A stretch of 64,000 nucleotides of DNA, from NCBI GenBank assembly GCA_051362555.1, contig CM120642.1, positions 11,594,001-11,658,000 of the forward strand. Reading direction: 5' to 3'. Positions 1 through 64,000 of the stretch are shown here, one piece after another; within the stretch, counting starts at the first letter, position 1, and each line of letters opens with the position of its first letter. The position numbers were made by a program, and so were the translations under genes. The stretch comes from Lingula anatina. Taxonomy: Eukaryota > Animalia > Brachiopoda. A model generated the notes under the pieces. It worked only from the letters and a program-made list of their open reading frames with translations. It was not told the DNA's origin and made no database searches.

Positions 1-381
1 CTGATTCCTTTTTCCTTTTCCTTTAAAGAAAGCTCTTCAGAATACTTCAAAGCACTTTTCCTAAGTATTGATTTGTTATTTCATGGAATTCCATAGATAT
101 AACAGGGGCATATCCAGAGCTATTTTTCTGACAGTCTTCCAAATTATCTTTGTTGATCCATCCTCCATTGTGACCATCTTCCGACAGAAAACATTAGATA
201 CCCGTCAATGTAAACTTGAAAATCTGACAGTCTTCCGGAACACTCAGAAGATGGGCTAAATCCGCCCCTGTACCTGGGCATGATGATATATAAAGAAGAA
301 ACAGTAGGGGTTTCCCAAATGAAAAGACATTTTTTCAAATCAAAATAAATTTTATTGGCAAGTTTTAATCACTCTCTAATG

Positions 382-2125
382 ATTATTAGTACCACCAGCG
401 TATACGCTGGCGGTACTCATGGTTTTAGTCCCGGCCCGTCTCGTACAGCTCCGCCGGCTCCTGCGGCTCCGCCGGCTCCGCAGTCGGGCGCCGGAAACAA
501 GTCACCGTTACCGCTTCTCCTCCTAGACCGCAAGGACCTGTGTCCCCATCTCTTGGATTTAGGTAACATATAATCTCAACTTGAACCCCCTGGTATTTTT
601 GTCTCAGTTGGTGCATTGGTCTGGGTGTGATGCTCACTGAAATGCACCCTTGTCAAAATTTTTGAAAATTTGATGCTAAATATCTCCCAAACTGAAGGAA
701 TTATGGAAAAAGTTACTATAGAGGTCTGACCAAAAGTCATATATGGAGTTTCCAAATATGCCCTTGGATTTGACATTTGACCTTTATTTCAAGGTCAAAC
801 AGGCCAAAATTTTCTAAAAATGGGAATTTTCTGCAAAAAAAGAATTGTTTGTGCCAATTTTCAGAAACTACATAGACCTAAGCTTTCATATTACAGTGAG
901 GGCTACTATTTAGGGACTCCCTTCATCTTCGTGGGTTTGGGGTCAATCGGTGCATTTTCACGGGAGAAGCAGTCATTTGATGCCGAAACTAAAAACTCTG
1001 TAATTGTGGAACTGTTTACACTAGAGACGTCTTGTTTTTTGCATGAAGTACAGCTTGTCAAGCACAATACTGGAGGTGGTGTCCATTTTTTTATTTTCCA
1101 TACGGTTTAGGAGTTGCACTTTATTAAATAGTACAACAATGCAATATTCAGTAGTTAACATAAAATGAAAAAATACTCCCAAAATTAGCAGAGATACACC
1201 CATAGAATTTGAATAGGAAGTCATTAACTAGCAATCTAACTGTGACCTTGATATTGACCTTTGACCTACTTTTCATGATGAACTTCACTTTGCAAGTTTT
1301 CTGGTCCTTATATCATCAAAACTAGCAGAGATACACCCATAGTTACCATTGAACTTGAATAGGAAGTGATATACTGACAATCTTAGAGCACATTCCCATA
1401 GATTAAGATCGATCTTACTTGATCGACCTAACTCCCTGCAGTTAGCCGACCACACACAGAATTTAATTATCCCCTTACAGCTTTTAGTAGGCATGACAGG
1501 CACTTAAGCCAGCTAAGCTGACAGTAATCTAGTGAGACTCCCCATGGGGATAGATCGATCTAAAATCTGTGGAAATGGGGTCTTACTGTAACTTTGAAAT
1601 TAGCCTTTGACCTTCAAATTGATCTGTGACCTACTTTTCATAATGAACTGCACTAAAAAAAATTCCCTCCCTTATATCTCTAAAACTGGCAATAGTTGCT
1701 ATTGATCTTGCATAGAAAGTCATATACTGGGAAACTTTTACTTTGAAATTGACCTTTGACCTATTTTTCACCATGAACTGTAGTTTGCAAATTTTCCCAC
1801 CCTTATAAAATATACTGACAGAGAAATGCCCATAGTTACTATTGAACTTAACCCAAATATAAACAAACTTTGAAATATTGTTTCCATTACAGTTAGAGAG
1901 GAAGTCCTACATTCACAATGATACTACATCCTTGTATTTGACCTTTTACTTTTTCCCACCTGATTTAAAAATATAATAATTATCTATAAAAAATGATAAC
2001 CCTTATTTACTGCATTTCATGCAGCTTGTCAACCCCTCCCCCTTCTTTTTCCTTCCCATTCGAATGTGCTTACTCCAGCTGGTGGTACAATACCAGGAGG
2101 CGGTATCGCCTCTCTGATCCTCTAG
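382..2125 (+). mobile_element. Non-autonomous Helentron/Helitron-like element (HINE/DINE-type), family A, older copy, in a POFUT1 intron
   Basis: 5' palindromic subterminal repeat GTACCACCAGCG-TATA-CGCTGGCGGTAC (389-416), GCCGGCTCC microrepeats, degenerate copies of the 146-bp satellite unit (about 1170-1940), 3' subTIR GCTGGTGGTAC (2078-2088), hairpin GAGGCG-GTAT-CGCCTC, and an end of CTAG followed by T's. Same architecture as 37161-39948. Confidence 0.8.
1383..1585. mobile_element. About 200-bp MITE-like insertion nested in the family A element
   Basis: Imperfect terminal inverted repeats TAGAGCACATTCCCATAGATTAAGATCGATCT ... AGATCGATCTAAAATCTGTGGAAATGGGGTCTTA interrupt a satellite unit after ATACTGACAATC. 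Confidence 0.55.
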
Positions 2126-2154
2126 TTTTATTTAATTTTTATTTTTTATTCTAG

Positions 2155-2902
2155 TCCAATGCTTGCAACCATGCTTCTGATAGCCCACGGTTGTTTGCTG
2201 CCCCACAGTGTCTGGGATATAACAACGAATATGGAAAAGTCACCAAAGAGTTGTGTTTTCCTTCGGAGAAAACTATTATCTCACAGGTTAAGAAGGTTGT
2301 CAAAAAACATAAACTAGGGGCAGTGTTTGTAGCTACAGATAATGATCCCATGTTGAAAAAACTAAAGAAAAGTTTAGAAAAGCTAAAGGTAGGTGTCAGA
2401 GCTTCATGTACTTTATAAGGTTATGTGTGTATGCATGTTGGCATGTTTTAATAAATGGGCATATACACCTGTATGTATGTATGTATGTGTTTTTCATACC
2501 CTCTGCCAGGGTCACAGATTGATTTTTCACTAGATATTCACAGATAGGTCTTTATCCAATTCTTAGCAATTTTCTCTACTGTGTCCATTGAAAATTTGAC
2601 CATGTTTCTGACATGATATTCCTGCATTTTACAAGCCACTATTGTATTGGTCGTGAATGCTAAATGCTTGAAATACTCATAGAAAGTATAACATTTTTTT
2701 ATTCCAGGTAAAAACAGTGGTGACAACTCATCCCAGTGATTCTCCACACATGGATCTGGCCATCCTTGGGAAGGCAGACTTCTTCATTGGGAACTGCGTC
2801 TCAACATTTTCTGCATTTGCTAAAAGAGAGCGTGATGCCAAAGGGTTGCCCTCAGCATTCTGGGCATTTAAGGAACAGAAGGTGCAGCATGAAGAATTGT
2901 AA
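2155..2902 (+). CDS. POFUT1: GDP-fucose protein O-fucosyltransferase 1, last two coding exons (2155-2388, 2708-2902); upstream exons lie outside the window
   Basis: Spliced translation [22 protein letters not shown]...LCFPS...AVFVATD...|VKTVV...[30 protein letters not shown]...HEEL* matches the POFUT1 C-terminal motifs (ASPQC, VATD, DLxILGxADxFIGNCVSSFTAFVKRERD). It ends in a KDEL-like ER retention signal (HEEL). AG/GT sites are canonical and in frame. Confidence 0.95.
2498..2590 (+). repeat. Dispersed repeat of about 100 bp (further copies near 7881-7998 and 9788-9906)
   Basis: Shared motif ACCCTCT(A/G)CCAGGGTCACAG(G/A)TTGATT(T/C)TTCACT(A/C)GATATTCACAGATA(G/T)GTCT in the 2498 and 7881 copies, with a more diverged version at 9788. 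Confidence 0.6.
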
Positions 2903-5156
2903 TGATTTAAGGACAATTTTAAAAACAGTGGTCAGCTTGCATGTTTCTGTTTTTTTTTCATTTGACAAGATAAGTGCTTTTCCATTTAGTGAATGATAAT
3001 TTGGCAAAAATAAAGTCAAATATTTTTTTTGGTCTTCAGGGAAAGTAAATGACGGTGAAAATTTTGGTCAAATAATTTTGTGTCAACTCTAGTCTCAAAC
3101 TTGTTAGAAACAAATTAGTGCATTTACTTGCTGATACAATTTTCTCGTCTTTTTTTTGTAATAGATTAAAACTGAATCTATTATTGGAAGTGGCTGCCTA
3201 TTGCATTTGAGAAAAACAAAGTTGTATTCTCTATGATGAGGTTTATTTTTTAACACTTAAATCTTATGTAAACTCATTATTTGATATTTAATATTTACAG
3301 CTTTTTTTATTCTGTTGAATGGTGTTACATTGAGCTGGTCATGAACACATTGGATGGCGATTTTTGCCAGGTCGTTCATTTAGATGTCAGTAATAAAAGA
3401 GCATCATTAAAAAGACCAATAGGTACCCAGTATGTTCAGTCCAGTTGGATGATAACTTATTTCCAGTTTTATCTGCTTGTATTAAAAAACATTCCATGTA
3501 TTTTTGTTAAATTTCAAATCTCGTCTTCCACCAATTGTTACAATGTCAGTTAAGCAGTTAGATGGAAATTAGTATGGTAAATACAACCATAAGTCATTTA
3601 ATAAATTCTTATTATTATCAATGCATATGTTGTTAAAATAATTCTAGTGCCTGTTTGTCTGGATTTTATTTGAAATTTTTTTTCATTATTCCTTTAACAC
3701 TGGCGTAGACAGGATATGAACAAGGTGGGGGCAGAGGATTGTGTAAAAAAAAAAATTATTTACCCCCCCCCCCCCCCCCCAACTTCCTCAGACTGGATCA
3801 TGTCTTTTTATGAATTTTTGGATCATTATAAAGATAAAGGACAGAGTGAAATTTAGCTCCAAATCATCAAAGATCCATCTTTCTTCTTCTTCAAATAATC
3901 TTAACTATTACAAATCAATAGAGATAACCCTAGAACAAATTAGAGTTAGAAGGCACTTCCGGAAAAATTGCCTAATAATTTGATGCTGCTAGATTTACAT
4001 TAGCCAAAGGTTTTGGCTGTATTGTTGCAAATTACTGGAGGGTGGCATATATGTATTGTGGCAGTTGTTATACAGAGGCACCTAACGCATTTGAAATGTC
4101 TCTGAAGGTATTTGACATTAAAACAATTGTGTTTTATTTCTCAACTAACCCACTACTGATACTCTAGTTGCACTGTTGTGCGTTCTGAATGAAACTATCG
4201 TTCTGCGTGGATCGATCCAACTCTGCTAGGACTCTCGCTGAATGCAATCAGCATGACTGAATGACACGCCACCTCGAGCAGTTTGGGAGTGATTAACTTT
4301 CTGGAAGTTTTTTCGCTTTATGGAAGTTTTTGTTACTTCGTTTTGAGTGGGACGGAATGCACACAAAAGTTAATCACCCTTTACTAGCTGGTTTATCGTT
4401 AGTTGTACAACTTTGCTTGATTTGAGCTGTTCCTCACCAAGATGACTGGACGTTCGGACTCGGTCAAGAACTACAGAGTGTCACTAAGGAAGGCCGAAAC
4501 TCGGGAGTTTATTGAGGAACAAACGTATGAAAATGTAAATTAAATTATAATCAGGAGAAATCTTATTGTCCAATGATTAGGCTACGTAAAATAATAGAAA
4601 GAAAGAAAGGAACATAAAGAGACAGATAAAAATGACGAAAGGAAGATCTGGAGAAAGAATGATAAAAAGGAACATAACACAAGTGAGCTAAGGAGACAAT
4701 GGCGTGAGCTATAAAATGACTCTTCGAGGATCTTGCAACAAAAGGAAAAATATAAGATTCAGTCTGCGTTGTAATTTTACTACAGAAATAACCATAGTGT
4801 TTTTATTCGATTGGGTTTTGACATATGGCATTTACATGTGCGTTAAACCTGTTTTTTAAAGCTACATTTGTGAATTACTGAGGAATTGAACTGTACAGTT
4901 GACCATAGACTGGTGCAAATATCCACTACCGGTACATTGACAGTCCGTCAGGATGTTCTTGTCCCAACTGCACTCGGTGACAAAGTTCTACTCGTTTCTT
5001 TCTTACTGTTTTTCGTCACTTTAATGACTAGCATGGGCTAAATTCAGTTTTAATTTCAGTCAAAAAATGGAGCATAAATCTAAGCCCACCTCCAGCCTAC
5101 TTGTACAAATGACTATATTTAAGTGAAATGGAAGAACTGATTTCTTGCTCCTTTGT

Positions 5157-8100
5157 CTAATAGTTGACAGTCGGACGTCTGTTATAATGGTGTCTGCGTC
5201 CATAGTTCCAGTTGGCCATGAATCGTCTACGTTGTTCGGCCTCGCGGGCATTTTCCCTTCTGTCTCTTTCTATTTCGTAGGGACTGTCGTCAAATTCCCA
5301 TGTAGACTCCCAAGGTCCCTGACTCTCGTACATTTCATCCATCTCATCCATCTCATAACGCCATCTAGAACTTCGCTTTGAGCGCAGGAAGGCCTTTGCA
5401 GATGCGGCGTCCCTCTTATGAAATTTGTGAAGTCGGTCTACGGAAGGAGAGGAAAAACGGTTACAATACAATGTGTTGCGGAAAGTTAGTAGATCACTAA
5501 ATGGAAGTAAGATTTACTATTTCAGCAAACTACCTCTTAAAGAACTGACTGAAATGAGAAAGGTAACGCAATACTGTTAGATATTTGTTATTTTTACAAA
5601 AAGCTTGTACAAGTAAAGCGACACATTCATGCTTATACGTATGATTTTTATTACAGAAACTTGATTGATTTAGTGACTAATTTGTGGCAACCCATTTTTG
5701 CCATTTTAAAATTAAAGTGTATGGTCGAAGAGAAGACCTTAAAGCGAAGGATGATTGTGAGAGGTATCTAAGAAAACTTGTGTACTTCTCAAAGGCCACA
5801 CCTGAAACGTGTATTTAGGTTGTCATATTACTGCCGCTAAACCCGACACATAATTGCACCTTTGTGTCAAGTAGAATGACTAAAAATACTGAAGAGTATG
5901 ATTTCCCAAAAAATGATATTAGCGCCTATATTTTCTGCTTACCTCCTGTGCTCAAATTAGCAGGCCAAAATTTCGACCAGAAATCTGAAGTAGGTGCAGT
6001 TTTTAAAGGCCTTTCTGCTGCCCAAGAGTTTTAATTTCTTTCTTTCTTTCTTTCTTTTTTTTTTTTTTTTTGTTTTTGGTATGTGTATTTCATTTAAGTC
6101 GTTAAAGAAACTGACACTAGTACAAAAATTTATAAACGTCAGGTCTCTAATTTTGAACTGAGTCTTTCATTTCTAAAGTCGCACCGATAAAGAATGGTAA
6201 TAATGATAACTTTCTTTGTTTATTTTCCAACTTTATTTCATTTATATTATTATTGTAATAATAAATTTTATGAAGTTGTCTATTTAGATTCAAGGGTTTG
6301 TTAATACAAGTATATTGACACGTGTTGCTGAGATATTCATTACAACCTACCCACAACATTTACATTGACGTGGTAACAAAGAATAATTTTTATAATATCT
6401 TAGAAAAAAAAACGTAAATCAGCTAACATGGAAATAATTCTCTTAATGTTCTAGTGAATATTGAATGTACACTGGAGACAATAATGCCAGGTTGGACAAT
6501 GGTATAGAATAAGTAATTAATTCTTACTCTGAAGACTATCAAAACATGGCAACCTGGGTAAAATGTTGTAGAGCTTTTATAGGCAAACAACGTAATAAAA
6601 CGGGTAAAATGTTCTAGATACGTGTTTCATTACCATAAAATCCTTTTGTACGTGACGATGCAAAACGATAACAACTATTTGAATGTTACACAATTAGCTT
6701 TATTTAAACTAACAGAGCAGAATAAGTGAAGCGCTTGTCTGTATGAGTTGTATGAACATGTATACTTCGTGTAAATATGCAGAAGTCGCGTGCCCAAATT
6801 TGCATAGTCAACCGAAAAATTAAGCAACAACGGTAAGCATTTTGGTATTCCACTTTTTCGACAAAAAAGAAAAAAACGATTAAGTCGTCTGTGCCTGGCA
6901 ACTTGTGACAGAGCCACACAATAGCCATACAAGAGATGGTTGTTGCTTAATTGATGACCAGACCCCGTGTAAGTTTTATGCTTTTGGTCACGGACCAATA
7001 CTGCTTGCTCATTCCGTACCAGGGCTGAGAAAAAAAGTAACATACAAATTTGTGTATGCAATTATGGGTAACAGTAGTTGTGATTGTTTTGAGAACTTCT
7101 TTCCGTCAGCAGATACCAAACAATAAGTCTCGCCTGCCATCGGCATCGTGGCTCGGTGATTAACCTGGGATGGAGCTGTGTGCTGTGAAGTTCATTGCCA
7201 AAAGATTCGTTTATAATTAAATTATAAGTGATAAAATTATTTTATAACAAACTACTACCGCACCATGTGGTCAGAGAGTAGCTTTCTAAGACGACATTTC
7301 CAGCGCATAGGGTTTCACCCTTATTGGGATTTGGAGTTTCAAAGAATTTTTCGAAAAGACTATCAGAAACAAATCTTATCGATAACTTCGCGCCAATTCT
7401 TTGGTCATTTACAGAATCTACTAACAACTTGTACACGTAGCAATCTCTCACAACTTGACTTCTGCATCGATCAGGTTGCGCCAAGAAGTTATATAGATCA
7501 AATACATTAAATTTAAAACAAACAAAATTATTTCTTTTGAAGATCCGATATGAAGAAGAGCATATCCGTCTACTAGAACTTCTATTGGTTTTTAAAGTTA
7601 AAACTTTTGATTCTAAATAGACTAATTGATAAACGATTAAAATGAATACAATTAACTAGGATAGAAGATAATATATATTTTGTGTCCTAGATTGATGTGA
7701 CTAAAATAATGAACAAGTCCTTTCAAAATTACTTCGAGTGTGGGCAGAGAGCCGTCTCATTAATACCCGGATTAAAACGATTGCACAAAAAAAAAAAAAA
7801 AAACGCAGAAATAATAAACAGTCACATTCTGAGTTATGGCATTTTAAAAACGTCGGGCCATTAATCTCTGGATTTAACAGACCCTCTACCAGGGTCACAG
7901 GTTGATTCTTCACTCGATATTCACAGATATGTCTCTGGTTAATTCATGACACGATTCTCTTCTTTGTGGCGGTGAAAGTGCAGATAATTAATCTGCAGCT
8001 CTCTTCCCATTCTAACTATATTACTACCGTCAGATTACAGGACGCTTGCAGAAAATAAAATAGCATGGCAACAACACTTACCCTCTTTGTCGACACTTGC

Positions 8101-8861
8101 TGCTATGGCGTTGGTTATCAGCACTAGAAACAGAGAAAAAATGTATGTGAACATCGCTCACCGCGTTTTAATCGTTCACCAAACACGTGTACAAAAACCC
8201 TGTTCGGATCTACACACAACAGCCTCATTATAGTCTGGGCTTAATGATGATGCAGTACCCTGCCATAAAGTATGCACTACGAACTATGGTCTGGATTGCA
8301 AAGAGGATTGTAATCGTGTCTTTTTTTTCTGAAATTAAAAACTAAAAAATTGAATTGTTTTAGACCAAAATTTAATTACAGAATCGAATAAAAAGGAAAG
8401 CCAGACAAGAAAACGTTCAGCGTGACAGGATAGTGTATTGAACTTTCTTGAATAGTACCAATCACTTTATGATGCTATGGGCTAAGGAAACCTTTACGGT
8501 GAAGACAAAATTCTTGTAGAATTTGCTAAGAAAACCATTTCCACCTTTCAAATAATGAAGAATCGTTTATAAGGTGTAAACCAAAATATTGCTGCAAATA
8601 ATAATTATAATTATAATAAAACAAATTCCTGAATATCCTAATTAAAAATCACAGTGATCGCATACATCTAAAGGCAGGAACATTAAACTGTATCTCCGCG
8701 TGGAGATAAGAGGAAAAAGATTAATAAACAAATTAAGTTGAAATAAAGTTTTCATTTTGGTAGCTAGTTAAGCCATGTACAAATTGCTAATTTTTTTTCA
8801 ATTTACGTTACGTACCAACAAAAGCCATGATGGCAAAGGAAATCAGCAGCGACTTCTCCAT
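5157..8861 (-). CDS. Secreted Glu-rich precursor, UCMA/Gla-rich-protein-like, 122 aa; exons 8816-8861, 8082-8123, 5157-5437
   Basis: Three phase-1-joined exons with canonical sites (G|gtacgt, tttctag|, G|gtaagt, ttccgtag|) give MEKSLLISFAIMAFVVLITNAIAASVDKEDRLHKFHKRDAASAKAFLRSKRSSRWRYEMDEMDEMYESQGPWESTWEFDDSPYEIERDRRENAREAEQRRRFMANWNYGRRHHYNRRPTVNY*. It has a hydrophobic signal peptide, a furin-type RSKR site and an upstream TATAAA. The gene model is well supported; the family assignment is inference. Confidence 0.8.
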
Positions 8862-8970
8862 CTTTGCTCGAAAAACGGCTCCAAGTCTGTTTGGGTCTCT
8901 CGGCTTGCGCACTAGAGCGAACACGCAGTGGGCTGTCTTAAATAATATGAGCTAACTTGTTTGGGGCGAA

Positions 8971-8976
8971 TTTATA
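8971..8976 (-). promoter_or_regulatory. Candidate TATA box of the Glu-rich precursor gene
   Basis: CCTATAAATT on the minus strand, about 110 nt upstream of the ATG at 8861. Confidence 0.5.
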
Positions 8977-9477
8977 GGACAGACTCTGTTTTTCGTGCCC
9001 CATGTGACTTTAACCTGTCTTTACACATAAGTGGAATCTGATGTATTCAATCTTTTTTTACTGAGTAATGGAATTAGTTTACACAACTGTTGGTCTCCTG
9101 TACAACATAGTTCAAAGGCAATGAAGAGGAAGGAGTTTTAATGATTTTACTGCAATCTTCTTTACCACATTGAAAACCTGCATCTTCAAACTGGGGAATA
9201 TTTTTTCGATGACAGTGTATTCTTCAAAGACTTAAGTTAGGTGAAAGAAAAAATACAGTAATACGATGGCGATGCAGTTGGTATGATGATAATAATGATA
9301 ATAGTTTGTTTATAGTAGTACGTCGGTCAGAAAAATGTGCGAAACGTGGCAGTTTGTCAATTAAAAGGTTAGGACTTTAACTATAATTGGAAGGTTTTTT
9401 TTATTTTCATAAAGGATAATTCATAAAGTAAGAGCAAAAAAGTGTGAATATTTGAATTTAAGCGTTTGATCGACAAG

Positions 9478-10281
9478 TTAAAAAAACAAAAGGCAACAAA
9501 GCTGTCAAATGTACAGACACAAAGCAGAAAATAACGATACTAGTGTACAAAAAAGTTTTATTGTCAATTTTTCAAAGTCACACACTGAAAATGCCAATAT
9601 GTTAAAGATAAAAATTTTACAAAAAAAAAAAAAAAATGCATACATTCAATTAAAATAATACAATTAAGTTGGTTTTCCAATTTAGGCTGTATTTTAGTTT
9701 GAAGAATTATTCTTTCAAGTAAGAGCATAATAAGTAACACTTTCCTTTCCTTTGTTTATTAGTGTTTATGGTGACATTGCAAAAAATTACCTTCTACTAG
9801 GGCCACAGGTTGCTTTTTTATTAGATATTCACAGATATGTTTCTGGCTAATTTATGGCCCATTTCTTCGCTGTCGTGTCAGAGAAAAGTGCACATAATTA
9901 ATCTGCGGGTTTTTGTCAATTTTGATGCAGTATAACTTACAGTTAACAGCATAATCACCACCAATTTCTACATATGTACTAGGGGTAAAATGGACATAAA
10001 AAATTAACTAGCATAGGGCCTCAGCACCATGGTATTTTAAAGTCATACACTGAAATGACAAAAATGAAAAAAAAATTTAAAAATCGAAAATTCGTACTTG
10101 GCCTGTAATTTACCCCAGTTATGCCATAAATCACCCACGTAAGGTTGAGGGTAATAAGTCACTTCGACTTTCATAAATGGCGTTAACGATGAAAAGTGCA
10201 GGACGACGGCGTCGCAGACGACGACGACGGACGCAAGAGATGGCTACACGTGAACGTACAAACACACTGTATCTGTACATA
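9478..10281 (-). mobile_element. Non-autonomous Helentron-like element, family B, short copy in reverse orientation
   Basis: The reverse strand begins ATGTACAGATACAGTGTGTTTGTACG, followed by (GTC)n repeats, and ends TGTGTCTGTACATTTGACAGCTTTGTTGCC plus a T run. The termini and an internal CCATGG-containing unit match 34844-40310. Confidence 0.7.
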
Positions 10282-11257
10282 TGAAAACTCACTTTATTTC
10301 ATGCTTTACGTAGCTGTTGTTTTCACAGACTGTATAAATAGTTGCGCGTATTCCACGTCTGTAAGCCATAACACACCAAAGCTCTAACAGAGGTTCGTAG
10401 TTTCAGTAGAAGCCGTCATGCTCAAATAATATGGGATGATTTTGGGGGATGATTAATATGGGAAAATGGCTTCAAAATCGTCATGCTCTTACCATGTTGT
10501 GGGATTTTTTTCTTGTGTTTTGAAGTTGGCAATCAATAACACTTTACCTGGCATCCAAATAAAATCGTATCTAATAGAAATGTGCCTGGAGAATATTTCA
10601 ATCGCATACATTGAAAGGGGTTGCAACAGATAATGCCACAGATGATGTTGAGAGAAAATGGGAAAATTAACACCATCATTTTCTCGACTAATGCACGCTA
10701 TTTCAGTATCAACCAAACATTATTCCATCCATTTTTTGTTAGGCAACCACTACTGCAAGTGTGTACCCTGGTTGCCCTTTTAAACTGAACCAAATGCAAT
10801 AATAAAAGCCTTGGGTTAATTCCATTTTCATAATTATAACTTAAATTAGTCTATATAGTCTGTACACATGTTTCACATGTATGAGTCTTCCTTTTTAGTA
10901 AACAAAGTTTTCCCATGAAATGTAAACATGCTTGTCCTGGCAACTCTTCACGTGGCTCACGCGCGGACACGTAAAGACGTAGGCAAACAAAAAACAGCAG
11001 CGTTTTCTGCATCTTTCTTGCCTGCAGGATTCTATTATGGAATTTGATAAAGCTGCCTTATATTAGGTGATGTTATTTGTTGGGAATTGCTTTGTTTTCC
11101 TCCGCAACTGGGATTTACATTGTATTTTCAAGGCCTTGACATTTAAGGCTTATATCTTAGTAGCTTTCAGCTCTGACTTACTGTTGTTTTTACTGTGCGA
11201 ATATAACCCTTTCGTAAAGCTTACTCGTATTTGTTTATTATTCGTTTTCATAAGCAA

Positions 11258-11293
<36 letters not shown>

Positions 11294-12933
11294 TATTTAT
11301 TTTGTAAAAAATTAAAGGCAAATCATTTTCCTTGAAACAAAATAATTGCTTTTATAAAAAGCAGATGTATCATCTAAGTTTTGATCTACGATATATCACA
11401 TCTTTGCCATAAACGCGGATGGACTGTAATCATTTGCCAAACCACCTGGGTAAGAAACAGCAAGCAACCCCATACTGTTTCAAGTTTTAACACTGTTCCA
11501 AGAATAGCTCCTTCGACTAGCAGCGGTACCTTGGCAACCACGTAAGCGACCCGTAAAGGGGGTGTTCAGGCGAATTAAAAACTCACCAGTATGTGCCAGA
11601 CAATAAATTACTTTAAAACCACCTCTTCGTATAGCAAACCTTTTTTTATTTTCCGAAACAGTTCGAAGAGGCGATAGTTGGCGTTAAAATCAAGCGAAAT
11701 TAGGCGGGATTTTGCTGACAGTGGGGTCAGAAATAATAACAGACTAGCGATTGCGGTGCGCCTACGAATAAACCCTGACGGAATTCGTCTGAGGTTACTG
11801 ATAGTTTTCTCTAAAGTATCCTTGAGTTACAGTCTTTTGCACTACAGTGCGAATTCTCCGTATTTTGTGTGCCACTTTTGTACTGCTTTCTTAGACGACA
11901 TTCCCGACTCCTGGACAGAGTTTCACCCTTATTGCTAAAAAGTTAACCAAACCTCACGTGGATTCCTGCACAGTCTGGCATCATCGCTTTAGGCTTTCTC
12001 GGATGATACTAATCAAAATTATCGTGAACGCGGTCATGGACGACGGGTCAAAATCTTCATCCATGGCTTTGTCAGTTATGGGCATTTTACAAGTATTAAA
12101 CAACTATAACGTTAAAAAGAAAATACATCGATGACTTTTGTGTGAAGGCAATGCCATAAAATCGGTTTTGTTTTTTCAGAAAACGTAACCAGCGTGTGTT
12201 TTGAGTTTTTTCCGACATGTTAAATGTTGGCTTTCGACTAGGAACATATGTGCACGCGTAACGGTCATAACATTGGCAGTTCTGTTTTTAGTTCTTGGGG
12301 GGCTAAAAATTGAAAACATTCTTTGTCCTGGAATCCAGGTTTAAGGCGAGTAGAACAGCCTGTTTCAAATAACCTCAGTAAGATTGCTTTCTCTCAACTA
12401 GCAGTAGCAGTCATAGAAGCGCAGGTTCAAGACGGTGTAGAGAATGATCGCAATCAGTCAAAAGTCGACTCCTTGGCCAAATGCTGTGGATTCAGCCGTA
12501 AAAATGTGCAGTACCGTCAGACTACTTAAAGATAATTATAACAGAGTGAAGTCGGTAAAAATCTTATTATTACTTACAATTCCAACACGAATGAAAAGGA
12601 ATTCTTAAGCTTTGAAATTCCCGATTATTGAGATTCCCATTTTACTGGTATTTGATTTATAAAACTCCTTGATAAGGGATTGAGGGTGTGGCTTCAAAGT
12701 ACTATTCTGAAATATTTATTTTTGATAAAAAGAAGCCCTCTACGAAATATAATGTCATATCGATTAAAATTTGCTGACATTCGCTACAATTTGATTCTCT
12801 TCAATATCTCTTTACATGCAAATAAGAACCCAGCGAACTTTAATATAAAATATCTTTAAAAAGGTAATAATTATTACTTTCAAATTTTAACAGATTGAAG
12901 CTTTTACTACAGAGGCATCATATATCTGCTGCG

Positions 12934-12973
<40 letters not shown>

Positions 12974-14595
12974 CCAAAGGCACAGAAAATTATAGTTAAA
13001 GGTCAAAGCCGCGTGTTCATCGATACAAGACTGAGCAGACTTGAGATCTCCGCGATCAAATATAAAGCATGCACACAAAAAGCCGTTGTAAAGTCGCATT
13101 TTTCAACCGCAACGTATTTGAACTTTTTTGTAAGTCACTGAAACGGATTTTAAAAACTTAAAAGTGCCAGGAGAAATAGAGTTTGGGTGGCTGTCCCTGA
13201 CCATGCCTCATTCATTCTACATTTTAGGAAATATCTACATTAAGAACTTTTATTGGTTTTATCCATTTTAAGGTCTGGATTGGGAAAGATAAGTAGGTTT
13301 GTCGTATATTTTGACACTTGAAATGACTTTGGGTCATTTTCAAACGAGGTTAGCATACCGTCTATGTTAACAGGACTTTCCCATTGAGTAAGTAACTTAC
13401 TTAGTCTGCAAGTACTTCAAAGAAGAGAAGTCACAAAATCAAAAGGTGGATACTGGCTGCCGTGCATAGCTTGGTCGAAAAGGTCTATTTGTAAACTTTG
13501 TAAACAGCCTTCCTATTACACGCACAATTCGAGATGCTGTACATGTATATGTGCGATGTAGACACTTCTATGACAACACACTGCTTAATCATCATAGTTG
13601 TTTTATTGATATTTTGTAATACAAATCTTACAAAATGACAACGCAAGGAATGTTCTTAAAGCAACGAAAAACAATGTTTTGAGCATGTCCAGAATACATG
13701 AAACAAGGATGTAAAAAGTCCTGGTTTAAAACACACAAACAATATTCTGCCAAACTAAAACCTAACATATCATTGTACTGATCTCCACAGATACAAAACA
13801 TCTACAGTAATTAACGTTGTAACAACATTAATCAGTTTCAAAATAGATTGACTTATCCTAATTAAAGGGGAATTTGTTAACCAGTCTTAGTTCATTTAAA
13901 AATTCTGCCAGAGAGTCAGTCAGTCGATACGCCAGCAGAGGACTCGCTTTATACGGCCACGCAACCAACCAAAGTAAAATCAATAGACTGGATCCTTTTT
14001 TTTTTTTTTCATAATCCACAATATGTTTGCACCACGTGGCTACATGTACTACATCAATGCTCAAGTATCCACGTGATAACCACGTGACCCCAGCGTGACG
14101 TAACATTGTGTACAGGTAAAGCTTCCTAACACTCACCAAAGTTTGGCATTAATCCTTTTTCAAATCAATAAACAAATGGAAGTACTACTTTTAACGTTTA
14201 GGGAGACGTTGAGGCATAATGACAGCTTGTCAGAAGTTTTCTCAGCGGGCAGTGTAAATGCCACGTGTGTTCAGTAAAATGAGCCTACTCTATAGTGATA
14301 AGTCACCACTAGAGACATATTTACATTCAGTTGTGATAGCCTTACTTCTTACCACACTATATCTAAGATAACCTTGCCATGAAACCTGACCAACCCCATT
14401 GCTATGCATGGCAAGCAGCCTAATGGCAATGGTGGTGGGCAGGATGACTTGATGAGAATGGCCCCCTATGCTTAGAAATTAAATCATAAGTTTGATGAGA
14501 CAATATGACATGAAATTTATGTAAGTTAGTGTGCTGCAGAGCCCGTTTCCATGTTGTTACATATATTGATAATCTATGTAAGTTAATTAATGAAA

Positions 14596-14629
<34 letters not shown>

Positions 14630-14672
14630 TTGTGTTAGTTCAAGAAAAAATAATTTGTGACGTGACAGATTC

Positions 14673-14800
14673 TCCAATGATAGAGAGTCCGGTCCCCATT
14701 AATTTGCACATGTAAGCCTTGCCCTAGATTTTGACCCAATCACGTCAGGCTAATCCTAACCTGCATAATTAAATGGAGGGTGGACTCTCTGTTATACGGA
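14673..14800. mobile_element. Small MITE-like inverted repeat
   Basis: TCCAATGATAGAGAGTCCGGTCCCCATTAATTTGCA pairs imperfectly with TGCATAATTAAATGGAGGGTGGACTCTCTGTTATACGGA. Confidence 0.45.
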
Positions 14801-16319
14801 ACTTAAGTTTCATCACAGTTCAAGAAAAAATAACTTACCTACTTTCTAAATTAAAGAAATTTTACTGGCTTAGTTGTATATGTAAATAAAGGAAAAATAT
14901 AACACATTACAATTCATATCTAGTATCATTTCAGGTCCAACTTTGATCACAAACAAACTGATTGAACTCACCAAATGACCAGGTTACATTTCATGCATGG
15001 ACTAAAACACAATCAATGCCTTCAGCTGTGTCAGTGAGGCAGTTAAGTCTATCTCCAATCCAAAACTGTCTTATGTGAACATATCCGGTAAACACACAGT
15101 TAACCCTGTCAGTCACTGCACAGTCCATGCATGCTTCTTTATGTATATATTTTTACAAGAGCTTGATATCTTTAAAAGTCCACTGCACTCTTTATACAAA
15201 GTCTGCACAACTGAGTAAATGCACAAAAAAGTATACACACATTCAAATGAACTTTTGTCAATTACACAAACAACAGGTGACCAATGTGTTATACACTTGG
15301 GTTTTTTCTCTACTTGAATACTACTAAAAAGCTACATCTATATATGTGAACGTGTGTGGTTTTGATTTTTTTAAATGCTTATTAATAATTATTTCTCAGT
15401 ATGTTTATGCACTGAATAAATATAAACTTGTCTTCAGTTCAGGTACCCTGTCACAGTTTACACTTGCTCACATCAGGCAGAGGAAGAATACACAAATACA
15501 TCTTGATAATCAGAATATGCATTGAAACATACTAGGTTTTAGATCTTCTGCATTCTTCCATATCCTCATTTTAAATACACATGCTAAAAATAAGGCCGAT
15601 ATTTAACTGTCAAGTTTAAATCTCATTACAAGATAGTATACATGATGTCTTTTAGATAAAGGGACTACTGGTGCCTAGAAAATTTGAAACAAGTGTTTTT
15701 TTGTCCTGTACATGGTACAAAAACTTTAAAAATAAGGAAAAACATTATCATGTTTAGGGATGAGCAGGTGGGTTAGTTATTACTTTTAATAACTACATCT
15801 TTGTATGAAATACACCCCATTTGATTGAAAAAAAAAATGCACATCTAGGATTTGACAGAAAACAACATTACACACCTTTCATCAACGTAAGACTAGATCC
15901 AATAAAAAAAGATGCCTAATTAAAGTGTAAAAAGGAATTCAGCTGATAAACTGACTTAAACACAGCACTGGTAATGACCTTGGTAAAACTAGTGTAGATC
16001 CTAAATAGTGCATCACATCACTGGGCATGTCAGACCTCAAAGATATTGCCCAATTTCCAATTTTTTTACTTGGGATAAAAGAAATGATCGTGTAGATACT
16101 GTGTACGTTTTCTTATTCACTTCAGGCACATCTAAAGACTAAAAAAATCATTTGGGTGAAATATTTCATCCCATTTACCAGCACATTAAATCCAAGTTTG
16201 AGTTAGTCTAGGTATCATAGCATACTTTTAATACCAAATCTGTAGAGTAACGGCACCTTGATGTGCACTAGTTTCTAGATCCAGAGAGCTCCATCATCTG
16301 TGCTCTCCTGCATTAATTG

Positions 16320-19300
16320 TCAGTCCACCTCCGTGAGGTCCCCAAAGAGTCCTCGCACCTCTAAGGTGGATGCCACGTCCATGACCAGCCTGTGGAGCGA
16401 TGCCTGGTGGAGAATCTCATCCTCTGGAAGTGGGGGCTGGGTTGTGGGGTAATAACTGGGACCCTGGGGGCAGAGAAAGAAATGTGTTGTTAAAAAATAC
16501 TCTTTCAAATGTTTTCTGAAAATCTGCATTGAGAATAAAGAAAGAGTCTTTTGTTGGTGTTTACAATCTGTGAATGTGTAAGCTGACTTGTTGCTTAATA
16601 TATCTCCTATCTCGGGTAGCAAAAAAGCAAAAATTACTTCATCAACATGCTTTTGATAGTTCATTGTTCAGATATATGCTTATTGTGATTGTTGCGTGTG
16701 TGCAAGGTGTCAGTGTGTGTTAAACTGACACTTCTAACATGTTAAGTGCCACGTACATACAGTGTGTTTGTTGTGACAGTGCTAAGTATCACAGTGTGTA
16801 AGACAAACCAATGCATTCAATGTGATAATGCTCTCTTACCTTGAACCCTCTGTGTAACCTTAGAGTTATCCAGCAGAATATGAACCTCAGCATCAGAAGC
16901 CTCAGAAAGTCATCACCATAAAACTGCATAAATGCATGATCTGAAAGCAAAAGATAATTCTTTACCAATAACTAAATTCCCTAAGTGCTGTCACATCCAA
17001 TCTTACTAAAAAAGTTTGCTGGCTGAAAAAAAAAGCTTATATTTCAGATAGGAAAAAAATGGAGGACAGACAGATATTAAATTAAGAACAAAAACAGTCT
17101 TTTTGTCAGAGACTCACCTAATGACCTTGACCTAGAAAACACCTTGCTAGCTTCGGCCATGAACTTTTCAATGTGGCCTTGACATTTGTCCCACAGTGCA
17201 ATAGGAATGTCAACGATGCTGCAGACATAGCAAAACCCCATTAGAGGGCTGTGAAGGAACATTGTGAACAGATTACCTTTTTGATGTTGATCTAAAAGAA
17301 AGGATTTATCATGTATTATATGTAGCACCTCTTCTGCAAATATATTTTGTAGGTGTTTTTTATTCTATCGTTGGCTGAAACAAAAGATATAACTTTTTCT
17401 CAAAATATACTTCAGCATAGCCAATAATACTACTACTACTACTAGTACTACTAGTAAAAGAATTGTACTGGCGGGTGAAATTTGGCTTAAATGAAACAAC
17501 TCTTGAGTCAGTAGTTCCACATTGGGATCAGTTGCAAGTGGGTTTCTGAGATTGGCCAAAAAGTACATTTATTTATTTATTTTAGTTCATGTACATGATT
17601 GTAAATAATGAATATTGTTTCTCACCTTGCATTGTTGCAGGCACATTTTCTGGTGACAATAAACATGCCATAGGCTGACCAAACAAATTTGGGAAGTTCT
17701 GAAGAAGATGAATCACTATACACATGTAGATTTTATTTCATACAAGTCTATTTTATAAAGTTAAAATATAAATTTGCTATATATGTTTTATATTCCTGTA
17801 CATTCTATTGTCAGTGTTTTGAAAAGAAAAATGCGAACGCAGGTACGTTTGCCTTCTATCTCTCTCTCACACACAACCACACACATACACACACACACTA
17901 CATTAATAATCTCAGAAAGAGAAAACACAAAATGTTTGCAGCTACCAGTGGGCAATCTCACCTGAAAGGCAGTACTGTTATCACTGTCAATGATAAGAAA
18001 CAAAGGCTTTCTGGTGAAGGGATAGACATCTCCTGGATGAAGACTGCAAGAAAAAACTTAACATTTATAGCTGGACAGTCAGGAGATCAAATATTTTTAA
18101 GAGAAAAGAACTTGAAACTGTTTAAGACTCAAGATAAGATTTTCATTTTTTTGGTCATTTTCGTTGCTTTTATTTATTATTTCTGTGCTTTTATTTGCAT
18201 TATCTATTAGTTATGGAACACAAGTGTGACTGCAATTTTAATTAAAATATCAGTGCTTAGTAAGCATGGTATTGAGCATATTTGTCCTTCCTGCAAAATT
18301 CTTAGACTGCATTCCCATAAACATATCGTAATCAAATCAGCTTGTCTGATAGGACCCTTTGAGTAACTTGACTATCATTAATTATCCACTAGCAGCTTGA
18401 GTAGGTGTGCCAGACATGTGAGCCGTTTACACCATAAACATATCGTATTAGCTGGATCGTTCTTACTCTACAGGGCTTCTTTCTCAAGTCCTTTCAGAGA
18501 AATCAGCTTGTCTGATAGGACCCTTTGAGTAACTTGACTATCATTAATTATCCACTAGCAGCTTGAGTAGGTGTGCCAGACATGTAAGCCGTTTACACTG
18601 AACTCAATTTAGCGAGAATCCCTGCAGACTTAGATCAATCCAGCTACTACGCTGGGCTTATAAGAAGCCCCCCTTAGTTTTAGGTCACGTTCAATCCCAA
18701 TAACAAACTGTATACCCACCAGTGCATCTCTTTGATATGAGCAGGTCTTTTTGTTCTGTTGTTGAAGGCATCTCCTTCTCTTTTGTTGTTTGTAACAACC
18801 CCTCCAAAGTCAAATGCCACTGAAAATTTTGTATAACAATAAAAACAATAACCATCATTCATGGTCCATATGTATATATTTTCATGCACTGTCAGGTAAT
18901 TAATTCAAAATGCTTTAAATCTTTTCATCATTTGATGAGTGGAAATGATCCATATTTAGTTTTCTTCTGTTCATCAATGGTCTTAATTTAAAATTAGTTT
19001 TTAAAAAATGGCAAGAAACAAGTAAAATAGTGCTTCTCCAGATACCATTACAAAAATGCACTCACCATCTTCTGTCTCTTTCATGTTCCCCAAACTACCA
19101 TCAGCAGACACATAGACTAACATAGCGCCCCCTGGGGGCAGTTCCTTGAACCCTGATGCCAGGAATGTGTATAACTGACTAAAGGTAGGTTTATACAGGA
19201 GATATTTGTGAGGGTTGTCCCTTTTGTTGATTTTATCTCCATTTTCCTGCAATAAACAGATCACTTGTCAACTCAATAAGACTTTAGTATTCTTGAATGC

Positions 19301-22300
19301 AAGCTGTTAGCTTCTGATACATAAATATTTCCAACAGATGTCCTTTTACATATTCTTGGCATTTGCCATCTAGTATTATATAAAAAATTCATCTATAGCT
19401 CTACATTGGAATATCTGAATTAATTTATACAATTCTTCAACTCTTATATCAAACTCAACAAAGGAAGAGACTTACAAATCCAGGTTTATTCCCTGGGGCT
19501 GGGGACTGGTCATAGAGCTGATTGGATAAATCTTCCTGGGGTTCTCGCTCTAGGGTCTGGAGCATTCTGAACATGTCTAATGTAAGTTCACTAAATTTTA
19601 CCTGCAAAAACAGAGATACATGCATTTCTTTTTAAATTTACTGATTACAAAGAATCTTACATATCCATTTTAACTACTCGGTGTGTGTGTGTGCGCGTGT
19701 GTTTGTGTATGTGTGTGTGTTTCTATACAAAGGCATCTGAATGTATCTGTCGTCTTTTTTTTCTACTTTTGTATTATATTTGCCATGAAATGTGTATAGG
19801 TCAAAAGCTGCAAAAGTGGTAAGGTACCATCATGATCTTAATCAGCTATTATCATTTATACTCTTATCCACTGTTATTATTGACATAATCATTTAATCTC
19901 TCTCCCCCCTCACACCTGTTCGTAACAATTGCCCACTATGAGTATCTCCTGTAGCGTGAGGTAGACAGAGGACCCCTGCTCCATAGGTGGCGTGTTTAGT
20001 GGTGTAAGGCGATGTGATAATACAATAGGTGAGGAGTCCACATCTACAACATTGACAGGGACATCTGCCTACAGATATCAAAGTAAAAAAATTATCACAA
20101 GTTAAACAACCAGGAATTAATATATATGTAGAATTTTAAATATGTGTTCCTTTTATGCATAAATTTTATAAAGGCTTGGAATTTATGTTGTAGATAAATA
20201 ACCTTGGTTATACATAGGATACCATAAAATTGGTATAACTGCACTTAAAGGTTCCTTTATTGTTCTCATCTCACAACAGCAAATGATTAATGCATGACAA
20301 AATAACATATAATTGTGTAAATGTGGTATCATTATTGCACTCTTTCTATTTTCAACCAACTTTCCAGGAAATAATATCCCTGTTCAGTGAAATGTCAATA
20401 AGCCTCCTTTGAAGTGGCTCAGTTTGAAGCACTCCATTAAATGTCTCAATACTTCATCAATTGATATTGGATTGAGGAAAACCTAGCTATTATAAATAAT
20501 CTGGCAACAAAATTGATATTTTCACACAAAAAGCAACAGTTTATCCCATAATAGTTCTACCAGTTCTGGACCTCAAATTCTTTCCTTCACAGAGGTTGTT
20601 TTACTGTTTTATCATAAATGGTGGGAACAGGCATTTTGATAACATTTTATGTTAGACATTTGAATGGCCTCTGCACACACAGTCAGAATTCATAAGTGAG
20701 AAAGATATACTTAATTTACTGAAAATGCACATGTAACCTAGTAAGGTTTCTGAGTAAAATATATAATAACCTTGAAAAATTAGCACTGATTTCACTCTCT
20801 TAGAAAAAAAAAACTCACATAAAACACTAAACTGCTGCATTTCAACTTTACAAGAAACTAACAAAAATTCCCAATCATGTCATAAATCAGTTGCAAGTAA
20901 GAAGTCATATCAAAATAAAATTTTTTCTCAGTTTATTTCTACACCATGGAACTTCAAAATGCAGCATGTGGATAAACCACACAAGCTTTTTATCTAATAT
21001 GTAATACATGAAACTCATACATAACACAATATGCATGCAAAACCAATATCTTAAGTGATCAATCCCTGTCATAGCCAATATAGGGGAACGTATCAATATA
21101 CTGCTGGATGATAGCAGAGTACTGCTTGTCAGCAAGTCAGAATTAGTCTGAATACTTGAAGGAAATGATACGTTCAAGTAAAAACTTCTTACTCATGCAT
21201 CTGTTTCCAATAGGGAAAAAAGCTGTGGTCCAAAAAAGTCTTCTTTTGTAATTAAGTAGCAAAAATCCAGCTGTAAATATTTCAAAATTGCACTTTAAGC
21301 TACATAATTCTACTACACAGTATTTCTATTTGAGATAGCTGATTTATGATGCTCTAGACAGAGTAAAACGGATACTAATCTAATACTTCCTAGTTCACCA
21401 AGGATTGTCATTTGCTACATTTAGCAAACAGAATATGAAAAATAACCAATTACGAAAAAAAAAAGAGTACTGCAATTTCCCAAAGGTAAAGAAGTCATCT
21501 GCAAATCTACGTCTTCATGCCACTAGTCAATAACTTACTCAAAATTTCATATGGTGTCTTGTTAATAATGATGCCTATTTCCAAAGCTGAGGAATTCATT
21601 AATATGGGACTTTTTCAGGAAAAGAAATGCATGGTGCATACGCACTATAAAGTATAAATGTTCTGACATGATGAAAGTCAACAAAAACGCACACACACAC
21701 ATACACTTATGTGTCAATCACTAACAAATTTGATGCATGTAAATATATCCAATATTTATTTGTACTACCATTGTCAAGTTTGTTATATCCTGATAACTAT
21801 TTGAATAGTCTATTAAAATTGACACACTGGAAATTTTTAACTTTAAGAATACATGTACCCTGCTCCTCACAGTAAAATCCATGCAGAAGAACCCTCATTT
21901 TGACCAAAGAAGATAATAAGATAGAGCATACCAATATTAATACAATAGAGGTCTAATTAAAAACATCATGCCTGTAGGTTCTTCATACAAGAGCTGGGTT
22001 CCTAAAGGGCAGATTCACCTTTTGGCCAAACTCATAAGCGATCTGTTGTGTAGGGAATTAATCAGACAAGACCATGAATACTTGACAGAGCACCCTTGGT
22101 TGAAATAACCAATATGTTGCTGGTTGCCAGCATTTAGGGGCCTGTCTTTAACCACATACTTATACAGTCTATAATTTGATAAGCTTCCAGCTTAGAGCTA
22201 AAATTAGATCACTTTCAATCGTATATGTGGCCATTTGTATGGCGAGTCTTCTGAGACCTATGGCTCTTTACAGACCCATAATTTCCTTTATTAATGCGGC

Positions 22301-25300
22301 GAAAATGACTGGTTGCTCACAGGAAGGCCAATTACTTGCCAGACAAGCCCAGAGAGGGTATTCAGTAGTCTTTGATGTTTGGTACTTGGCTATGACTGAT
22401 CTTTACATCATCATCAGCAGCAAAGGGACCATATATATGTCAAGGACTGCCATAACAGTTTTTCTCTTCTATTTCTGGAGTCCTTGCTTTAGGAACCTTG
22501 GTCAATAGATGACTAACTTTAATTTGTTCCAAGTTTAAATTGAAAAATCAAAGTACCAGAAGCTTAGGGTCAATTTGTCAGAGCTATTGAAGAAAATCAT
22601 CTTCATTAAAATCCTTTGAAATCCCACATAATCCATGACTTTTGAAAGAGTGCCATTAAAAAAATGAAGGGTGATAGCATATAGATATTCACAAAAAAAA
22701 TACAATATGGCATATTCAGATATAAAATCTGTTGGTAAAAGGCATGATTTAATAAAGATGACTGAATTGGATGTTCTTTTTCTTTAACACACACACGCTC
22801 ACATCCACACTCACTACTTACACATGTATGACAAGAAATAAATACACTATTGATTTTCATCCCTCCAAAGCTAATTCTAGAAGAAAATTGAAAATGAATT
22901 GAGATAATGTGCTGTTTGCTCAACATGACACCCTAAACTTAGTCGAAGATATCAATTTTTAGATTCTAGCACCACACAAGTCTTTCTCTTATGTTTTAGT
23001 CAAAGATGCCTTTCTTTTCCAAATCAATAATAAAAAGCAAAAACTGATCTTTTTTTAACGTTTAATTAAATAATATTTGTCACTTGTAAAAAAAGCATAT
23101 GCCTGGACCTGTCAAGTTCTGTAAATTGTCTCCAAAGGAATGAGCCAAGTCCAACTTAACTTTTCAGTGGCAGTGAAGTGCTGACAAATGTAACTATGTG
23201 GGCAAACACAGAATATATCGTGTTGTGAGATTTATAGGCAAGTTGATGGGGAAAAATGAAAAACTGAGCAAAAGCAGAAGTATGTATGTAAAAAGCAAGT
23301 GGCGAAAGAGGAGGGAGCATCTGACAGTCAACCATAAGTGTTATGATGTTGAAACCACACAGCTAGTTTCATTATTAAAAAAATGCAGTAAATATATTAA
23401 CTTTTTCGTGTAAAAAATATATATCTCCTTTAAAAGACATCTACATATCTTTTTTAGAATAAAAAATATTGTAACAAATACTTTCACATAAACCTTGGCT
23501 TTTTAATCATCAAGATCAAACTTGGATTTGAAATAACACTAACACTGGTATTTTGTCCAAACACTATAGCAATCACAACAGAAACTGCAAATAAGTTTTA
23601 ACTTTAACCCCCCCCCAAATGAGACATTTCTCTTATCAATTTCATTGATACATTTTCTCTCTTTTGCTGAGATGATCAATTTCCTGCTGGCCATTCAACA
23701 AATGAATATAGACCTCCCACAGTATGTGACTGTTAAGGATATGCTTGACATTAGAGCAGAATGCATAGGTAGTATTCATAACAGAAACAACATAAAATGC
23801 AAATAGACATCATAAGATGAGTAGATACCTAGCAGCCTCTTTTGGGCATTTGACAGGCAACTATTCAACTGTCTTTTGGACTCCCTATTTCAATTCTGGA
23901 TTGTCAATTTTTTAGATTATTGTTATAGGGGCTAAAGGTATATGGTAGAATAGATGTCCCAACTTAGTAAGAAAATAAATTTGATTTCCTTTTCTTCAAA
24001 TTCTGGCTTAACTCTTTACTTGGGCCTTGGTCACATCTTTAAATTTTGTGTTATATAATGGCATCATCAGGTGGCATAAATTAGTCTGATAAAGGAAAAA
24101 TCCTAAATACCACTGGAATTATCAGTGAGAATAATATTGAGTTAATGCTGGTACATACCTCAATGAAAGCTTTGATCTCCCCAAGAACCAGTGACCACTC
24201 CAGCTGGTCCTCAGGTTCATAGATCTGTGTGTAGTCTTCTATTTGTTTTGCAAGTTCCTTATAGGAAATGAAAAATAAATTTAAAAAAATCTTATTTCGA
24301 CCTACATGTTAATGTTACCTGATAACTGTTCCAGGTCTTAAACATGTCATCATATTGCCAATTTAATTCATTCAAGATTCAGATGTCTGCAGCACAGCAG
24401 TAATTCTCACCACAGGGGTCAGTATAATTAAGAGCCCCACATGTCCCCCAGATATCAAAACCTCTGACAAATTAATTTTGTTGTCTGGTGACATGTTTCA
24501 GACATAATATTAATATGTCCCTACATATTTCTATTATTCACTTTTATTTTCTTTAGCTAAACCCAAAAATCTATTTCCCATTGATCAAAGTGTGTTCTTA
24601 TGTGCATGAGTTGAAAGTGGAACTTACCCTTACTAAATCCCTGACAAGTTTCATTTTTTTTAGCAGTAAGCATACCACAATAAACCTAGCATAGTACCGT
24701 AATTTCTTCACCATAAGATCGGGCCTAAAATTAAAATATATATTCATAATTATCATAATCATTATCACTAATAACTATTAACAAAACAAAACTTTGCATA
24801 TTTATAGTGTGGCAAAAAAGTGTAACTTAATTAAAGTTTTTTTTTATTTCAACTTTAGGACCTTTCTAAAGATACATTAAAAAAACACACCAAAATTCTA
24901 ACATGAATTACTAAAAACATTATTTCTATCTAGTATGCAACAACAAATATTAAAATTATACTGTGAAAGTTTCTTTTTATGTACTCATGAAGAAAATTTA
25001 CCTTTCTTCTTTGTTGGCTTTGGAATAGTAAGCTCTCATTCTTATAGCTGAGTAAAAAGAGAAGGCCTCATTCAAGTAGTTTGTCTCGCTGGTTCGAAGG
25101 CTGCAAAACAAGAAAAGATTGACTCGTAGCATAGTTAATCAAGGCAGAACACAATTTTCTCACACTTTTACCTGGTGAAGATCTACCAATAACAAACTGG
25201 AATTTTGTGCAGCAAAAAAAGGATGACACAGAAGTGCGAAAGTCAGGGATAATGGATCTATTTTAAAGAATTTGAACCGCTATAAACAAATTAAAATTCA

Positions 25301-28300
25301 GAAAAAATAAAGAATCTCTATAAAATCCTCAAATCTAAACATTGATTCATTTCAAAGTTCTGAATTCTGGGTTGCATCCAAAAAATATAGCTTTTTTTTT
25401 TTCAACAAAAGGCACGGTTTCTCTCATTTTTATCAATGGCTACAACAAATTTTATTCCTGTGTGAAATAATACTCCCATTTACAACATGCAACTATGGTT
25501 AAATAAGAGCACAAACCTAAATAATATCTGTTCAACCTGACACTGATACTATTTTCATTAGACACACTCATTTATCTATGCATCTTGAACACAGAAAACT
25601 ATCATTTACACTACTCTCAAAGCATATCACAGACAGTGCACAAATGCCAATATTGATCCATTTGTTTATTAGGTGCATGTAGGTAAAATAATCTATCTTA
25701 AGGTGTATTTCCAGTGATGATGGGTTGGCCTAACTAAGCCTGTTCTAACTCAGCAGGTCATCTTAAGTCAAAACAGTTTACAACTGTGCTAGAAGCAGCA
25801 TGTAACTTGGGGGTGGGGGGGGGGTGGGGGGTGGGGGGGGGTGGAGGGGGAATGGGGCATGGACAGTATTTAATAAATGGGTATTGATGTATAGGACCAC
25901 TGAACCAGATGACCTGGTATAGTCCTTCTCCATGGTAGCAGATATGTTTTGACTTCAATTTGCATATGTCCCATCTGAGCTGCTAATAGTATTCCATATG
26001 TCTGAGCTTGCTTTTTGGAACTACAAGGAAAAGAATAACTTCATTGAAGCCAAGTACATGTATGTCACTGAGACAGTGACTTTGTGAAACCACAGCAAAT
26101 TGGGAGCATTCACATCGGGAAGATCCGAGGTCTAGTAAGGCCGCGACTATCTGAATGCAGTCCAAGCAGCAATGCCATCTCCTTACTGCTAGTATTGTAG
26201 AAATTATAAGGCTCCCAACTCTGTCTGTTCTACTAGTACACCTATAAAACTGAGCTTGAAAATACTCAAAATAACTACTTAAGAAACATCTTAGAAAACT
26301 CTGAGGATCACAGGCATGATTTTTTAGTAAATACAGTACAGAGGCATCTAATAACTCACAGCTCATGATCAAAGAGCATGTAAAAATCAATAGATATTGT
26401 GTGACAAGGAAAAACTAGTATCCTCCATTAGTGGACTGTCTGTTAAAAACCTATGCTGCATATCATCTCTAGTTACCCACGAAAGGTTCAATAATCTTAT
26501 TGTATCATTATGAATTTATAAGCTTAATGCTATATGCACTTAAAATGGTAATAAATAATCCCTCCAGTGAAACAATTAAAGCCAGGGAGAAAGAGTTGAT
26601 ATAAGGTGCTGATACAAATAACATGAAAAGAGTGGCATTTGTAAAATTACAATGAAAAATTAGCAAAGAAGACTATTCATTCCCTTTTATTGGTGCAGAA
26701 AAAAAACAAAAAAAACAAGGTTTTGCTAGAGATGAGCTTCATATGCTAGGAACTCTCTACTGCCACAAGTGGCAACTGGTACAATGTATATCAAAACTCA
26801 TATCTTTTCCTGTGCAAATGGATCAGAATATCCGTTTCTATTGAACTGAAGTATCCTCTATGCTGTATTGCTTTTCCTTCATATCTATGATAACCCTTGT
26901 AACTATAAGGATTCGGCTGAGGAGTCTGTTACATATTACAGACAATAAAAGCTGTGTTCACATCAATCTTATCTGAAATGGTATTGGTTTTCAATGTGGC
27001 TAGTAGACAAACAAGGTTACTCACCAGTTATTCAGAAGACTAGCATTTCTGCTAAATCAGAACATTTTTTCTTTAGATTTGTTTTTTGTTTCTAACGTTT
27101 TTTTAGGCAGGGGGAGACCAACAAACATGTGTTAAGTGACCAATCAATTTGACTAACAACATCATTTACTACTTTTTTTATCAAAACTTGTGTAAACTGG
27201 GCATCAGTGAGGCTAGGACATTCTCCAGGATTTGCTATCATACTTCAATGGAACATTCTGGCAATTTGTTTGGATCTCCAGAGGAATTTATTTCCACATA
27301 ATACACATTACACCAGATCCTAGCTACAGTACATGTATTTGGTAGACTTGCATACTCGTAGACCTGGGATTGGATCTTAGTTTCATGTGCCCTAGATCTA
27401 GGGTAATAATTTTCTTTGGGATGAAACAAGATATTCCCAAATAGCCTAGCCCCAACCTCTTTCCTAGAAAAAAACAATTTGCTAGAGTACTTAAGAGACA
27501 TCCACTAGATATAACAATAATAATAATAATAATAATACAACATCTTTAAGAATCTGGGTTATTATCAACCAACTATGAAAAATAAAGGAACCACCCATGT
27601 GATCATACTCTCTAGAGAATTGATTAGAACACTGGAGAGACTTTCAACTGCAGTGGCCATTCACTCAAAACAAATCTTCAAGAAAGTCTCTGCACAACTG
27701 CTTCTTGGAAAAAAAAAAGAAGACTTACTGTGTATACAGCAACTAATGACTGTAAAGTGCATGCGCTACAGACTTACATGTACTAGCAGTACATGTAGAC
27801 ACCTAAATAGAGCATATCACAAAGATGGAAAAAGCTATGAGGAAAAACGAAAAACATTTACAAATTGCTTCTGATACGGTAAGCAATTAGTTAAACAGAT
27901 GTACTTTTTCCAAATTATAAGGATGTGTTTTAAAGCTGCCAAGTTTTGAGAGCTTTCTCTCCTATATAAATAATAACAATTCGTCAAAATATCATTATAT
28001 TTAAGAAATTATTTTCACTAGTTAAAAATATCCAAAAGTGAGAAGGGAAAGGCTGACTTACAAAGAGTAATAAAAAAGTCGTCCTGTCTTGAAAGACATT
28101 TTCCCCAAAACTGTCAATTATTAGCTAACAATTTTTGTTTTAACATTAAATAAATAAATGAATAAATTGAAAAACAAACAAACAAACAAACAAATAAAAA
28201 ACCACTTAAATTTGTTTTTATTTTCTTTTTTAATTTTTTAAATAGAGAAAAGCTGACTTACTAATAATGATAGTAGAGCTGTCCTATCTTGGATGCTATC

Positions 28301-29196
28301 TCTCCTATCTGCCATCTCTTCAACCCATACTTTGTGTCTAAAGTTTGTCTAAAGATAAGACATACCAACTGACATAAAAATTGCATTAAAAAAGAATGAA
28401 AATCTACGATTTGGTCAATTCCATGCTTCATATCTGAAAGTTAAATTTTTGAGAATGGTTTTAAAATGATAATTTTTGAGCAAAAAAAAAAAAGTATTCT
28501 TTTTTACAATGTGCTTATGGCTAAATAATTTGACCAAACAATAAAATCAAGCAAAATTATATTTGCATGAACCAAGTTACAAATTTGTATGAGGCCTCAT
28601 TCACAACAGCGGACTAACAGATCCCTGGATCAAATATGGCAACCCACTTAAAAGTTTGCTGCATAATCCCCTCATGAACACTGAATAGATTCCCTCTAGG
28701 AGTACACAACAAGTAGTCAAGTGGGTTGGCCATAATTGATCTGCTAATCTGTTAGTCTGCTGTTGTGAAGGCAGCCTAAAAGTTAGTGAGTGATGGACTT
28801 TGCACAGCATATAATTTAAGTATCTTCAATAGTTTAAAACAACAAATAAAAATTGAAGTGTAGATTGAAACAAAAATGAAAACTCTGGAATATTCTAAAA
28901 TTGGCTAAAAATCTACCTGGGTAAGAAGAGCAAATTACAATGCTGACAACAAATCAATCAACCAAAATCATGACAAGGTGAATGAAGCATTTCAACCTAT
29001 CAGTATGTACCTGTTTTGTTGTTGAAACTTCCACAGTTTTGTGTAAACATCAAATGTTCTTCCAAAATAAGACTGCCACTGTTTATGTCCATACTGGGGC
29101 AGATCTCTGTAACAGAAAGCACATTTAAAAGATGGTGTACCATAAGATAATAAGCATATACCTGATAACTTGTTACTTATTTTATAAATATATATA

Positions 29197-29245
<49 letters not shown>

Positions 29246-31645
29246 AAACATGTGGGAGATTGTGTTTGGGTGTCTTATCATATGACTTAAAACAGCACTC
29301 TAATCTCAATCATCATATATTTCCCATTAGAGCAACTCTCCAATACGCCTAAAAGCATCCATAGCAGCTTCAATGACAATGATATATAAGACTGTGTGTA
29401 CATTTAATATATCAGAAGTAAATGTATATGTTTTGCCAACAATATTCTAACCATGTTTACTTATCGTACGGTAATTATTCGATCTTTTCAATGGGGGAAA
29501 ATTTTGAATTCTACAGATACTGTATTTTTAGTCATAATTTCTTACACTTAGAACATTTCTACTGAGTGGTTACAATAAAATTAAAAGCAATCTACCCTGT
29601 AGTTCTATTCTTTGTATTAAAAGCATCATAAATGCTATACTGAAATACAGTTTTTGTGATTATAAAACAATATATCTGAAAGTTTGATTTTTGCCAATCG
29701 AAAAGATCAAGTCATTACAGTAATTCCTGGATGCTACAAATAAAAGAGACAAATGTCAATATCTGTGAATAAAGCACTTGGTAATGTAACAGTTAGAGCT
29801 CTATAGTTTATTATATAAACACATCATTTATACATGTACTTTTCTGCTATAATAATAATCTTACACATTAGTAGGCATTTTTTATCAAAAATAATCTTAA
29901 TAAAATATGCAGAATGGTTCCATTAATCATTGGAGAATACCTGTGGCACAATAATAAATATCTGTCTGTCTATAGGAAAGTCTGTCTGTCTATTTACATA
30001 TCTTAGGATTCATTCCCAATGAAACTATTGTTCTACGTAGATTGATCCAACTCCGAGAGGACTTAATCAGACTTACTCAGATAAACAGATTAACACACCT
30101 TTTCCTGGTGTTAAGTAGATTACAGAAAAGCGGGTGATTTTATGAGTACGCTGGAAACAAGAGGAGACACATCATTCAGTGAGTCAGTACATTCAGTGAG
30201 GGTCCCTGCAGAGTTGGATTGATCTACGTAGAACGATAGTTTTTACTGGAAATGAATCTCAAGTCCACATTTCATAATGCTGTCTTGAAGATTCCTAAAC
30301 TTAATCTAGCATATGGGTTTTCCCCAAACACTTCAGTACAAAGACTTATCTACAGAAGATGCCACAGAATTTCATTAATTGTCAAAGAGACTATATACTT
30401 CCTGTGCCACATATCTATTTGATTCTTCATAACAAAGACTAATAACCCACTATACAGTAAGTTAATTTGCTCTGTAGTAAACAATATTTTCTTTAGTTAA
30501 TATTTCAACATCTTATGCTGATTTAGTTAATAAATTTGCTCAGTTGCAGAAAAATAAACACAGCATGTACAATTCCTCTTGTTTTCCTCTGGACAGTATC
30601 CTCTGTTTGCCGACATGCACCAACATATTATACCAATATCAGCAAATGTCAAAATATTAAACCTAATTTAACCACTTCAAGAGCCCTATAATTACGCCAA
30701 GTACTACTTGCTGTAAAGTTTCCATGCTTGCAAGTATTATTTCATGGATAGGGAATGACACTAGTGGTAATAAGAGGATCACCTCTTTATGTTGTTATTT
30801 TTTCAAATCATGATTTGAAAAATGTCACCTTTTAAATGTACAGGTAGGTCAAAGTGTTAACACTCAAGTTTTAAAAGTAAGAAGTAAAAATGCCATTTCC
30901 TTAAATTTTACAATGTGGTTAAGTAATGGTGCGGGGGGGGGGGGGGGGGGGAGGGGGGGTAATTATGCAGAGGAGTAATGATGTGGGGAGGTTAAGGGGT
31001 GTAGCCACAACAAATACTTGTATTTATTTAGTAACTACAGTACATGTAGCACCAGCAGTTGCCCCCTTGGTTTCAATACAATAACTAGTCTAAATTTTTA
31101 TTTTACTACAGCAGCTTCTTCAAGATCAATATCATTAAGACAGATCTAATTAATTCAAGGTAAACACAATACTTACAGACAATGAACTATTATCTCACAA
31201 GAGGCCTAATGCAAGGGTATGTGCTTTCTTTGCCTTAGGCAGTTACTGAAGCTGTTAAGTGGTTTATTGCATGTTTTCATATCGTCCAAAGAGATTTGGC
31301 ATCTACTTCTGATTTATTTCGACTGACAGTACACCTCTCCGTGGTCTTACCAAGAGCAAGCTTACTGAAAGTCATGCTATCATGCTGTAGAAACAAACGA
31401 GGAAATAAAATTTAATTTACTGAACTATTTAAAGTTACACTCCGCAGGTGCCTGTCCAAGCTTGGAGCAAACACTGCATTCATTTTTTGCAGCGGTTCTG
31501 TTTTTTCACGTGCATTGAACATTGGACCAGGAATATGATACCAGCAAAGAACGACGTACCTAAGTCCATTGAAAAGTTGCTTAGACTTCTCCAACAGATG
31601 ACAGAACTCGTTGACAACCTTTCGTTCCTGGTCGTCCATCTCCAT
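16320..31645 (-). CDS. SCAI: Protein SCAI (suppressor of cancer cell invasion); coding exons 31560-31645, 29011-29106, 28262-28348, 25002-25100, 24628-24724, 24159-24257, 19916-20068, 19476-19601, 19066-19246, 18720-18819, 17962-18043, 17626-17698, 17118-17291, 16840-16940, 16320-16463
   Basis: The translation carries SCAI signature blocks: LLEKSKQLFNGLRDLPQYGHKQWQSYFGRTFDVYTKLWKFQQQ, YGLKRWQIGEIASKIGQLYYHYYLRTSE, KKLRYYARFIVVCLLL, VKFSELTLDMFRMLQTLEREP, NPHKYLLYKPTFSQL, LHPGDVYPFTRKPLFLIIDS, GDDFLRLL. All junctions are GT-AG and phase-compatible. Confidence 0.96.
18302..18664. mobile_element. MITE-like element with an internal direct duplication of about 98 bp (18335-18432 and 18500-18598)
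   Basis: AAATCAGCTTGTCTGATAGGACCC...GCCGTTTACAC occurs twice, nearly identical. The start CATTCCCATA and the CCCTGCAGA..TAGATCAATCC end resemble the elements at 1383 and 30003. Confidence 0.5.
29199..29241. repeat. (TG)n microsatellite
   Basis: About 21 perfect TG units. Confidence 0.9.
30003..30262. mobile_element. MITE with terminal inverted repeats of about 50 bp, in SCAI intron 1
   Basis: TTAGGATTCATTCCCAATGAAACTATTGTTCTACGTAGATTGATCCAACTC matches the reverse complement of GAGTTGGATTGATCTACGTAGAACGATAGTTTTTACTGGAAATGAATCTCAA. Confidence 0.7.
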
Positions 31646-32100
31646 GATGTTGCTGTGTTGACAGTCGCCTTTAACCTCCAATCCTATGATAGCCTAAAAA
31701 ATTGAACCCACAAAATATATTCCAGTGTTTACCAGTGAACGTTATATACGTATGCAAAGCCTAGGTTTAATGCGCTCTTTAGTGTTCGCTATGAAGAAAT
31801 ATATGGAAATTAATCAATGTTTGAATCGTCGAGAATATAGACAAGTAAAGAAGTGCGCAGGTGCGGAAGCTGTCTGCTACACGTGAATTTCTATGGCCGG
31901 TTGGTGCTTGTATGATACATTTGCAAATTGCGTGTATTTGCGTACTCGATTAATAATTATTTGTGTTTGAAAATTGTTATAGCTAAACAGCCGATAAGCA
32001 TTTTATCTCCTGGGTAGGTAACCGATTAGAAAAAATTCAATCTCATTTCTAGTTACCGAATAAAATAATCATCTTGTACTTTTCTCTGTCAGGCTTTGAG
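31646..32100. promoter_or_regulatory. Probable bidirectional promoter region of SCAI and DHPS
   Basis: Divergent starts lie 1.9 kb apart, with local CpG/GCGC enrichment. The DHPS ATG exon is preceded by an acceptor (ctccag| at about 33504), implying upstream UTR exon(s), e.g. candidate 32093-32245. Confidence 0.5.
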
Positions 32101-33529
32101 ATTGTGAAGAGCAGCCGGATAAGAATCTAAATACTCTTTATTCCTAGCACAGACTTCAAACGTCTGCTCCTTTTCACGAAACTAGTTCACGCAGACATCT
32201 ATGGTGTGTTAGAGACTATAATTCTCTACCGAAAGTCATTTTAAGGTAAAAAAACATGTCCAAACTAAGTGCTTTTTCTTGATGTACACTGTACGTGTTT
32301 ATTTTCATTAACATTATAAGATTTTAATAAAAGTTGTTGTAGGCATGTGGCATCTTGAACATAGTAAAAAAAGTGTCATTATTGAGTGCTTCCATTGTTG
32401 ACACAATGTGACACATACTGGTACTGTATTGCCTTGCTTTCCAGAAATATAGCTTCAAGTACTCAGCCCCTGAACCAGTTGTGTTAGCACTCCTATTTAT
32501 GCATAATTTGTGATATGTGCTAATGCACGAAAGTTAGAGGTAACAGAGAGGATATGACGGCCTGCTAGGGACTCAGCTGCATGTTGGGAAGCCTCAAATC
32601 TTTTGCTTACCTCTCACCTCCTCCAGTTGCACACTGCTGAAAGGTCAACCAGTCTTGTTGTCAACACTACTGTGAATTAAGGTAAGCAGGCATGTAGCAA
32701 GCAATTTATAAAGAAGAGGGGTTCTTTTTCTGAAAAAGTAAAGCTATTACCATCAAACCATCATGTACCTAGGTCAAATTTTATCCAGAACAGATTTTTT
32801 TCTACCTGGCTCTCGGCCTGGTAAGATTCAAGTGCTAATCTACCAGTAATGCTCCAGTCAATTGCAAACATCCACTGAAAACTGAAACTATGAGACATTT
32901 AAATGTGCGAGGTATGTCAGGTATTATTTCCCACCTGGAACCAAATGGTTGAAAGATCACTTGGGCTAAGCATCACTGCGTGTTGGTTTGTTTTCTGGCA
33001 CATAAAATCCTTGTGTCATTTTATGGCCTGTTTCACATATTCAGAAATCTGTTAATGACAGTCTTCAGTAATTCAATAATTACTGGACAAGAAAGTAAAT
33101 TATGGCTAGATTTATTAGGATGGGCAAATGGTCTTTTAAATTTCTGTAAGGTATTTTGATGGGCCAAGTTTATTTGATGTGCCTCTCTGTTGTGTAAAAG
33201 TACATGAAGAACACTTTTTGTAGATTATATATTGAATTAAAATAAAGGTAAAAAGGAAGCATCATTGCCTTGCATCTGTGGCTGCTTCGTTCTACAGCTA
33301 GTCAGGATCAAATGGTTTTAAACATCCTGAAAACATTGGCTCGTGTGCAACAACAGAAAGTATGAATGAGAAAATCTTTTTGATTAGATAACATGTAGCT
33401 GATGTAATGTTTTTTTTTTAATTTTTGTGTATTTGAGCATGAAAATGGGCTTTTTTTTAAATAATAAGTGGAAAAGAATTAACAAAAAAAAAATCTATCT
33501 CCAGAATTTTAAAGACATTCAGTTGAGCC

Positions 33530-34306
33530 ATGGCCGGCCAGAGTGCACCTCCCAGTATAGCTGTGGACTCAGTGCTGCTGAAGAGTGAGGAAATGCCCGA
33601 GGGCTCCGAGACTGTCCAGGGTTATGACTTCAACAATGGCGTAGATTACCACCAGCTGCTGAAGATGTACACCACTTCAGGGTTCCAGGCAACTAATTTT
33701 GGACTCGCCGTTGAACAGATTAATAAAATGGTGATTATGTTTGTGTCAGGTTGAAATTCATAGGCAACTGATATTAGCCAAGAACTTTTGTCTCCATTCC
33801 CATAGACACCATCAGTCAACGTAGATCGGCTTAGCTCTGCAGGGACTCTGGCTAAGTACAATCAGCTTAACTGGATGACAGGCCTCCTCTTGTTTTCAAC
33901 ATACTTGTTTAATCACAAGCTTTTTTTGTATTCTACTTAATGCCAAGAGGAGGCATGTGATTCAGTTAAGGTGATTGCAGTCAGCGAGAGTTGGGTTGAT
34001 TCAAGCAGACAGTGGTATCTAAGAGGATTGGGACTTGTGATACATGTATGACAGAAGAACCCTAATATTTCTCTACGTAAATGCAGTGTTAATCCAGTGA
34101 TGTAACTTATATGCATGAGGCACTTAATGGAGTTGTATATGGATGGGGGATCGGGGAGACAATGCTTGTGTTACTGAAGCGTATCATGTTGATATTAAAC
34201 TGGATTAATGTGTCTGTGAATGTCAACTGAATATTTCATGCTGTTTTGCTTGTTTGTTAAAATTTCATGTGGATAAGAAGAGAGATATACCTGTATATTT
34301 GGTCTT

Positions 34307-34340
<34 letters not shown>

Positions 34341-37300
34341 CATAGCATTTGAGCAATGTCTGTTTTTCATAGAAAGTCATGCCTGTAGCCAGCAATTTCA
34401 AAGGGAGGGGGTTCGTTTTCTGAAAAAGTGGACCTTTTACGATAAAATCTTCAAGTACATAGATCAAATTTTACCTAGAGTGGACCTTTTCCCAGCAAAA
34501 AGGGTGGTTCTTTCGAACCCCCCGAACCCCCCCTGGCTACGGGCCTGAAAGTAGTTATTAGTATTTAATTGTACACATACCAGGAAGCAGCTGATAAATT
34601 TTCATACATTTTAGATTGAAAAGAAACTAGAACCCCTTCCAGAAGAAGTGAGGCAAGAAGCTAATTTCAACCCTGTTGGTCGCGAGAAGACTAACTGCAC
34701 TATATTTCTGGGGTATACATCTAACCTGATTTCCTCAGGAGTCAGAGAGACCATCAGATATCTAGTGCAGCACAACATGGTAAGCTAGTGGATGAGGACA
34801 GTGCTTTGATGGCACATACCCTTAGGTTTTTTTGTTTTTTTTTATGTACAGACACAGATGTGTCTGTACATATAGCCATCATCTCCGTCTGTCGTCGTCG
34901 CCGTCGTCGTCGCCGTGCACTTTTACCGATAACACGATAAGTGGAAAACCTTTTTTCTTTTGTCTTGAAACTTACAGAACTGATGAATATTCATAATCCG
35001 CAGGTCAAGTTCGAAAATCAGCATGATCGGTCCATTTTTAGGGAAGTTATGCTGTTTTTTCACTTTTTTCAGCATTTATGCAACACCGTAAACACGATAA
35101 GTGAAAAACTGTTTTACCTTTTAACTTGAAACTTACAGAACTGATGAATATTTGTAATACGCAGGTCAAGTTCAAAAGTTAGCATGATCTGGCCATTTTT
35201 AGGGAAGTTATGATGTTTTTTTCACTTTTTTCAGCATTTATGCAACACCGTAAACATGATAAGTGAAAAACTGTTTTACCTTTTGGCTGGAAACTTACAG
35301 AACTGATGAATATTTATAATAAGCGGGTCGAGTTCGAAAATCAACTTGATCGGGCCATTTTTAGGGAAGTTATGCTGTTTTTTCACTTTTTTCAGCATAT
35401 ATTCAACCCTGATAGCGCAATAAAAGAAAAACAGATTGGCCAATTGTCATTATTCTCACAGGAGTGGTCAATCTTACTAAAACGCAGGTTGAGTTCGAAA
35501 ATCAGCATAATCGGGCCATTGTTTTAAAAGTTATGCTGTTCTTTCACATTTCCTCAATTTTAGTTTTTAGGCATGTTAACAGTCTCATTATTGAACTAAT
35601 AAGATACGTAAAAGTGTTTGTTTGATATTTCCTGCAACTTTACAACATTGTTAGTTGATTATGTAAAAATGATAGTAAACTTGTTATCATGTATTGTGTA
35701 ATAAAGTGTCAAAATTGGAAAAAAAGTCATATCATTGCAGTTTGTTAGATTCAATCATCCACTTAACTATGTTCAGAATCTCAGAATACAGGAAATTGGA
35801 CATTTAACACTGTTCTATTGATACTTTTCCCATCTCATCAATTTTCTTCGTTGAACATATAAAAATGGCAGTAAACTGTTTATTTTGTTTTATGTTAAAA
35901 AAAGTATTAAAAATGGAAATAAACCCATTTCAGAACAGTGCTGTCTTGTTTACATTTTGGCATTTTCAAGGTGTGACTTTGATATTCCATGGGCCTGAAG
36001 ACCTTTGCTAGTCACATTTCCTGAATATCCATGATACCAATATTTTATTATTAAAAATTGATGGTTATTATGCTGTTGAACATTATGTAATGTTGTATCA
36101 AAATTTGAAGGAACCCCTATTTTGGGCACTGCTCCCATGATGACCATTTAAGGAAAATGATGTCACTTACTGTTCTCAAACTTACAGGAAAGAAACATGG
36201 GACTAAAATACAGCTTCAGTAGGCAATGCAGTCTGTTTGCTAATTTTTTTTCTGGCAATCTTACAGTTTTTCGTGAAAATTTGATTTTTCACATATTGGC
36301 ATTTTCAAGGTGTGACTTTGAAGTTCCATGGGCCTGAAGACCTTGCTAGTCACGTTTTCTGAATGTCCATGTTACTAATATTTTATTATTAAAAATTGAT
36401 GGTCATTATGCTGTTAAACATGTAATGTTGCACCAAAATTTGAAGAAACCCCTATTTGGGCATCGCTCCCATGATGACCATTTATGGAAAACCATGTCAC
36501 TTACCTTTCTCAAACTTTCAGGAAAGAAACATGGGACTAAAACACAGCTTCAGTAGGCAATGCAGTCTGTTTGGTAAATTTTTCTGTCAATTAAACAGTT
36601 TTTTTGTGAAAATTTAATTTTTCACATTTTGGCATTTTCACTTAGAACCTCCACGGGCTTGAAGACCCAAGCTAGTCACATTTTCTGAAAATCCATGATA
36701 CATTTATTTTATTATTAAAAATTGATGGTCATAATGCTGTTAAGCATTATGTAATGTTGCATCAAAATAGAAGAAAACACAATTTTTGGTGCTGCTGCTA
36801 TGATGACCATTATGGGAAAACCCTGTTACTTATTACTGTCAAACTTTCAAAAGAGAAGCACAGGACTAAAATGTATCCCGAGTTGGAAAAGCAGTCTAAT
36901 TGGCTTCTTTTTCTGGAAGTTATACATTTTAGTGAAATATTCATTTTTATCGTTTTGGGATATTCATTGTGGGATTTGGAGCTCCCATGGACATGAAGCC
37001 GAATGGTAATTAAATTTTCTACATGTCCGTCTATTTATAGTCAATAATCAAAAATTGGTGATAATTATTCTGTTATTTATTATGTAATGTTACATTAAAA
37101 TTAACAAAAATATTTTTGCACTGCTACTACAAACATTATGAAAAGAAAAACTGTGTTACTTATTATTATTGTACCACCAGCGTTAGCGCTGGCGGTACAC
37201 ATGGTTTTAGTCCCGTCCGGATCGTTCCGCCGGCTCCGCCGGCTCCGCCGGCTCCGCCGGCTCCGCCGGACGGCTACCGTTACCGCTTCTCCTCCTAGAC

Positions 37301-40300
37301 GGTAAGAGCCCCCATACCCATCTCTTGGATTTAGGTCACCTATAATCTCAGCTCGTTCCACGTAAAATTTGGGCTTTGTCGGTTTTGGGGTCTAGGTGTG
37401 GCACTCATTGCAATGCACCCTTGTCTAAAAATGGCAAAATTAAATGCTAATTATCTACCCTACGGAAGGAATTATGGGAAAAATTTCTACAGACGGCTTT
37501 CCAAAAGTCATATGTGTAGATTTCAAATATGCCCTTGGATTTGACCTTTGACCTTTATTTCAAGGTCAAACGGGCCAAAATTTTCAAAAAAATGAATTTT
37601 TTTACGAAAAAAAAATTATTTGCCCTGTTATTCAGACACCACACAGACTTAACCAATAATATTATTGGAAAGTGTTACCCTTCAGGTCATCTTTCATATC
37701 CGTGAATTTGGGGTCAATCGGTGCATTTTCACGAGAGTAGCGGCCATAAGATACCGAAACTGAAAACTGTCTCTAATTCGGGAACCGTTAATGCTAGAGA
37801 CCCATTCTTTTTTGCATTTTGTAGAGCATGTAAAGCCCAACACTGGAAGTGGTCTCGGTTTTTTTGTATTCCATACGGTTTTCGAGTTACGCTGTATCAA
37901 AAAGTACATATTGGTGGTGAAAGCAAAATGTGCAGTACGGTAATGGATAATAAATTTTGAAATCCATAAAAATAAAACATAAGGCTTGGCAAAGCAGACA
38001 ACTTGTGGTCAAAAATGACATTATTTCATCAAATGTGAACATCTGGAACTTCAGAGCACCTCCCATTTCGAGAATTTTGACCAAAATGACCTTTTCTTTA
38101 TTTTAATTAATTTTTTCTGTAGGAAATTTATGGCACATTATGGTAACTCCAAAATTATAACATTTAGTCCCTTATATCTCCAAAACTGGCAGAGATAGGT
38201 CCATAGTTACTATTGAAGTTGAATAGGAAGTCATATACTGGCAATCTAAATGTGACCTTAAAATTGACCTTTGACCTACTTTTCACCGTGAACTGAACTT
38301 TGCAAATTTTGCTTCCCTTTTATCTCCAAAACTGGCAGAGATAGGTCCATAGTTACTATTGAAGTTGAATAGGAAGTCATATACTGGCAATCTAAATGTG
38401 ACCTTGAAATTGACATTTGACCTACTTTTCACCATGAACTGAACTTTGCAAATTTTGCTTCCCTTTTATCTCCAAAACTGGCAGAGATAGGTCCATAGTT
38501 ACTATTGAAGTTGAATAGGAAGTCATATACTGGCAATCTAAATGTGACCTTAAAATTGACCTTTGACCTACTTTTCACCATGAACTGAACTTTGTAAATT
38601 TTGCTTCCCTTTTATCTCCAAAACTGGCAGAGATAGGTCCATAGTTACTATTGAAGTTGAATAGGAAGTCATATACTGGCAATCTATATGTGACCTTGAA
38701 ATTGACCTTTGACCTACTTTTCACCATGAACTGAACTTTGCAAATTTTGGTTCCCTTTTATCTCCAAAACTGGCAGAGATAGGTCCATAGTTACTATTGT
38801 AATTGAATAGGAAGTCATATACTGGCAATCTAAATGTGACCTTAAAATTGACCTTTGACCTACTTTTCACCATGAACTGAACTTTGTAAATTTTGGTTCC
38901 CTTTTATCTCCAAAACTGGCAGAGATAGGTCCATAGTTACTATTGAAGTTGAATAGGAAGTCATATACTGGCAATCTGTATGTGACCTTGAAATTGACCT
39001 TTGACTTACTTTTCACCATGAACTGAACTTTGCACATTTTGGTTCCCTTTTATCTCCAAAACTGGCAGAGATAGGTCCATAGTTACTATTGAAGTTGAAT
39101 AGGAAGTCATATACTGGCAATCTGTATGTGACCTTGAAATTGACCTTTGACCTACTTTTCACCATGAACTGAACTTTGCACATTTTGGTTCCCTTTTATC
39201 TCCAAAACTGGCAGAGATAGGTCCATAGTTACTATTGAAGTTGAATAGGAAGTCATATACTGGCAATCTAAATGTGACCTTGAAATTGACCTTTGACCTT
39301 TTTACCATGACCTGAATTTTGCAAATTTTGCTTCCCTTTTATCTCCAAAACTGGCAGAGATAGGTCCATAGTTACTATTGAACTTGAATAGGAAGTCATA
39401 TATTGGCAATCTAAATGTGACCTTGAAATTGACCTTTGACCTACTTTTCACCATGAACTGAACTTTGTAAATTTTGGTTCCCTTTTATCTCCAAAACTGG
39501 CAGAGATAGGTCCATAGTTACTATTGAAGTTGAATAGGAAGTCATATACTGGCAATCTGTATGTGACCTTGAAATTGACCTTTGACCTACTTTTCACCAT
39601 GAACTGAACTTTGCACATTTTGGTTCCCTTTTATCTCCAAAACTGGCAGAGATAGGTCCATAGTTACTATTGAAGTTGAATAGGAAGTCATATACTGGCA
39701 ATTTACTGTGACCTTGAAATTGCATTTTGACCTACCTTACGATGAACTTAACTTTGATTGTACCATTTTTAGGCATATATATTTTTTGCATATTTTGAAA
39801 ATTCTTGTTGATTGCATTTTTACAGCTTGTCAAGCAGAAGACTGGTGGCTGTGACCCTTATTTTGTGTATGTGGGGGTCTATACGAATGTGATTGCTCCA
39901 GCTGGTGGTACAATATTCGGAGGCGGTATCGCCTCTCTGATCCTCTAGTTTTTAACTTACAAGTATGATTTTTAGGAATGGCATGCAGTTCAAATTAGAA
40001 AGCCAGCTCTATTGGGTTATCATTTATTATTGAATTTATGCAATTTTGTATGAAATTTTCATTTTTCTCATTCTGCCATTTTGAAAGTGTGAACTTGAAC
40101 TCCCATGGGCCTGAAGCCTTATGCTTGTAACACATTTTACTTACGTCAGTATTACCTGTTGAGCATAATTAAAATTTGACGTTGAATTTGCAGCTAAGTA
40201 TAATGTACTTTTGCACCAGAATTGACAGTAGCCTATTTTGTGAATTGTTATTTTCTGATTTTTGTCTGTACATTTGACAGCTTTGCTGCCTTGTTGTTTT

Positions 40301-43040
40301 TTTTTTTTTTGTAAAAAAAACATAAATAAAGTGCTTGTGTTGTATACATATGTTGACACATTTCAAAGATGGACTGAATTGGTGGAAGTGGTGGACTGAA
40401 AGGTGTAAAATCGTAAATGATATTGTTCCCAGAAATGGCCAAATTCATCACTGAAATAACTATGTGTTTTGTAGTAAACAGAGTATGTTGATGTTGTATA
40501 AATGACTTTATTTACTTATTCTCATATTGTTAAGTAAAGTGCAGGGTTGCCAACATTATTCAGTGCACAAAATTTGTAGATCTGTTGGTTGACCTGCTGG
40601 TAATACATGTAACAGAATTACATAAGGGTACCTGAAATCCGAGATAATTAATATTAAATGTTTTGTATAGTACACCTGAATACATAGAGTTTTTTATACT
40701 GTGGATGTGTGCTTAAAATAACAATTTTACTGTGTCAGGTGGATGTTTTGGTGACCACAGCTGGGGGTATTGAGGAAGACTTCATCAAGTGCATGGCTCC
40801 AACTTACCTAGGGGACTTCCACTTGAAAGGCAAGGAGCTGAGAGAGAAGGGCATCAATAGGATTGGGAATCTACTTGTTCCTAACAATAATTACTGTTTG
40901 TTTGAAGACTGGATAATGCCAATCTTAGACCAGATGCTGGTAGAACAGCAGGAACAAGTAAGAAGTTCAATGCTGATTGCAATTGGTAATAAGAGGCCAG
41001 TCCCATTTAGTTTTATTGTACAATTTTAGAAAATGATCAATTTTTTTAAAATTTTTGTGCATCACACTTTGGTTTGGTAAGTAATTAGCTATCGAGCAAA
41101 AACAGAAAAATAACAGTGGGACTCTAGATATATATTAATCCGAAAGAAAGGTTTGAGGCAAATATCATTGCATGTTAAAATTTCCCTTGGTTACACACAT
41201 GAATTTCTGCTGTTTAATAAAATAATTATTTCTGCAGAAAGTGAACTGGACACCATCAAAAATGATTGCAAGATTTGGCAAAGAGATTGACAACCCACAG
41301 TCTGTTTATTACTGGGCCTACAAGGTAAGACAAATCAATCACCATGATTAGATATTAATTGTATACTAAACATTTCCTAAAAATGTATCCCTTTTGGTAC
41401 TTGCTCCAGAATCATTATTGATATTTACAATTTTTTGCTAGGAATTTTTCAAGCAAAAATACTAATTTGAGGTGTTTAAATTTAAAGCATTTTTTTTCAT
41501 GAAGTAGCACATGCCATGTATTTTGAGTGCTCACACTTTATAAGATAATTAGTGATGTTTTCAGAGATTTACTTTGTTCAAACAAAATATTTCATTGTTC
41601 TTCCAGAATAACATTCCTGTATTTAGTCCTGCTCTTACTGATGGCTCTTTAGGAGACATGCTGTATTTTCATTCCTATAAAAACCCTGGTCTGGTTCTGG
41701 ATATTGTTGAAGGTTTGTGAACACAAAAAGCTTAGTTTTCTCTTTTACAAGGTTAAAGTACAGGTGTAATTTGTTTGCCATTGCATGTTGTGTCTATCCC
41801 AGAGTGTATTGCAGTAGGTTGATTTGAAATTTTTAGATTGTACATGCTTACATTACACATTCTTCTACATGTATTTCCAGACATACGTCGGATGAATAGC
41901 CAGGCGATCTTTGCGCAAAACTCGGGAATGATAATTCTTGGTGGGGGCCTGGTGAAACACCATATCTGCAATGCTAACATGATGGCAAGTATATAATAAA
42001 TATGCTGTCAAAAACTATGATCAATAGCAATGTCAGGGTTTCAGGAAATATAGATGAACTTAAGTCTAACCTATAAATACAGGGTATGTAACATTTCTGT
42101 AACATCTGCTATATATCTGTCATTATATCCATTACATGTGGTTATTATTTTTTCCCCAGAAATAAAAATCACATTTTGATAATGTTTTATATGCAGTAGC
42201 TTTTATACCCACGTGTATTTGTGGATTGGTGTCAGTAATTATTGTGATTGGGAGAAGATCCAGTGATTGTGTTAGGTTGGAAATGTAAAACACATTCAAG
42301 ATGCTGTATGCATTCATCAGTGCCATACGCATACAGTTACATATAAAATATAGGGTTTCCTTAGTTTATACTACCTTAGGAATAAGGCACTCTTTGTGCA
42401 AACTTTTGTACAGTCCTTATATTATCTGATGTGGTATGGTATTGGGTTGAATTTTGAGATAGAACGTGCATATTTTGAAAGTTATCATGCATTTAATTTA
42501 CTTTTGACTTGGTTTCCATTTTTCAGAGGAATGGAGCAGATTTCTCATTATTTGTGAATACTGCCCAAGAATTTGATGGCAGTGATTCTGGAGCTAGGCC
42601 AGATGAGGCTATCTCCTGGGGAAAGATAAAGAAAGATGCTAAACCTGTGAAGGTACATTTTTTCAGAATATCAACAAATGACCGTTTTTGTGTATTCAAC
42701 TCTATTTATACCTTTATTTATACACAGGTGTGAGAATTTTGTTTGTCGAATTTTGAATTTTGATGTGTCGATCATGAGTTTATTTTATCACAAAAATGGA
42801 CCTTTGTTCTGTGATATTATTCTCATCTCTCTTATACATATATATAACAAACTACAATGCAGAATCTTTATATTTACGTATGCAACTATCAGATAAAAAT
42901 CCATCTTGCAGGTGTATGCAGATGCCAGTCTTGTGTTTCCTCTGCTTGTTGCTGAAACATTCGCGAGGAATTTCCCAATTAAAAACGGAGATAGAAGTCT
43001 GGGAGAAGGCACATCGAGCAAGAAAAGCAAACTATCTTGA
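33530..43040 (+). CDS. DHPS: Deoxyhypusine synthase; coding exons 33530-33730, 34615-34779, 40739-40957, 41238-41324, 41607-41712, 41881-41984, 42527-42652, 42912-43040
   Basis: Motifs [129 protein letters not shown] (catalytic Lys region) and [17 protein letters not shown]. Confidence 0.97.
34378..34547. mobile_element. 170-bp MITE with 15-bp TIRs and a 5-bp target-site duplication
   Basis: CATGCCTGTAGCCAG ... CTGGCTACGGGCCTG, flanked on both sides by AAAGT. Confidence 0.7.
34930..35545 (+). repeat. Tandem array, about 161-bp unit, about 3.7 copies
   Basis: GATAAGTG at 34936, 35096 and 35258; repeated AAACTTACAGAACTGATGAATATT...CCATTTTTAGGGAAGTTATG. Confidence 0.85.
35949..37000 (+). repeat. 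Tandem array, about 335-bp unit, about 3 copies (another partial unit near 40060)
   Basis: Units begin TTT(C)ACAT.TTGGCATTTTCA at about 35949, 36287 and 36620, and share CCATGGGCCTGAAGACC and TTATTAAAAATTGATGG. Confidence 0.8.
37161..39948 (+). mobile_element. Non-autonomous Helentron/Helitron-like element, family A, younger copy with an expanded satellite
   Basis: GTACCACCAGCG-TTAG-CGCTGGCGGTAC (37171-37198), (GCCGGCTCC)n, the 146-bp array, GCTGGTGGTAC (39901-39911), hairpin GAGGCG-GTAT-CGCCTC, and terminal CTAG plus T's. Confidence 0.85.
38178..39750 (+). repeat. Satellite-like tandem array, 146-bp unit, about 11 copies
   Basis: CTCCAAAACTGGCAGAGATAGG starts at 38178, 38324, 38470, 38616, 38762, 38908, 39054, 39200, 39343, 39489 and 39635. 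Confidence 0.95.
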
Positions 43041-44983
43041 AGAAGGAACTTCGACCAAGAAAAGTAAATCATCTTGATAGAAACTGAATTATTCAGGAAT
43101 GAGCCCATAAAGTACCGCCAATTGCTAGTCAAAGGCTTAGTTCTGACAGAAGATGCAGTTTCATTTTACTCTGTGCAACAATATATGTTATATCGTCATT
43201 AAGTTAAACCTTCAACAATTATTGTCAGAGAAAAAAGGGAAGTTTCTGCCTGCATCATCCTGTTAAGCTTGATCAAGTCTATGATGTTTAATAACTACAA
43301 AGACGAGTATCTCTAAGGAGAGGAAGAGCACTTCATGAAAGGTCTTCAGAAAAAACTGATTTGTCATAATTTCTGCTTGGTCAGCAGGTTTTAATTAAAT
43401 GCTCTAATATAAATACATTTTAAATGATTACATGGTGAGTATTCATTCATGTATTACTTGTTTTGTTTAAGATAACATATGGGATATTTTATGTAAAGCA
43501 TATTGTTTTCATTCTATCTATGCATGATAGCATCTATATAAAGTGTCTGATTTTTATTCGCAGTTAACCCAATCCAAATGAACATTTGATTATGGAAGGA
43601 GATACCAGTACTGCTACTGAACATTTTAAAATATATATTCATTTAATATAATAATAATAATAATAATAATAATATGTAGCCTCTCATACTCTGAAAACAG
43701 AAATGTTATATAACAATTTTTATTTAAAAAAATAAATAAAAAGCACCGACTCGGGTAAAACGTGTTCATTATATTTTCTTTTTGTGTTGTTTGTGGTCCT
43801 ATATATTAATCCTTAGAAAAGAAAGTATGTCACCTCAAAATTAAAAGGAAACTGTCAATACTAAAAAATACACTTTTCGGAATTGCATATTAAAATTTAG
43901 GTTTCGAAGACTTGTTTCATATAGTATGGATGGCTTTTTTCACACATTTTGTTAAAGTGAAATATGCTTATGTTGACAGTCGTAGCGATAAATTTTTTTA
44001 GAAAAAATTGTAAATCAGAAATAAGCCCGTAGGAAAGAGATAACCGGAAATTGAGCCTCTCCTTCCTCCCCATTGCTGTAAACGACGTGAAATAGCACAT
44101 AACTCATAACAAATAAACGTTGAAAGTTTATTTCATGTTTTTAAAACATCAAATAATGGTAATTAAAAACAAAAAAAAAATGCTTAACTGTGAATAAAGT
44201 GACAAAATGATACACAACGACATCACCTTTGGTGTTACAATTTTACAACCTATACACATGTACATACAAGATACATGTATTTACTTCTTTCACTTCAAAA
44301 TAACACCATTACCATTGGTAAGCTATGGCTTATTGGAAGGCACTACTGGTAGTGCAGAAACAATTTGTCTAGTTGAAACTATTTTCAGCCAAGGTAAAAT
44401 GCCTGTAGTTTTCACTTATGGTGGACCTTAGTCTTTCCATAGAGACATACACGTTTGTTAAATTTCCAGCGTGAACGTCGTTCAGAATGTTCATGTATAT
44501 TTTGATTATTACTGAAGAATCCTTCATGAGATCTTCAAAACACACGCCTCATTGCGATCTTGATTATTTCCTGAAGTAACAAAAGATTGTGAATAATTCT
44601 ACAGTTTTCATTTTAAATGAAGTGTGCAAAGGCCATTTGTGAGAAATTAGAAGAAAAAAAAACGATGTTGAGTCTTCTCACCATGAAGATAAACTATGTT
44701 AGTTCTTTAAACATTCTTCTCTTGCATGAAAATTATGCATTTAAATTCGAAGAAAATGCATTCGAAGTCACCTCTCTCTCTCTCTCTCTCTCTCTCTGCG
44801 TGTATCTGTTGATGTTGAGTGGCAAATAAAGACATTTACGAGGAAATCTGTCAGTCCAACGGTTACCAAATTATTATTTCATAATGCCAAATTTGTACTT
44901 AAATAATTTTTACAATGATATACAAAGAAACGATCATATCCAATCTTACCTTTATGTTAAATCTTCCCCGGCAGTCATGACAT

Positions 44984-45844
44984 CTAACCATGGAGACCAA
45001 ATTTACCGAAGCCAACTCCCTGGAATATAATAATGCAAGTTTTATAATCTAGGGAGATTTGCAAATAAACGTTGATAAAATTGCTTAAATTGAATAGTAT
45101 ACAGTGTGTATAATCCGTATATTGATGAATTATGCCATTGTTTTGAATGTAAAAGTCTAACGCTAGGCAATGGCAATATATATATATATATATATATAGT
45201 GTGTGTAGTTAGGCCTACTAGTATATTATAAGTAACATTTAAAAGAATCCACGTTTCTGCCGACTGCTTCCAATAAAAGAAATTATGAACTTGAAACTAT
45301 CTTAGATAATAAGTTCATCTGGATGTATAACCTAGTATTTTTATTAAAAAATGGTGGAAAAAAAACTTCTCTCGAGCTCCTTAAAGTTTACAAAATGCTT
45401 TCAAGGAAAAAAACTAAGAACTCGAATGTATATATTTTGCTAATACAGTAAGATATTATTTTAAAAACAAAGTGAAGTTTCACTGACCTTGCCGAAACCA
45501 AGACCGTAGCCAACACCGCCATAGCCGCCGAGGCCGAATCCACCGATACCAAAGCCCTTGCCGAAACCGCCAAGACCACCGTATCCGATGCCCTTGCCAA
45601 AGCCTCCGATACCTCCGTAACCGAGGCCCTTGCCGAAACCGCCAATACCTCCGTAGCCGAGGCCCTTGCCGAAACCGCCAATACCTCCGTAGCCGAGACC
45701 GCCGAAGCCGCCGAAACCTTTGCCGATGCCGAAGCCACCAATGCGACCGATGCCACTGCCGTAGCCAACTGGATATCCCTTCAGGCCTGGGGCGGCATAG
45801 GCAACGGCGGCGAGGGCCAGGAGGAGAGCGATGCACTTCATCAT
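44984..45844 (-). CDS. Secreted glycine-rich structural protein, copy 1 (exons 45488-45844, 44984-45019)
   Basis: MMKCIALLLALAAVAYA signal peptide, 12-aa G(L/I)GYGG(I/L)GGFGK repeats, AAG|gtcagt donor, terminal exon GVGFGKFGLHG*, TATAAAAG upstream. Confidence 0.9.
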
Positions 45845-45906
45845 CTTGACTGTGGAGGTTGTTACCTTTAATGCAGTAGAGTAATGACAGCGTCTGTCCC
45901 TTTCCC

Positions 45907-45945
45907 CTTTTATAGGCCCCAGCACCCTGGTGTTCAGTGCGTGAT
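45907..45945 (-). promoter_or_regulatory. Core promoter of Gly-rich copy 1: ATCACGCACTGAA motif plus TATA box
   Basis: The minus strand reads ATCACGCACTGAACACCAGGGTGCTGGGGCCTATAAAAG; the same sequence is present in copy 2. Confidence 0.65.
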
Positions 45946-46885
45946 GTTAAACATTTTCCAGGGTGTTCAAACTAAAGGCTTTGTATGTCGAGCGCAGCTT
46001 CTTGTTAGTGAATTTGAATATTTAAATCTTCTCACCACAGTACGGAGGGTTTTACCTGTATGTGGAACAATGTTCGCTTTTCATAGTGAAGATGGGACCC
46101 TATGTGAGGCCCATTGTAAAAATTTACGATACGAAGATAACAATGGCATTTCATATACGTTTTGATTTTGAGCTGATTTGAAAATGGCTAAAATCTAATT
46201 AATTTTCAAAGGCATGTGGCCGAATTTTTTGTATCAAAAGAAATGAGCCTAGCCTTTTGTTATTATTAAAGAATTAAAAAGGAATGTAAAGCTCGAAATG
46301 AATTTGTAAAGAATATTGCAAAACTTTATAAAAGCGCTCTTCCAATTTAGCAAGCACAAATATAATTCCGACAAAACGAATATTATTTTAGAAAATAAAA
46401 CGTTATGAAAACACACTTTTGGACTACTGATGAAATAAAGAATGAAGATCAGATTGAGTTTTAAGTTTGTAATTATGATTTTTTTTTTTACAAAAATGTT
46501 GATTAAAACGACCCAATCACTATTGTAACATGAAACTCGTTTTTGACAGCTTTTAACAATGTACAATTGGGGGTGATTAATGGTACAATTAATAACACCT
46601 TGTTAGCGTTCGTTATCATCTTATCATTTCATTTCAACGCGCATCTCACGTGTTCGCTCTTGACACGGGATAATAGACACTGTTTTAAGCATACACTATA
46701 TGGTCTGATGAGAAAGAAGACGACCAATAGTATACGTGTAATTAGCACTTTGAAGTGGGGACGTCCATTTCAATTAGCATTTCATTCATAATTGTCTTAG
46801 GCAATGGTCCATTCTTTATCAGAAAATTCACCGACTGACAAGCTAACTTAACAATTTGAGAGCAAACACCGGGTTGAGGTTGAGG

Positions 46886-46989
46886 TTCCTCTGCTTGTTG
46901 CTGAAACATTTGCGAGGAATTTCCCAATTAAAAACCAAGACAGAATTCTGGGAGAAGGTACATCGAGCAAGAAAAGCAAACTATCTTGA
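46886..46989 (+). pseudogene. DHPS: Duplicated, 5'-truncated DHPS terminal exon (followed by a copy of its 3' UTR)
   Basis: Encodes [33 protein letters not shown], versus [33 protein letters not shown] in the gene; lacks the native splice acceptor. Confidence 0.85.
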
Positions 46990-48961
46990 AGAAGGAACAT
47001 CAACCAAGAAAAGCAAATCATCCTGATATAACCTGAATTATTAGGGAATGAGCCCATAAAGTACCCCCAATTGCTGGCCAAAGGCTTAGTTCTTACAGAA
47101 GATGCAGTTTCATTTTACTCTGTGTCACAATATACACATGTATGTTATATCGTCATTCTGACCTAACCTTTAACAATCATTGTCAGAGGTAAAAAATGGG
47201 AGTTTCTGCCTGCATCATCCTGTTAAGCTTGATCAATTCTATGATGTTTTATAACTACAAAGACGAGTATTTCTAAGGAGAGCACGTCATGAAAGGTCTT
47301 TAGAAAAAAAAACTGATTTTTCGTAATTTCTGCGAGGTCAGCAGGTTTTAATAAATTGCTCTAATATAAATACATTTTATATAATTATATGGTGAGAAAT
47401 CATTGGTTTATATATTACTTGTTTTGTTTAAGATAACATATGGGATATTTTATGTAAAGCGTATTGTTTTCATTCTATCTATGCGTGATAGCATCTATAT
47501 AAAGTGTCAGATTATTATTTGGAGTTTGCTCAGTCCATATGAACATTTGATTATGGAGGAAGATACCAGTACTGTTATTGAATATTGAAAAAATGCATTC
47601 GTTTTATAGCATAACAACTATATATAGCCTCTCATTCTCTGTATACAGTGTCATGTGACAATTTTTATGGATTCAGAAACAAAAAAAAAACAAAAAAATA
47701 ATAATAATAAACATATGTTCATTGTATGTTCTTTTTGCGTTGTTTGTGGGCCTACATTAATCCTTAGAAAAGAAGGTTTGTGACCTCAGTTAAAATAAAA
47801 CTGTCAATATTAAAATATACACTTCGTATTACATGTAAAATAAAATAATCTAGAGCGGAAAGCAGTTGTATAAAGACCACGGTTCTTAGGTTATGAAGAC
47901 TAGAGTAGATATAGTATGAAAGGCTTTTTCACACGTTATGTTTAAGTTAATTCTGCTAATGTTGACAGTCATAGCGATAAATTTTATAGAAAAAAATGTA
48001 AATCAGAAATAAGTCCGTAAGAAAGAAATAACCGGAATTTGAGCCTCCCCTTTCTCCCCATTGCTGTAAACGATGTGAAATAGCACACAACTCAACAAAT
48101 AAAGGTGGAAAGTTTATTTCATGTTTTAAAAACATCAAATAATATTAATTAAAAACAAAAAAGTTTAATTGTCAATAAAGTGACAAAATGATACACAACG
48201 ACATCACCTTTGGTGTTACAATTTTACAGCCTATAAACATGTAGGCCTACATACAAGGTATTTACTTCTTTCACTTCAAAATAACACCATGTCCATTGGT
48301 TAGCTATTGGCTTTTGGAAGGCACTACTGGTAGTAGAGATACAATTTGTCTAGTTGAAACAATTTTTAGCCAAGGCAAGAGGTCCGTAGTTTTCTCTAAT
48401 GATAAACCTTAGTCTTTCCGTGGAGACGTACACTTTTGTTTTTTCGAGCGTGAACGTCGTTCAGAATGTTCATGTATATTTTGATAATTACTGAAGAAGC
48501 CTTCGTGAGATCTTCAAAACGTACACCTTATTGCGATCTTGCTTATTTTCTGAAATGATAAAAGATTGTGTATAATTCTACAGTTTTCATCATATATGAA
48601 GTGTGCAAAGACCATTTGTGAGGAAATAGAAACAACAATGATGTTGAGTCTTCTTACCATGAAAATAAACTGCGTTACTTTTTTAAACATTCTTTTCTTG
48701 AATGAAAATTATGCATTTAAATTCGAAGAAAATGTATTCGAAGTCACCCTCTCTCTCTCTCTCTCTCTCACTCTCTCTCTGCATGTATCTGTTGATGTTA
48801 TGTGGCAAATGAAGACGTGCGGGGAAAACTCTCTGTCCAACGGTTACCAAATTATAATTTCATAATTTCAAATTTGTAACTAAATAAATTGCACAATAAT
48901 ATACAAAGAAATCATCATATCCAATCTTACCTCAGTGTTAAATCTTCCCCAGTCATGACAT

Positions 48962-49724
48962 CTAACCATGGAGACCAAATTTACCGAAGCCAACTCCCTG
49001 GAATATAATAATGAATGTTTTATAATCTAGGAAGATTTGCAAATAAACGTTGATAAAATTGCTTAAATTGAATAATATACAGTGTGTATAATTGATGGAT
49101 TATGCCATTGTTTTAAATTTAAACGTCCAACGCTTGGCATTGGCAATATTTTTCTGTGTAACTAGTGTATTCTAAGTAACATTTAAAAGAATGGTTCTTC
49201 CGACTGATTCCAATAAAAGAAATGATGAACTTGAAACTATTTAAGATAATAAGTTCATCTTGCTGTATAACCTAATATCTATATATATATATGTGAAAAT
49301 GATGGAAAAAATTTTTCTTGAGCTCCTTAAAGTTAACAAAAATGTATATGTTTTGCTCGTACAGTAAGATATTATTTTTTAAACGAAATGAAGTTTCACT
49401 GACCTTGCCGAAACCAAGACCGTAGCCAACTCCGCCATAGCCGCCGAGGCCGAATCCACCGATGCCAAAGCCCTTGCCGAAACCGCCAAGACCACCGTAT
49501 CCGATGCCCTTGCCAAAGCCGCCAATACCTCCGTAGCCGAAGCCCTTGCCGAAACCACCGATACCTCCGTAGCCGAGACCGCCGAAGCCGCCGAAACCTT
49601 TGCCGATGCCGAAGCCACCAATGCGACCGATGCCACTGCCGTATCCAACTGGATATCCCTTCAGGCCTGGGGCGGCGTGGGCGACGGCGGCGAGGGCCAT
49701 GAGGAGAGCGATGCACTTCATCAT
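48962..49724 (-). CDS. Secreted glycine-rich structural protein, copy 2 (exons 49404-49724, 48962-48997)
   Basis: Same structure as copy 1, with exon 1 shorter by one 36-nt (12-aa) repeat; intact frame and splice sites. Confidence 0.9.
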
Positions 49725-50967
49725 CTTGACTGTGGAGGTTGCTACCTTTAATGCAGTAGAGTAATGACAGCGTCTGTCCCTTTCCCCTTTTATAGGCCCC
49801 AGCACCCTGGTGTTCAGTGCGTGATGTTAAACATTTTCCAGGGTGTTCAAACTAAAAGCTTTGTATGTCGAGCGCAGCTCATTGTTAGTAAATTTGAATC
49901 TTTAAATCTTCTCACCAGATGAAGGGTTTTACCTGTATATGGAACAATGTTCGCTTTTCATAGTGAAGATGGGACCCTATGTAAGACCCATTGTAAAAAT
50001 TTGCGATAAGAAGATAACATTGGCATTTCATATGCAAGTTGATTTTGAGCCGATTTGAAAATGGCTTAAAATCTAGTTAATTTTCAAAGGCATGTGGCCA
50101 AAATTTTTGTATCAAAATAAATAAGCCTAGCCTTTTATTATTATTTAAGAATTAAAAAGGAATGTAAAGCTCAAAATGAATTTTGTAAAGAATATTGCAA
50201 AACTTTATAAAAGCGCTCTTCCAATTTATCAAGCACAAATATAATTCCGACAAAACGAATATTCTTTTAGAAAATAGAATGTTATGAAAACACACACTTT
50301 TTGGACTACTGATGAAATAAAGAATGAAGATCAGATTGTGTTTTAAGTTTGTTATTATGTTTTTTTTCACAAAAATGTTGATTAAAACGACCCAATTACT
50401 ATTGTAACATGAAACGCGTTTTTGACAGCTTTTAACAATGTAGAATTGGGGGGGTGATTAATGGTACAATTAATAACACCTTGTTAGCGTTCGTTATCAT
50501 CTTATCATTTCATTTCAACGCCCATCTCACGTGTTCGGTCTTGACACGGGATAATATACACTGTTTAAAACATACACTAAATGGCGTGATGAGAAAGAAG
50601 ATGTCCAAAAGTATACGTGTAATTAGCACTTTGAAGTGGCGACGCCCATTTCAATTAGCATTTCATTCATAATTGTCTTAGGCAATGGTCCATTCTTTAT
50701 CAGAAAATTCACCGACTGACAAGCTAACTTAACAATTTGAGAGCAAACACCGGGTTGTCCAAGAATATATGAGGAGGTCTTACGTGTAACATCAAATAAA
50801 TGCCATTCGCGCTATGTGCAGTTTCTTTTCCCTCTGTATCAAAAATTATGGTACCTTGCATGGTTTGACATGGTTTTAGCAATGCTTCTCAGAGAAAGAT
50901 AAAGAACCTGTTTTTATTCCAATTGTTCCCATTTATCTAATTCGCTCTAGTTGTTTTGCTACATGTA

Positions 50968-51200
50968 TACACAATGGACAATAGAAGTGTCGCCCCCTCT
51001 GAATCAGAGTAATCAAATAATAATCAAGTAATCAATAATCAACGTAGGCAGATCTTGAGTAGTTATAATGCCTGATCCACATTTTTTTGTGAAATTTGAT
51101 GTAAATAAAATGATACCAGGAGCATATCATTCCACAGTCATTTATCTCCCCCAAAGTATTGGTTCAGTAGGGGTGACACTTCTATTGTCCATTGTGTGTA
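50968..51200. mobile_element. MITE of about 230 bp with TIRs of about 30 bp
   Basis: CACAATGGACAATAGAAGTGTCGCCCC ... GGGGTGACACTTCTATTGTCCATTGTG, in TA-containing flanks. Confidence 0.75.
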
Positions 51201-51832
51201 TACTAGTTTATTAATGTCGTAGTTAGGAAATTTACTTAAAGAGGTCGAAGAAGTACTGTTTAATAAAATCGAAATTACTCCTGAGACACAGGTTGTATAG
51301 GCTTATAATGCAAAGTGTATATAAACAAGAATTCGCTGTTAGTTAATGATGAAAAATTCTTTGCATTAATCTGTAATATAAACTGAGAGCAAAGATATTG
51401 GTCAAGTTTTGGAGAAATTTATTGTCCAAAATCAGAAACTTAGTTGAAATCGTGTTTTTTTTTTTTTTTTTTGGCAATTCTTTTTCCTTTGTCTATGTGT
51501 GATTTGCGAAAAACAAAAATTATCCAGTCTATTATTACAACACTGTTCATACATTACTCACAACATCAGGTTTCTGATTAATAACCACAAACTAAATGAT
51601 AAATAATTGATCACAGTAAATAAAGTTAAACGTAAAATTGTCGTGTTACATGTATATATGGCATTAATTTAATTTCATGGGAAATTAAATAGATTTAAAG
51701 ATATAAATTACTTACAAGAGTAATGTTGTAGTCATGCCACACTGCATACTGATCGTTTGTTTCAAAAATGCTTAACGCGCTCATGGAATGTCGATGAAGA
51801 TAAAACAAAAGTTATGAATATGATTGAGGACT

Positions 51833-51858
51833 ATCACGCACTGAAGATACTATAAAAA
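51833..51858 (+). promoter_or_regulatory. Core promoter of Gly-rich copy 3: ATCACGCACTGAA plus TATAAAAA
   Basis: ATCACGCACTGAAGATACTATAAAAA, with an Inr-like TCATTC about 30 nt downstream of the TATA. Confidence 0.65.
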
Positions 51859-51932
51859 AGAAAGACGCAGATGCTGTCATCATTCGACTTAATTGCCGTT
51901 GCGCAGTAACTAAGCTAACCCCCACAGTCAAG

Positions 51933-52526
51933 ATGATGAAGTGCATCGCTCTCCTCCTGGCCCTCGCCGCCGTCGCCTATGCCGCCCCAGGCCTGAAGGG
52001 ATATCCAGTTGGCTACGGCAGTGGTATCGGTCGCATTGGTGGCTTCGGCATCGGCAAAGGTTTCGGCTTCGGCGGTCTCGGCTACGGAGGCATCGGCGGT
52101 TTCGGCAAGGGCTTTGGCTACGGAGGTATCGGAGGCTTTGGCAAGGGCATCGGATACGGTGGTATTGGTGGCTTCGGCAAGGGCTTTGGCTTCGGTGGCT
52201 TTGGCCGTCTTGGTGGTCTCGGAGGTTACGGTGGACTTGGTTACGGCAAGGTAAGCAGTTTATTTCATTCTTAGGTCATGGACATAAAATACAAAAAGAT
52301 TTAGTTTTGAGTTAATAATTTGCTTTATTGTAAGAAAACAATTTATTCAAAAGATTGGCTATTTTATCTCAGTTTCTCAGCATTGCGGTATTTACTGTGC
52401 TTTCGAAGTATAAATATGAAGAAAAAGACATTTCATAGATTAAAAGTTGTGAATATATTTAACTCAACAAATTGTTTCGTCGTTTTTCAGGGAATTGGCT
52501 TCGGCAAATTTGGTCTCCTTGGTTAA
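51933..52526 (+). CDS. Secreted glycine-rich structural protein, copy 3 (exons 51933-52250, 52491-52526)
   Basis: Same N-terminus as copy 1; AAG|gtaagc donor, tttcag| acceptor, terminal GIGFGKFGLLG*. Confidence 0.9.
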
Positions 52527-53423
52527 ATCTGTTAAATTTGCGGCCGAGTGAGGACCAATCGGTAAGTAGGCTATGATGTTGCCTTATTTTTTTATTTCCT
52601 GTGGCGTAGTCAGGCAAGTCTATTTTTTATACCTGACTTTCTGCTGCAACCTAGTGCAGGTTCTACATGCATTAAATTCGGGCCTTGTATTTGATGAATG
52701 TACGCACGTTTGTGAAATACAGTATTATTCAAATGTGTTTTCTTTGGTTCATTGGAGAGAGATGGAGGGGGGGGGGTCTGATAATGCCCGTCACTGAAAA
52801 TAAAAATTATATATCATAGTAAAGTTCTGTTAAAATGATATAGGGATCTTCGTACACTATTCATTTTAAAAGTCACACTAAATTGTATTATTTCTTATAT
52901 GTTTGAAGAAAATCATATTGTCGTTCTAGGACTATCAATAAATATGCCTTGTATTACCAAACTGTTTACAACGCTATTTTTTTTTTCAGTCCGGACTCTT
53001 GACGAACACCCTTTTGTGAGTCCCACTGGAGTTGCATACAACATTTCTAATAACACATAATATACCATATCATGTTTGGGCCTAAGGACGTCCAGGCTGA
53101 TAAAGAATGACCACGACGTGAATACTGACACACAGCAGTTGCATTGAATACGTCAAGACTAAGATTTCACTGCCGTCTTGACTTGACTGAGATGTACGCG
53201 AATTGATGCATACGAACTTACTGTTAAACATACACATTGTTATTGATTTTATTTCATTGAATTTTTGTATGAATACAATTCTTGTCCAATTTTCAAATGT
53301 GAATTTTTTCTGTTACGAATTTGTGTTGAGACAGGAATAAAAAACCCTTTTTGAAAATATACTTCCAAGTCTTACCGTTTGCTTTCATAGTGTTTTCAGT
53401 TTATTTTTTATTCATGACTGAGT

Positions 53424-53457
<34 letters not shown>

Positions 53458-56074
53458 TATTTCTTCTTTTTCTTCTTATTATTATAAATGAACGACGCCT
53501 AAAATGGGAGGGAATAGATTAATAGAAATACGTGTTGAAAGCTTTCTATATAACCAGCACTGTTACGATGTTCCTTTTTTTTGTTCATACCGTATCTGAG
53601 AGCAAATCATTGGTGCATATTCCTCCGAGAAATGTTACTGGTTTTTATTGCCTTTACGAAACTTCCCATGTCTAATATGGGCTTCATCTTTTCGAAACGT
53701 TATTCAAGTATCCATCTACTTCTATAAAAAAAATCTAAACACGTATTCTGTGAAATATGGTGCGTGAACATTCTCCATTAAGCTACGGGTAGTTGACCTC
53801 TGTATCTGTAGTAAGTGCATTATTGGTCAAAACCAAAGAAATTAAGAGAGGCGTTGATCGTAAAGATGCTCTTTAACTAGGGGTGAACAGAACTTCGGTT
53901 TGTTCGCTGGGCCAGGTCAAGCTTTTGCAAGTACATTATAAGTATATTATACAAGCCACGCCCTTATGCCCCGGGAACGCATTTGCATAAAAGCATACTT
54001 ACTTTAAATCATATATTGTAAAAATGTACGAGTGTTTTTGACAGCTAAGCATAAATATTTGCTCAAAAGTAAAATAAAACTATTTATCATATTGCTTTAT
54101 TTACCCGGATTCAATAATGATGCATTGCAGTTATGAATAACCATACAATAAATAAAGAGTATTTTAAAGGCAAAATGCTTAAGAATTATCAACCGAAGGC
54201 TAGACAAAAACATGTGCTGACAGTATCTGCTAAGATTATTGAAGAAATCTAATATCTCTTACAGAGTGTTTTCAACTGTAAACCTCAACGCCACGATCTC
54301 CAACAGTCACTAACGAGTATGCAGAACCCCAAGGAAATGTCAATTTGAAAGGAAATAAAGAAGAATTAACTTATTTACTTTTTCAATGTTGTTATGGATA
54401 TTATATTCTTATATTTTTTCAAAGTCTGTTGTACGACTGAGGGGTTCTCGTAACATACAATTCAGGAATATTGTTTAACAGTGTATCTATGTACATATTC
54501 CCACTCCCTGTAAGGGCCTTCCTAAATTCTTTACATTTCATCACTGTCGAGAGATAGGAAGGGATGTACTTAAGTAGGACTTTAAAAAGGACGATTAAAG
54601 GGAAAATATTTTAGTCTGTAGACCAGACAAAATGTATGCTACTGCTTTCTCGGTGTCTCGCCATGTAGTCATAGTAATTGATATAGAAGTGGGTGGATTT
54701 AAAACAAAGAGATCACTAAGGAGTAATTAACGTTTGGATGTGGCGACTTTCTTTCCATAAAGTTCTTCACCCATGTCTACAAAGATAGACTTCGATGGCC
54801 CAACCTGAAACAGAAAGGGACCCACTCTCATCAGTTTTTTGATTGTAGGTTTAAGAGATTGGAAGAGGAATTCCCACGCTGTAAAAAGACATTTGAAACT
54901 TTAAAATTCACGTACACCTTTTTTATCATGGGTGTTTTAATGAAGAAATGGCACATTGCTGTGTAAACTGCTGAAAAACTGTTAGAATGTGTATCAGTCG
55001 GACTGTACCATTGAAAAAGTTGACCCCTTTAGAAAAATAAATGGTCGAATGCCCACAAATATTTTTTTGGGGTTTTATCTTCATTTGAAAACGGTTTCCC
55101 TCTTTTTTTTTTCGTTTCAAAGTATTCACTTAGTTTACCTTTCAAATTCATATGCGGGCTTGTTGGATGAAAATATGTTGGATGACAATATTGATGTGAA
55201 CTTTGGCATATTCAATTACGAGCGACAAAAAAGAATTAGACAGATGAAACAATAGTGACTTCAAATACACTTTGTCACTACATGTAACACAAAGCCACCG
55301 CTTTCTCTATCAGACTCTAGATTCCGGCAACCTAAGATCCCTATTCAAAGGTCAACTGGTCTTTTCAGTAATTTGGTCTGGAATCACCGTGATTTGCTGA
55401 CCTGCTACCATAAATCGTAGTATAGTTAAATAGATAAATTGCACATGTTAATATACTATTAACTACAGTCACCCTGGGAAGGGCACATACTAAAAACTTT
55501 GGCGTGCGAATTAGTGATGGTTATCAGCCCTTTTCTAGAAAATATCAGTCGCCATGAAGCTCGTCCATTACCATGATTACAATACGGACTTGTTAAATAA
55601 ATTACACGCGACAGTCCACCTCATAAGTTCATATGATAAATCTCACATGTCACGCGACACGTAGAGACTGTGCCAGCATAGGAACAACGTCTTCTCAGAT
55701 AATTCAGGACTATTTATACATTTATAAACAATAAGACACGGCCCTTTTATCTGTGGATCATAAAATCCATAACGCCCATTGTAAGTTAATAAATACATCG
55801 CCATTCACAGACACCGTGTCGCTCACAGAGATCTGTTTGCATGCAGCAGGGAGCAGCAGGGATCTTTTGTAATAAAATAAGGAAGGGTCCAAAACGTCGT
55901 TAAATCATATTTAAATCTATTCACTTATCAATTATAATTTGTTGTTATACAACAATTTAGCTATTAGACTGTACACGCACAGTGCAGACTATAAAATGAC
56001 CAGCGGAGAACATTCCTGTCACATTTAGCTTCAAGGTGCTCACACTGCTCAGCTAACCAAACTCTATATCCAAG

Positions 56075-56618
56075 ATGATGAAGTGCATCGTTCTCCTCAT
56101 GTCTCTCGTCGCCGTTTCATACGCCGCACCCTTCGGCGGTATCGGTGGCTTCGGAGGCTACGGCGGCATTGGAGGCTTCGGAGGAATCGGCGGCTACGGC
56201 GGTCTGGGCGGCTTTGGCGGTCTCGGAGGCGTTGGTTATGGTGGTATTGGAGGCTTCGGCGGCTACGGCGGTCTGGGAGGCTTTGGCGGAATCGGAGGTT
56301 TTGGAGGCTTTGGCAAAGGATTTGGTGGCTTTGGAGGCTTTGGCAAAGGATTTGGTGGCATTGGATTTGGTGGCAAGGTATGTGTCAAAGTGTGATTTTA
56401 ATGTAATATCCTCATTTAGATATACATTTAGATTGATAAGGTACGTTGTAAATTTGGTCCTTATTCTTACTTACATAATTTACATAATTTCTTAGAAATA
56501 ATGACATTGTGTACTTACTGAAATCAATGATAAAATAGACTAAAACAAACATTTTAGTGTTGAATATTGTCCTTTCCTCTAATATATTTAAATCACCTTT
56601 CAGGGATTCATTGGTTAA
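56075..56618 (+). CDS. Secreted glycine-rich structural protein, divergent copy 4 (exons 56075-56377, 56604-56618)
   Basis: MMKCIVLLMSLVAVSYA signal, (GGX)n with X = F/Y/I/L, AAG|gtatgt donor, tttcag|GGA TTC ATT GGT TAA (GFIG*), TATAAAA at 55990. Confidence 0.88.
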
Positions 56619-57853
56619 GCAAAGAGCGGAATTACAGACACAGAAAACAGCATCAAATGGCAGCAACGAAACCAGCGATATTTCACATCACAACTTTGTA
56701 GATGTATGGCTTGGATTAGATAACCTGATTAAAATCATTGGGTGCCACGGGTCCAAATCACACCTTTCATAAACTATCCAGAAAGGGAATATTGCCCTGA
56801 ACAATGTATGCACTAGGACCTTTAAGATTAGTGCATTTTCGTTCGTGCCAGTACACATCCAGGGATGAAACTGTACACTTCGCACGCTTTGATTGAAGTG
56901 GTTTCATGTGCCAATTTAGACTACAGTTATTCTTTTTTACATAGATATCTGTCTTCAGTAAGAAGATAATTGGTAAACACATGAAGACAAAAATAAATTA
57001 TTTTGAAATATAAGTTCTGTTCACTGTTGTATTATTGTCATAAAGAGAAATGCTCAGTATCGGCGAAGAATCACTAAAATGACAAGGATGGAATACTGAA
57101 TCACCAATACTCAGTCATATTCATACACACTCAAGCACAGGCACTAGGATTGGACACAAACACGAGTGCACGCGCGAGCGCGCGCACACACACACACACA
57201 CACACACGAACTGAGGAAGACAGCCACTGAGCTGTTGAAAGTTTCATACGTAGTGATGAAATTATCTAGCTCATAACACTGTATGTAATTATAGTACTCC
57301 AAAATTGTTTAGCACCTTTACATATATGTAAACATTGAAAAAATATCAGAAAAAAAAAAAGATTTCTACACGAAAAAAAAATAATAATAAACAGGATGCC
57401 TCACGCTCTTTTCTTTTTTTTTTATATAAATTCAACCAATCACAAAAATGAAGTTCAAGAGAGAGCTTGTTTGCCTTTAATTCACCTTAGTAATTAAATT
57501 GATATCAACGTAAAAAAAGTACGAACAACAAAGAAAAAAACACGAAATGTTGATAGCAGCCTCTTTAGTTAAAAGGAACGTTGAGTTCTGTGTATTCGTG
57601 CAGAGGTTGACTACAATTTCTTCATCAGAACGGCTTTGGTTCTTTTTCAAATGTTTTTCCCCCGTGTTCAGTGTGGTCACTACTTTCTCATTCGTCCACA
57701 CATAAAAGATATCCATTTTTCCATATTGTCATTGGCCCCATTCAGAATAGGGGACTAACTAGTCCGAGGGTCAATTATGGCCGACCCACTTGAATATTAA
57801 AGTCGCAGAATCAATGGCGATAATCACAATCGCGACAGTCGTTACTTCCTGGC

Positions 57854-59821
57854 CTACTTTTTGCCGTGGATTATCGGAAGGATAACACTGAGCTTTTTGC
57901 TTAGTTCGTTTCTAGCACACTGCGTAAGGGTGCGCCCAAGCTGGATCAGGTCTCTCGGACTAAAACAAAAAGAAAAGGAAGTATACCTTTGTAATCTTTT
58001 TTCGTTCGTCTATTTTGATTTTGTTTTAAGGGGATCGGATGATGGAGAGAGAAAGAGAGAGGGATGAAAGAAAGGTTATATTATGTAAAGTCAAAATTTT
58101 AAATAGACTTGAAGTTAAGTGCTAACAGGACTAATACTCAAATTTTGCACTAGAGAATTCGATTAAGAATATGCCATGTGTAGATGATGTTGAAGCCTTG
58201 GACCCATCACATATCAATATACATAACTTATCGCGTTATATATCTACCGAAGACTTACTGATAAACGCGTTTTAGCGTATCCATGTTGTTCTTTATGGCG
58301 GTGCAGAACCCCCTGTTTGCGTTACACTCAGCCAGCATTTTCTCCCCGTACTGCTCTAGGGCATAACACTGGTTGGAGTCAGCGCGGTATTTACTGAGGA
58401 ATTTACCCATAAGACACTTGGTTGACTCGTCCGCAAACTGCTTGCCCTGTATAGATGAAAATAACAATGACTGGATCATGGAGTGTAGAACATGTCAGCA
58501 GCTTTTTGTCGTCTACCAAATTATTTGCATGAGGCTTTATAGAACTGTTATTTATTATTCTATTTATTTATTCAATTGTTCATTCATTTTGTAAAGACTC
58601 AAGCTGATACCTTTGTATGTCATATTTTCAGAATTCTCACAAAGACACCTTCTGCATTAAAATTATTCATAATTACATACAATCTAGGTCTACTCGCTCA
58701 CGCACTCGTGCGTTACATACACGAGCAAGTTATTAACTGAAGTCATACACATACTAATACGGAAGGGTATTGCTGTCGTATTAATCTTATTGTGGGATTT
58801 AGAGATAGTATCTCTTTGGAGTTTCGATTAAGTCAAAAAACAAAACAAAAAGGCAGCATTGCGCTTCTGAATGTTCTGAAATTTAAGGATACTGACCCGA
58901 AATTTCGAGTTACTGACCCAAAATTCGAGTTACTTATTCGAAAACTCAAATAGAATTAAAACAAAATGACAACAAAGTGCTCCTGTAAACACACGAACAT
59001 ATGTTTGGAAAATTTTCTGTTACAATTATTGTCTGAAACTCTGTTGGTAATTAGAAAGAAAAATGGAGCACTGATCCGTTCTTGCCTACCTCATCATCAA
59101 AGCTGTCGTAGTACTGCTTCAACCTCTGGCACAACCTTTTGCCGTACTCTTCTGAGAAGTTGTGATCGCTGGAGCAGCGCCATCTAGCGTGGAAGCAATT
59201 CCAGAATTCACAGTCTCCATCACGAGCATTCTGTTCGCACATGGGGTTCACATCTGGAGAAGAAATAACAGAAATAAGTCTGATTCTCTGCCTCCACAGC
59301 TGTTTTTTATATTGTGCAAAGCATCTGACCAACAATAAATATCTGGCACTACGACGTGCAATTAATGAATGAAAGGCAGAGGCCACATTTTCAAACACTA
59401 TGCAAAAATGAATAAATAGTGATGTCAAAAAATCATGACAAAAAATCAGATAAATGCAATATTTCTATGTACTTGTGAATAGTGGCTGAAGGTGCTGTCT
59501 TCGAACAAGTTTGACCAGCGGATAACTTTGTTAAGAAAAGAGTGTCCAGAAAAAAAATTAGGCTCTTTTGTGATACACATGTATTATATTTGGGAGAGAC
59601 AAAAGCATGAATGAGACATCTCTAGCTTAGACGATTCAGGTCCTTCGAACTAAACATATGTATGTATGGTAGGGCATTGCACTCCCAAATTCTAGCCCCA
59701 CGATAGATTTTAGCGACTTACCTTCCGATGGATATATAGTTGGGCTGGATCCGAACAAAAAGTGGCCGTTTACTTGATCACAGACAATCAGACACAGTGA
59801 GAGAATACAAAGAACCTTCAT
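57854..59821 (-). CDS. Secreted stanniocalcin-like protein 1 (exons 59722-59821, 59090-59253, 58259-58446, 57854-57959)
   Basis: Spliced: MKVLCILSLCLIVCDQVNG...DVNPMCEQNARDGDCEFWNCFHARWRCSSDHNFSEEYGKRLCQRLKQYYDSFDDEGKQFADESTKCLMGKF...QCYALEQYGEKMLAECNANRGFCTAIKNNMDTLKRVYHPRDLIQLGRTLTQCARNELSKKLSVILPIIHGKK*. It has 10 mature Cys and the patterns CxFxxC, GKxF and ECx5FC recalled from the stanniocalcin family. Confidence 0.8.
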
Positions 59822-61310
59822 CGTGTGCTGCTTTCCACTGGATCTGGACTTTGGTATGTGTACAGTATTCTGTAAGACTGAGGCCAGTTCTCAATATTGA
59901 CGTCTTAAAATAACATCCGTAACATAGATGTTCCACTTTTCAGGCTCATGACCCCATTTCTGGATTTTGTTGCTTTTCCCGGCTTTTCCTGTTTCATATA
60001 GCACTGTTCAGTGGCTTTTAGTACATTTAAGCAAGAAGTTGTAGAGTAGAACTTCAGCTTCTTGATTTAAGACATTCGGGCTCAGTCATAAATATTTGCA
60101 TTGTACACTGTACTACTGCTACTTTGTTGTGGAAGTCGTTAATGAACAAATGTTACAAAAATGTGTTACAGCTGATCGATGTTATTATATCATTATGCTT
60201 CATTAGAGGCAATGTCCGGGGGAAATGAATTTAAATAATGATATTTTATTTATCATATCTAGATATTGTCTGGTTATTTAACTCATAAAATGCAAAAAAA
60301 AAAAAAAAAAAAAAAAAAAAACGAATCTGTGTGGTTTACAAAAATTATCTCTATTGTGTTATTTTAGGAGAAGCATGATATTAATCTAAAATTTAATATT
60401 AATTTCAATTTAATTTTACGCCCTTAGTTGCCCCCCCCCCCAAAAAAAAAAAAAGTATAATTATGGGCTTCCTTGGGCATATTGTCAGTAGTTCATTGTT
60501 CACATGACAGGATGCAATCTTGATTTCCTTGAGTGAGACTGCTGCGGCTGGTCCCATCTAACGCATTGTCTTGGCAAGCGAGTTACACTGGCATCGGTAT
60601 ACATGTATTTAAATAATAAAGCAAAATGCTTAAAAAAGGATAAAAATTCTATTTATTTACACAAATAACACTATGTATAGTTTATGACAAAACATCAAGA
60701 AGAAATATGATTGTCTACTTCATCGATATTTATGATATTTTTATTCAATTTTATTCCTAACACTGGCATTAATCAAGTGCGTTTTCTAAAGTATAGATGA
60801 AATGTCCCCATTCTTAGTCGTCTGTATAGATAAAAGTGTCCTCTGAATAAATTGGACACTGGTGTATTCAGCAGTATCTCACTGAAAATATTTGTGTGCA
60901 AGTTTGGGGTGTGGTTCATTTAGGCATTTTGGAAAGTAAATAATGCTGTACAATAAACACTAACAGAGGGGTTCAAATATATAACACTGGCAGCCAGTAT
61001 AGCTGCAGTTTGTCGATCTCTCACGCTACGAAACGTAGAACACGTTAAAGGGAAAATATTTGCCAGATGTTCTCAGTACAAGGTTCTCTTCTCAACACTG
61101 CTACAACACAGCTATCTTGCATATGTGTTGTCGGGGTCAACACGTGGAAGAGAATTCGATTAAAATTGGTAAATTCATGTTGTCTCACACTAGGTAAGTC
61201 ATTCTATCAAGTCCATCGTTCTCATAAAGAACCGGTTTTATTTGCTCTTTCCAACGTTCTTTTTTAGTGAAAGAATCCTTTCGGGTGTGTTGCATCTTGG
61301 CACGTTACCC

Positions 61311-62094
61311 TCATCTTGCGGTCATCCAGTGGAAGAAGCTGTTCAGCTGCTGGAGGTTGCACGTTTGGAGAGCTTCTGATACCTCGCCCTGAGCGTCCAT
61401 AACTGTCTTGATGCTACAAAGAAATCATTGGAATTTGACTTAAGTTTGTAGACAGTGTATTAAATAACTCGTTGCCAGGTAAAATGATGATGATAAAGAA
61501 GAGCAATGCAATGCTATTTTTAGTCGGGTGAGGCGTATTTTGCGTCTACATGATAATTTTTCATTTGAATCCCATTGGTGTCACAGTGAAATGAAAAATC
61601 ATGTCTCTTTAAAAAATCAACTGATCTCTGTTAACTACGCATATACGGAAAAACTATGTTCACTTCTGCCGATTTTTTTGCTTTACATGTTTACTAAACT
61701 GAGTCGAGATACACATAATAAAATTCCTTTACAACATATGGTTTTGATTCAGTAATTTCATTACTTAGCAATTGGCTATTCTAGCTGGGATTTAGAACAT
61801 AACATGACCAAAAGCAGGATGGAATTCCGTTCTTTTTATTTGCGTTTGACGTTATCTCCCGACTTCTCCGGCCTGTGCACGCTGCGTTTCCGCAGATTTT
61901 ATGTAAGTCCAGATATGTCAGATATCGGGTCTGATCTCTTAAATGTAGGTGGTAATGGGATAAATAAGAGGAATAGTGCGTATGACTGCCTCAGTTACTA
62001 AACCAACTGAAACGATCGAAAAAACATCACCTCTTGTTCTCAATGTTTAGACAGCATTTTCCAGGGTTGTCCTGTTCTCAAAAGCAAGGGGTGT

Positions 62095-62125
<31 letters not shown>

Positions 62126-62337
62126 GGGGGGGGGGAGTTAAAGTGTCTGATCAGATAGGATTCCAACAAATGTTGTATTTTCTTTCCTTTTTACACGTAT
62201 TTCGAAACGACCTTCGAAGGGAAATTAAAAACAGAAGCTACCAGCTCAACTTCACAGCCTAACAAGATGCATATTATTTCCCTATGTACAAGATGTTACA
62301 TATTATACAATGTAACTTGGGGTTCCGAATAAATATC

Positions 62338-62380
<43 letters not shown>

Positions 62381-63120
62381 TAACCTACCCAAACATCTGC
62401 TGGAAGGCGCGTTTTTCATCTTCAGAGCCTTGCAGTAGTTCACACAGGTTGTGCTGAATGAAGCACTGTGTAAAAAGCTGTTGCCCAAACTCCTTGATAA
62501 AGAAGCAGTTGTTGGTGCCTGATTGGTATACAAGAGACAAGCTTCTCATCATGCACTTGTTGAACTGCGTGATCAGCTGGCGGTGCTGTAATGAAAAAGT
62601 ACAAAATATATAACAATTAATTATATAATAAATAAATATATATAATACTTCAAAATAATTAAGAACAAAGGATACCTATATATGTGAGGGCACGGAAACT
62701 CAAGTCTCACTTTTCAGTAAAATATTTCGACTTCAAATTAATCGCGTATACTTGAATGTAGTGTTCTTTTACTTTCATGCCAGTGGTGAAAAATATTGTT
62801 CATTGCCAAAGTTTATCTTGTTGCTGATGCAAAATAAAAAAAAAGTAAACGGGCAAAGAGAAAAAGGAAAAATGGTCGTTAAATATGAGAACAAATAGGA
62901 CATTTCAGTAAGTCAATTAGTTAATCATAAAGTGCATTCAAGTGTATCAGAAGTGCATCAAAATGTACCTCGTAACCACCAGCAAAGCGTCCCATTCGTC
63001 TGCAGCTGAACTCGGCGTCCCTGGCGTATTGGAATTTGTCGCAGGTGAATCTTTCTCTGAGGCAGCGATAAAACCGGCAATGCCCGGCTTCGGCTTGACT
63101 TAGGCATGTCGCGTCGACTT
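61311..63120 (-). CDS. Stanniocalcin-like protein 2, partial (exons 62969-63120, 62389-62585, 61311-61413; first exon not found in the window)
   Basis: VDATCLSQAEAGHCRFYRCLRERFTCDKFQYARDAEFSCRRMGRFAGGYE|HRQLITQFNKCMMRSL...NNCFFIKEFGQQLFTQCFIQHNLCELL...|IKTVMDAQGEVSEALQTCNLQQLNSFFHWMTAR*. Same 10 Cys and the same intron phases (1, 0, 2) as its neighbour. Confidence 0.78.
62342..62378. repeat. (GA)n microsatellite
   Basis: About 18 perfect GA units next to a splice donor. Confidence 0.9.
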
Positions 63121-64000
63121 CTGAAAACGAAACAAAAACGGAATTTGGTTAGATATAAACGTGATTCTGAATGGTGTCATATTGTATCATCCTTTAATAT
63201 TAAGTGTAAAATTCTCAGTTTAGGCCATCTTACGGGCAGAAGGTAGATGCATGGGGCTCGTTTAGTTTTATGAAGCTTTACGTCCCATAAGAGCCTGCAC
63301 GTTGGCCTTTTACCAGGTCAGAACGGAAACTAAATCGACATGATAGTAAGTGAACCGAGTGAAGTCATCTCTTCAAAGTCGGGAGTCACCTCTTGGCGAC
63401 CTGCCCACCCCGACATGTAGAGAGTATTTCAACTACAAATTGTTTGAATACATTACGATCTCACACACTACTCTGCGCTGCTACTGGAATGTCAAACACT
63501 CCGTGAGGAATGGGTGCGTCAAAATGTCACCGAGCAACACCAATGTCAACCTATGCGGTGGTCGTCGCAGTGAGTCACCGAAGAAGACACTGTTAACATT
63601 ACCTTTGAGTATTCACTCGTTAATCTGGATGTTTCAAATATCTTATTTACGTTACCTTAATGCACTTGCTTTAGGTAGCCCGATAAAATGGGTCGGTGTG
63701 AGTTTTATTGTCAAATATTTCTGTAACAATTTTGAGTCCTCCAATGGTATACTCTTACAGCCAATACTTCTGAAGAATCTTTTTAAGCATCAGTGATTCA
63801 TTAACCTAGATCTTTTCATCACATTTAATTAATAAGTCATTTATGACCCAGTCATCACTCGTAAAGCGTTCACAGGGTTAACAATTAGCAATGAATCATT
63901 TAATGGGTAGTAACCACTGACCGAAAGAATCCAATTTCCTAATATCAGTTTTAATAATTGGATGATTAGGATATTCTTCCGGTGTTTGACAACCACAATA

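What the first reader, a model, noticed from the sequence alone, without database searches (positions are those of the whole stretch)
5157..8861. Invertebrate secreted precursor resembling the vitamin-K-dependent Gla-rich protein (UCMA/GRP) and MGP
Seen: three phase-1 exons encode a signal peptide, a propeptide ending AKAFL-RSKR, and a 71-aa Cys-free mature part with 11 Glu and 5 Asp, an ENAREAE motif and a C-terminal W..Y....YNR tail. Established: vertebrate UCMA/GRP has an AxxF gamma-carboxylase docking motif before a furin site, a Glu-rich Cys-free mature chain and an ExxREA...W.Y...YNR end; MGP and osteocalcin share AxxF, ExxRExC and short phase-1 5' exons; molluscs (Conus) have gamma-glutamyl carboxylase. 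Inference: this may be an invertebrate Ca-binding Gla protein that modulates mineralisation, in a family usually described from vertebrates. Caveat: the upstream Phe is spaced F-x7-A rather than the canonical F-x5-A. The ORF track shows only the last exon.
Basis: partly seen in the sequence, partly recalled or inferred. Interest (0 to 1): 0.85.

Follow-up and report, generated by a model that had tools for sequence, protein, structure and literature searches.

The report
Brachiopod secreted precursor resembling bone peptides
This is a real, spliced gene of the phosphate-shelled brachiopod Lingula, active in only some RNA samples, for a small protein predicted to be secreted and cut into a 71-residue peptide; it is built like vertebrate cartilage and hormone precursors, but kinship, vitamin-K modification and a shell role remain unproven.

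Summary
The three exons are Lingula anatina LOC106169425 (XP_013404336.1). Both junctions are read in 3 of 8 RNA runs laid, and none in the other 5. Listed coding differences in those reads are mostly silent (8 of 13).

The Gla/UCMA reading is only partly supported. Layout and size resemble UCMA/GRP, and by eye 7 of 20 residues match the human GRP core without gaps, but composition alone gives that in 8-15% of trials. Pfam, two large protein searches and the Atlas name no relative. The carboxylase's invariant Phe-16 site reads His-Lys-Arg here. The cited Trp is deleted in most reads. The protein is in neither published Lingula shell proteome. Bovine augurin shares as many motifs by eye, also without significance.

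Best reading: an orphan, convertase-processed secreted precursor that likely works like the UCMA/augurin class, probably without canonical gamma-carboxylation. A true invertebrate Gla-rich protein in an apatite-shelled animal stays possible (about 0.18).

The parts
8971..8976 (-). TATA box (TATAAA)
   Evidence: Only TATA[AT]A in 8862-9100; function inferred
8944..8950 (-). Initiator-like element (TCATATT), A at 8948, 28 nt after the TATA; likely start of transcription
   Evidence: 1 of 3 consensus matches in 8862-9100; reads reach at least 8926
8816..8861 (-). Coding part of exon 1 (codons 1-16), first half of the predicted signal peptide
8124..8815 (-). Intron 1, GT-AG, phase 1, 692 nt
   Evidence: spliced in X7, X8, X9
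8082..8123 (-). Exon 2 (codons 16-30), end of predicted signal peptide and start of propeptide
5438..8081 (-). Intron 2, GT-AG, phase 1, 2644 nt
   Evidence: spliced in X7, X8, X9
5157..5437 (-). Coding part of exon 3 (codons 30-122 and stop)
5412..5423 (-).
   Evidence: F35 reads as Ile in 195 of 341 (X7) and 47 of 47 (X9) reads
5385..5399 (-). A43-K-A-F46-L47, the AxxFL motif (fits carboxylase positions -10, -7, -6)
5373..5384 (-). RSKR, predicted furin site (RPKR in the reads)
   Evidence: cleavage inferred
5160..5372 (-). Predicted 71-aa mature peptide: acidic half with a variable DEM repeat and Tyr in acidic context, then a basic aromatic half
5238..5297 (-). E77-A96, the stretch that aligns by eye with human GRP mature aa 32-51 (7 of 20 identical)
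   Evidence: read by eye; null test
5193..5231 (-). RRR-FMANWNY-G-RR, possible amidated short peptide; a 6-nt deletion in most reads removes W106 but keeps NY-G-RR
4508..5156 (-). 3' untranslated region with AATAAA at 4807 and 4513
   Evidence: read depth and molecule ends near 4806 and 4540

Best explanation
This spliced Lingula gene, active in only some RNA samples, encodes a small protein that is predicted to be secreted and cut by furin to release a 71-residue peptide, which likely acts outside the cell as a matrix- or surface-bound regulator in the manner of vertebrate UCMA and augurin, probably without canonical vitamin-K carboxylation. Shown: gene structure, splicing, restricted and high expression, purifying selection, a furin motif kept in diverged reads. 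Inferred: the signal peptide is removed near residue 23-24; convertases cut at K37-R38 and at RSKR; the acidic half (12 Asp/Glu in 36 aa, with Tyr66 and Tyr83 in sulfation-type context) binds Ca2+ or mineral weakly; the Arg/His/aromatic half binds polyanions such as glycosaminoglycans, or a receptor. It may be a very distant relative of the UCMA / augurin / C17orf67 type of precursor, but no tool detects the kinship.
For: Splicing and expression: 3 of 8 runs at about 37-234 reads per kb per million, about 32 times the neighbouring POFUT1-like gene in X8. Depth is zero in X2, X3 and X5, where that neighbour is spliced. TATA plus initiator promoter. 8 of 13 listed coding differences are silent, P = 0.0013 against 20% expected; none hits Glu, Asp or the convertase Arg/Lys. 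Same layout and mature size as GRP (67-74 aa, furin-cut; PMC13204790) and ECRG4 (dibasic- and furin-processed; PMC4287990). By eye, six motif blocks occur in the same order as in bovine augurin, and 7 of 20 residues match human GRP without gaps. The Atlas's nearest cluster by features is chordate DUF4543 (0.82), with Frey and PRAP1 lower: small chordate proteins recalled as secreted.
Against: No relative in 5.8 billion proteins, 1.84 billion representatives (the only other hit is an unrelated repeat protein), Pfam, PDB sequences or metagenome contigs. The Atlas score 0.82 is reached by a third of shuffled proteins, UCMA and augurin are not among the listed sets, and residues 40-123 give no usable named hit. 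The GRP match is within composition noise; my hand BLOSUM62 score against augurin is only about 27-30, not significant. The tissue of the positive runs is unknown, and no binding or processing is shown. The variant table was cut (40 of 166 rows shown).
Confidence: 0.45

Rival explanations
1. It is a true invertebrate Gla-rich protein, an orthologue of UCMA/GRP: carboxylated in the ER through its propeptide, secreted by the mantle, and modulating fluorapatite growth in the shell.
For: Lingula shell is fluorapatite on collagen (PMC4595640 supplement). AxxFL fits carboxylase positions -10, -7 and -6. In the by-eye register, 4 of the 8 Glu of human GRP aa 32-51 face Glu and 2 more face Asp. E..REA followed 10-25 residues later by YNR occurs in 0.02% of shuffles, a post hoc test; that human GRP has YNR at the same distance is recalled, not seen. 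No listed variant removes a Glu, and the repeat insertion adds an acidic unit. Cone-snail carboxylase sites are defined by hydrophobic residues rather than the vertebrate consensus (reference title in PMC4537219).
Against: Phe-16 is invariant in human carboxylase substrates and -17 to -15 are hydrophobic (PMC13187478 section 7); here they are H-K-R. Glu density is 11/71 against 16/74 in sturgeon GRP, there are no EE pairs, and 13 Arg offset the charge. W106 is deleted in most reads. No row among the 65 shell proteins of the 2015 tables fits its length, pI and composition, and its accession has 0 hits in the 2026 proteome supplement (control accession 22 hits). Three coding exons against five. 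Predicted recognition motifs have misled before (periostin).
Confidence: 0.18
2. It is a lineage-specific neuropeptide or hormone precursor: convertases cut at its six di- or multibasic sites and release a short amidated peptide (FMANWNY-amide, FMANY-amide in the deletion allele) that signals through a receptor, the acidic stretch being a spacer.
For: RRR-peptide-G-RR is the textbook amidation frame and appears in 0.46% of shuffles. The deletion keeps NY-G-RR intact. Copy-number change in the DEM repeat fits a spacer. Restricted expression fits a neural or endocrine source.
Against: Motifs of this protein have 0 hits in the supplement of a brachiopod neuropeptide survey that names Lingula 430 times (PMC8557429). 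A two-residue deletion inside a seven-residue ligand is unusual. Single copy only. Few substitutions across the whole mature chain argue for a longer product.
Confidence: 0.2
3. It is a secreted defence or glue peptide: the acidic half masks an Arg/His/Trp/Tyr-rich tail (pI 11.4) until cleavage at RDRR, after which the tail kills microbes or cross-links into mucus, pedicle or periostracum.
For: Sharp charge split with an internal RDRR site between the halves; high level in a subset of samples; no relatives, as is common for such peptides (own knowledge).
Against: Purifying rather than positive selection; no paralogue in the window; absent from shell proteomes.
Confidence: 0.12

Closest known systems
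UCMA / Gla-rich protein (GRP), vertebrates
   Same: Signal peptide, short propeptide, furin site, mature chain of 67-74 aa (PMC13204790). By eye, E77, F78, E84, E91, R94, E95 and A96 match human mature aa 32-51 without gaps (PMC4052551).
   Different: No Pfam or Atlas match; H-K-R at the Phe-16 site; fewer Glu and no EE pairs; near-neutral mature chain; 3 coding exons against 5; reported as absent from invertebrates.
Augurin / ECRG4 (C2orf40), vertebrates
   Same: By eye against the bovine sequence in PMC2698874 supplement 1, in the same order: KR-x-A after the signal peptide, AKxFL, RxKR, W-x5-E-x4-Y, DD-x2-Y-x3-R-x-R, and VNY at or near the end. Similar mature length. It also lacks Phe at -16.
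   Different: Needs several gaps; hand score about 27-30, not significant; no Pfam or Atlas match; 4 exons; Tyr/Asp-rich rather than Arg-rich second half.
DUF4543 (PF15076; recalled as the C17orf67 family), Frey/C11orf94, PRAP1
   Same: Nearest named clusters by language-model features (0.82, 0.77, 0.77); small chordate proteins, recalled as secreted.
   Different: Scores are in the range that shuffled proteins reach; the signal vanishes for residues 40-123.
Matrix Gla protein and osteocalcin
   Same: Small secreted proteins with Ala or Gly at -10 and hydrophobic -7/-6.
   Different: Both have Phe-16 and a disulfide (recalled); this protein has neither. No PDB sequence match at E up to 10.

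Membership tests
Vitamin-K-dependent Gla proteins (vertebrate-type carboxylase substrate) | Phe at -16 within hydrophobic -17 to -15 (PRS1) | tested here: not met
   H36-K37-R38 when A43 is set to -10; the 3-nt deletion allele brings F35 only to -17, and F35 is mostly Ile in the reads
Vitamin-K-dependent Gla proteins (vertebrate-type carboxylase substrate) | Ala/Gly at -10 and hydrophobic -7, -6 (PRS2, PRS3) | tested here: met
   A43, F46, L47; the motif lies one residue closer to the cut than in factor IX numbering
Vitamin-K-dependent Gla proteins (vertebrate-type carboxylase substrate) | Glu converted to Gla in the native protein; carboxylase present in the organism | not testable with these tools
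   Needs MS; no whole genome was held to look for the enzyme
UCMA/GRP | Signal peptide, short propeptide, furin site, 67-74-aa mature chain | tested here: met
UCMA/GRP | Detectable similarity to the family profile | tested here: not met
   0 Pfam families for the whole protein and three sub-regions (filters drop weak matches); not listed by the Atlas
UCMA/GRP | Conserved Glu-rich core, about 16 Glu in 74 aa | tested here: inconclusive
   11 Glu in 71 aa; 7 of 20 identities by eye, reached by composition alone in 8-15% of trials at any register and 3-12% near the GRP register
   Present in the window; W106 deleted in about 82-87% of reads; the vertebrate tail was not seen in any call
UCMA/GRP | Five coding exons | tested here: not met
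   Three here against five
UCMA/GRP | Association with mineralised matrix | tested here: inconclusive
   Not in two shell proteomes, but the mature chain gives few usable tryptic peptides, and Gla or allelic changes would hide them
Augurin/ECRG4 | Hormone-precursor layout with dibasic and furin sites | tested here: met
Augurin/ECRG4 | Significant sequence or profile similarity | tested here: not met
   No Pfam or Atlas hit; by-eye motifs only
Amidated neuropeptide precursor | Peptide flanked by a basic site and Gly-dibasic | tested here: met
   RRR-FMANWNY-G-RR
Amidated neuropeptide precursor | Known family motif, neural expression, peptide seen by MS | tested here: inconclusive
   0 hits in the survey supplement; tissue of the positive runs unknown

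The most novel reading that the evidence does not exclude
It is the first invertebrate member of the UCMA/GRP-augurin lineage, keeping features of both, gamma-carboxylated through a non-canonical propeptide and used by Lingula to control apatite in its shell. Gla-based control of calcium-phosphate mineral would then predate vertebrates or have been co-opted twice from one ancestral gene.
Probability: 0.18. Interest if true: 0.85.

Novelty: new variant of a known kind. Interest (0 to 1): 0.45.

Why it matters
GRP is described as vertebrate-specific (PMC13204790 and PMC4052551 passages). The Lingula genome paper reported no specific similarity to human bone genes and no secreted acidic shell proteins (PMC4595640 passages). 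A GRP- or augurin-like precursor in one of the few invertebrates with an apatite skeleton would reopen whether bone and brachiopod shell share an ancient small-peptide regulator, and would offer a candidate native substrate for an invertebrate carboxylase. The tests are cheap. If it fails them, it is still a well-expressed, selected orphan precursor with no annotation.

Tried and rejected
Artefact or chance ORF: rejected by splicing, selection and the RefSeq match. Exon-2 skipping: would keep the frame, but no such joint is listed. P0003 (E 5e-6): a 608-aa repeat protein matching 20 residues, rejected. Paralogues in the window: none by tblastn. Single-sequence AlphaFold gave long helices, pTM 0.25, and no Foldseek match; uninformative, as are the Atlas structure rows. 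Synteny: the neighbours are POFUT1-like and SCAI; I recall neither beside vertebrate UCMA, ECRG4 or MGP (not tested). No RNA holder was listed by index; 8 of the 9 raw-read runs were laid, X6 was not. No whole genome was held, so carboxylase and paralogues elsewhere were not searched. Paper searches for an invertebrate UCMA, augurin or brachiopod Gla protein listed none, but searches were not discriminating and the library is partial. The original GRP and augurin papers were not held. No computed alignment with UCMA or augurin sequences was made, so those comparisons are by eye and by hand. Earlier scan notes: none relevant.

Full report
1. Observation. Exons at 8861-8816, 8123-8082 and 5437-5157 on the minus strand join through two GT-AG phase-1 introns into 122 codons. 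They give a hydrophobic N-terminus, a propeptide ending AKAFL-RSKR, and a 71-aa Cys-free mature part with 11 Glu and 5 Asp. The last exon matches one database protein at 100%: XP_013404336.1, 'uncharacterized protein LOC106169425' of the brachiopod Lingula anatina, a cluster of one. A TATA box at 8976 and an initiator-like element 28 nt downstream precede it.

2. Expression and selection. Eight of nine listed RNA runs were laid. X7, X8 and X9 (one study) show both junctions with 46-304 reads each. X1, X2, X3 and X5 show no reads on the coding exons, and X4 has two reads in the 3' UTR. The neighbouring POFUT1-like gene is spliced in X2, X3, X5 and X8, so the blanks in X2, X3 and X5 are not for want of the organism; that control was not run for X1 and X4. 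Rough levels are 37-234 reads per kb per million records, about 32 times the neighbour in X8. The tissue is not given. Reads are mostly 90-99% alike, which I take as a diverged population under the same species label. Of the 40 difference rows shown (of 166), 13 lie in coding exons: 8 silent and 5 replacing (T19A, A21T, F35I, S49P, A93T), P = 0.0013 against neutrality. In-frame indels remove W106 plus one neighbour in most reads, add a unit to the DEM repeat, and sometimes remove one Ala of the propeptide. The furin motif survives as RPKR.

3. Search for relatives. None was found among 5.8 billion proteins at near or longer lengths (shorter not searched) or 1.84 billion representatives. Pfam, PDB sequences, metagenome contigs and the window itself gave nothing either. 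The Atlas's nearest cluster by features is chordate DUF4543 at 0.82, a score that a third of shuffled proteins reach; UCMA and augurin are not listed, and residues 40-123 give no usable named hit. The fold model is uninformative.

4. Is it a Gla protein? Structures of human carboxylase define three sites: hydrophobic -17 to -15 with an invariant Phe-16, Ala or Gly at -10, and hydrophobic -7/-6 (PMC13187478, section 7 read). A43, F46 and L47 satisfy the last two; the first reads H-K-R. Bovine augurin also has AKxFL before its furin site without Phe-16 (PMC2698874, supplement passage), and I know of no evidence that augurin carries Gla, so the motif is not diagnostic. GRP has 16 Gla in 74 aa (PMC13204790 and PMC4052551, passages); this chain has 11 Glu in 71, no EE pair and 13 Arg. 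Invertebrate carboxylases may read other signals (a reference title in PMC4537219, passages), so carboxylation is not excluded. The same paper shows that motif-based Gla predictions can fail.

5. Is it related to UCMA or augurin? Human GRP mature aa 31-54 is printed in PMC4052551. By eye, residues 77-96 here align with aa 32-51 without gaps at 7 of 20 identities; 4 of its 8 Glu face Glu and 2 face Asp. A composition-only null reaches 7 of 20 in 8-15% of trials at any register. Against bovine augurin, six motif blocks fall in the same order, but my hand BLOSUM62 score is about 27-30, roughly E 0.3-0.5 for one pair. The resemblance is therefore colinear and spread over two or three vertebrate families of like design, yet nowhere significant. 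I put remote kinship with that group at about even odds, and membership of UCMA as not shown.

6. Shell role. However, no row of the 65 shell proteins in PMC4595640 Supplementary Tables 25-26 (read) fits 122-123 aa, 15 kDa, pI 9.0 and 17% acidic. The accession and peptides have 0 hits in the PMC13425148 supplement (abstract, section 8, supplement part 1 and searches), whose shell proteins are listed by RefSeq accession. These negatives are weak: the chain yields few usable tryptic peptides, and modifications or allelic changes would hide them.

7. Mechanism. Most likely the precursor is secreted and cut at K37-R38 and RSKR, releasing a 9-kDa peptide with an acidic half (pI 4.05; Tyr66 and Tyr83 flanked by 4-5 acidic residues, a sulfation-type context) and a basic aromatic half (pI 11.4). 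It would act as a local matrix- or surface-bound regulator, as described for GRP and ECRG4 (PMC4287990, passages). Cleavage, modification and binding are all inferred. Rivals are a true Gla mineral modulator (0.18), a neuropeptide precursor releasing an NY-amide (0.20; absent from the PMC8557429 supplement, search only), and a defence or glue peptide (0.12).

8. Novelty and verdict. Searches of the held library listed no invertebrate UCMA, augurin or brachiopod Gla protein (listings only; PMC4992253 supplement row only). The founding papers were not held, and bioRxiv supplements were closed. The gene is annotated but uncharacterised. Verdict: a real orphan precursor of a known design, with an unproven but testable link to vertebrate mineral-regulating peptides. 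Interest 0.45; 0.85 if the Gla and shell reading holds.

Noticed in passing
window 45461-45946 (-), 49272-49826 (-), 51828-52274 (+), 56057-56395 (+): Four ORFs for small proteins with a signal-peptide-like start and Gly-Tyr/Phe repeats (GYGGIGGFGKG type); the first two lie in a 4-kb tandem duplication. No Pfam result applies: the two references sent were other frames. The 2026 shell proteome lists 'scale keratin-like' Lingula proteins; identity not checked.
   Followed up: partly
window 2155-2902 (+): Last exons of a POFUT1-like O-fucosyltransferase gene (PF10250), spliced at 2386/2706 in 4 of 4 runs; used as expression control.
   Followed up: yes
window 16320-20068 (-): Exons of SCAI (PF12070 on 19001-19264); the other exons judged by eye.
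   Followed up: partly
window 40688-41029 (+): Exon that reads like deoxyhypusine synthase (by eye, name recalled).
   Followed up: no
window 8859-8864 (-): RefSeq protein starts with two Met; the window reads AAG ATG. An allele or a different 5' exon; no upstream joint was listed in the reads.
   Followed up: partly
window 38168-39756; 34931-35407; 35952-36872: Tandem arrays of 146, about 160 and about 334 bp; short pieces of related repeats at 7881-7996 and 9480-10078 draw many partial RNA reads.
   Followed up: no
runs X7-X9 against X2, X3, X5 over window 2175-3484: The study that expresses the gene also carries a different set of fixed differences in the neighbour gene, so population and tissue are confounded; loss or silencing in other populations cannot be told from tissue restriction.
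   Followed up: partly
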